A stretch of DNA of 24,000 nucleotides from Leucobacter sp. UCMA 4100 (lineage in GTDB: Bacteria > Actinomycetota > Actinomycetes > Actinomycetales > Microbacteriaceae). How positions within the stretch are numbered: the stretch's first letter is position 1; each line of letters opens with the position of its first letter. The notes under the pieces were generated by a model. The model did no database searches, was not told where the DNA came from, and was given only the letters and a program-made list of their open reading frames with translations. Positions 1-24,000 of the stretch are shown piece after piece. The stretch is from the NCBI RefSeq assembly GCF_027853335.1, contig NZ_JAFEUS010000002.1:1014514-1038513 (forward strand). The letters are read 5' to 3'. Made by a program: the position numbers and the translations under genes.

Positions 1-67
1 CGGCGAAGGCCGGCGCGGGCGGGTACACCCGCTCTTCGCTGAGCCTCAGCTCATCGGTCACAGCCAT
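1..67 (-). CDS. 5' end of a minus-strand ORF running off the window (22 codons, MAVTDELRLSEERVYPPAPAFA); possibly an acetyl-CoA synthetase/AMP-forming ligase N-terminus
   Basis: An ATG at 67-65 overlaps the stop of the upstream permease by 10 nt. The 'YPP.P.FA' string resembles actinobacterial Acs N-termini from memory. The fragment is too short to be sure. Confidence 0.3.
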   Translation of the reverse strand, partial: MAVTDELRLSEERVYPPAPAFA

Positions 68-879
68 CGTTTAAGCACCGCCTTTTCAAAGAACACGAGT
101 ATTGCGTTGGTGAGGGTTCCGAGCAACGCGAGCAGCACGATCGCGAGCAGAATGCGATCGACGCGGCCGGTTTGCTGCGAATCATCGAGCATCCACCCGA
201 GGCCCATCGAGGCGCCGAGCAGCTCGGCAGCGACGAGAAACAGCCAGGCCTGCGCGAGCGCGAGTCGCAAGCCCGACACGACCGCGGGCACGACGGCAGG
301 CAGTTGTACCGTGCGAAAGAGCGACCAGCCCCTCAGGCCGAACGTGCGGCCAACCTCAACGAGCTGCGGGTTCACCTGTTGCAGGGCGTCGGCGACCGTC
401 GTGAAGACCGGAAAAAACGCGCCGATCGCGATGAGGGTGATTTTCGACTGCTCGCCAATGCCGAGCCACAGAATGAGCAGCGGAACCCACGCAAGCGACG
501 GCACCGCGCGGATCGCCACGAGAATCGGTGCGAGAAGCGCACTGCCGGCCCGCGAGAGCCCCACGACCGCCGCCGCGACGAGCGCGATCAGCGCGCCGAT
601 CGCAAAGCCGATGAAGACACGCTGCACCGAGATCGCGACGTGCAGCCATAGTTCGCCCTTCTCGGCGAGCTCAACCCCCGCCTCAACGACCGCCCACGGG
701 CCAGGCAGACGGTAATCGGGCACCAGACCCGACGCCGTCACCCACTGCCACACCGCGAGCAGCGCGAGCGGCACCACGAAGCCCGCGGCCACCCGCACCG
801 AGGCGCGTGACCAGAGGGGCTCGCGTGGTTTTACCGCTGGCGCCGCTTCGAGCTGCCCGACCGCTTGCGCGTTGCTCAC
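58..879 (-). CDS. ABC transporter permease, NitT/TauT (sulfonate/nitrate/taurine) family
   Basis: 273-aa ORF with multiple hydrophobic helices and a BPD-type permease core (…AIRAVPSLAWVPLLILWLGIGEQSK…). Its start overlaps the SBP gene stop by 4 nt, placing it in the operon. Confidence 0.85.
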   Translation of the reverse strand: MSNAQAVGQLEAAPAVKPREPLWSRASVRVAAGFVVPLALLAVWQWVTASGLVPDYRLPGPWAVVEAGVELAEKGELWLHVAISVQRVFIGFAIGALIALVAAAVVGLSRAGSALLAPILVAIRAVPSLAWVPLLILWLGIGEQSKITLIAIGAFFPVFTTVADALQQVNPQLVEVGRTFGLRGWSLFRTVQLPAVVPAVVSGLRLALAQAWLFLVAAELLGASMGLGWMLDDSQQTGRVDRILLAIVLLALLGTLTNAILVFFEKAVLKRWL

Positions 880-1922
880 TTGCTCGCCTTGAGCGCGAAG
901 GCGTCGTGCACGATCGTCGAGATGGCCTTGGCCAGTGCTTCTTCGCCGCCCTTCACGTCACCGGAGTCGGCAATGATCGGCGCAATTGCCTCAAGCACCG
1001 CAACCTGCGCTTCGCCCGGAACGCCAGAGACGTCGAGGTTCGAGCGCTCATTCACGACGGTTTTCGCGACCTCAAGGTCGATCGACGCCGCATCGGCCAA
1101 GAGCTCGGCCACCGCATCGGGGTTCTCGAGCGCCCACGCGCGTGCCTCTTCGTAGGCGTCAACGACCACCTGCGCCACATCGCCGTGATCGGTGATGAAC
1201 TGCTCGGTCGCGTTCAAGAAACCATACGTGTTGAAGTCGACGTTGCGGTACAGCAGGGTGTCGCCCGACTCGACCTCGGCGGCCGCCATGATCGGGTCGA
1301 GGCCGCTCCAGGCCGCGACTGATCCGCTATCGAGCAACGCCCGGCCATCGGCGTGCTGCACGTTCTGCACCTCGACGTCGTCAAGGCTCAGCCCCGCCTC
1401 GCCGAGCGCCTGCAGCAGGAAGAAGTACGGGTCGGTGGCCTTCGTCGCGGCGACCTGCTTGCCCTTGAGGTCTTTCACCTCGGTAATGTCGCTGTCGCCG
1501 GCGACCACGAGCGCCGACCACTCGGGCTGCGAGAAGATGTCGATCACCTGAATCGGGCTGCCGTTCGCGCGAGCGAGCAGCGCGGCCGAGCCAGCGGTCG
1601 ATCCCACGTCAATCGCGCCAGAACGCAGCAGCTCGTTCGCCTTGTTGCTGCCCGCCGACTGCACCCACTCGACCGCGACGTCATCGCCGAGCGCCTCTTC
1701 GATGAGCCCCTGGTCTTTCACCACGAGGCTCAGCGGATTGTAGGTGGCCCAGTCGATCGACAGCGTGCTCGTCGACCAGTCGCTGCCCTCGGCGGGAGCC
1801 TTGTCAGCGGTGTTCTCGCCCTGCACACAGCCCGAGAGCGCGAGTGCGGTGAGGCCTGCGGCGAGCGCCGCGCCGGCCTTCGCGAGGGCCGAGGTTTTGG
1901 TTCGAATGGTCGAGCTGGTCAT
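876..1922 (-). CDS. ABC transporter substrate-binding lipoprotein, NMT1/SsuA-like
   Basis: 348-aa ORF with a signal peptide and lipobox (LALSGC). It sits between the ATPase and permease genes of a sulfonate/taurine-type importer. Confidence 0.75.
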   Translation of the reverse strand: MTSSTIRTKTSALAKAGAALAAGLTALALSGCVQGENTADKAPAEGSDWSTSTLSIDWATYNPLSLVVKDQGLIEEALGDDVAVEWVQSAGSNKANELLRSGAIDVGSTAGSAALLARANGSPIQVIDIFSQPEWSALVVAGDSDITEVKDLKGKQVAATKATDPYFFLLQALGEAGLSLDDVEVQNVQHADGRALLDSGSVAAWSGLDPIMAAAEVESGDTLLYRNVDFNTYGFLNATEQFITDHGDVAQVVVDAYEEARAWALENPDAVAELLADAASIDLEVAKTVVNERSNLDVSGVPGEAQVAVLEAIAPIIADSGDVKGGEEALAKAISTIVHDAFALKASK

Positions 1923-1975
1923 GATTCTCCTGGTGATGTTCGAGTGGTGTGTTGCGGCGTGATGGTGGGGCCGCT

Positions 1976-2920
1976 TTAGCCCGCGTGCACGCCAAGTCCG
2001 TTGAGAAGCCCTGCGCGCAGGTCAGTGAAGCTGCGAGCGCCGCGGTCTCTCGGCCGTTCGCCGGCGACCGTCACGTAGCGCGCAATCGACGCGCTCGTGC
2101 GTTCGGGGCCGCCCTCAGCGCCACCGATGAACTCGGCCGCCCGCGCGGGGCCAAGCGCCCCGATGCCCGAGCTCGAACCGAGCGCGACAACCCGCGGCTG
2201 CGGGGCCTTCGCTTGTTCCCGCGAACGCTCGTCGAGCAGGTTGCGCAAGAGCAGCACGTGGTCGGCGAGGTAAATTGCTTCTTCGACGTCGTGCGTCACG
2301 AGCACAATGGTCGTTGGCTGCGCACGGTGAATGTCGAGCAGTAGGTCGTGCATCTTGAGCCGCGTGAGTGCGTCGAGCGCGCCAAACGGTTCGTCGAGCA
2401 GCAGCACCCGCGGGTTTCGGGCGAGCGCCCTCGCAAGCGAAACGCGCTGCGCCATGCCGCCCGAGATCTCGCTCGGCCGCTGCTTGGCGGCGTGCGCCAA
2501 GCCAACGAGGTCGAGCAGTTCTGCGACGCGCTTCGTCGCCTCGCGGCCGCGCACTCCCCGCGGAAGCCCCAGCGCAACATTGTGCTCAATCGTGCGCCAT
2601 GGCAGCAGTCGCGGTTCCTGAAACGCGATCGCGGTCGTCTCGTCGTGTGCCCTGATCGCTTCGCCATCGATGCGGATCGCTCCCGCCGTCGGCACATCAA
2701 GTCCGCCGATGAGCCGCAAGAGCGTCGATTTGCCGCATCCCGAGGGCCCGACGATCGCGATGATCTCGCCCGCCTCAACGTCGAGCGTCACGTCGCTCAG
2801 CACCGTGCGGGCGCCGTGCTTGCCTACGAAGGTACGCTCAACGTCGGTGATCTGCACGCGCCCGGCGGCGCTTACTGGCGCCCCGTTCGGGCTCGCTGTG
2901 GTGGGGGCTTCTTGCAACAT
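1976..2920 (-). CDS. ABC transporter ATP-binding protein (SsuB/TauB-like) with an extra C-terminal tail
   Basis: Walker A GPSGCGKST, signature ISGGMAQRVSLARAL, Walker B LLLDEPFGALD and an H-loop VTHD. About 70-80 residues lie beyond the normal end of the NBD. Confidence 0.9.
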   Translation of the reverse strand: MLQEAPTTASPNGAPVSAAGRVQITDVERTFVGKHGARTVLSDVTLDVEAGEIIAIVGPSGCGKSTLLRLIGGLDVPTAGAIRIDGEAIRAHDETTAIAFQEPRLLPWRTIEHNVALGLPRGVRGREATKRVAELLDLVGLAHAAKQRPSEISGGMAQRVSLARALARNPRVLLLDEPFGALDALTRLKMHDLLLDIHRAQPTTIVLVTHDVEEAIYLADHVLLLRNLLDERSREQAKAPQPRVVALGSSSGIGALGPARAAEFIGGAEGGPERTSASIARYVTVAGERPRDRGARSFTDLRAGLLNGLGVHAG

Positions 2921-2987
2921 ACGTATTAAGATGCCCGACCCTGGGCGGGCCGTCGAATGCAGGTGTCACACGGTGTCACCTGACGTA

Positions 2988-3011
2988 ACACGGCGAAACA
3001 TTTCGCGGTGT
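2988..3011. promoter_or_regulatory. 24-bp imperfect palindrome ACACGGCGAAAC/ATTTCGCGGTGT upstream of the sulfonate-type ABC operon
   Basis: 10 of 12 positions pair. It lies 68-91 nt upstream of the ATPase start at 2920. GGTGTCAC repeats flank it at 2962-2969 and 2972-2979, with GGTGTGAC at 3007-3014. Confidence 0.3.
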
Positions 3012-3130
3012 GACGCGAGTGGCGCGCGAGTTTAGCGGGGTTCGCGTTCGGGGCTACGCTGCTACACCCGGCCTCGCGCACACTGGGCCGATGGCAGCCT
3101 GCGTCTGGGCTTCTCCTGCGCCCCGAGGCT

Positions 3131-3218
3131 CGCCGAGTGAGTATGCGTTCGCCGACAGAGCATCGAATACACGCGTTTTTCATGCTTAGTCGGCAAAACG
3201 ATACTCAGTCGGCGAAAC
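3131..3218. repeat. Copy A of an ~84-bp element with terminal inverted repeats, at the left island border
   Basis: CGCCGAGTGAGTAT (3131-3144) is the inverted repeat of ATACTCAGTCGGCG (3201-3214) with 1 mismatch. It has an internal tandem 19-bp unit: atgcttagtcggcaaaacg / atactcagtcggcgaaacg. It shares exact 18-mer and 19-mer blocks with copy B. Confidence 0.8.
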
Positions 3219-3281
3219 GGTTTTCATTTAGCACCGTATTGTGGGTCCCAGAAGCCCTTACAACCTCGTCATAACACTGCT

Positions 3282-4070
3282 TTAAGAGCTGAGATGTGAG
3301 AGGAACTGTTTCAGATGTGGCGACTGCGGTTCTGCGATCATTCTCGTTGCTTCTCCGAGTTCTTCGATCACCCCGTCACGCATGAAAGCGATTCGATCTG
3401 CAACGTGTTGCGCAAAGTGCATCTCGTGCGTCACCACAATCATTGTCATGCCCTCCTCAGCAATCTCACGCATAACATGCAGTACTTCACCGACAAGCTC
3501 AGGGTCAAGAGCAGAGGTTGGTTCATCGAACAGCATGAGTTTTGGCTCCATAGCAAGGGCACGCGCAATGGCCACCCTTTGCTGCTGACCACCTGAGAGC
3601 TGCGAAGGATAGTGATTTGCCCGGTTTGAAAGACCCACCCGTTCGAGATACTGCAGCGCTTTTTTCTTGGCGTCAGAGCCCGAAATGCGCAGTACTTTCT
3701 TCAGGCCAATCGTGACGTTTTCAACGACTTTGAGGTGCGGGAACAGGTTGAAGTGTTGAAACACCATTCCAATGTGCCGCCTAGACGCTGCAAGCTCTTT
3801 GTCAGTCGCTTCGTACAAGCGCCCTCTGTCCTCGGTCGCGCCTACCAAACGCCCGTCGACAGAGACATATCCTTTATCGAGTGGCTGCAAGGCGTTAATC
3901 GTGCGCAGCAACGTCGACTTGCCAGAGCCTGAGGCGCCAATAAGGCACAGCACCTCGCCCTCGTGAACATCGAGGTTCACGCCGCGAAGAACGTGGTTTT
4001 CACCAAAACTGACATGAATGTTGTTCATCTCAACAAGTGGGGTTTGCCAATCGATAGTCATACCGTTCAC
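3282..4070 (-). CDS. Polar amino acid ABC transporter ATP-binding protein (GlnQ/HisP-like)
   Basis: Walker A GASGSGKST, signature LSGGQQQRVAIARALAMEP and Walker B LMLFDEPTSALDPE. The ORF opens with GTG at 4070 (a GTGA overlap with the permease stop). The ATG at 4061 has GAGGA 9 nt upstream and is the likelier start. Confidence 0.9.
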   Translation of the reverse strand: MNGMTIDWQTPLVEMNNIHVSFGENHVLRGVNLDVHEGEVLCLIGASGSGKSTLLRTINALQPLDKGYVSVDGRLVGATEDRGRLYEATDKELAASRRHIGMVFQHFNLFPHLKVVENVTIGLKKVLRISGSDAKKKALQYLERVGLSNRANHYPSQLSGGQQQRVAIARALAMEPKLMLFDEPTSALDPELVGEVLHVMREIAEEGMTMIVVTHEMHFAQHVADRIAFMRDGVIEELGEATRMIAEPQSPHLKQFLSHLSS

Positions 4071-4987
4071 TCCTCAGAAACTGACAGTTGTGCCGCGCCA
4101 GCGACGCTTCGGGACATACGTTTTTCAAGGATTCTCTGGCCAAGAGAGGCAACAAACACCAGAATCAAGTACCAGGCAGAGACAACCAAAAGCAGCGGCA
4201 CCACTTGAAAGTTCTGGCCGTAAATGCGTTGAGCCATAGTGAGCAGATCGCCGCCGCCGATCACCGCGACAAGGGAGCTTGCTTTCAAGAGCAAGATGAA
4301 GAGGTTACCGGTGGCAGGGATGATCACTCGAATTGCCTGCGGCATCACAATGTGGATCATCGCCTGCTGCCTTCTCATTCCAAGCGCTTGCGCCGCCTCA
4401 GCCTGGCCGGGAGAGACCGCGAGTAAACCGCCTCGAATAATCTCGGCCATAAATGCTGATTCGTGAAGGCCAAGACCAATGATTGAGGCGGTAAAACCGG
4501 TGATGAAAGTATTGGTGTCAATTGAGAGTCCGAACACCGGGGGAAACCCGAGAACAATATTCGGCGCAAAAAGCGCCAGGTTGTAGGTGAAGAGTAACAG
4601 CACGAGGAGCGGCAGGCCGCGAAAGAACCCGACGTAGCCCTTCGCGAAGAGCTGCAGTACAGGGTTCTCTGATCGCATCATCATGGCGACCATAAACCCG
4701 ATAATGATAGCGACCGTCACACCGATCAGCGAGAGCTGGATCGTCTTCCAGAGCCCCTGCATAATCATCGGAGAGAAAAAGAACTCCCCGAAAACATCCC
4801 ACTGGACCCTCGGGTTTGATGCAAATGCCCAGGCAGCCCAACCGACCAGACCCACAATTGCGGCGCCCACAATCCAGTGATCCGGCCGTTGGCGTTTGGT
4901 CGGTGCTTGCGCAGCATCGATGCCTGCCCAGTTAATCTGCCGAGTCACAGGGGTACGACGAGTTTCTACAGACTTTCCGTTGTCCAT
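4067..4987 (-). CDS. Polar amino acid ABC transporter permease (His/Glu/Gln/Arg/opine family)
   Basis: 306 aa with an EAA-loop region GQAEAAQALGMRRQQAMIHIVMPQA and multiple TM segments. An AAGGGAAG RBS lies before the ATG. Confidence 0.85.
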   Translation of the reverse strand: MDNGKSVETRRTPVTRQINWAGIDAAQAPTKRQRPDHWIVGAAIVGLVGWAAWAFASNPRVQWDVFGEFFFSPMIMQGLWKTIQLSLIGVTVAIIIGFMVAMMMRSENPVLQLFAKGYVGFFRGLPLLVLLLFTYNLALFAPNIVLGFPPVFGLSIDTNTFITGFTASIIGLGLHESAFMAEIIRGGLLAVSPGQAEAAQALGMRRQQAMIHIVMPQAIRVIIPATGNLFILLLKASSLVAVIGGGDLLTMAQRIYGQNFQVVPLLLVVSAWYLILVFVASLGQRILEKRMSRSVAGAAQLSVSEE

Positions 4988-5012
4988 TGTCTTCCCTTTC
5001 TCAAAGTTGCGA

Positions 5013-5041
5013 GGGAGGGGCCGTCTGCTGCGACCCCTCCC
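5013..5041 (-). terminator. Intercistronic GC hairpin GGGAGGGG-N13-CCCCTCCC just after the SBP gene
   Basis: Perfect 8-bp stem starting 7 nt downstream of the SBP stop (5048) and upstream of the permease RBS. There is no U-tract, so it is more likely an attenuator or mRNA-stability element than a full terminator. Confidence 0.45.
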
Positions 5042-5047
5042 ATGCCG

Positions 5048-6043
5048 TTATTCGAGCCCGCAGGCTCCACAGAGCTCTGGATCTTCAAGCGGTCGAGTCT
5101 CACCAAGATTGATTCCCGGTTCGAGCAGGGCAAGCTCTTCAAGGTTCCATTTCTTCAGCGCCTCCTGGTATGTCCCATCGGCGATAGCAGCTTCAAGGGC
5201 GCCTGTGAGGGCTTTGGCAAGGTCGGTTTCGTCTTTGCCTACGACAATCCCGTGATAGTCAGACGGAATGAGCGGGCTCGCGAAGCTTTCCACTTCTCTT
5301 CCCTGCGACTCCTGCCACCGTGCAGTCGCCAGGCTGGTAAAGGTTGCATTAATCTGGCCTGCTTCAAGAGCCGTTGACACATCTGCTGCAGAAGGAAACT
5401 CGGTCACGGCAAGCGGGGGCAAACCATTTGCTTCGCAGTTTTGTGAGAATACCTCTGCGTTCTGCACAAAGTTCGTGGCAGTCTGCACCCCTGCTTTCAC
5501 ACCGCACATACTTAGCGGGTTCTCAGTAACTCCCGCCGGGTTAGCTTTCATGACCATCAGGCCGTTTGCCCCGTAAGCGTTATCGACGAAGGTCACAACC
5601 TTTCGCCGTTCTTCGTTGTCAGAAATACACTCCATGGCACCTTGAAACCTGCCGCTTTGCACGCCAGGAATCAAACCGTCAAATTGCAGGGCCTCCTGCC
5701 GAATTTCGACCCCAAGGTGCGGCTCCATGACCTTGAGAATGTCATGATTGTAGCCAGCAATATCACCCGTCGAGTTATCGACGAAGTCACACGGCGGGTA
5801 GCCAGGATCAGTTCCTATGATGAGGACCCCCGACTTCTGCACCTCTTCCGGGAGAAGCTGAAATAGCTCGTTATCGCCCTGGTCGGTCTTCGGAGATTGC
5901 GCACCGTTGCCTCCCGTCGATCCGCATCCGGTCACAGCGAGCGCTACGGCGGCCGCGGCACCGACGATACTGAGCCAGCTCCGTGCTTTACGTGATGATC
6001 TTTCAAACATGATGGTTCCTTTTCTTGTCGCGTTCCTCGTCAT
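5048..6043 (-). CDS. Amino acid ABC transporter substrate-binding lipoprotein (family 3 SBP)
   Basis: Signal peptide with lipobox LAVTGCGS and a periplasmic-binding-protein-like body, adjacent to the PAAT permease and ATPase. The likely true start is the ATG at 6010 (MFERSS…), preceded by AAGGAA. The 6043 ATG has no RBS. Confidence 0.75.
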   Translation of the reverse strand: MTRNATRKGTIMFERSSRKARSWLSIVGAAAAVALAVTGCGSTGGNGAQSPKTDQGDNELFQLLPEEVQKSGVLIIGTDPGYPPCDFVDNSTGDIAGYNHDILKVMEPHLGVEIRQEALQFDGLIPGVQSGRFQGAMECISDNEERRKVVTFVDNAYGANGLMVMKANPAGVTENPLSMCGVKAGVQTATNFVQNAEVFSQNCEANGLPPLAVTEFPSAADVSTALEAGQINATFTSLATARWQESQGREVESFASPLIPSDYHGIVVGKDETDLAKALTGALEAAIADGTYQEALKKWNLEELALLEPGINLGETRPLEDPELCGACGLE

Positions 6044-6055
6044 TGAGGTGAGCGA

Positions 6056-6754
6056 CTAGATGAGTTGTTTACTGAGTTCTACGACGTGCTTACGAATGAA
6101 CACGCCATAGGTTTGTAGGTCTTGTTCAGAAAGCCGAAACGATGGGCCGATCACGCTAATCGCGGCCACAATTTCTCCAGACGAATTCATGATGGGGGCT
6201 GCAACAGCCGCGGCATCGGGCTCGACTCTGGTCGCTCGAGAACACGCAAAGCCCCGCGGCCCCACGTCGTTCTCGAGCGCGGCACCGATCGCGGTGCCCG
6301 TAGTATCGATCGTTTTACCAGCCCAGCTCGCGTGCCGAATAGCGCGCGAGCTTTCAACCTGCCGCAAGTAAACGGCTTCCCGCTTACCCGAAATAACCGC
6401 CAGGTAGGCTGTCTCGCCGGTGTACTCAGAAATTGCTTTCAGATGCTTCTCGGCCAACTCATACAGCGAGTACCGGCTCAGCGTTTGAGCCCCGAGTTGC
6501 ACGAGTACGCGGCCGGGCCGGTAGGTTGCAGAGTCACCACGAAAAAGAAATTCAGCGCGTTCAAGCGTTTTCAGATGCCGCGCAACCGTCGTAACCGGAA
6601 GCATGCTGCTGCGCGCTACATCACTGAGAGTGAGCCCCTCATCAGATTCCGCGACTATGCGCAAAATATCGAGCGCCTTATCAACACTGTTTCTCGTTTT
6701 CTGTTCGTCGTCGAGCGTGGTCATGCCCGACAGCGAATCCTTGATCTGCTCCAT
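6056..6754 (-). CDS. IclR family transcriptional regulator
   Basis: N-terminal wHTH SVDKALDILRIVAESDEGLTLSDVARSSMLPVTTVARHLKTLE followed by an IclR-type effector domain. 232 aa. Confidence 0.8.
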   Translation of the reverse strand: MEQIKDSLSGMTTLDDEQKTRNSVDKALDILRIVAESDEGLTLSDVARSSMLPVTTVARHLKTLERAEFLFRGDSATYRPGRVLVQLGAQTLSRYSLYELAEKHLKAISEYTGETAYLAVISGKREAVYLRQVESSRAIRHASWAGKTIDTTGTAIGAALENDVGPRGFACSRATRVEPDAAAVAAPIMNSSGEIVAAISVIGPSFRLSEQDLQTYGVFIRKHVVELSKQLI

Positions 6755-6805
6755 TGCAACCCCAATACACCGTTGTATGTTTGTCGTTGTTCGTGTGAAA
6801 GTGTT

Positions 6806-8233
6806 CTACTCCATAAAGTCTTCCCTGAACCCTTTCCGTTCAATGATCTTCGCAGTGTCTTCGGGGGAAAGGTACGCTTCAAACTGAAGATTTTCGAACC
6901 CAGGATGGGGCAGGTCAGCCTGCTCAGGAAACCCAGCGAGTGGTCTCGTGGCATCGATCCCTACCTTTGCAGTGAGCGTGTCTGAGCCGATGGGCGTGAA
7001 GAACTGTTTTGCGCTCGGGTCCATGCGGATGCCCTTCATGCTTTCTAACCTGACGGTGTCAACGTCGGCTTGTACCCGAACATCAGCAGCCCAGAGCACC
7101 CTTCCTGTATCGAGCACATCAATATCGTCATCGACAACGATCACGTTTTTTAAGAAGTGATCGGTTGCGAAGGCGGCAAGAATAGCTTGTTTTCCGTCGC
7201 CTTCTTTGCGTTTTTTCACCGAAATATAGGCGCTAAACGAACCACCATGAAACGGGATTCGAGCAGCAACAGCGCCAGGAACCGATCGGCGCACTCCCTC
7301 GAGCAGACGCGCCTCACGGCCAGGGTAGAGCCAAAGACACAGGTGCTCAGCGTGAGTAGGGTGAAGGTCAAGAAAGATCGGGTTGCGGCGGTGCGTTACC
7401 GCGGTAATCGTACATACCGGAGCTTTTGCTTCACCGTAGTGATACGAGAACTCTCCGAATGGCCCCTCACTCAACATGTCGTGCGGGTCGACGACACCTT
7501 CGAGTATCATCTCTGCTTCAGCCGGCACCGGTAGATCTACCGAAACTGCCGGTGTCACCCGTAACGATTCGTTCAGTAGCCCTCCAACGATCTCGTGACT
7601 ATCGACGGCGACAGTATTTTTCACCTGTGAACCCACCAGGTATGCCGGGTGATGCCCGATGATAACCGCAATGGGAACCTTCTCTTGGCGTTCTCGTGCC
7701 GCCGCAAAAATTCGGCCGAGGTCATGGTCAGGAGCAGCGTTTACCGTGATCGTATGAGAGCCCGTCACCATCATGCGGTACATGCCGGTATTGAGTTTTC
7801 CGGTTCTCGGATCACGAGCGAGCACTACCCCAGCCGTAATGTACTCACCAGCGTCTGACTTAGAATGCTGCGCAAAGGGCATAGCTTTGAGGTCAATTTC
7901 GGCCTCTTGCAACACCACTTCTTGGCTTGCAGCATTCGATACGGTTATGGGCTCAGGGAGTTGCTCGAATGGCAGCTGGATAGCCCTTTCGACAAGCTCG
8001 CCTTTGTCAATACCGAGCGAGCGGGCGAGCCGCGCGCGGGTACCAAACGTTCCCATCACCACAGGCCACGGGCTGCCAGCAACCGATTCGAACTGCACCG
8101 CTGGCGCCCCATAAGGTTCGAGGGCCTTAACAACAGACAGGATCTCCGGCCCCTTGGTTACTGGCCGACGCACCCTCAAGAGTTCGCCGCTCTCTTCGAG
8201 CGCCGAAAGGTATTCCTGAAGATTCGGGTTCAT
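6806..8233 (-). CDS. UbiD-family (prFMN-dependent) reversible decarboxylase
   Basis: 475 aa. It has a UbiD-like N-terminus (…LEESGELLRVRRPV…) and an EGPFGE motif (E-x4-E) corresponding to the catalytic Glu loop of Fdc1/UbiD enzymes. An ATGA overlap joins it to the upstream lyase gene, and ubiX is in the same operon. Confidence 0.85.
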   Translation of the reverse strand: MNPNLQEYLSALEESGELLRVRRPVTKGPEILSVVKALEPYGAPAVQFESVAGSPWPVVMGTFGTRARLARSLGIDKGELVERAIQLPFEQLPEPITVSNAASQEVVLQEAEIDLKAMPFAQHSKSDAGEYITAGVVLARDPRTGKLNTGMYRMMVTGSHTITVNAAPDHDLGRIFAAARERQEKVPIAVIIGHHPAYLVGSQVKNTVAVDSHEIVGGLLNESLRVTPAVSVDLPVPAEAEMILEGVVDPHDMLSEGPFGEFSYHYGEAKAPVCTITAVTHRRNPIFLDLHPTHAEHLCLWLYPGREARLLEGVRRSVPGAVAARIPFHGGSFSAYISVKKRKEGDGKQAILAAFATDHFLKNVIVVDDDIDVLDTGRVLWAADVRVQADVDTVRLESMKGIRMDPSAKQFFTPIGSDTLTAKVGIDATRPLAGFPEQADLPHPGFENLQFEAYLSPEDTAKIIERKGFREDFME

Positions 8234-9768
8234 GATGCATTGCCTACGAGTGGTACCGCTCCATGAGGAAGGTACGATCCGCTCAAAATATCGGCCGCCA
8301 CAGCCTCCATATCGTTCGCAAGGGCCCGATCTTGATCGAGGTACTGTGAACGGGCACGAACAAGCTCAAACACCGGCTTTAACGCTGGGGCGCTCGGGCC
8401 ACCATCACGCATTTCTGACCCCTGGGCTGCTGCCAAAAGCTCGATTGCTACAACGTAGGCCGCGTTTTGGGCCATCGGCTGCAGTCGAACACCGCCGTGC
8501 GTCGCCATACTGACGTGATCTTCTTGCCCAGCTGAGGTCGGAATGCTGTCAACGCTGGTGGGAAAGGCCTTGGTCTTATTTTCAGCGACGAGCGCTGCTG
8601 AGGTGACCTGCGCCATCAGAAACCCTGAGTTCAGTCCGGCGCCTTCAACCAAGAACGGCGGTAGCCCAGACATCGAGGTATCAACGATCATTGCCGTGCG
8701 CCGCTCAGTGATCGAACCGATTTCGCACAGCGCCATCGCGATCATATCTGAGGCAAAGGCAACCGGCTCACCGTGAAAGTTGCCTCCAGAAAGCACGACT
8801 TCGTCGTCTGGAAAGACGAGAGGATTATCTGAAACTGCGTTGGCCTCACGCTCCAAAACTCGCGCTGCTTGTTCTAGCAGGTCGAGCGAAGCGCCAAAAA
8901 CCTGGGGCATGCAACGCAAGCTGTACGGATCTTGTAGCCTGCGGCCTTCGAATTCGTGAGCAAGAATCTCGCTTTCAGCGACGAGGTTTCGAAGCGAAGC
9001 TGCAACGGTTATCTGGCCAATCTGACCACGAATCGCTTGGATGCGAGCGTCAAGTGCTTCCTGCCGCCCCGCTGTTGCTTCGAGGGTCAGCGCCCCCGCT
9101 GTAATCGCGGCGTTCAACACCTTTTCTGCGGCAAAAAGCCCTTGAAGCGCAAGCGCTGTCGAAGCTTGAACACCGTTGATGAGGGCAACACCCTCTTTCG
9201 GGCCCAGCTCAGCCGGATCAAGGCCAACACTGCGCAGACCCTCAACGGCGTTATAGATTTTGCGCCCAATACGCACCTGCCCGTGCCCTGTCATGACGCC
9301 TGCCATGTGCGAGAGAGGTGCCAGGTCGCCAGAGGCCCCGACAGAACCCTGACTTGGAATCACCGGAAGCACATCGTGGTTGATCATGTCGAGCAGCAGT
9401 TGGACAACTTCAAGTCTTAGACCCGAATGTCCCTGGCACAATGACAGCAGCTTTACCACCATCATTCCCCGCACCGTTGCCTCGCCAAACGATGGGCCGA
9501 CACCTACCATATGAGACTCGACAACTCTGCGCTGGAGTTCGAGTAGCTCGTCTTTGCTAATACGCCGATCAGCGAGTTTGCCAAACCCTGTGTTGACACC
9601 GTAGATCACGTCGCCGCGAGCAACCAGATCGGTGATGACCTTGTGAGCTCGTTCAATACGTTCTCTGGTTTCGTTCGAGAGTTCAACCGTGACCGGGCCT
9701 TCAAAAGGCAAGCGCAAGTCATCGAGTGTTGCTTTTGCCGTGCTAATAAGAATGTGTTGAAACATCAT
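8230..9768 (-). CDS. hutH: MIO-dependent ammonia-lyase, histidine ammonia-lyase type
   Basis: Contains the GSVGASGDLAPLSH (Ala-Ser-Gly MIO triad). YGVNTGFG, KEGVALINGVQAST, QDPYSLRC, GGNFHGEPVA and PTSAGQEDHVSMA all align without gaps to Pseudomonas putida HAL as recalled from memory. The selectivity position reads S-H (ESHMVG) as in HAL. I moved the start from the track's 9807 to the ATG at 9768, which has a GAAAGGA RBS and avoids an overlap with ubiX. Confidence 0.85.
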   Translation of the reverse strand: MMFQHILISTAKATLDDLRLPFEGPVTVELSNETRERIERAHKVITDLVARGDVIYGVNTGFGKLADRRISKDELLELQRRVVESHMVGVGPSFGEATVRGMMVVKLLSLCQGHSGLRLEVVQLLLDMINHDVLPVIPSQGSVGASGDLAPLSHMAGVMTGHGQVRIGRKIYNAVEGLRSVGLDPAELGPKEGVALINGVQASTALALQGLFAAEKVLNAAITAGALTLEATAGRQEALDARIQAIRGQIGQITVAASLRNLVAESEILAHEFEGRRLQDPYSLRCMPQVFGASLDLLEQAARVLEREANAVSDNPLVFPDDEVVLSGGNFHGEPVAFASDMIAMALCEIGSITERRTAMIVDTSMSGLPPFLVEGAGLNSGFLMAQVTSAALVAENKTKAFPTSVDSIPTSAGQEDHVSMATHGGVRLQPMAQNAAYVVAIELLAAAQGSEMRDGGPSAPALKPVFELVRARSQYLDQDRALANDMEAVAADILSGSYLPHGAVPLVGNAS

Positions 9769-9794
9769 TGTCCTTTCTGAAGTGTGAAGATCAT

Positions 9795-10355
9795 TTATTC
9801 GGTCCACCGTGTCACCAGGGTTGTCTCGATACCGAACTGGTCGAGCATTCTGCCCACCCCTTCGTCGATGACCTCGTCGATGCTGGTCGGCCTGTTATAG
9901 AACGCTGGCACCGGGAGGCACACCGTTGCGCCTGCGAGTGTCACGGTCTCCATATTTCTGATGTGAATCAGGTTGAGCGGTGACTCGCGCAGCAGGAGCA
10001 CAAGCGGCCTCCGTTCTTTCAACGTCACATCGGCGGCCCTCGCGAGGAGTGTTGTTCCCCCACCGTTCGCGATGTCTGCGATTGATCGCGCCGAGCACGG
10101 GGCCACGACCATTCCCCGGGTCTGAAACGACCCTGATGCGATACTCGCAGCCATGTCTCTCGGGGAGTGGACGTAACTCGCGAGGTTTTTCACCTCTTTC
10201 GCGGTCATATCAAGCTCATATGAAAGCGTCAGCTCGGCCATTTTGGAAATCACGAGGTGCGACTCAATCTCAAGCTCACGAAGGACCTCAAGCAGCCTCA
10301 CCCCGTACTGAACGCCGCTCGCACCACTGATACCAACAACAATGCGGTTCGTCAT
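9795..10355 (-). CDS. ubiX: UbiX flavin prenyltransferase (prFMN synthase)
   Basis: 186 aa. RIVVGISGASG…, SGSFQTRGMVVAPCS, LKERRPLVLLLRE and PVPAFYNRP are collinear with E. coli UbiX. Confidence 0.9.
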   Translation of the reverse strand: MTNRIVVGISGASGVQYGVRLLEVLRELEIESHLVISKMAELTLSYELDMTAKEVKNLASYVHSPRDMAASIASGSFQTRGMVVAPCSARSIADIANGGGTTLLARAADVTLKERRPLVLLLRESPLNLIHIRNMETVTLAGATVCLPVPAFYNRPTSIDEVIDEGVGRMLDQFGIETTLVTRWTE

Positions 10356-11878
10356 GACGCACGCACCTTGATATTCACCGATTTCAGTTCAACGAAGCTC
10401 GCGAGTTCGTCAGCCGACTCTTCTCGGCCGACACCGCTCTTGCCCATACCGCCGAACGGTGAGCCAGGATAGTGCCGATTAGCATCGTTCACCCAGATAT
10501 ATCCGGCCTGTATCGATTCAGAGACTCGCAGCGCCCGATCAAGATCATGGGTCCATACAGCCGCTGAAAGACCATACTCCGTCTCGTTGGCAAGCCGCAC
10601 AGCCTCGGCCTCATCTGCAAACGGCATCACAATGGCAACGGGTCCAAACACCTCTTGAGAGAACAAACTCATCTGCTCGGTCACACCGGTTAGCAAAGTG
10701 GGTTTGAGGTAGTAGCCCCCGGCATGTTGTTCTTGCGAGCCCTCTCCCGTCGCTTTATCTTCGGAACCTGACCCACCGGCCACCAGCGTTGCACCCTCGT
10801 GAACGGCCTGGTCAATCATGCCGCGCACCGTTCGAAGGTGCTCGAGTGAGACGACTGGCCCCATTTCAGTGTTCTCTTCATACGCCGGCCCGACACGAAG
10901 CCCCTCCATTTTGCGGCTTAGCGCAGTGACGACCTCAGCGAAGATCGTTTGTTGAACGAGAATTTTGGCGGTCGACTGGCAGCTTTGGCCTGCGCTCACC
11001 GTGAAGCTCAGCCCGGCAAAGGCTGCCTCAGTTGCCTCAGCGACATCGCAATCATCAAACATCACAAACGGGTTCTTGCCACCGAGTTCCGCGCTAAAGT
11101 GCTTCACAGTGCCGCTCGTCGAAAGCCGTTCTTGAATCGCAAGCGCGGTTCTATCACTGCCGGTAAAAGCGATACGCTTCACTTCAGGATGGGTCACCAA
11201 TGCATCTCCTGCTTCAGCGCCTCCACCAAGAATATTGACCAGCCCATCAGGCAGCGTTCCTTTCAACACTGCACCGAGCGCGAGTGTCGAAAGCGGCGTC
11301 TGTGCAGAGGTTTTAATCACGAGCCCATTACCCGCCATGAGCGGAAAAATGGCCCCTGCAAGAGCGAAAAGCAACGGGTGATTGTACGCAATAATTTTTC
11401 CCACAACACCATATGGCTCTGCTGAGATGAGCGAAAAACCGTCACGGTGAGGCTTCGTAAAACGTCCGTGTTGTGCAGCAGCAGTGCCTGGCCACTCAGC
11501 GAGGTATTTCAAGGCGAGCCCGACATCCCGACGAGTTGAAGCAAGCGGGTTACCGCTATCAACAGATTCAAGAAAAGCAAAATCTTCAGCTAGCGCCGAG
11601 AATTTCTCGCGTACTTGCGAAAACACGAGTGCTCGTTCCGAAGGAGTACGGGCCCGCCACTCGCGCTGAGCAACCAGAGCCGCATCAACCGCAACGCCGA
11701 TCTCTTCTCGGTTGCTCTCAGGAGCCGAGGTGAATTCAAGACCCGTCGAAGGATTAAACACCGGTTTATTCTCAACGGGTTCAACCCAGCCGCCGTTCAC
11801 GAAGTTCTTTGGCACCCCGTCAGCCCAAAAAGTACGCAGCACCAGATCAATATCTGTCTGCCTCTGTTGTTCGCTCAT
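10352..11878 (-). CDS. NAD(P)+-dependent aldehyde dehydrogenase
   Basis: 508 aa with the catalytic Glu motif ELGGKNP, the Cys motif SAGQSCQS, and FTGS and PFGG(M)GKSG motifs. ATGA overlaps occur at both ends. Confidence 0.85.
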   Translation of the reverse strand: MSEQQRQTDIDLVLRTFWADGVPKNFVNGGWVEPVENKPVFNPSTGLEFTSAPESNREEIGVAVDAALVAQREWRARTPSERALVFSQVREKFSALAEDFAFLESVDSGNPLASTRRDVGLALKYLAEWPGTAAAQHGRFTKPHRDGFSLISAEPYGVVGKIIAYNHPLLFALAGAIFPLMAGNGLVIKTSAQTPLSTLALGAVLKGTLPDGLVNILGGGAEAGDALVTHPEVKRIAFTGSDRTALAIQERLSTSGTVKHFSAELGGKNPFVMFDDCDVAEATEAAFAGLSFTVSAGQSCQSTAKILVQQTIFAEVVTALSRKMEGLRVGPAYEENTEMGPVVSLEHLRTVRGMIDQAVHEGATLVAGGSGSEDKATGEGSQEQHAGGYYLKPTLLTGVTEQMSLFSQEVFGPVAIVMPFADEAEAVRLANETEYGLSAAVWTHDLDRALRVSESIQAGYIWVNDANRHYPGSPFGGMGKSGVGREESADELASFVELKSVNIKVRAS

Positions 11879-13182
11879 CCGCGCATACCTCCATCGTTCA
11901 CCGTGCGTAAGCGTGAGAAAACTGAAGTCTGAATACTCTGGCCAGCTTCTTTAAGATGCACCTCGAGTGGGTGCTCGTCGGTGTTCACCCCGTTCATCTG
12001 AGCAACGACCAGGTCAACCAGAAAATCACCAGCGACCGGAGCCGTTTTAAATTGGTTTCCGCTCGTACCGATCGCTATGAAGACACCTGGCTGATCAGTC
12101 TTATCAAAAATCGGTAGCCAGTCATCAGTGACGTCATAGAGACCGGCAACGCCCTTAGGAATCGCTGTAAGCGCAAGCGAAGGAATGCGTCTTGCAGCTC
12201 GCCCGGCCTGGCGATACCAACCATCGCGAGTTGCATCGCTCCGATATTTATTTGAGTCAGAAATGAGCTCTTCACCGTCAACCGGGTCTCCCGATGAACC
12301 GACCATGAACCCATCTTTGCCCTCTGGCCGAAAGTTAATACCAAGGTCACCGTCAACAATATGGGCCGGGTTTTTGATTTCTTCAGAGGCCGTTACATGG
12401 TGTAGCTCTTGGCGAATAATGCGCTGCCCAACAGTAAAGTCATTACCCACGCCCAGAAGCCGGTTAACTTCTATCGAGGCGGGTCCAGCCGCATTAACGA
12501 CGTTCGCCGACTCGAGCACATTGCCATCCTGTAAGGTCAACTGCCAGTTTCCACCTGCACCGCGAGAAGCGCCCACAACGCGTTGCCCCATAACAAAGTG
12601 TGCGCCAAGCCTGCGAGCTTTTTGCGCAAGATTCTGTGCTGCGAGAGCGGGGTCAGCAACGTACCCTGAGCTCGCGGTATGCAACGCCCGTTCGATCAGG
12701 CCGTCGGGTTCTTTCCAAAACTCTTCGGAGTCGGGGTGAGCCGGCGGCCCGAACTTCTCAAGGTCTGCCCATGGCAGTTCTTCTTGCAACGTATCGTGGC
12801 CAAGGAACGAAAAGCCAATGCCATTTGCTTCGAGCACCGCAGCATACTTATCGAGGGTCTCGTTGTGGTCTTCAAGAATGAACGTGCCACATTGGACAAA
12901 CTCAGCAGCAGCTTCACTCGCAGGAACCCCAACAAAATCGCGCCAGTTCTTCCACGCAAATACTGACTCATGCGACATAAGACTGCTTGCAAAGTCACCG
13001 GCATGAACACGAACGATTCCAGCCGAAGCGCTCGTCGACCCAAACCCCGGCGTGGGGTTCGCGTCGATGACGGCAACGCTCAAGCCACGTTGAGCCGCGG
13101 CCACCGCGATTGACGTGCCGACGATTCCGGCCCCGATAATCGCGAGGTCAACACTATGACCTCTGAGATGAGCAGTTTGCAT
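11875..13182 (-). CDS. FAD-dependent oxidoreductase, DAO (D-amino-acid/sarcosine/glycine oxidase) family
   Basis: Dinucleotide fold DLAIIGAGIVGTSIAVAAAQRG…VAVID followed by GSTSASAGIVR. The start was trimmed from 13320 to the ATG at 13182, which has GGAGGGG 4 nt upstream. The 46 upstream codons cross the promoter region and look non-coding. Confidence 0.75.
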   Translation of the reverse strand: MQTAHLRGHSVDLAIIGAGIVGTSIAVAAAQRGLSVAVIDANPTPGFGSTSASAGIVRVHAGDFASSLMSHESVFAWKNWRDFVGVPASEAAAEFVQCGTFILEDHNETLDKYAAVLEANGIGFSFLGHDTLQEELPWADLEKFGPPAHPDSEEFWKEPDGLIERALHTASSGYVADPALAAQNLAQKARRLGAHFVMGQRVVGASRGAGGNWQLTLQDGNVLESANVVNAAGPASIEVNRLLGVGNDFTVGQRIIRQELHHVTASEEIKNPAHIVDGDLGINFRPEGKDGFMVGSSGDPVDGEELISDSNKYRSDATRDGWYRQAGRAARRIPSLALTAIPKGVAGLYDVTDDWLPIFDKTDQPGVFIAIGTSGNQFKTAPVAGDFLVDLVVAQMNGVNTDEHPLEVHLKEAGQSIQTSVFSRLRTVNDGGMRG

Positions 13183-13216
13183 TTCCCCTCCATCGCCTTT
13201 GACTGAATACAGGAAA

Positions 13217-13279
13217 ATTAACAAACTCTTCCCACCATTTGGCAATAGTTTCCGCCTAGCGGGAAACAAAATTATTTCC
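13217..13279 (-). promoter_or_regulatory. Putative island-operon promoter (TTGCCA-17-GTTAAT on the minus strand) with an adjacent GTTTCC/GGAAAC palindromic operator candidate
   Basis: The -35 is at 13245-13240 and the -10 at 13222-13217. The overlapping palindromes GTTTCC-N8-GGAAAC (13248-13267) and GGAAAC-N7-TTTCC (13262-13279) lie immediately upstream of the -35. Confidence 0.3.
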
Positions 13280-13331
13280 TGGGTAGCTACCAAAGCTAGG
13301 AAGGCCCGGCGGCTCCTCAAGAACTAGGGTT

Positions 13332-13414
13332 CGCTCAGTGAGTATGCGTTCGCCGGCTGAACATGAAAACGCGTCGATTCGATACTCAGTCGGCGAAACA
13401 ATGCTCAGTCGGCG
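13332..13414. repeat. Copy B of the ~84-bp TIR element, at the right island border
   Basis: GTGAGTATGCGTTCGCCG (13338-13355) and GATACTCAGTCGGCGAAAC (13381-13399) are identical to blocks in copy A. A second 19-bp unit, atgctcagtcggcg, lies at 13401-13414. The outer 6-7 nt of the left arm are degraded at the island junction. Confidence 0.8.
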
Positions 13415-13452
13415 CACCCACGCCCGCTCGGCGGCGGAGGATGGTCGGCGAG

Positions 13453-15030
13453 CTACGCCTCCGCCGCGCGCCAGTGCCGCTGGAGCGCACGCCCGCCGGC
13501 GAGGCACGAGAAGTAGCAGAGCGTGGCTGCCGCGCAGAAGATGAGCAGCGGCACAATGCGCGGGGCGTCACGCAAGATGGTTACGCCCCACAGGGAGAAG
13601 CTCACGAGCGTGATGAGGGCGGCGGCGACGGGCGGCCAATCGCTGAGGGGCAGCATCGTCGGGTAAGTGACTTTTGAGACGAAGCGCAGGTGGAAGCTGC
13701 TGGCGATCCACCCAGCAATGTTCGCGAGGGCAATGGTCGCGGCAATTGCCGGAACCACGAGGTGCGAGGGCAGGGCGAGCGAGGCGATGAGCGTTCCGGT
13801 GACGGTGACCGAGGCGACCGTGAGTTGGGCGTAGAACGGCGCCTTTGCGTTGTTGCGGGCGAGGCTCACGCGGTTGAGCAGGTAGGTCTGGCTGATGGCG
13901 AGCACCCCGACGGCGAGTATCTGGGCGACGGTGCCGACGTGCGGGGTGCCCCAGGCGATGAGCGAGAGGGTTGGCGCCGTCAGCACGATCACGACGACGG
14001 CGAAGAGCATGAGGCTGTTGATCTTGCGGCTCACCGAGGCCGCCCCGTCGATGAATCGTGGATCGTTCGGCGTCGAAGCGTTCAGGGCGATGTCGGGAAA
14101 CGCGCTGGTCACGAGCGCGACCGTGAACACCCCGTGCGGCACGAGCACGATGAGCGTTGCCGTCGCGAGCGTGTTGAAGCTCGCACCGTCGGCGCCCGCG
14201 AGGTTGATGGCCTCGCCCGCGGCGTTTGCCACGTTAGCGATCGTGATGGTCGCGACCTGGCCGAAGATCGCCCCGGCGAAGGTCCACCCCGCGAGCTCTG
14301 AGACGAGCCGCATGCCTGAGACCGAGAAACGCAATCGCAAGCGAATGCCCGAGCGCGCGGTCGCGATGATGAGTATCGCGGTTTGCACGGCGGTCGCGAG
14401 CGTCGCTGACCCGCACAGCACGGCGACCATCGTGGGGCTCCAGCTCTCGACTGGCCCGAGGCCTGAGGGCAGCAGCCAGGCAAAGACCAGCAGCCCAGCG
14501 ATGCCGACGAGGTTCGAGCAGGCGGGCGCCCACGCCGCAGCCTGAAAGCGTTTGTTGGCATTGAGCACCTGCGAGAGCACCGCAAACACGATGAGAAAGA
14601 ACAGCTGTGGAATGCACCAGTACATCATCTGTACCGTGAGCCCCTTCCACGCGGGGCTCCACTGGTAGGCGTAGAGGTTCACGAGCAGCGGCGCACCGAT
14701 CATGAGCAGCGCCGTAACCGCGAGGCCGCCCCACAGCGCGATCGTGAAGAGCTGGTTGACGAACCGCTGCCCCTGCTCGCCCTGCTGCATCGCCCTCACG
14801 AGGCTCGGCAAGAGCACCGCGCCGAGCACCCCGCTCGAGATGAGCGTGAACACGTACTGCGGCACCGAGCTCGCGACCTCGAACGCTTGGCCGCCAACGT
14901 GCGCCGCCGTGCCGCCAATGACCGCGACGAGCACGACGACCTTCACGAAGCCGAGCAGCCGCGAGACCAGCACCGCGAGCGCGATGCCGAAGGCGGGACC
15001 CCGCAATCGGGGCGCAAACTGCGTGAGCAA
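13453..15030 (-). CDS. murJ: MurJ/MviN-like lipid II flippase (MOP superfamily)
   Basis: 525 aa and polytopic. The N-terminus …VSRLLGFVKVVVLVAVIGG…AFEVASSVPQYVFTLISSGVLGAVLLPSLV matches the MurJ signature region. Confidence 0.6.
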   Translation of the reverse strand: MLTQFAPRLRGPAFGIALAVLVSRLLGFVKVVVLVAVIGGTAAHVGGQAFEVASSVPQYVFTLISSGVLGAVLLPSLVRAMQQGEQGQRFVNQLFTIALWGGLAVTALLMIGAPLLVNLYAYQWSPAWKGLTVQMMYWCIPQLFFLIVFAVLSQVLNANKRFQAAAWAPACSNLVGIAGLLVFAWLLPSGLGPVESWSPTMVAVLCGSATLATAVQTAILIIATARSGIRLRLRFSVSGMRLVSELAGWTFAGAIFGQVATITIANVANAAGEAINLAGADGASFNTLATATLIVLVPHGVFTVALVTSAFPDIALNASTPNDPRFIDGAASVSRKINSLMLFAVVVIVLTAPTLSLIAWGTPHVGTVAQILAVGVLAISQTYLLNRVSLARNNAKAPFYAQLTVASVTVTGTLIASLALPSHLVVPAIAATIALANIAGWIASSFHLRFVSKVTYPTMLPLSDWPPVAAALITLVSFSLWGVTILRDAPRIVPLLIFCAAATLCYFSCLAGGRALQRHWRAAEA

Positions 15031-15132
15031 ACGTGACCTTATTCTCTCGGCTGATTGCTTTGAGTGTAGCCCTCACCACTGACACATTCGCGGCGGATCA
15101 CCCCGCGCACGCCCCTGCCAACGCACCCATGT

Positions 15133-15216
15133 CGCCGAGTGAGCATCGCTTCGCCGAAAGCACATGGAATCGACGCGATTTGGATGCTCACTCGACGAAA
15201 CGATGCTCACTCGGCG
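15133..15216. repeat. Copy C of the ~84-bp TIR element (core-genome intergenic)
   Basis: Perfect 16-bp terminal inverted repeat CGCCGAGTGAGCATCG (15133-15148) / CGATGCTCACTCGGCG (15201-15216). The internal tandem units gatgctcactcgacgaaac / gatgctcactcggcg are collinear with A and B. Confidence 0.8.
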
Positions 15217-15249
15217 TCGCGCAAGACCGCGGAGCCGATCCGCACCCTG

Positions 15250-15696
15250 TTAATCGAACTCGGGGGTCTCGACGCTGCACTCGACCTCTTCGCCCGGGAG
15301 GCCGTAAGCCGAGGCAATCTCATTTTCGCCGTCGAGCAAAATGCGGCAGTGGGCCACGAGCCCCGCTTCGGGCACGGCGCGCACGGTCGCCGTCTTGGTC
15401 GTGTCGATGATCGCATCGGTACTCCAGCCGGGCGCCACGGGCTGCACTCGCACGCTCTCGGCCTTTCCCATCTTGGGTGCCTTGCCGCGCTTCTCCTGGT
15501 TTGCGTACGAGACCTCGGCCGAGCTCGGCTCGTTCTGCCCCTCGACGCTGATTTCGTAGGTGACGCTCCAGGCGTCTTGCTTGAGCGGCGACAGGGCCGC
15601 CTCGGCGAGCGAGCAGCTTGCGAGAACGGTAACGCCGATGGCCGCACCAACGATTGCGAGCGCGACAGAACCGGTTTTGTGTGACGTTGCTTTCAT
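15250..15696 (-). CDS. MmpS-like small lipoprotein or membrane-anchored protein
   Basis: Likely start at MKATSHK… (ATG 15696), with a signal/TM segment and LASC lipobox. The C-terminal pattern …CRILLDGENEIA…VECS resembles the MmpS family. The 48 upstream codons in the track ORF look non-coding. Confidence 0.45.
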   Translation of the reverse strand: MKATSHKTGSVALAIVGAAIGVTVLASCSLAEAALSPLKQDAWSVTYEISVEGQNEPSSAEVSYANQEKRGKAPKMGKAESVRVQPVAPGWSTDAIIDTTKTATVRAVPEAGLVAHCRILLDGENEIASAYGLPGEEVECSVETPEFD

Positions 15697-15938
15697 ACTT
15701 CTACTCTGGCCAGAGAGGCCGCCACCCACATCGGGCCAGGGTATGAAGGTCACGCGCAGGCGTTGCACCTGGGTGCCATATGGCGTCGCGCCGTGGGCCG
15801 CGCAGGTCCAGGCGTCACACCGTGAGCCACACCGGGTCACGCGCCGAGCGGGCAGGCTGGCAGCTTGGCGATGCAGCCCAGCACAGTGGAAGGGTTGGAA
15901 CCCTGGTCAACGCGCGCAGTTCTCGCTACGGTGGCCCC

Positions 15939-16271
15939 ATGGCCATCGTCACGATCGTCTTAAGCCTCATCGCGCTCGCATCGGTGCAGCTGCCAGCGGC
16001 GGGCCTTGTTGGCCCAAACCGACTGCTCGGCATCAGGGTGAGTAGATCGCTCGCGAGCCCCGAGGCCTGGCGACGCGTGCACCGGCGCGCGCTTCCATTT
16101 TCGTGGGCTGGCACGATCGCCTGCTGGGTGCTCGTGACGCTCTCGTACACGAGCGCCCTTCCGGCAGCACTCACGCTTGCCCTCGCAGCGGCGGTTCTTG
16201 GGCTGGTGCTCGGCGCGTGGGCTGGCGTCGCCCGTGAGCGGCGCCTCGAGGCTGGCCGGCTCAGAGCGTAG
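15939..16271 (+). CDS. SdpI/YhfL-family small membrane protein
   Basis: Starts at MAIVTIVLSL… The motif GPNRLLGIRVSRSLASPEAWRRVHR matches the SdpI family signature, and there are 3 TM segments. The track ORF start at 15780 is probably an over-extension. Confidence 0.5.
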   Translation: MAIVTIVLSLIALASVQLPAAGLVGPNRLLGIRVSRSLASPEAWRRVHRRALPFSWAGTIACWVLVTLSYTSALPAALTLALAAAVLGLVLGAWAGVARERRLEAGRLRA

Positions 16272-17501
16272 CTACGCCTTCAGCCCCTCGACGAGCGGCA
16301 CCAGGGCGTCAACGAGCGCGCGAGCGGTCTCGCCCTTCGAGCCCTCGGCCTGACCCACGAGTGAGCCTCCCGCTTCGAGCAACCACAGGTGGTTGTGCTC
16401 CTTCTCAAAGCCCTGGCTCCACCCGACCGCGTTCACCGCGAGCAGATCGCAGCCCTTGCGCGCAAGCTTCGCACGGCCCCGCTCGAGCAGTTCTTCATCA
16501 TTCGCGACCGTCTCAGCCGCAAAGCCAACGAGCACGGGCTTCGCCAGATTCGATGAGCCCCTGGCGTCGACGAGGCCCCGCAGAATATCGGGATTTTCGA
16601 CGAGATTCAGGTGCAGAGACTCGCCCTGATCCGCCTTGCGAAGCTTGCCATCGGCAACCTCGGCCACGCGGTAATCTGACACGGCCGCGGCCATAACGAT
16701 CGCGTCGGCGCTCGCGGCGAGCAGGTGCACCGCGGCCTCAAGCTCGGCGGTCGAGCCCACGCGCGAAACCTCGATCGACGAAGCCAACCCCTCAAGCAGC
16801 CGCTGCTCGATGTTCGCCGCGATGAGCGTCACCGCAGCACCGCGCCGCGCCGCCTCAGCCGCGACCTCGATGCCCTGCCTGCCGCTCGACCGATTGCCGA
16901 TAAAGCGCACCGGATCGATCGGCTCGCGGGTACCGCCCGCGGTCACGAGCACGCGACAGCCGGTGAGGTCTTGCGCGACCGAGCTGAGCGCCATCGCCCG
17001 CTCAAAAATCTGCTCGGGTTCGGTCATACGGCCGAGCCCGCTGTCGGTCCCGGTGAGTTCGCCCGCCTCAGGCCCCACGAAGTGCACGCCACGCTCGCGC
17101 AGCGTGTGCACATTCGCCTGGGTCGATGCGTGCTGCCACATCTCAGTGTGCATCGCGGGGGCCACGAGCACGGGAGCCTTCGAAGCGATGAGCGTGGTGC
17201 CGAGCAGGTCATCGGCAATGCCCGCCGCCATCTTTGCGAGCGTGTTCGCCGTGGCGGGAGCAACCACGATGAGGTCGGCCTCCTGCCCCAGCCGCACGTG
17301 CCGCACCTCGGGCACGTCTTCATGCACGCTCGTCGTGACGGGATTGCGGCTCAGCGCCTCCCACGTCGGCTTGCCAACAAACTCGAGCGCGTTCTCGGTC
17401 GGCACCACCGTGACCGTGTGCCCCGCCTTGACCATAAGCCGCACGAGATGCACCGTTTTGTAGGCCGCGATGCCGCCTGTGACTCCCACCACGATTTTCA
17501 T
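16272..17501 (-). CDS. coaBC: Bifunctional phosphopantothenoylcysteine decarboxylase / phosphopantothenate-cysteine ligase
   Basis: MKIVVGVTGGIAAYK flavoprotein N-domain with PAMHTEMW, then the CoaB domain (VTAGGTREPIDPVRFIGNRSSG, AAVSDYR). Start taken at the ATG at 17501. Confidence 0.9.
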   Translation of the reverse strand: MKIVVGVTGGIAAYKTVHLVRLMVKAGHTVTVVPTENALEFVGKPTWEALSRNPVTTSVHEDVPEVRHVRLGQEADLIVVAPATANTLAKMAAGIADDLLGTTLIASKAPVLVAPAMHTEMWQHASTQANVHTLRERGVHFVGPEAGELTGTDSGLGRMTEPEQIFERAMALSSVAQDLTGCRVLVTAGGTREPIDPVRFIGNRSSGRQGIEVAAEAARRGAAVTLIAANIEQRLLEGLASSIEVSRVGSTAELEAAVHLLAASADAIVMAAAVSDYRVAEVADGKLRKADQGESLHLNLVENPDILRGLVDARGSSNLAKPVLVGFAAETVANDEELLERGRAKLARKGCDLLAVNAVGWSQGFEKEHNHLWLLEAGGSLVGQAEGSKGETARALVDALVPLVEGLKA

Positions 17502-17570
17502 ACTCTCATCATTGCACCCGAAGCTGCCCGGCGGGTGATCACCCATCGAGAAGCGGTTACGATCGAGGGT

Positions 17571-18317
17571 ATGTGCACCGTCATCGTTCAGGTTCCAGAG
17601 ACCACGTCAGGCCCGGTTCGGCTGCTCGCGATTCGCGACGAAGACCCGGCCCGCGCCTGGGACGCTCCAGGCGAGTGGTGGCCAGAACTTCCAGGCCTCA
17701 CCGGGGTACGCGATCGCCGAGCAGGCGGAGCGTGGCTCGCAACACAAGACGACAAGCTCTCGGTCATTCTCAACCGCGCCGAGCCCGGGGAGCACCCAGG
17801 ATTTCCCACCCGCGCTTGGCCACGCTCGCGCGGAGGGATCGTGCTCAATGCCGCGCAGGGGTCTGAGCCCGGCGCCAACCCCGAGACGGCTCCCTTCAAC
17901 CTCGTCACGGTCGAGGGGTCCACCGTCACGGTCATCCGCTGGGACGGCTCAGCCCTCGCCCGCGAAACCCTCGCCCCCGGCGTGCACATGCTCGCCCACG
18001 ACGACGTCGACGACCCCGACACCGCCCGCATTGCTGCGTGGCTGCCCCGCTTTCGCGAGCTCACTCACGCCGCCCCCGAACACTGGCGCGACGAGTGGAT
18101 CGCCCTGCTCGCCACCTCTGCGCAGCTCCCGATCGACGACGACCGGGCCATCATTCGCGACAACACCGCGCACGGCTTCCCGACCGCGTCGCTGCTCGTG
18201 TGCGTGGCAGATATTACGGCGGATCCCGCTGGTCCCGCCGTCTCACTCGAAAGCGCGACGCTGGGCCGCCCGGCCCAGTGGGACAACCCCGAATTCGTGA
18301 GCGCGCCCCTGGCGTGA
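17571..18317 (+). CDS. NRDE/TANGO2-like (DUF833) family protein
   Basis: Begins MCTVIV… (the Met-Cys start is typical of this family), and LLAIRDE… and AGGAWLA motifs are present. Only the last 248 codons of the 530-aa track ORF are used, because the rest is antisense to coaBC. Confidence 0.55.
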   Translation: MCTVIVQVPETTSGPVRLLAIRDEDPARAWDAPGEWWPELPGLTGVRDRRAGGAWLATQDDKLSVILNRAEPGEHPGFPTRAWPRSRGGIVLNAAQGSEPGANPETAPFNLVTVEGSTVTVIRWDGSALARETLAPGVHMLAHDDVDDPDTARIAAWLPRFRELTHAAPEHWRDEWIALLATSAQLPIDDDRAIIRDNTAHGFPTASLLVCVADITADPAGPAVSLESATLGRPAQWDNPEFVSAPLA

Positions 18318-18323
18318 GACCTA

Positions 18324-18578
18324 CTACGCTGCTTGCTCTGGCAGCCTGCCCACCACGATGGAGCCCGCAATAAGGCTCGCCGCGAGCGGCAACCCGAAGA
18401 AACCCAACAGCTTCACGAACCATTGCACGAGGGCAAACAGCAGCTGATTCTGGGGCGCGAACGAAAAGAGCACCTCGTTCATGAGCAAGAGCGCGATGAC
18501 CCCGCCAACGAGCAGGCCAATCGCCCAGTTGCGCATCTTCTTCGCGAGCTCTCGGTTGGTCGTAATTTCACTGGACAT
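18324..18578 (-). CDS. Small hypothetical membrane protein (84 aa, 2 predicted TM helices)
   Basis: An ORF with two clear hydrophobic stretches. No family was recognised. Confidence 0.4.
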   Translation of the reverse strand: MSSEITTNRELAKKMRNWAIGLLVGGVIALLLMNEVLFSFAPQNQLLFALVQWFVKLLGFFGLPLAASLIAGSIVVGRLPEQAA

Positions 18579-18790
18579 TGCTCTCCCGGCCTCTCATTAC
18601 GCCGCGGGAAACCCCCGCGCTTCCTGAGGCCACGAGCCCTGACAAGCCGTATCACGACCGCGTGACGCTCTCACCACAGGCTCGCACAGACCCGCGTCTG
18701 GCGCAAGGACAACGGGGATGGGGTGGTGCTGGCGTGATCCGCAGCGTGGGTTCGGTGGCGACCTTCATGCCCAGCTCGAAGCACCTACGC

Positions 18791-18828
18791 AAAAGCCCCT
18801 CCCACCGATCAGAGTGGAAGGGGCTTTT
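18791..18828 (-). terminator. Rho-independent terminator downstream of tRNA-Thr
   Basis: AAAAGCCCCTCCCA-N10-TGGAAGGGGCTTTT forms a 13/14-bp stem. T-runs follow on both strands, so it could be bidirectional. Confidence 0.7.
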
Positions 18829-18836
18829 GTTCTCTG

Positions 18837-18909
18837 AGCCGCCTGCGAGAATCGAACTCGCGACCTTTTCATTACGAGTGAAACGCTCTACCGACTGAGC
18901 TAAGGCGGC
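18837..18909 (-). tRNA. tRNA-Thr (anticodon CGT)
   Basis: The reverse complement GCCGCCTTAGCTCAGTCGGTAGAGCGTTTCACTCGTAATGAAAAGGTCGCGAGTTCGATTCTCGCAGGCGGCT was folded by hand into a cloverleaf. It has a 7-bp acceptor stem, a GCTC/GAGC D stem, anticodon loop CTCGTAA and a GTTCGATTC T-loop. CCA is not encoded. Confidence 0.9.
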
Positions 18910-18986
18910 CTGTGCACAAACTTCTGCGCACAAAAGAATACGTTAGCACGATTTGCTCGTGAGAAAGAAATCGGTACGCTTCACAT

Positions 18987-19370
18987 ATGAACTCCGTGTC
19001 GGCTCGCGTAGATAGCTGGGTTTGGGCCGTGCGGCTCGCAAAAACTCGAAGCCAGGCAACCGCTGCCTGCAAGGGCGGTCACGTGCGCGTGAACGACGCC
19101 CCGGCGAAGCCCGCGCAGCCCGTTCGAGTGGGTGACGTCGTGCGAGTCAGACTCCACAATTCAGAGCGCATCTACCGGGTCACGGGGCTCGCGACGAAAC
19201 GCGGCAGCGCCACCGAGGCGGCGAAGTACTACGAAGACCTCACTCCCCCGCCACCGCCGAAGGTCGAGCGGCCACTCGCGGTGATCCGCGACCCCGGCAC
19301 CGGCCGCCCCTCGAAGCGGGAGCGACGCCAGCTCGACGAGCTGCGTGGGTGGGACTCGCATACGCAGTAG
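18987..19370 (+). CDS. S4-domain RNA-binding protein (Hsp15/HslR-like)
   Basis: 127 aa. The S4 fold signature is VDSWVWAVRLAKTRSQATAACKGGHVRVNDAPAKPAQPVRVGDVV. Confidence 0.65.
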   Translation: MNSVSARVDSWVWAVRLAKTRSQATAACKGGHVRVNDAPAKPAQPVRVGDVVRVRLHNSERIYRVTGLATKRGSATEAAKYYEDLTPPPPPKVERPLAVIRDPGTGRPSKRERRQLDELRGWDSHTQ

Positions 19371-19454
19371 CTGGCGGGGCCGTGGCGGGTGTCGGTGTGC
19401 GGCGGCGTGCGCCGGTTTGGCCTCGGTTGGCTGGTGCGCGCTGATTTCTCGTCT

Positions 19455-19506
19455 ACTTGACGAAAAGCAGGGTGTTTTCGCTTCAGCACCCTGCTTTTCG
19501 TCAAGT
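19455..19506. repeat. Perfect 20-bp-stem palindromic hairpin element, copy 1
   Basis: ACTTGACGAAAAGCAGGGTG - 12 nt - CACCCTGCTTTTCGTCAAGT. Confidence 0.85.
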
Positions 19507-19537
19507 GGATTGCGCGGGGGCGTGCGCCGTTCGCCTG

Positions 19538-19588
19538 CTTGACAGAAAGCAGGGTTATCGAGCCCAAACACCCTGCTTTTCGTCAAGT
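19538..19588. repeat. Palindromic hairpin element, copy 2 (imperfect)
   Basis: CTTGACAGAAAGCAGGGT - 14 nt - ACCCTGCTTTTCGTCAAGT has the same arms as copy 1 with a 2-nt difference in the left arm. Confidence 0.8.
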
Positions 19589-19595
19589 AAACGTG

Positions 19596-19647
19596 CCCGG
19601 CCGACGCACCCGGCCGACGCACCCGGCCAAGGCGCCCGGCCAACGCA
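19596..19647. repeat. 13-bp tandem repeat x4 (CCCGGCCGACGCA and variants)
   Basis: The four units are cccggccgacgca, cccggccgacgca, cccggccaaggcg and cccggccaacgca, immediately after hairpin copy 2. Confidence 0.8.
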
Positions 19648-19784
19648 CTCGCTCAACGCCCCAAGGCCATCCACCCAACAGAAGAAGGCCGCGGCGCAAG
19701 CGCCGCCTCCTCGCCCGCGAGCCGCAAGCGGCGTGAAGCAGCGCAGCAGTGAGCCCCGCGCAGAGGCGCAGTGCAGCTCAGCGT

Positions 19785-19822
19785 GGGCAGCGGCGGGAGG
19801 CAACACGGCAACGCCGCTGCCC
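19785..19822 (-). terminator. GC-rich hairpin downstream of the peptidase gene
   Basis: GGGCAGCGGCG-N16-CGCCGCTGCCC forms a perfect 11-bp stem 22 nt past the stop at 19844. There is no U-tract, which is common in high-GC actinobacteria. Confidence 0.45.
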
Positions 19823-19843
19823 CGCGCCGTGCCGCGGCGCGCG

Positions 19844-21382
19844 CTAGTCGCAGTCGACCGGGCCCGAGGGCACCGTGCCGTTCACGAAGTAGTCGTCGAC
19901 CGTGTCGTTCACGCAGCTGCTCGCACCGTTGTAGGCCGTGTGGCCCTCGCCGTTGTAGGTGAGCAGGCGGGCGTCGTCGAGCTGGTCGGCGAGGCGCTTC
20001 GACCAGGCGTACGGGGTCGCGGGGTCGCCCGTGGTGCCGACCACCATGATCGGGTCAGAGCCCTTGGCGTTCATGGGGCCGCGATCGTCGAAGCCCGGGA
20101 AGGGCCACTCTTCGCAGCTGATGTCGCCGTAGCCCGCATACTTGCCGAAGATGGGGGCGGCCTCGGCGATCTCGGCCGCCTGCTTGCGCATTTCTTCAAC
20201 CGAGACGCCGCGCGGGTAGTCGAGGCAGTTGATCGCCGAGAAGGCGACGGTCGAGTTGTCGGTGTATTCGCCGTACTCGCGACTGTAGTAGAGGTCGGCG
20301 ATGAGCTGAGCGGTGTCGGTCTCGCCGGCGCTCACCTCTTCGAAGAGCACCTGCAGGTACGGCCATGAGCTCTCGCTGTAGAGCACCGTGATCATCGCCG
20401 TCATGAAGGTGTCGACCGAGACCCAGCGGCCGTCGGGGGCCTGCATGGGGTTGCGGTCGACCTCGTCGAGCATGGCGCCGATTTCGAGCATCGCGTCGTC
20501 GACGGTGCCGGTGAAGAAGCAGTCATCGCCCGCGAGGCAGTGCTCGAGGTAGGCGCGCATTGCCTGTTCGAAGCCCTGCTGCTGCATGAGCACGACCTCG
20601 TGCATGGTGACGTCTGGGGCGATCGCACCGTCGAGCACGAGCTTGCCGGCGCGCTCCGGGAACATATCGGCGTAGACCGTGCCGATAAAGGTGCCGTACG
20701 AGTAGCCGAGGTAGTTGAGCTTCTCGTCGCCGGCGAGGTGGCGCAGCAAGTCAAGGTCTTGAGCGGTCGAGTGGGTGTCGACGTGGGCAAGCAGTGGGCC
20801 CGTGCCCTCGAGGCAGTCGTCGGCGAAATCGCGTGCCTCTTCGCGGGCTTCGTCGATCCACTCGTCGCTGCCGGGTTCACGCCCTGAGTCTTCGCGGGGG
20901 TCGCCAAAGAGCATCTCGTCGAGCTCTTCGTCGCTGTAGCAATAGACCGCGCTCGAGTTGCCAACGCCGCGCGGGTCCCAGCCGACGATGTCGAATGACT
21001 CCTGCAGGCGCTTCGAAACGGCACCGTCGACGCCGTCTCGCACGTACTGGCCGCCACCTGAGCCGGGGCCGCCGGGGTTCACGAAGAGCGTGCCGAGCTT
21101 CGTGCCGGTCGCGGGCTTCTTCACGAGCGCGAGGCTAATGGTTTCGCTCTCGGGGTCGTTCCAGTCGAGGGGTGCGCCGACGCGGGTGCACTCGAAGCCG
21201 TCGCCGCAGTCTTTCCACTCGGGCTCTTGCTCGGTGAAGCGGTCGAGGCCTTCAAGCGACTCGTCAACCTGCACTTCTGGTGGCTGCCAGCCGCTGTTCG
21301 AGGGCAGGGTGAGCCCCGAGCAGGCTGAGAGCAGCAGGGTGAGGGTTGCCGTCGTGGCGAGGGCTGCGGTGAGTCGTTTCAC
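19844..21382 (-). CDS. Secreted alpha/beta-hydrolase lipoprotein, S33 tripeptidyl-aminopeptidase (Tap/SlpD-like)
   Basis: Signal peptide with lipobox LLLSACSG, nucleophile elbow GYSYGT, and a C-terminal TAP-like region (VGTTGDPATPY…GEGHTAY). Confidence 0.7.
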   Translation of the reverse strand: MKRLTAALATTATLTLLLSACSGLTLPSNSGWQPPEVQVDESLEGLDRFTEQEPEWKDCGDGFECTRVGAPLDWNDPESETISLALVKKPATGTKLGTLFVNPGGPGSGGGQYVRDGVDGAVSKRLQESFDIVGWDPRGVGNSSAVYCYSDEELDEMLFGDPREDSGREPGSDEWIDEAREEARDFADDCLEGTGPLLAHVDTHSTAQDLDLLRHLAGDEKLNYLGYSYGTFIGTVYADMFPERAGKLVLDGAIAPDVTMHEVVLMQQQGFEQAMRAYLEHCLAGDDCFFTGTVDDAMLEIGAMLDEVDRNPMQAPDGRWVSVDTFMTAMITVLYSESSWPYLQVLFEEVSAGETDTAQLIADLYYSREYGEYTDNSTVAFSAINCLDYPRGVSVEEMRKQAAEIAEAAPIFGKYAGYGDISCEEWPFPGFDDRGPMNAKGSDPIMVVGTTGDPATPYAWSKRLADQLDDARLLTYNGEGHTAYNGASSCVNDTVDDYFVNGTVPSGPVDCD

Positions 21383-22554
21383 GCACGGTCCTTTCTGTGG
21401 TGAGGGGCCTCGAGAAGAAAAGAGGCCATGAGCGACTCGAGTACCAGCGCAGCCGAGACGTTTCTGAGCAGCTGTTCGCGGGCCGCGGCCACGCGATCAA
21501 GCCTATAGAGTACTCCCTCGGCGCCGATGCTGGCGGCGAGGGCTTCGATTTGGGTGCGAAACTCTTCATTGATGAGGGGTTGCTGCGCGTCAAGGGCCAC
21601 GAGGGCGGTGTCGCGCAGCACCGAACCGATGTCGGTGAGAATGCGGTCGATGCCGTCGGTCACGCTGCGCTTCGCGCGGCGCTTCTGATCGTCTTCGAGC
21701 TCGCGAAACTGGGCGCGCAGTTTCATGGGAATCGCGGCGCCGGGAGCCAGGCCAAGGTTGCGCAGTAGCTCTTCGCGCTCTTTCTCGTCACGACTCTCGG
21801 TGAGCGCCTGGGCGTCGGCCTCGGCGAGCTTCGCGAGACGACCCGCGGCCCGCATCGCGTCGCTCAGGCTGCCGATCGCGAGCACGGTGCGCAGGGTGTC
21901 TTCGCGTCGTTCGCGCGCCTCGGCGTCGGTCGCGAGCTTCTTGGCCATGCCGATGTGGCTCTGCGCAAGGCGCGCCGCCCTAGCCGCCTCGTCAGGCGCG
22001 ATGTTGTCGCGCTCTTCGAGCAGCTGGGCGACCGCCTCCTGCGTCGGGGTCACGAGCCGAAGCGAGCGCGCCCGCGAGCTGATCGTGGGCAGCAGGTCGG
22101 CCTCGCTCGGCGCGCACAGTACCCACACCGTCGTCGCTGGCGGCTCTTCGAGCTCCTTGAGAATGGTGTTCGAGGTGCGCTCGGGCAGACGATCGGCGTC
22201 TTCAGCGAGAATCACGCGAAACCGGCCGTTCGTCGGGGCGTAGTTCGAGCGTGAGGCGACGTGCCTCGCGTCGTCGATCTTAATGATCGAGCCCTCGGTC
22301 GTGAGCACCTCGAGGTCGGGGTGCGTGTGCGCCCTGACCTGTCGGTAGACCTCTTCACGCTCGTCGGGGGTGCGGGCAATGAGCGCCGCCGCAAAACGGT
22401 ATGCAAGATTCGAGCGCCCCGAACCGGGAGGGCCCGTGATGAGCCACGCATGGGCAAGGTCACTCGCGCCCTCGGGCGAGGTGACGTGCTCAAGCGTTTC
22501 GATAGCGGCCTCTTGCCCTACCGCCTCGCTCCAAAATCGATCAACCGTGTGCAT
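21379..22554 (-). CDS. holB: DNA polymerase III subunit delta'
   Basis: AAA+ clamp-loader N-domain: GQEAAIETL…HAWLITGPPGSGRS, ILAEDADRL…SNTILKELEEPP, and an SRARSL sensor motif. 391 aa, typical of actinobacterial HolB. Confidence 0.75.
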   Translation of the reverse strand: MHTVDRFWSEAVGQEAAIETLEHVTSPEGASDLAHAWLITGPPGSGRSNLAYRFAAALIARTPDEREEVYRQVRAHTHPDLEVLTTEGSIIKIDDARHVASRSNYAPTNGRFRVILAEDADRLPERTSNTILKELEEPPATTVWVLCAPSEADLLPTISSRARSLRLVTPTQEAVAQLLEERDNIAPDEAARAARLAQSHIGMAKKLATDAEARERREDTLRTVLAIGSLSDAMRAAGRLAKLAEADAQALTESRDEKEREELLRNLGLAPGAAIPMKLRAQFRELEDDQKRRAKRSVTDGIDRILTDIGSVLRDTALVALDAQQPLINEEFRTQIEALAASIGAEGVLYRLDRVAAAREQLLRNVSAALVLESLMASFLLEAPHHRKDRA

Positions 22555-22591
22555 GCGTCAAGCCTAGCCGCAGCGTCTGACGTTACGCCCG

Positions 22592-23416
22592 TTAGGCGAC
22601 GTCACCGCGCCAGCGCAGCGCCCAACCGGCGAGCACCGAAACGACCGCGTATGCCACGAGCACAAAGAACGCGGGAGCGACCTCGAGCACCGACGATGGT
22701 GCGCCCGACATCGACGAGTCGAACACCCCCATGCCGCCAAGAATCGAGGCGCCAACGAAGCCGTCAGACGCGCTACCCGGCAAGAACTTCACGACGCTCG
22801 CCATCCACTCCCACATCATCGACGTGGCGCGGACGGTCGGCTCAATGAACTGCGTGAATACGAGCATGAGCACGATCGTCACCGCCTGATTGCGCACGAG
22901 CAGGCCGACGCCAAAGCCGATCACGGCCCAGAGCCCGATCGCGACGAGCGTGCGCAGCCCGAGCAGGGCGGTCGCCGTCGTGAGCCACCCGGCTGGCAGG
23001 AGGATCGCGGCCATCACGCCGGCACCGATGAGCCCCGCGGCGCCGAGCAGCGCACCGATCACGAGCAGCACGATGACCTTGCCCGTAAGCACGATGCCCC
23101 GTTTAGGCTCGGCAATGAACGAGAGGCCGAGAATCTTGTGGCGCAGCTCACCCGTCGCCATGATGGCACCGAGCAGCAGCGGAATCACGTAGCAGAACCC
23201 CGAAACCGACGAGAGCACGAGCTTGCCCATCTGCTCGGGTGACATGCCGAGCCCTGCGCCTCCCGTATCGAGGTTGTCGGCGAACGCGAACATACCGGCG
23301 AACACGCCGCCCATGATGCCCGCGTAGATGAGCATGACGAGGGCGAGAATCCACCACAGTTTCGTCGCGGTAACCTTGCGCCATTCGGCCGAGAGGCTTC
23401 GAGTCAGGCGGTTCAT
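22592..23416 (-). CDS. ABC-2 type exporter permease
   Basis: 274 aa with about 6 TM helices. Its start overlaps the stop of the upstream ABC ATPase by 4 nt. Confidence 0.7.
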   Translation of the reverse strand: MNRLTRSLSAEWRKVTATKLWWILALVMLIYAGIMGGVFAGMFAFADNLDTGGAGLGMSPEQMGKLVLSSVSGFCYVIPLLLGAIMATGELRHKILGLSFIAEPKRGIVLTGKVIVLLVIGALLGAAGLIGAGVMAAILLPAGWLTTATALLGLRTLVAIGLWAVIGFGVGLLVRNQAVTIVLMLVFTQFIEPTVRATSMMWEWMASVVKFLPGSASDGFVGASILGGMGVFDSSMSGAPSSVLEVAPAFFVLVAYAVVSVLAGWALRWRGDVA

Positions 23417-24000
23417 GCGTCGCTCCCCTGTCCGGTAAGTTCCAAGAAGCTCGCTTCGAGCTCGGGTCGTGGTGTGCTGAGGTGTGTGAGGGCAACGCCC
23501 GCCGCAAACGCGACCTGGCCGGCCTGTCCCGCCTCCAGCCCCGTGACGACGAGCGCCTCGGTGCCCCTCATGCCGGCGACGTGAGCCCCGGCTGCTTCGA
23601 GAGCGGCGGCGAGAGCCTGGCGATCCGCCGCGTCAATGAGCGCGGTCGGCTGCGTTTGTTCGCCCTGAATGCCAGAGAGGGGGCCTGCGTATGCGAGCGA
23701 TCCCTTGCGAATCACGACGACATCGTCGACCGTTTGCGCGACCTCGCTCAGCAGGTGAGACGAGAGCAGCACGGTTTTGCCCTCAGAGGCGAGGTGGCGC
23801 AGGAACATGCGGATCCACCTGATGCCCTCAGGGTCGAGGCCGTTGATGGGCTCGTCGAGCACGATGACCTTCGGATCGCCGAGCAGCGCCGCGGCGAGCG
23901 CGAGTCGCTGGCGCATCCCGAGCGAGTACCCGCCAACCTTGCGCCCGGCTGCGTCGCTGATGCCGGTGAGCGCGAGCATCTCGTCGATGCGCGAGACCGG
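23413..24000 (-). CDS. ABC transporter ATP-binding protein (partial; N-terminus outside the window)
   Basis: Signature-like YSLGMRQRLALAAALL, Walker B VIVLDEPINGLDPEG and an H-loop LLSSHLL. The reading frame stays open to the window edge. Confidence 0.8.
   Translation of the reverse strand, partial: PVSRIDEMLALTGISDAAGRKVGGYSLGMRQRLALAAALLGDPKVIVLDEPINGLDPEGIRWIRMFLRHLASEGKTVLLSSHLLSEVAQTVDDVVVIRKGSLAYAGPLSGIQGEQTQPTALIDAADRQALAAALEAAGAHVAGMRGTEALVVTGLEAGQAGQVAFAAGVALTHLSTPRPELEASFLELTGQGSDA

Follow-up and report, generated by a model that had tools for sequence, protein, structure and literature searches.

The window analysed here is a 24-kb stretch of the chromosome of Leucobacter sp. UCMA 4100. 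Within this 67% GC chromosome, a block of about 10.1 kb (3215-13331) had a GC content of 0.551, compared with 0.669 to its left and 0.665 to its right, and GC3 values were 0.53-0.70 for the genes of the block versus 0.80-0.89 in the flanks. The block contained nine genes (Table 1), all with metabolic, transport or regulatory functions. No integrase, recombinase or transposase was found within the island or in the 24-kb window, which agrees with its initial annotation as free of mobility genes, and comparison of the island DNA with plasmids yielded only weak hutH-level matches. The island is a horizontally acquired, compositionally foreign operon. The NMT1-type ABC transporter operon to its left is kept in other Leucobacter and in Microbacterium, and marks the core side of this junction. 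The MurJ-family paralogue to its right was 49% identical to the best homologue outside the clade (from Cryobacterium) and 35% identical to that of another Leucobacter.

Table 1. Genes and repeat copies at the locus, in window coordinates.
Feature	Coordinates	Strand	Evidence or remark
Backbone ABC ATPase	1976..2920	-	first gene of the NMT1-type ABC transporter operon (58-2920)
Copy A	3128..3218, core 3131-3214	.	RNA fold -49 kcal/mol, z -7.2; nhmmer E 1.6e-26
Central 44 nt of copy A (inner units and spacer)	3151..3194	.	inverted versus copy B and versus copy A of relatives
Nine-gene island cluster	3219..13328	-	composition, gene content
ATPase	4061-3282	-	island gene, last of the cluster
Permease	4987-4067	-	island gene
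Amino-acid ABC substrate-binding protein	6010-5048	-	island gene
IclR regulator	6754-6056	-	island gene
UbiD	8233-6806	-	island gene
HAL/PAL-family lyase	9768-8230	-	island gene
UbiX	10355-9795	-	island gene
Aldehyde dehydrogenase	11878-10352	-	island gene
DAO-type FAD oxidoreductase	13182-11875	-	island gene
Copy B	13329..13418, core 13332-13414	.	fold -45 kcal/mol, z -6.2; nhmmer E 1e-24
MurJ-family flippase paralogue	13453..15030	-	between C and B; GC3 0.89, native-like
Copy C	15130..15220, core 15133-15216	.	fold -59 kcal/mol on minus strand; profile search

Three copies of a palindromic element, designated A, B and C, were identified by profile search in three adjacent intergenic gaps and nowhere else in the DNA searched. 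The element, about 85-90 bp long, folds into a near-perfect hairpin whose arms each consist of two tandem 19-nt units (consensus GATRCTCASTCGGCGAAAC), with a 16-nt AT-rich spacer containing ACGCGT between the arms; its ends read GTTTCGCCGA ... TCGGCGARCC. The 19-nt unit occurred nine times in the window, while 0.03 occurrences were expected by chance. Arm complementarity over about 35 nt and a total length of 84-91 nt correspond to the terminal inverted repeats and the 50-500 bp size of MITEs, and the stable folding of all copies (-45 to -59 kcal/mol, z -6 to -7), together with their intergenic location, corresponds to REP-like extragenic palindromes. All three copies lie 30-67 nt 3' of the stop codon of a co-directional gene: A is 63-67 nt past the stop of the last island gene and 211 nt ahead of the start of the backbone ABC ATPase, B is 35-38 nt past the MurJ stop and 150 nt ahead of the start of the DAO gene, and C is 30-34 nt past the stop of a gene for a 148-aa hypothetical protein and 103 nt ahead of the MurJ start. 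The GC content of the element (0.53-0.57) is closer to that of the island than to that of most backbone intergenic DNA (0.60-0.79). An intrinsic terminator scan of positions 2800-15400 revealed no site at A, B or C, whose tails are GC-rich and contain no U-tract. Consensus folding of six copies, which are too few sequences for this purpose, found covariation in 1 of 25 pairs. A check of the flanks of A, B and C, and of the composite that A and B form with the island, revealed no direct repeat that could represent a target-site duplication. An Rfam scan of the window detected tRNA-Thr only and no family matching the element, and a literature search on Leucobacter palindromic repeats returned nothing relevant.

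Copies A and B bracket the low-GC island as precisely as was originally noted, since the GC content switches within about 100 nt of each copy. According to our own arithmetic, with about 23 intergenic gaps in the window, the chance that three randomly placed copies hit both island borders is about 1%; the direct-repeat bracketing of the island is real and not a chance effect. The similarity of the two copies in the window is more complex. A and B were 80.2% identical in direct and 77.6% in inverted orientation, A and C 78.8%, and B and C 76.7%. The proposal that A and B are closer to each other than to C is therefore marginal in the window (80% versus 79% for A/C) and holds well in the sister strains, where A and B are 96-98% identical and about 75% identical to C. 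Copy C represents a divergent subfamily (73-79% identity to A and B) and is the best palindrome among the three. The same orientation of A and B, also proposed earlier, applies to the outer arms, where a G.G mismatch asymmetry defines it, but is marginal overall, and in A the central 44 nt run in the opposite sense to those of copy B and of the A copies in both L. chinensis and the SRR25724558 strain. Flipping this centre increased the identity to S_A from 86% to 91%, and a base-by-base count made by eye on the aligned sequences gave 4 mismatches in the flipped and about 12 in the direct orientation.

Both exact blocks reported to be common to A and B were recovered. The first one, GTGAGTATGCGTTCGCCG, occurs exactly twice, at 3137 and 13338, as claimed. 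The second, GATACTCAGTCGGCGAAAC, is also present exactly twice, at 3200 and 13381, but is not collinear with the first: the block offsets are 10181 and 10201, and it pairs the outer right unit of A with the inner right unit of B, being out of register by one 19-nt unit. In register, A and B of the window share no exact match longer than 18 nt, a length that would serve homologous recombination poorly in this strain. The degradation of the island-proximal outer arm of B was evident from comparison of CGCTCAGTGAGTAT (13332) with CGCCGAGTGAGTAT (3131).

The relatives of the window strain provided a clearer picture of the pair. In the SRR25724558 assembly, the MurJ-side contig L001 and the island-end contig L094 both end on one 30-mer within the element, and the ABC-side contig L008 resumes past the core; this arrangement implies that A and B are exactly alike over a core of at least 51 nt in this strain. 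L001 and L008, overlapping by 9 nt, could be joined into a single perfect "hybrid" element, but this was rejected as an empty site because the contig with the island ATPase (L094), from the same sample, stops on the same 30-mer as L001, indicating that the assembly broke at each of the two copies. The right halves of A and B compared across the sister strains were 96.7-97.8% identical, and those of C were 73-76% identical. In sequence terms, the sister strains thus support a duplicated A/B pair far better than the window does. In L. chinensis, copy B has lost three of its four units, and copy A carries three B-type bases in common with copy B (compared by eye), which suggests that A and B exchange sequence with each other. 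The identity between the window and L. chinensis was 94% for the island and 93%-94% for the flanks; since the island has diverged as much as its surroundings, it is ancestral to the L. chinensis clade.

The survey of clade DNA for the element covered the 24-kb window and about 55 kb from L. chinensis. Beyond the A-to-C segment, the profile search found no further copy in the remaining 43 kb of L. chinensis or elsewhere in the window, so that, as far as surveyed, the element is not so abundant that it would flank an island by chance, a concern raised in the initial annotation. Outside the clade, no copies were found in about 75 loci (1.5 Mb) of other Microbacteriaceae, in viral contigs (pattern scan) or in plasmids (BLAST), while a pattern scan of metagenomes gave one chance match only, located within a coding sequence. 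Thus, the element has been seen so far in the Leucobacter chinensis group only. The island was present in every clade assembly found, with no island-free genome among them, and other Leucobacter species showed no synteny at the A-B site. A genome-collection scan anchored on the NMT1 binding protein gave 80 loci but was rejected as a source of empty sites: the nearest non-clade relative (78-82% protein identity) had neither MurJ nor the island upstream.

The island or a homologue of it was found in two other contexts. Locus L089 (from SRR29457782) carries a 94%-identical island elsewhere, with no element within 180 nt upstream at its DAO end, and L097, from a 68% GC actinobacterium, contains a homologous nine-gene cluster (UbiD 73% identical at the protein level), also without the element. 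These two cases indicate that the element belongs to the recipient site and not to the island cargo. They also make it very improbable that A and B are termini of a mobile unit that brought the operon in and can excise it, whether as a composite transposon flanked by MITEs or through att sites recognised by a recombinase from elsewhere. Such a unit would fit the direct repeats located exactly at the island ends and the GC content of the element, but the composite and the single copies have no target-site duplication, the window encodes no integrase or transposase, the family is absent from the viral, plasmid and metagenome collections searched, and the island is fixed in all clade assemblies found.

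We tentatively favor, at somewhat less than even confidence, the explanation that A and B are one element that was duplicated when the operon was inserted and has decayed since. The pair probably marks how the operon was inserted; the coupling of the duplication to the insertion, and its enzymology, we infer. A single ancestral element would have resided between the MurJ gene and the ABC transporter operon, and insertion of the foreign 55% GC operon at this resident element would have duplicated it, leaving direct copies on both sides. In one possible route, a circular or linear donor with a similar element would recombine with the resident copy in a Campbell-type, attL/attR-like event. In another, the palindrome would be cut at its two bases by staggered, structure-specific breakage, and fill-in would then generate a target duplication equal to the palindrome. 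The insertion would predate the diversification of the L. chinensis clade, and later decay may have proceeded as in other long palindromes, through inversion of the A centre in the window strain, loss of three quarters of the B units in L. chinensis, scattered substitutions and occasional exchange between A and B. Being a direct pair, A and B could delete the island, but neither a deletion nor an excision junction was seen, and the island is retained in every clade assembly found. A further reading, which we consider quite unlikely, is that the palindrome acts as a structure-specific capture site: cruciform extrusion and nicks at both hairpin bases (or terminal-resolution-like unfolding) would be followed by repair that duplicates the palindrome around the ligated DNA. 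The C-MurJ-B-operon-A array, as a series of foreign modules with the element between them, could then have been built without a dedicated recombinase, and the inverted centre of A would record flip/flop by the same chemistry.

Several observations argue against duplication at insertion. No island-free genome was found among the clade assemblies, so the single ancestral copy is hypothetical, and a second low-GC island of L. chinensis, described below, lacks flanking copies of the element. A and B are only 80% identical in the window itself, no recombinase or transposase is located nearby, and the near-identity of A and B in the sister strains could result from gene conversion rather than from recent duplication. 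Moreover, the third copy occupies the next gap and all copies follow stop codons at 30-67 nt, so a general "operon-end" element fits equally well. The main rival explanation, a real possibility although one we would not rely on, is that A, B and C are independent REP/REPIN- or MITE-like copies settled or retained past stop codons, possibly as terminator, RNA-stabilising or insulating hairpins; the island ends would be operon ends and nothing more, and the likeness of A and B would reflect one subfamily or gene conversion. The position and hairpin stability (z -6 to -7) common to all three copies, the existence of copy C, which shows the family to be independent of the island, and the missing target-site duplications and recombinase are all consistent with such copies, and the derived bases common to A and B of L. 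chinensis fit conversion. REP-type elements are known to occur at operon ends and to serve as insertion-sequence targets (PMC1525189). On the contrary, a dispersed family would not give three copies in three consecutive gaps, and no other copy was found in the 43 kb of flanking L. chinensis DNA or elsewhere searched. A terminator role is not supported by the terminator scan or by the tails of the copies, the little covariation detected gives scant support to a selected RNA structure, and free decay, as in copy B of L. chinensis, argues against strong functional constraint.

The duplication might also have preceded the insertion: two or more copies may already have been adjacent in the gap separating MurJ from the ABC operon, forming a BIME-like cluster or a hotspot of fragile palindromes, and the foreign operon would have entered between them by illegitimate recombination at a break. 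Palindromes are recognised break sites, and the region is a plasticity hotspot, with three different arrangements upstream of MurJ in the window, L. chinensis and the SRR25724558 strain, tRNA-Thr-associated insertions nearby, and a second low-GC island about 2 kb away in L. chinensis (L006, 1621-9310). We nevertheless regard this order of events as unlikely, since no tandem pairs of the element were seen anywhere, no empty site was found among the clade assemblies and the second L. chinensis island is not flanked by the element. The latter case shows that insertion in this region need not involve the element.

If duplication at insertion is true, the locus would provide a clean case from nature in which a recombinase-free metabolic island entered an actinobacterial genome at a palindromic intergenic repeat, and reversible loss of the island would be predicted, which can be tested by PCR. 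If the element is just an ordinary repeat of operon ends, the finding is routine, and what it adds is a repeat family not described before, at which short-read assemblies of the clade break. The locus shows how fast a palindrome changes between strains 4-6% apart, with inversion of the centre, deletion of three quarters of a copy and sequence exchange.

Comparison with known systems revealed partial likeness to several of them. The array resembles integron attC cassette arrays, in which co-directional modules are each followed by an imperfect palindrome, and attC sites of 60-140 bp are of similar size. The core sites of attC have the consensus RYYYAAC and GTTRRRY; by inspection, the element ends do not fit it. 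Unlike an integron, the window encodes no integrase, and the "cassette" would be a nine-gene operon with its own regulator. To our knowledge, integrons are essentially unknown in Actinobacteria. MITE-flanked composite units, such as integron mobilization units and TIME-COMP, similarly consist of two small non-autonomous inverted-repeat elements around transposase-free cargo, but the target-site duplications typical of MITEs are missing here, and at L089 the same island stands without the element. As in the attL/attR pairs of genomic islands and integrative elements, two direct copies lie exactly at the borders of foreign DNA, and the pair was near-identical in the ancestor. Unlike such pairs, the island has no integrase or excisionase at either end, neither a tRNA gene nor a conserved gene serves as the target, a complete palindrome of about 85 bp takes the place of a short core, and neither an empty site nor an excision product was observed.

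REP, REPIN and BIME elements of Proteobacteria, as well as ERIC, Correia/CREE and SMAG, differ in that REP families comprise tens to hundreds of dispersed copies, while the element has three known copies in adjacent gaps and none in 43 kb nearby. In addition, its arms consist of two tandem 19-nt units, its host is an actinobacterium, and no RAYT (IS200/IS605-like Y1) transposase was found in the approximately 80 kb of clade DNA examined. REP-type palindromes are described as a hotspot for insertion and recombination (PMC1525189). The element resembles this group in being a short, modular, imperfect palindrome located just past genes, in forming a stable hairpin without target-site duplications and in being lineage-specific.

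The repeat element, about 85–90 nt long, is a near-perfect hairpin. Two tandem 19-nt units (consensus GATRCTCASTCGGCGAAAC) make up each arm, and a 16-nt spacer with ACGCGT at its centre separates the arms. The 19-nt unit occurs 9 times in the window versus 0.03 expected by chance, and the predicted hairpins fold with energies of -45 to -59 kcal/mol (z scores of -6 to -7). No Rfam family matched the element. A profile built from six copies and run on all fetched loci (about 1.7 Mb) had matches at the clade's A, B, and C sites alone; no element was detected in 43 kb of Leucobacter chinensis DNA outside the A-to-C segment or in the 1.5 Mb of other Microbacteriaceae searched (about 75 loci). Viral contigs gave no match in a two-unit pattern scan, and plasmids gave none in a BLAST search with the element. 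The lone metagenome match of the pattern scan was dismissed as chance, since it lay inside a coding sequence. Zero copies in 43 kb correspond to a rough upper bound of about one copy per 14 kb, and even at this density the probability that both borders are occupied by chance is, by our own arithmetic, below about 1%. The bracketing of the island by element copies, proposed in the initial annotation, is real and non-random, and is better supported by the sister strains than by the window.

Features of the locus, with positions in the window
Feature	Coordinates	Location	Strand
NMT1-type ABC operon, conserved	58–2920	left flank	
Copy A	3131–3214		
DAO-type FAD oxidoreductase		within island	minus
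Aldehyde dehydrogenase		within island	minus
UbiX flavin prenyltransferase		within island	minus
HAL/PAL-family ammonia-lyase		within island	minus
UbiD decarboxylase		within island	minus
IclR regulator		within island	minus
Amino-acid ABC transporter: binding protein, permease, ATPase (three genes)		within island	minus
Copy B	13332–13414		
MurJ paralogue	13453–15030	right flank	
Copy C	15133–15216		
148-aa gene, SdpI, CoaBC, TANGO2, S4-domain protein		right flank, beyond MurJ	
tRNA-Thr	18836–18909	right flank, beyond MurJ	minus
58-nt hairpin repeat pair	19449–19593		
13-nt tandem repeat	19596–19659		

The two exact blocks reported as shared by A and B were both found in place, with no other occurrence in the window. 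The second block is an exact match but out of register, since its offset from A to B is 10181 versus 10201 for the first; A contributes its outer right unit to this match and B its inner right unit. Identity between A and B is 80.2% when they are aligned directly and 77.6% when one is inverted, while A/C and B/C identities are 78.8% and 76.7%; within the window, the claims that A and B share an orientation and are closer to each other than either is to C therefore hold only marginally. The orientation is ambiguous because the central 44 nt of A (3151–3194) run in the opposite orientation to B and to A of relatives, while the outer arms are direct: their consistent asymmetry, GAGTGAG on one side and CTCAGTC on the other, places A and B in direct orientation. 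With the centre of A flipped, the copy was 91% rather than 86% identical to its SRR25724558 counterpart, and we counted 4 mismatches in the flipped segment versus about 12 in the unflipped one.

In SRR25724558, a read-set sample holding a sister strain, the MurJ contig (L001) stops in the left half of the element and the ABC-operon contig (L008) starts in the right half, and their ends overlap into one perfect element. This arrangement resembled an allele lacking the island and retaining one hybrid copy, a reading rejected because the sample also contains the island ATPase gene (contig L094). L094 and L001 end on exactly the same 30-mer, indicating that A and B of this strain share an exact core of at least 51 nt (CTGAGCATCG... 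to ...CATGCTC) that was left unresolved in the assembly. In sister strains, A and B agree at 96.7%–97.8% of positions in their right halves, with C 73%–76% identical to them; ancestral A and B were therefore nearly identical direct repeats, and the 80% identity in the window is due to secondary decay. Copy A of L. chinensis is full length (L007, 9713–9804), B is cut down to a single island-proximal unit (L006, 11711–11729), and C is shortened. Three bases in the outer right unit of L. chinensis A match L. chinensis B and not A of other strains, which suggests that the two copies have exchanged sequence with each other.

The best-supported reading, which we favor tentatively, traces A and B to a single resident element duplicated as the operon inserted at it. 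The duplication would proceed by Campbell-type recombination or by a staggered break at the palindrome bases followed by fill-in, and typical palindrome decay of the copies would ensue. The main rival, also quite possible, is that the copies are ordinary operon-end palindromes of a REP/MITE-like family, with the likeness of A and B due to a subfamily or gene conversion. A, B, and C are each placed 30–67 nt past the stop codon of a minus-strand gene and 100–210 nt ahead of the next gene. No target-site duplications, U-tract terminator signature or, on inspection, attC core sites were found at the element, and its copies showed no useful amount of covariation, which limits the options. The att-like, target-duplication, and excision interpretations are unproven.

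The block at 3215–13331 is foreign in composition, with a GC content of 0.551, against 0.669 on the left side of the element pair and 0.665 on its right side, and a third-position GC of 0.53–0.70 in its genes versus 0.80–0.89 in flanking genes. Neither its nine genes, all on the minus strand, nor the rest of the 24-kb window include mobility genes. The element is probably not part of the island, judging from the island's other sequence contexts: no element occurs in the 180 nt upstream of the DAO gene in a 94%-identical island elsewhere (L089, SRR29457782), and the same nine-gene cluster in an unrelated actinobacterium (L097) adjoins ETF genes without the element. An element-bounded mobile unit would explain the occupied borders, but given these contexts and gene contents it is very improbable. 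The element does not flank a second low-GC island of L. chinensis (7.7 kb, about 55% GC, strain-specific; L006, 1621–9310), only about 2 kb away from C, so it is not strictly needed for insertion in this plastic region. This second island sits between SdpI and a 160-aa gene upstream of C and encodes a TRAP transporter, two aminotransferases, an IclR regulator, and an M19 dipeptidase.

The L097 cluster comes from a genome of 68% GC and has the same gene set in the same order (2142–11448, corresponding to 3282–13182, minus strand, of the window); its UbiD protein is 73% identical to that of the island. The set looks like a self-contained, possibly uncharacterised amino-acid catabolic pathway, in which an amino acid would be deaminated to an acrylate, followed by prFMN-dependent decarboxylation. 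UbiX/lyase gene calls differ by strain (L090, 3034–5160; L004, 9672–10031; L096, 4490–4951), with a 708-aa UbiX-lyase fusion in one assembly and UbiX truncated to 119 or 153 aa in others; frameshifts, assembly errors, or genuine differences may account for this.

Flanking proteins share 90%-identity clusters with L. chinensis, and in a GTDB scan the NMT1 binding protein was 99% identical to that of L. chinensis NC76-1, versus only 78%–82% for the next Leucobacter species. The locus was recovered from three MAGs and read-set assemblies ERR12057356 and ERR12057301 (99.98%–100% DNA identity to the window), from L. chinensis, and from several more distant read-set assemblies (94%–96% nucleotide identity). 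The island was present in every recovered clade assembly, and its identity between the window and L. chinensis (94.0%) is like that of the flanks (92.8%–93.8%); it thus dates back at least to the common ancestor of the clade. In other Leucobacter and Microbacterium species, no MurJ, island, or right-flank gene of the window was found upstream of the ABC operon, which itself is conserved there, and the loci compared from these species and the clade included no informative empty site. Insertion between neighbouring copies that already stood there is a further, unlikely reading of the bracketed island.

The surroundings are variable as well. The MurJ between B and C is a divergent paralogue (best match outside the clade 49%, Cryobacterium; only 35% identical to another Leucobacter), is not beside the ABC operon in other Leucobacter species, and may itself be an acquired module. 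The stretch from CoaBC to the 148-aa gene varies among close strains (L001, 909–3889, versus window 15822–17501): SRR25724558 has extra genes there for a TetR regulator, a 383-aa protein, and an AadA_C/nucleotidyltransferase-like protein, which the window lacks. L. chinensis synteny breaks exactly at the 3' end of tRNA-Thr (18833; L098, 14626), and in MAG contig L004 (1–949) homology ends inside this gene (18875), beside a phage-integrase gene; the site, some 3.6 kb from C, is a classical tRNA integration hotspot. A different 58-nt hairpin repeat pair, with the two repeats 78% alike and the arms of each 96% complementary, is situated between convergent genes and is followed by 4.9 copies of the 13-nt tandem repeat CCCGGCCAACGCA. 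At this locus L. chinensis differs by an indel of about 58 nt; a contig from a MAG (L002) stops nearby.

The family of the A/B/C element is undescribed, and its kind is already known, namely lineage-specific palindromic intergenic repeats, which here form direct repeats at the borders of an island.

Follow-up and report, generated by a model that had tools for sequence, protein, structure and literature searches.

The window analyzed here (24,000 nucleotides of Leucobacter sp. UCMA 4100) contains, between murJ and an ssu-like ABC transporter operon, a variable block (positions 3060–13451; 10,392 bp) that very likely represents a metabolic island gained by horizontal transfer and variable among strains. 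The genome is that of a deep-branching member of the Microbacteriaceae; the closest CoaBC (69% identical) comes from a Leucobacter MAG. Sliding-window GC drops from 0.63–0.69 to 0.51–0.60 between approximately 3000 and 13300 and then recovers, and a two-change-point likelihood fit places the breaks at 3135 and 13410 (GC 0.670, 0.551, and 0.665 in the three segments). GC3 is 0.525–0.701 in the nine island genes vs. 0.762–0.890 in 10 flank genes, and the ranges remain separate with a larger flank set (n = 13 genes; Mann-Whitney p = 1e-4). Codon adaptation, with the host flank set as reference, is 0.39–0.47 in the island and 0.50–0.80 outside, again without overlap. The cargo (3221–13329) has a GC of 0.55 and a GC3 of about 0.58, compared to a host GC3 of about 0.82, and the island UbiD has an amino-acid composition of the low-GC type. 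The block thus deviates in both composition and codon usage, as is typical of genomic islands, and the sharp change at both edges described in an earlier note on this DNA (GC 0.55 vs. 0.67) is borne out. The edges proposed there (3219 and 13331) bound the low-GC cargo but not the variable block, and they leave out the 85–91-nt hairpins, one at each edge of the cargo.

The extent of the block is defined by a contig from a sister strain (L117), in which murJ is joined directly to the ssu-like operon and exactly 3060–13451 is missing. The ssu-type binding protein of this strain is identical, and the flanking DNA is 99.0% (ssu side) and approximately 96% (murJ side) identical, a presence/absence polymorphism at the same site among close relatives as expected for a genomic island. 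The earlier note had named two observations that would speak against acquisition, a lack of compositional discontinuity and the occurrence of the block with native composition in all relatives; both were looked for and neither was seen. The missing block is bounded by a 7-bp direct repeat, with the left copy (GCTACGC on the plus and GCGTAGC on the minus strand) at 3053–3059, where the shared flank resumes, and the right copy at 13452–13458, overlapping the murJ stop codon (13453–13455). Two GC-rich outer segments are also missing from L117, at 3060–3129 (70 nt, GC 0.73, outside hairpin L) and at 13415–13451 (37 nt, GC 0.78). The direct junction of murJ and the ssu-like operon had been anticipated, together with a single remaining repeat copy; the empty site, however, has one copy of the 7-bp repeat and none of the 85-nt hairpin repeat. 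At a fixed junction, such a 7-mer has a chance probability of approximately 1.3e-4, but when the two non-coding borders are shuffled, they have a 7-mer in common in 77% of cases, and the repeat fits a target-site duplication and a microhomology deletion equally well. Inspection of the terminal 35–70 nt of the block revealed no inverted repeats. A composite transposon or IS-bounded unit is disfavored, as the nine genes match no transposase family (Pfam, NCBIfam) and terminal inverted repeats are lacking.

Inside these junctions, a complete hairpin lies on each side of the cargo, and both are members of a family of repeats (D1/D2/I1) found in the host lineage. Hairpin L (3130–3220; 91 nt, approximately 40-bp stem) follows the last island gene at a distance of 61 nt from its stop codon and folds with −47.4 kcal/mol (z = −7.6), and hairpin R (13330–13414; 85 nt) follows murJ at 38 nt from its stop codon. 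A further copy, M (15127–15216), is located outside the island and is common to the three strain types, the one without the island among them, and a fourth is found 4.7 kb left of the window (contig L114), giving four copies within about 45 kb of host sequence. No copies were found in other Microbacteriaceae loci. L and R are in direct orientation and 85% identical, compared to 71%–81% with the other copies, and are thus mutually closest. Folding z-scores in the family range from −3.3 to −8, and the copies differ by compensatory changes at 10 of 33 pairs. As in REP/REPIN and IS200/IS605 systems, these are dispersed, long intergenic hairpins, inverted doublets of an approximately 19-nt unit just 3′ of genes, with a structure kept by compensatory changes and, at the island, a subterminal position in a variable block. 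In contrast to REP/REPIN systems, the family has four copies within the ~45 kb and neither a RAYT nor a TnpA gene was detected there, and the hairpins are far longer than IS200/IS605 end hairpins. To our knowledge, REPINs do not carry 10-kb cargo, nor is a 7-bp duplication a known IS200/IS605 footprint. Integron attC sites were also considered and rejected, as the hairpin ends (GTTTCGC/GCGAAAC) do not fit the RYYYAAC...GTTRRRY core, the window contains no integrase, and neither indel breakpoint falls within a hairpin.

The age of the island can be approached through a second island-bearing lineage (strain B), which shares the right junction, the junction covered by its contigs (both the end of L085 and the start of L086 fall within hairpin R). 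Its island is 95.9% identical to that of the window and its flanks 95.7%–96.5%, with four-fold-site divergences of 0.114 (island) and 0.097 (flanks). The shared junction and the similar divergence of island and flanks indicate that the acquisition predates the A–B split. The proposal of a relatively recent horizontal acquisition is therefore supported by composition and the empty allele as far as the transfer is concerned, but "recent" is relative; the island is older than this word implies, and the empty allele may be the product of a microhomology deletion. The strains are related in a nearly star-like manner (distances A–B 0.035, A–C 0.028, B–C 0.033), and midpoint rooting places the root on the B branch, favoring a loss in the empty strain C. 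However, the A–C four-fold divergence is 0.032 in the ssu-side flank vs. 0.074 on the murJ side, pointing to recombination near the site, which weakens polarity derived from the tree. The next MurJ is only 49% identical and without synteny, leaving no outgroup to polarize the indel, so that insertion and deletion both fit, and none of the three strain types compared (A, B, and C) showed a pre-island state with one hairpin. We propose that the DNA had long resided in a lower-GC actinobacterium that is absent from current sampling and entered the lineage prior to the divergence of the two lineages that carry the island. Integration would have occurred through host recombination at or beside the hairpin repeat downstream of murJ, as suggested by L and R being mutually closest and in direct orientation, and the island would later have been lost from one lineage by a deletion at the 7-bp microhomology.

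Alternatively, the whole 10,392-bp block might be a non-autonomous mobile unit with hairpin ends that was moved in trans, for example by a hairpin-recognizing HUH/RAYT-like enzyme or a tyrosine recombinase encoded elsewhere. Insertion at GCGTAGC would have produced a 7-bp target duplication and strain C would retain the ancestral empty site, a scenario that we consider rather unlikely. It would account for the exact 7-bp direct repeat bounding the block (chance ~1e-4 at a fixed junction), the subterminal position of a complete hairpin at either end (37 and 70 nt away from the junctions), the close similarity of L and R, the dispersal of the repeat family in the host, and an empty allele without any hairpin. 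The host-like high GC of the outer 37- and 70-nt segments would suggest a prior residence in a related high-GC genome. Yet there are no terminal inverted repeats beyond the hairpins, a second copy of the unit is not known, the approximately 45 kb of host sequence revealed no candidate enzyme, and a microhomology deletion leaves the same footprint, given how frequently shuffled borders share a 7-mer. Moreover, the co-divergence of island and flanks between A and B and a midpoint root grouping C with A would require the island to have been gained along an internal branch of near-zero length or to have spread later by recombination.

Classical islands occupy a tRNA or tmRNA site and/or carry their own integrase or transposase. 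As had been noted earlier from the sequence, no integrase, transposase, or recombinase families (Pfam, NCBIfam) are present among the nine island genes, and the sole tRNA gene, tRNA-Thr (18836–18909), is 5.4 kb from the island; in addition, no plasmid or viral/phage matches to the island were found, in line with a mechanism that leaves no mobility genes. An origin of the block as a remnant of an integrase-mediated integrative element targeted to this tRNA-Thr, with the integrase lost or, in other strains, located on the far side, is highly improbable. A sibling assembly does have a phage-type integrase abutting a partial tRNA-Thr copy (corresponding to 18836–18878), and integrase elements therefore do use this neighborhood, but 5.4 kb of core genes with host composition (murJ, o148, sdpI, coaBC, and TANGO2) separate the tRNA from the island, all of them are retained in the island-free strain, and the island junctions have no sequence in common with the tRNA. 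Metabolic genomic islands without mobility genes arise through host recombination, either homology-facilitated or by microhomology-mediated illegitimate events. The block resembles these in its foreign composition, its complete unit of uptake, regulation, and catabolism, its strain-level presence/absence, the lack of integrase and transposase, and the short (7-bp) GC-rich junction microhomology, and in this sense it is a real yet fairly ordinary metabolic island gained horizontally. It differs from them in that the cargo is exactly bracketed by two full 85–91-nt hairpins of the host lineage and in that gain and loss are both possible. Its flanking direct repeats, a further feature of genomic islands, comprise the 7-bp GCGTAGC as well as hairpins L and R.

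All nine island genes are on the minus strand and tightly packed, with five junctions overlapping by 4–13 nt and three spaced by 12–60 nt, which agrees with the co-directional arrangement and minimal spacers reported before. They form a complete, self-regulated unit, consisting of a six-gene catabolic operon, one gene of which encodes an IclR regulator, and an ABC importer of the polar amino acid type, in agreement with the earlier description as a full uptake, regulation, and catabolism module. The operon begins with a DAO-family FAD-dependent oxidoreductase (11875–13182; PF01266; gene call of 435 aa), with an ATG at 13182 and GGAGGGG just upstream, which is related to sarcosine oxidase, glycine oxidase, and proline dehydrogenase and has weak PDB matches (1y56_B and glycine oxidases). 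It is followed by an NAD(P)-dependent aldehyde dehydrogenase (ALDH; 10352–11878; PF00171, 6e-128), for which every NCBIfam equivalog scores under its cutoff, and the flavin prenyltransferase UbiX (9795–10355; NF004685, 242.6 vs. cutoff 188). Next is the histidine ammonia-lyase HutH (8230–9807; the public gene call begins at 9768), which passes the TIGR01225 hutH equivalog cutoff (619.6 vs. 539) and scores 455 bits to the P. putida HAL. The UbiD-family prFMN-dependent decarboxylase (6806–8233) has all three UbiD domains (PF20695, PF01977, and PF20696) and passes TIGR00148 (307 vs. cutoff 245); as UbiX supplies the prFMN cofactor to UbiD, the pair has the makeup of a UbiD/UbiX decarboxylase system. 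UbiD belongs to the HmfF/InD-like branch, with HmfF (6h6v, 244 bits, via phmmer only) and AnInD (172 bits) as nearest PDB relatives compared to approximately 82–88 bits for Fdc1, and it stays under the specific equivalog cutoffs of VdcC (260 vs. 650) and BagN (103 vs. 1000). The IclR-family regulator (6056–6754; PF09339 and PF01614) keeps the same position in four other contigs (L087, L089, L124, and L125). The importer comprises a family 3 solute-binding protein of the cationic/polar amino acid type (5048–6043; PF00497; PDB relatives bind Arg/Gln/His/LAO), a permease (4067–4987; BPD_transp_1, HEQRo 3-TM type, by Pfam/NCBIfam), and a GlnQ/HisP-like ATP-binding subunit of the polar amino acid type (3282–4070; PF00005, 2.8e-37; GC3 0.58), whose top NCBIfam matches (GlnQ, EhuA, and HisP) are each under their cutoff. 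The public gene call of the solute-binding protein begins at 6010.

The six-gene operon (DAO-type amine oxidoreductase, aldehyde dehydrogenase, UbiX, HutH, UbiD, and IclR) is conserved across Actinomycetota. It is present in L087, L089, L124 (Curtobacterium), and L125 (Ornithinimicrobium), with a variant in L088, and these contigs have a host-like GC of 0.63–0.72, showing that low GC is not inherent to the genes. A lower-GC donor had been proposed, and the low-GC-type composition of UbiD fits a long residence in such a donor, but no donor lineage was identified. The nearest homologous clusters (63%–81% amino-acid identity) are in high-GC contigs, as is the nearest UbiD beyond the species (73% identical, contig GC 0.69), and this occurrence at native high GC implies that a low-GC donor is unsampled. 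That the block involves no transfer, being native DNA of odd composition or a chimeric metagenome assembly or binning join, is barely conceivable even though host data come partly from metagenome assemblies, as both junctions are identical in independent assemblies (three from NCBI, L001, L003, and L116, and several Logan runs), single contigs (one of 458 kb) run unbroken through flank, hairpin, and cargo, the operon has native GC elsewhere, the amino-acid composition is shifted too, and the block is polymorphic in presence.

The importer would take up histidine or a cationic amino acid derived from it. HutH is then predicted to convert histidine to urocanate, a well-supported assignment, as alignment to 1GKM/1B8F shows that the ASG (MIO) motif and the equivalents of Y53, S-H83, N195, Y280, R283, F329, and E414 are all kept, including the His-specific S-H and Glu residues. 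Nonetheless, the island is not a canonical hut operon, as hutU, hutI, and hutG are absent from its nine genes and DAO, ALDH, UbiX, and UbiD are added; we know of no described hut operon that includes these four. The UbiD/UbiX pair probably removes a carboxyl group. Its substrate could tentatively be a ring-carboxylated imidazole acid produced in the DAO and ALDH steps, a reading favored by the grouping of UbiD with HmfF and InD. This would parallel the HMF pathway, where a flavin oxidase, an aldehyde dehydrogenase, and a prFMN decarboxylase (HmfF/HmfG, 2,5-furandicarboxylate decarboxylase) remove a one-carbon substituent from a heteroaromatic ring; HmfF is the nearest solved UbiD, and JGI annotates the homologues as HmfF. 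However, identity is modest, the island flavoenzyme is of the DAO (amine) type and not a GMC oxidase, hutH sits between ubiX and ubiD, and the importer is of the amino acid type. Slightly less probably, UbiD would act on urocanate itself to form 4-vinylimidazole. Such a histidine–urocanate–4-vinylimidazole route would be analogous to bagremycin/ferroverdin biosynthesis, in which coumarate, the product of a tyrosine ammonia-lyase (BagA/FevV) encoded with a UbiX–UbiD pair (BagM/BagN, FevK/FevL), is decarboxylated to a vinyl-arene (PMC6692506). Both systems encode an aromatic amino-acid ammonia-lyase together with UbiX/UbiD, but the island lyase is a true HutH and not a TAL, its UbiD is nearer to HmfF/InD than to BagN, and its context is catabolic (importer, IclR, DAO, ALDH, and hut genes nearby in other genomes) and not biosynthetic. 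An engineered E. coli route to 4-vinylimidazole uses the same three enzyme types on histidine (HAL, FDC, and UbiX; PMC7225752), although it is synthetic and relies on a fungal-type Fdc1, whereas the island UbiD is natural and urocanate only a putative substrate. In the literature, we found no experiment or paper tying UbiD to histidine or urocanate in nature, and the pathway is undescribed. A resemblance to canonical hut operons is seen in L089, where the operon is directly followed by urocanase, imidazolonepropionase-type amidohydrolases, and HutD, and hutU/hutI-type genes are near the operon in L124 as well.

Finally, the operon upstream region (13183–13329; GC 0.48) contains a palindrome, GTTTCCGCCTAGCGGGAAAC, at 13248–13267. 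A single promoter region at 13183–13331, as suggested earlier for all nine genes, is plausible; no sigma-70 consensus was found in this interval, and the conserved palindrome lies within it. The palindrome TTnCCGCTnnGCGGnAA upstream of the DAO gene is kept in L086, L087, and L089, making 13248–13267 a candidate operator for the IclR regulator.

The block between murJ and the ssu-like ABC operon of Leucobacter sp. UCMA 4100 is an ordinary metabolic genomic island with a foreign composition, a strain-variable distribution, and a metabolic cargo. This confirms the finding of the earlier note and supports its interpretation, with refinements concerning the extent of the block, its framing by hairpins, a 7-bp repeat at the junctions, and a greater age. 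The compositional discontinuity is real and strong. In a sliding window, the GC content is 0.51–0.60 between ~3000 and 13300, with 0.63–0.69 on the left side and a return to 0.64–0.70 on the right, and in a likelihood fit with two change points the breaks fall at 3135 and 13410 (GC 0.670, 0.551, and 0.665 for the successive segments). GC3 is 0.525–0.701 in the nine island genes and 0.762–0.890 in ten flank genes, and with a larger set of 13 flank genes the groups remain completely separate (Mann–Whitney p = 1e-4). Codon adaptation, calculated with the flank genes as reference and with host genes scored leave-one-out, is 0.39–0.47 for island genes vs. 0.50–0.80 for host genes. The sharp change at the island edges reported from hand counts is borne out. 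The signal is not synonymous alone, since the amino acid composition of the island UbiD is of the low-GC type (FYMINK 0.198, K/(K+R) 0.40, compared to 0.12–0.16 and 0.15–0.27 in most UbiD homologues).

The nine genes are all encoded on the minus strand. The operon is headed by a DAO-family FAD oxidoreductase gene (DAO, 11875–13182), followed by genes for an aldehyde dehydrogenase (ALDH, 10352–11878), UbiX (9795–10355), a histidine ammonia-lyase (HutH, 8230–9807), UbiD (6806–8233), an IclR regulator (6056–6754), a family-3 solute-binding protein (5048–6043), an ABC permease (4067–4987), and an ABC ATPase (3282–4070). The genes overlap by 4–13 nt at five junctions and are separated by 12, 51, and 60 nt at the other three. 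In agreement with the earlier note, none of the nine proteins matches a mobility family. The left flank is formed by the NitT/TauT-type (ssu-like) ABC operon (58–2920) and the right flank by murJ (13453–15030), beyond which lie a gene for a 148-aa protein, an sdpI-like gene, coaBC, and then a TANGO2-like gene. Contigs of GCA_052086265.1 match the window without a difference, and its sequence recurs in two other NCBI assemblies and in several runs of Logan. Variants occur in ubiX at ~10166 and ~9824: a 1-nt insertion (CCACTCCCC to CCACTTCCCC) causes a frameshift in GCA_052103675.1 and ERR12057301, and in a second island-bearing lineage (strain B; SRR25724558/SRR24760573 type) a C-run is one base longer, which fuses ubiX and the histidine ammonia-lyase gene into a single frame with a 708-aa product. 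These may be sequencing errors or genuine variants. A 530-aa open reading frame on the plus strand (16725–18317) runs antisense to coaBC where the two overlap; it is an artefact of high GC, joined to the genuine TANGO2-like gene (~17571–18317 in public gene calls).

The extent of the block was resolved with a Logan contig of an island-free sister strain (strain C; L117, ERR15441380), found by exact-protein look-up of the ssu-type binding protein. Here the ssu ATPase gene begins 133 bp after murJ, giving the direct adjacency that the earlier note had proposed to look for in relatives. The contig aligns to 18746–13452 at ~96% identity (96.0%–96.6% in two segments, split by a variable spot at 15810–15888), and the alignment resumes directly at 3059–566 with 99.0%. 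With slashes marking the junctions, the minus strand of the empty allele reads ...GGCGGAGGCGTAGC / CCCGAACGCG... and that of the occupied allele ...GGCGGAGGCGTAGC / TCGCCGACC...(10,392 bp)...GGGTGTAGCA / GCGTAGC / CCCGAACGCG.... This comparison sets the variable block at 3060–13451; the edges originally placed at 3219 and 13331 thus delimit the low-GC cargo and not the full indel. A 7-bp direct repeat bounds the block, with the murJ stop codon inside its right copy, and because a repeat of seven bases would arise at a given junction with a probability of ~1.3e-4, we regard it as a mechanistic footprint. GC-rich sequence of 70 nt (GC 0.73) and 37 nt (GC 0.78) separates the junctions from the hairpins that flank the cargo, and the empty allele contains no hairpin between murJ and ssu.

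The island is not as young as first assumed. In strain B, the murJ-side contig (L085) stops at window position 13379 and the island contig (L086, 95.9% identical) starts at 13387, both breaking within the right-hand hairpin. Divergence at four-fold sites between the window type (strain A) and strain B is similar for five island genes (0.114) and for murJ, the 148-aa gene, and coaBC (0.097), indicating that the island co-diverged with the chromosome and predates the A–B split. Thus, the earlier proposal of a relatively recent horizontal acquisition holds with regard to a foreign accessory block, with "recent" to be taken in a relative sense, as two lineages of ~96% identity separated after the island had arrived. 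In the murJ region, the three strains are nearly equidistant (0.035, 0.028, and 0.033), and midpoint rooting places the root on the B branch, which would make the island ancestral and its absence from C a secondary loss. In 77% of shuffles the two non-coding borders share a 7-mer by chance, so a deletion by microhomology would have been readily available. On this evidence we lean modestly towards an old island that would later have been deleted in C. That C is ancestral, and that a hairpin-ended unit was inserted with a 7-bp duplication, is a possible but less probable history. The almost zero length of the internal branch, the lack of an outgroup, and the unusual similarity of A and C on the ssu side weigh against the old-island reading. 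Four-fold divergence between these two strains is 0.032 on the ssu side (566–3059) vs. 0.074 on the murJ side (13452–18746), with zero non-synonymous changes in both ssu proteins, and this inequality points to a breakpoint of recombination at the island site or close by. A CoaBC scan of species-representative genomes combined with tblastn mapping of the window proteins yielded no locus with murJ or the ssu operon beside coaBC. CoaBC identity in these genomes reached 69% in a Leucobacter MAG, with Leucobacter and Microbacterium next at 58%–62%, and the next MurJ after the same species was 49% identical (Cryobacterium). As the murJ–ssu neighbourhood is not kept in any of these genomes, the outgroup state could not be read. 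Readings of the block as attC-associated, as a composite transposon, or as a tRNA-linked element were all rejected. Under either polarity, the DNA of the block is accessory and foreign in origin. The window MurJ itself is strikingly divergent, with Microbacterium and Leucobacter proteins outside the species at ~33%–35%, and may be a secondary, fast-evolving flippase paralogue.

The low-GC cargo (3221–13329) is bordered exactly by two hairpins, at 3130–3220 on its left edge (L) and at 13330–13414 on its right (R). A third copy (M, 15127–15216) lies on the far side of murJ, which is itself flanked by R and M. A fourth member of this 85-nt family (F, L114 15732–15814) is found 4.7 kb outside the left end of the window, where a CoA_binding_2 gene and a 2-phosphosulfolactate-phosphatase-like gene converge with their 3' ends on either side of it. 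All are palindromes of inverted doublets built on a ~19-nt unit (GATGCTCAGTCGGCGAAAC), fold with −36 to −63 kcal/mol (z = −3.3 to −8.0), and show compensatory changes between copies in 10 of 33 pairs. Copies L, R, and M each follow a minus-strand stop codon by 35–61 nt, and it is plausible that the hairpins serve as terminators or stabilisers. As the island-free strain has hairpin M as well, the family is one of the host lineage, in which copy F shows it to be dispersed. No copy was found in the other Microbacteriaceae loci. A metagenome scan with the 19-nt unit returned 20 single, unrelated chance matches, which had neither a second unit nor any resemblance to the window, and a scan of viral contigs returned no match. 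In an Rfam search, the sole tRNA of the window (tRNA-Thr, 18836–18909) was the single match, leaving the hairpins unmatched. L and R are the closest pair (85% in direct orientation, compared to 77%–81% to M and 71%–73% to F). Their exact framing of the cargo is a clue either to the integration of islands devoid of mobility genes or to the colonisation of new intergenic DNA by hairpin repeats. Two tandem palindromic elements of ~56–58 nt at 19449–19593 (TCGTCTACTTGACGAAAAGCAGGGTG...CACCCTGCTTTTCGTCAAGT, arms 96% complementary) are unrelated to these hairpins and lie upstream of the end of GCA_052086265.1 contig 1 (~19847–19896).

The cargo has relatives elsewhere. Contig L087 encodes DAO, ALDH, UbiX, HutH, UbiD, and IclR in the same order with 63%–81% amino acid identity, retains the order of binding protein and permease, and carries ETF genes upstream. 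The six-gene core is also found in L089, Curtobacterium sp. MCBD17_019, and Ornithinimicrobium faecis, and in a variant form in L088; further UbiD homologues come from Propionicicella, Microbispora, and Microtetraspora. The three contigs measured (L087, L088, and L089) have GC contents of 0.69, 0.63, and 0.72 without a local dip, so the low GC of the island reflects its history and not its function. Transporter genes are divergent or absent at other loci of the operon, indicating that the island combines a catabolic operon with a transporter module. A palindrome upstream of the DAO gene (TTnCCGCTnnGCGGnAA; 13248–13267) is conserved in L086, L087, and L089 and is a probable IclR operator, with GTTTCCGCCTAGCGGGAAAC as the candidate IclR-binding sequence; the island would thus have been carried in with its own regulation, in agreement with the proposed module of uptake, regulation, and catabolism. 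Scans of both island edges found no promoter consensus, and the operator palindrome was the sole terminator-like match. Searches with the island proteins, suggested earlier as a route to the donor, recovered these homologous operons and named no donor. In a neighbour-joining tree, the window UbiD sits on a long branch as sister to P0002–P0004 (68%–73%), of which P0002 is located on a contig with a GC content of 0.69, and it groups apart from homologues of the low-GC type (P0005, P0011, P0012, P0014, and P0046); the tree and amino acid composition together pointed to no donor. Among plasmids, the whole block had no megablast match and the best UbiD was <38% identical, and viral contigs contained no relative of the window UbiD. 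The island offers a clean example, resolved to the base, from a Microbacteriaceae lineage that is poorly sampled.

The operon is common to several actinobacterial orders, and within it ubiX and ubiD flank the gene of a bona fide histidine ammonia-lyase. The lyase exceeds the HutH equivalog cutoff (619.6 vs. 539) and keeps the ASG that forms MIO, along with the residues of P. putida HAL that are specific for His, and UbiX and UbiD exceed their family cutoffs. Among solved structures, UbiD is closest to two decarboxylases of heteroaromatic acids, HmfF (244 bits) and AnInD (172 bits), with weaker scores against the acrylic-acid decarboxylase Fdc1 (~82–88 bits) and a BagN model (103 bits). The DAO protein weakly resembles sarcosine oxidase, glycine oxidase, and the proline dehydrogenase beta subunit, and the binding protein resembles Arg/Gln/His/LAO binders. 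In other genomes, ETF, urocanase, imidazolonepropionase-type, and hutD genes adjoin the operon or lie nearby. We tentatively prefer a funnel ahead of HutH for an imported histidine derivative: its amine-linked one-carbon substituent would be converted to a ring carboxylate by DAO (with ETF) and ALDH, UbiD would strip this carboxylate, and HutH would then supply the hut pathway. Such a scheme would give every enzyme a place in a single series of steps, and it agrees with the affinity of UbiD to HmfF/InD and with the hut genes near the operon elsewhere. Somewhat less probably, HutH would act before UbiD and convert histidine via urocanate to 4-vinylimidazole, which fits the tight ubiX–hutH–ubiD coupling but leaves DAO and ALDH without explanation. 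This order would parallel bagremycin biosynthesis, where p-vinylphenol is made naturally via TAL and UbiX/UbiD (PMC6692506), and the engineered HAL+FDC+UbiX pathway (PMC7225752). A literature search found no paper tying UbiD/prFMN to urocanate, histidine ammonia-lyase, or imidazole acids in nature, and its sole matches were this engineered pathway and an unrelated paper on a metabolic model. That the operon represents an undescribed prFMN-dependent histidine branch, on a hairpin-ended 10.4-kb block perhaps moved in trans by a hairpin-recognising enzyme, is a speculative and rather doubtful proposal. The branch might take the form of a natural urocanate decarboxylase yielding 4-vinylimidazole, or of an amine oxidoreductase, aldehyde dehydrogenase, and HmfF-like decarboxylase that act ahead of HutH to free a ring-modified histidine of a one-carbon substituent. 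Once known, the substrate would add a new UbiD-family reaction and possibly a new histidine/imidazole route, and the operon might supply a natural enzyme for 4-vinylimidazole.

Other loci in the neighbourhood also vary by strain. Between coaBC and the 148-aa gene, differences map to 15810–15888 and 16262–16271 (L085 889–3905; L117 3716–4435): a gene for an AadA_C/NTP_transf_2 nucleotidyltransferase replaces 15810–15888 in strains B and C, and in strain B coaBC is also followed by genes for a TetR regulator and a 383-aa protein. The GC content dips to 0.59–0.60 at 18500–19250. In GCA_052103675.1, one contig (L119 1–990) matches the window up to 18878, inside tRNA-Thr, and continues into a phage-type integrase gene, and another contig carries the intact tRNA-Thr with its right flank. 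This co-occurrence of partial and intact tRNA contigs is the signature of an integrase-bearing element hosted by tRNA-Thr in part of the population.

Follow-up and report, generated by a model that had tools for sequence, protein, structure and literature searches.

A low-GC island of Leucobacter linking a histidine ammonia-lyase gene with ubiD and ubiX, and its possible role in supplying the histidine utilisation pathway

Examination of a 24,000-nucleotide stretch of the genome of Leucobacter sp. UCMA 4100 (termed the window) identified a low-GC island of approximately 10 kb holding nine genes, all on the minus strand and forming one unit (3282-13182). In order, these encode a DAO-family flavoenzyme (DAO), an aldehyde dehydrogenase (ALDH), UbiX, a histidine ammonia-lyase (HAL), a UbiD-family decarboxylase, an IclR-family regulator, and the solute-binding protein (SBP), permease and ATPase of an ABC importer. 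The GC content changes from 64% to 52% at the left edge of the island and from 49% to 68% at its right edge. The features identified were as follows:

3127..3214, no strand: imperfect repeat of about 90 nt, left copy bounding the island (direct-repeat families D1 and D2, by sequence comparison)
3282..4070, minus: ABC importer ATPase (PF00005)
4067..4987, minus: ABC importer permease (PF00528)
5048..6043, minus: family-3 SBP of a polar-amino-acid ABC importer, start codon uncertain (PF00497)
6056..6754, minus: IclR-family transcriptional regulator (PF09339, PF01614)
6806..8233, minus: UbiD-family prFMN decarboxylase (PF20695, PF01977, PF20696)
8230..9768, minus: MIO-dependent histidine ammonia-lyase of the HutH type, 512 aa (PF00221, E 3e-173)
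9795..10355, minus: UbiX flavin prenyltransferase, maker of prFMN (NF004685, 242.6 with a cutoff of 188)
10352..11878, minus: NAD(P)-dependent ALDH, aminoaldehyde/betaine-aldehyde-like (PF00171, E 6e-128)
11875..13182, minus: DAO-family FAD amine oxidase/dehydrogenase, 435 aa from ATG (PF01266, E 7.6e-50, full profile covered)
13328..13414, no strand: imperfect repeat of about 90 nt, right copy bounding the island (direct repeats, by sequence comparison)

Direct reading of the junctions showed that ATGA overlaps join HAL to ubiD and ALDH to ubiX, and that 26 nt separate the TAA of ubiX from the ATG of the lyase, with a GAAAGGA ribosome-binding site lying inside this gap. This confirmed the consecutive minus-strand arrangement of ubiX, lyase and UbiD genes that an earlier sequence-only reading of this DNA had described. 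The lyase/UbiX/UbiD set of that reading is real, with its frame being too narrow for a unit of nine genes; a further ATGA overlap, between the DAO and ALDH genes, is a junction missing from it. Its statement that hutU, hutI, hutG and hutF are absent from the window was borne out, as tblastn queries for hutU, hutI/F-like, M20 peptidase and HutD proteins gave no match in the window and Pfam scans of its flanking ORFs revealed no hut gene.

The lyase was identified as a bona fide histidine ammonia-lyase, as previously proposed, passing the cutoff of the hutH equivalog model TIGR01225 (619.7, cutoff 539.15). HMMER alignment to P. putida HAL (1GKM/1B8F; 455 bits) was nearly gap-free, with the catalytic, selectivity and other active-site residues of the latter all being kept. 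The motifs that had been noted in the sequence are present, namely the ASG triad, the blocks NGVQAST, QDPYSLRC, GGNFHGEPVA and QEDHVS (each opposite its P. putida counterpart) and the selectivity dipeptide S-H (ESHMVG), which lies opposite the S-H of P. putida HAL. HALs of the related gene clusters described below are 64-83% identical among themselves and 66-72% identical to actinobacterial HALs from outside such clusters, and were found to form no separate clade in a neighbour-joining tree built without bootstrap. As judged by sequence comparison, the cluster HAL is no specialised paralogue and is not distinct from other actinobacterial HALs. Given the conserved P. putida HAL residues and the lack of a separate clade, its substrate is probably plain histidine.

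UbiX also exceeded the cutoff of TIGR00421 (225.7, cutoff 108.9), while the UbiD-family protein exceeded that of TIGR00148 (307 bits, cutoff 245) and carries the EGPFGE catalytic loop reported earlier. Its nearest solved structure is HmfF (6H6V; 244 bits, 37% identity), with AnInD the second-best match (172 bits), followed by VdcC (147 bits), UbiD (142 bits), AroY (130 bits), Fdc1 and TtnD (both about 80 bits) and HudA (53 bits). Among NCBIfam models VdcC was the second-best match (260 bits), with the BagN/FevL model giving 103 bits (cutoff 1000). The sequence-only reading had drawn on Fdc1 and suggested placing the protein within its family; in the comparisons above the protein lies nearest to HmfF and InD, which take carboxylates off rings, and not to Fdc1. 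Residues Y264, H291, T293, H294, W301, R309, I402 and M404 (window numbering) are invariant in and peculiar to its clade, throughout which the position of HmfF Arg331 is occupied by Ser, Ala or Gly. Furoate-type substrates are thus not indicated, and by its sequence the protein represents a distinct subfamily within the HmfF/InD cluster. An assigned substrate of another kind among close homologues had been named as counter-evidence to the earlier proposal; no assigned substrate was found among these homologues. AnInD has itself been placed in the HmfF cluster (PMC8988006), and tree position is no strict predictor of substrate class among UbiD proteins (PMC7976604).

AnInD (7P9Q, indole-3-carboxylate) and HudA/PA0254 (pyrrole-2-carboxylate) are likewise prFMN decarboxylases of N-heteroaromatic ring carboxylates, although neither is linked to amino-acid catabolism and HudA is distant from the window protein. 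With HudA, conversion reached 1.3% for imidazole-4-carboxylate and was nil for the 2-carboxylate (PMC7976604); this weak turnover shows that imidazole C4/C5 is open to prFMN chemistry. No description of an imidazole-carboxylate-specific UbiD was found in the literature searched.

A 435-aa database protein is 100% identical to the DAO of the window; the mechanical ORF runs on to a TTG at 13320. No NCBIfam model was matched by the DAO above its cutoff. Comparison of its AF2 model (pLDDT 93.8) identified glycine oxidase, L-proline dehydrogenase, SoxB, DMGDH and MSOX as the nearest folds, the MSOX structures being complexes with proline and thioproline. All the nearest folds oxidise a C-N bond, and their substrates are small amino acids, most of them secondary or cyclic. 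For the ALDH, the best NCBIfam and PDB matches were aminobutyraldehyde and betaine-aldehyde dehydrogenases, all under equivalog cutoffs. A DAO/MSOX-fold enzyme followed by an ALDH is the arrangement of the established PRODH/P5CDH and pipecolate oxidase/AASADH pairs, which the two genes here parallel. Bacteria are also able to oxidise thioproline, an adduct of cysteine with formaldehyde (PMC9814826); this oxidation is counted here with the pairs of a flavin amine dehydrogenase and an ALDH that act on cyclic imino acids. The window DAO differs from the enzymes of such pairs in sharing 20% identity or less with any characterised member.

The nearest NCBIfam models of the importer components were of the EhuC, TcyL, GlnP and HisQ types (permease) and the GlnQ, EhuA and HisP types (ATPase), all under cutoff. 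The window SBP is 52-54% identical to SBPs encoded adjacent to HAL in Micromonospora and Nocardioides, where HAL occurs with an SBP, permease and ATPase without UbiD, DAO or ALDH. With the SBPs of other UbiD clusters it shares just 29-35% identity.

The five-gene set for DAO, ALDH, UbiX, HAL and UbiD was found to recur in at least 15 actinobacterial loci, of Microbacteriaceae, Brevibacteriaceae, Propionibacteriales, Streptosporangiales, Actinomycetaceae and Ornithinimicrobiaceae, with gene order constant in all except one. HAL and UbiD adjoin in every locus examined, DAO and ALDH accompany the set in 14 of 15 loci, and an IclR orthologue adjoins the block in most. The adjacency of HAL, UbiD and UbiX, which the earlier reading had put forward for checking, is therefore conserved in many genomes, and a functional coupling of HAL to the UbiD/UbiX pair is supported. 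A divergent locus (L022; UbiD 45% and DAO 37% identical to the window proteins) is rearranged and has a transporter of the MFS type, yet all five genes, IclR and urocanase are kept. The Brevibacterium locus L002 has a polyamine-type (PotD-type) ABC transporter, with genes for a TPP enzyme and a racemase-like protein after UbiD. Neither a paper linking UbiD with hut genes or HAL nor an account of this combination of genes was found in the literature searched.

When 15 related loci were inspected over a range of 10 kb from the block, hutU and/or hutI/hutF-like genes were found in ten. hutU was seen in eight loci, in seven of which it lies on the same strand and directly 3' of UbiD or its IclR. 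Downstream of UbiD or IclR, on the same strand, lie hutU and the genes for an M20 peptidase and for two amidohydrolases in L003, L005, L006, L008, L011/L015 and L017, and hut genes are also close by in L014, L018, L024 and L022. None were found within 10 kb in the Leucobacter, Propionicicella, Schaalia and Ornithinimicrobium loci. Set against the ten loci above, the absence of further hut genes is peculiar to this window. Genes for ETF alpha and beta adjoin the transporter in L003, L017, L018 and L024. The block resembles the canonical Hut pathway in its lyase, which has the characteristics of HutH, and in being contiguous with hutU and hutI/hutF-like genes in most related loci. It differs in that DAO, ALDH, UbiX and UbiD genes are interleaved with hutH and in that the lyase gene is the sole hut gene of the window. 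This linkage, with hutU mostly on the same strand after UbiD/IclR, indicates that urocanate appears to be bound for urocanase.

Our preferred interpretation, held tentatively and with rather less than even confidence, is that the island may constitute an inducible 'upper' catabolic pathway supplying the ordinary Hut pathway, with spinacine as the simplest candidate substrate. The ABC transporter would import a histidine derivative in which one of the carbons of the imidazole ring bears a one-carbon substituent, attached through CH2-N. The DAO-family flavoenzyme would oxidise the C-N bond of this substituent, its electrons probably passing to ETF in some hosts, and hydrolysis of the imine would expose an imidazole carbaldehyde. 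The ALDH would convert this to an imidazole ring carboxylate, which UbiD, with prFMN made by UbiX, would strip as CO2 in a reaction of the type catalysed by HmfF and InD. HAL would then deaminate the resulting L-histidine or, alternatively, may act one step earlier, with UbiD then yielding urocanate; in either case urocanate would proceed to urocanase and the remaining Hut steps. The constant position of HAL between ubiX and ubiD, and its coupling to ubiD, is also consistent with a HAL step immediately ahead of UbiD.

Spinacine is the irreversible Pictet-Spengler adduct of histidine and formaldehyde and, on purely chemical logic, would be the simplest candidate needing exactly these steps (spinacine to 5-formyl-His, to 5-carboxy-His, to His and CO2). 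It arises spontaneously from histidine and formaldehyde, and every mouse tissue examined contained it at detectable levels (PMC9814826). The literature searched yielded no account of its breakdown by microbes. To our knowledge, spinacine is not established as an abundant nutrient. HmfF/HmfG (P. thermopropionicum HmfF; C. basilensis HmfFG), a 2,5-furandicarboxylate decarboxylase, is likewise a UbiD/UbiX pair encoded within a catabolic cluster. The HMF/furfural pathway shares with our proposal the logic of an oxidase, oxidation of an aldehyde to a carboxylate and CO2 removal by HmfF/HmfG (PMC6644310). In contrast, no hmf genes lie near the window cluster, where the partners are HAL, a DAO-fold amine dehydrogenase and, in related loci, hut genes, and Arg331, kept in HmfF, is replaced in the window UbiD clade.

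Counted against the upper-pathway model were the above points on spinacine as a nutrient and on its catabolism, the HAL position that equally suits action just ahead of UbiD, the loci with no hut genes nearby, the lack of a DAO gene within 10 kb in Brevibacterium L002, the position of the window SBP outside the SBP group of most clusters, and the loose tie of UbiD tree position to substrate class.

The sequence-only reading had instead proposed that HAL converts histidine to urocanate, which UbiD/UbiX would decarboxylate to 4-vinylimidazole and CO2 in the manner of PAL or TAL with Fdc1. Its HAL identification, UbiD/UbiX coupling and conserved adjacency stand; its specific decarboxylation chemistry was unsupported and is considered unlikely. 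This chemistry is possible, as an engineered E. coli with Fdc1, UbiX and HAL, in which Fdc1 decarboxylates urocanate, makes 17 mg/L 4-vinylimidazole (PMC7225752). An MIO ammonia-lyase is used or encoded alongside UbiX/UbiD both in the Fdc1/Pad1 systems and in the TAL-UbiX-UbiD trio of bagremycin/ferroverdin biosynthesis (NCBIfam families BagA, BagM and BagN), and the translational coupling of HAL and UbiD, the presence of UbiX and the limited guidance given by UbiD phylogeny also agree with such a route. However, the window UbiD is remote from Fdc1 and BagN and closer to HmfF, and its cluster is catabolic, hut-linked and equipped with additional DAO and ALDH genes. Decarboxylation of urocanate would rival urocanase inside one operon, hutU and the rest of Hut following UbiD in the same direction in seven loci with hut genes near three more, and would divert its substrate into a compound for which no fate is apparent. 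No role would be left for the DAO and ALDH, which are almost always present and are translationally coupled to ubiX in the window. Conversion of a vinyl group to an aldehyde is not expected of a DAO-fold amine oxidase. The importer and IclR indicate catabolism rather than production of a volatile, and the HAL is unspecialised. As the block usually lies beside normal histidine-degradation genes, an operon that converts some modified histidine to an intermediate of the normal pathway is more likely than one producing vinylimidazole.

The ALDH and UbiD could also serve to shorten the side chain of urocanate, which, once formed from histidine, would be cleaved to imidazole-4-carbaldehyde, oxidised by the ALDH to imidazole-4-carboxylate and decarboxylated by UbiD to imidazole and CO2, as in the conversion of ferulate to vanillin, vanillate and guaiacol. 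A start from plain histidine suits the canonical HAL, the vanillate logic has its counterpart in an ALDH acting ahead of a VdcC/HmfF-like UbiD, and HudA acts weakly on imidazole-4-carboxylate. Nevertheless, the required hydratase/lyase or C=C-cleaving oxygenase is absent, a DAO-fold amine oxidase misfits the cleavage step, urocanase is again rivalled, and the route would end at imidazole, a dead end and an inhibitor of prFMN enzymes (PMC7976604), making it highly improbable. Only slightly more credible, and still very doubtful, is a reading with the same enzyme logic as the upper pathway, in which the DAO would split a heteroaryl- or aryl-methyl group from the alpha-amine of an N-alkyl histidine, ALDH and UbiD would turn the aromatic aldehyde into arene and CO2, and HAL/Hut would take the histidine. 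This would account for the unmodified HAL, the HmfF/InD-like UbiD, the sarcosine-oxidase-like DAO and the hut linkage, but it leaves a free arene without downstream genes, lacks the economy of an intramolecular adduct, and sits poorly with a UbiD clade whose pocket residues do not indicate furoate-type substrates. We know of no natural histidine alkylated on its alpha-amine in this way, which also counts against it. Finally, the locus may be a mosaic of a hut module (HAL, importer and IclR) and an unrelated aromatic-amine/aldehyde detoxification module (DAO, ALDH, UbiX and UbiD) with a non-histidine substrate, an explanation judged rather improbable, a little less so than the preceding two. 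The enzyme families involved are all broad, and the Micromonospora and Nocardioides loci, with SBPs resembling that of the window, have HAL and importer alone. Against this, the HAL gene interrupts the ubiX/ubiD pair and is translationally coupled to ubiD, the five genes remain together across orders, despite rearrangement and other transporter types (MFS in L022, PotD-type in L002), and HAL was present in all of the UbiD-clade loci inspected.

A segment of the window at approximately 3130-13410 was found to have a GC content of 52-58%, against 64-69% outside it, and to hold nine co-directional genes on the minus strand. Two imperfect copies of an element of approximately 90 nt flank this low-GC island of 10.2 kb. 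The features are as follows.

3127-3214, left copy of the imperfect ~90-nt element
3282-4070, minus strand, ABC ATPase
4067-4987, minus strand, ABC permease
5048-6043, minus strand, family-3 solute-binding protein (SBP)
6056-6754, minus strand, IclR regulator
6806-8233, minus strand, UbiD-family decarboxylase
8230-9768, minus strand, histidine ammonia-lyase (HAL)
9795-10355, minus strand, UbiX (above the NF004685 cutoff)
10352-11878, minus strand, aldehyde dehydrogenase (ALDH)
11875-13182, minus strand, DAO-family FAD oxidoreductase (DAO)
13328-13414, right copy of the imperfect ~90-nt element

Direct reading of the junctions showed an ATGA overlap at each of DAO/ALDH, ALDH/ubiX and HAL/ubiD, with the ubiX stop codon separated from the HAL start codon by 26 nt and a GAAAGGA ribosome-binding site lying ahead of the latter. 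The statements of the sequence-only reading on genes, motifs and junctions were all correct when re-read; the genes that it listed stand, while the DAO gene, the IclR regulator and the importer had been left out of its frame. The two bracketing copies share 84% identity across 37 nt, followed by GATACTCAGTCGGCG units in repetition, and an inverted pair (CGCCGAGTGAGTATG ... GATACTCAGTCGGCG) lies inside both. Genes for an integrase or a transposase are absent. The repeats suggest horizontal gain of the island, or its insertion between two intergenic repeats of palindromic type. An Rfam scan identified no regulatory RNA, and a scan for promoters and terminators returned nothing above background. 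At the protein level the window shares 95-99% identity with Leucobacter chinensis NC76-1, and its DAO protein is identical to one in a Microbacteriaceae MAG.

The lyase was identified as a member of the HAL family by its domain (PF00221, E 3e-173) and by scores above cutoff for the hutH equivalog TIGR01225 (619.7, cutoff 539.15) and for NF006871 (647, cutoff 524). It aligned with P. putida HAL almost without gaps (455 bits), with the ASG triad of the MIO group (GSVGASGDLAPL) opposite GSVGASGDLAPL and the Ser-His selectivity pair (VESHMVG) opposite VLSHAAG; at this dipeptide TAL carries His-Leu and PAL carries Phe-Leu. The blocks YGVNTGFG, LINGVQAST, QDPYSLRC, GGNFHGEPVA and QEDHVSMA were likewise found opposite their P. 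putida counterparts free of gaps. The catalytic and binding residues of P. putida HAL (Tyr53, Asn195, Gln277, Tyr280, Arg283, Phe329 and Glu414) were found in the window lyase. The earlier description of a histidine-type MIO enzyme is thus upheld. Judged on its sequence, the window lyase is probably an ordinary histidase, with no sign of an altered substrate.

A genome scan identified eleven loci related to the block of DAO, ALDH, UbiX, HAL and UbiD, in Leucobacter, Brevibacterium, Labedella, Propionicicella, Microbispora, Microtetraspora (two), Schaalia, Sphaerimonospora and Ornithinimicrobium (two). By tblastn with the nine island proteins, the order DAO-ALDH-UbiX-HAL-UbiD was kept in ten of the eleven, with an IclR regulator and a polar-amino-acid ABC importer nearby in those ten. 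The same arrangement was also found in Curtobacterium, O. faecis and three metagenomic contigs, so that the adjacency of HAL, UbiD and UbiX seen in the window proved to be conserved in other genomes, with ubiX present in every related locus. Many other metagenomic matches to UbiD, DAO and HAL agree in the length of their longest contig, which suggests approximately 20 further co-occurrences. A divergent locus (L022) kept all five genes and the IclR regulator in a different order together with an MFS transporter, its proteins sharing 45% (UbiD), 57% (HAL), 45% (ALDH) and 37% (DAO) identity with those of the window. The gene content of related loci was taken from contig gene calls, as six-frame ORFs were swamped by long antisense ORFs at high GC.

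The one exception is a Brevibacterium MAG (L002, 1195-13993), in which an IclR regulator, a PotD/PhnS-type SBP, a TOBE ATPase and two permeases are followed by ALDH-UbiX-HAL-UbiD, while DAO is missing from the surrounding 10 kb. Downstream of its UbiD come genes for a racemase-like protein of the Asp/Glu type (PRK07475) and for a TPP enzyme (PRK08199), overlapping as if co-transcribed. The locus of Propionicicella superfundia (L012) encodes an EutA/arylmalonate-decarboxylase-like protein of the Asp/Glu racemase superfamily (2407-3183), whose gene separates the importer's SBP gene from its permease gene. A shared racemase step was considered and rejected, as the racemase-like proteins of these two loci are unrelated to each other.

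The canonical hut (histidine-utilisation) operon was not found in the 24-kb window, in which hutU (urocanase), hutI and hutF/hutG do not accompany hutH, bearing out the earlier observation. The argument that had been built on the missing hutU does not hold, this absence being an accident of the window, because hut genes were found within 10 kb of the block in 10 of 15 distinct loci. In Labedella (L003), Microbispora (L005), Microtetraspora (L006 and L011/L015), Sphaerimonospora (L008) and a metagenomic contig (L017), hutU, an M20 peptidase and two hutI/hutF-like amidohydrolases follow UbiD on the same strand, directly or past the IclR gene, with HutD additionally present in L017. Curtobacterium carries hutU 8 kb downstream of the block, two further loci (L018 and L024) carry hutF/hutI-like genes on its other side, and a urocanase lies 3 kb away in the divergent L022. 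The HAL is predicted to convert L-histidine to trans-urocanate, an activity to which the hutU genes adjoining the block in related loci lend indirect support, and in most hosts this urocanate is evidently destined for urocanase.

The window UbiD has the three domains of its family (UbiD_N, PF20695; UbiD, PF01977; UbiD_C, PF20696) and scored 307.3 against TIGR00148 (cutoff 244.85). Its comparison against solved structures gave the following scores.

Bit scores of solved UbiD-family structures to the window UbiD
HmfF (6H6V), 244 bits, 37% identity
AnInD, 172 bits
VdcC, 147 bits
E. coli UbiD, 142 bits
AroY, 130 bits
PhdA, 117 bits
Fdc1, 72-88 bits
TtnD, 79.5 bits
HudA, 53 bits

The enzyme is therefore nearest to HmfF and far from Fdc1. 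It fell well below the cutoffs of the VdcC model NF041204 (259.6, cutoff 650) and of the BagN/FevL model (102.7 bits, cutoff 1000), which represents a UbiD that works with a tyrosine ammonia-lyase, and by sequence it does not belong to the acrylic-acid branch of Fdc1, TtnD and BagN. It groups instead with those family members that act on ring carboxylates. AnInD has been assigned to the 'HmfF cluster', and an E(D)-R-E ionic network has been described for UbiD enzymes in the same paper (PMC8988006); a caveat comes from the HudA paper (PMC7976604), which states that where an enzyme sits in the tree is not fundamentally tied to its substrate class.

Approximately 60 database proteins with at least 50% identity to the window UbiD form a tight clade, the next identities being 45% or lower. 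Among 53 clade members, EGPFGE of the ionic network was invariant, and EGPFGEF[ST]Y[YH]YG and DLHPTHxEH[LR]CLWL[FY]PGREAR were essentially invariant. The network Arg, in NTGMYRMM, is present in the window protein. Residues invariant in the clade include His291, Thr293, His294, Trp301, Arg306 and Arg309 in the numbering of the window protein. Equivalents of HmfF His296 and Arg304 were conserved. The position of HmfF Arg331 was occupied by Ser (38), Ala (11) or Gly (4) in these 53 proteins, with Arg found in 24 of 55 outgroup sequences. Arg331 reportedly belongs to the distal-carboxylate site proposed for HmfF by Payne et al. 2019; this and the presumed functional roles of His296 and Arg304 served only as leads. 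Identity with HmfF as an FDCA decarboxylase was rejected given the 37% identity, the replacement of Arg331 and the lack of hmf genes nearby. No assigned function was found among the close database relatives; the JGI label 'FDCA decarboxylase 1' on some is automatic and has no backing from genomic context. A distant UbiD (41% identity to the window protein) was found in another uncharacterised context (L023, 3-9345), beside a TauD dioxygenase, an M20 peptidase, an ornithine-cyclodeaminase-like protein, a hydantoinase and an ATP-grasp protein, with no HAL, DAO or ALDH at that locus.

The DAO protein matched PF01266 over its full length. Its AF2 model (pLDDT 93.8) gave Foldseek neighbours at probability 1.00 and TM 0.70-0.75, namely glycine oxidase, L-proline dehydrogenase, SoxB, DMGDH and MSOX, the last including complexes with proline and thioproline. 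These enzymes oxidise C-N bonds in small, mostly secondary or cyclic, amino acids. Sequence identity to them was 20% or less, the best NCBIfam match was ThiO (59 bits, cutoff 251) and the best PDB sequence match reached 36 bits, so that NCBIfam, PDB and structural comparison placed the protein in no characterised subfamily of known substrate. Dimethylglycine dehydrogenase is ETF-linked, and SoxB is the beta subunit of heterotetrameric sarcosine oxidase. Genes for ETF alpha and beta were found directly beside the importer in four related loci (L003, 339-2026; L017, 126-2041; L018, 398-2118; L024, 1942-3662), and none in the window. In these four hosts, the arrangement points to a DAO-fold enzyme that acts as a dehydrogenase linked to ETF. 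The ALDH resembles aminoaldehyde and betaine-aldehyde dehydrogenases.

The sequence-only reading had proposed that HAL makes urocanate and that UbiD with UbiX decarboxylates it to 4-vinylimidazole. This is chemically possible, an engineered strain with HAL, Fdc1 and UbiX having yielded 17 mg/L of 4-vinylimidazole (PMC7225752), but it conflicts with the hut linkage, leaves DAO and ALDH idle and gains no support from the similarities of the UbiD. A vanillate-like shortening of the side chain to imidazole is a further rival, for which the needed cleavage enzyme is missing and which would end at a dead-end inhibitor. Substrates of the N-arylmethyl-histidine kind fit the enzyme logic, although we know of no such natural compound. 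That the block is a chance mosaic of two modules is contradicted by its interleaved and translationally coupled gene order and by the survival of the gene set through rearrangement and transporter swaps. Other substrates were rejected: N-tau-, N-pi- or N-alpha-methylhistidine (demethylation yields formaldehyde and requires no UbiD), histamine by way of imidazole-acetate (an arylacetate is no prFMN substrate, and HAL is left unexplained), ergothioneine or hercynine (a MIO-less ergothionase-type lyase is required) and opine-type N-alkyl histidines (cleavage yields keto acids, not aldehydes).

An ALDH product usable by UbiD would be a carboxylate on an sp2 carbon, aryl or vinyl; its aldehyde would derive from C-N oxidation and the end point would be histidine or urocanate. 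Taken together, these would call for a histidine with a CH2-N substituent on an imidazole carbon. Spinacine, the histidine-formaldehyde adduct, would satisfy them all in a single molecule, although this inferred choice of substrate could be wrong. Its C4-N5 bond would be oxidised to give 5-formyl-His, in parallel with pipecolate oxidase or proline dehydrogenase; ALDH would convert this to 5-carboxy-His, UbiD would release His and CO2, and HAL and Hut would complete the breakdown. The HAL and UbiD steps could come in either order, the UbiD substrate being 5-carboxy-histidine or 5-carboxy-urocanate. The HMF pathway, to which the closest relative HmfF belongs, follows the same logic of oxidation and then decarboxylation, and prFMN chemistry is feasible at imidazole C4/C5, not at C2 (PMC7976604). 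Spinacine arises spontaneously from histidine and formaldehyde and was present in all mouse tissues examined, while thioproline, the cysteine-formaldehyde adduct, is oxidised by bacteria (PMC9814826). Unlike in thioproline, the formaldehyde carbon of spinacine is bound to carbon, which would account for the use of a decarboxylase that cleaves C-C bonds; this carbon, irreversibly fixed by its C-C bond, would be lost as CO2. As a whole, a dedicated bacterial salvage and catabolism of spinacine, with a natural prFMN decarboxylase that would be the first dedicated to an imidazole-ring carboxylate, loss of C1 as CO2 and passage of histidine or urocanate to Hut, is a tentative proposal that we consider rather unlikely to be correct in full. 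It leaves the Brevibacterium variant unexplained. A literature search identified no microbial catabolism of spinacine.

Literature searches likewise found no report of UbiD or UbiX linked with HAL, hut or urocanase, and nothing relevant on prFMN with imidazole and HAL. All parts of the island are members of known families; what is rated as new is the UbiD subfamily and an accessory branch of histidine catabolism. To our knowledge, all characterised UbiD enzymes accept a narrow set of substrates, of which only a handful have been described. With a conserved hut-linked subfamily, the family would gain imidazoles as a substrate class and its first role in amino-acid catabolism, and prFMN enzymology would extend to imidazoles under either the spinacine or the 4-vinylimidazole model. 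The latter, if true, would be the first natural path to 4-vinylimidazole, a polymer monomer. The spinacine model, if true, would show how microbes dismantle an amino acid that formaldehyde has modified irreversibly, a standing question in formaldehyde toxicology and metabolite-damage repair. It would also explain the recruitment of a C-C-cleaving prFMN enzyme, given that hydrolysis is enough for the cysteine adduct. Culturable hosts include Leucobacter chinensis, Labedella populi, Microtetraspora and Curtobacterium.

Comparison of the window SBP with those of L012, L015-L018, L019 and L020 showed 52-54% identity to HAL-adjacent SBPs of Micromonospora and Nocardioides, at loci that lack UbiD, and only 29-35% to the SBPs of other UbiD clusters, which group among themselves at 44-76% identity. 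Compared with most UbiD clusters, the island thus appears to have exchanged its importer. A search on SBP specificity gave generic polar-amino-acid similarity only and pointed to no particular substrate. The Micromonospora and Nocardioides loci (L019, 8001-16424; L020, 8001-15754) hold a different HAL-linked module of HAL, SBP, permease, ATPase, a PcaD-like alpha/beta hydrolase and an M20 peptidase and/or a HutF-like amidohydrolase, with no hutU within 8 kb. Their HALs, from loci without UbiD, DAO or ALDH, share 66-72% identity with the block HALs, which share 64-83% with one another, and nest among them in an unbootstrapped neighbour-joining tree.

Elsewhere in the window, a plus-strand ORF of 530 aa (16725-18317) overlaps the CoaBC gene on the minus strand (16272-17546), with a TANGO2 domain match only in residues 283-450. 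The TANGO2 gene probably starts near 17573, the remainder of the ORF being a high-GC artefact.
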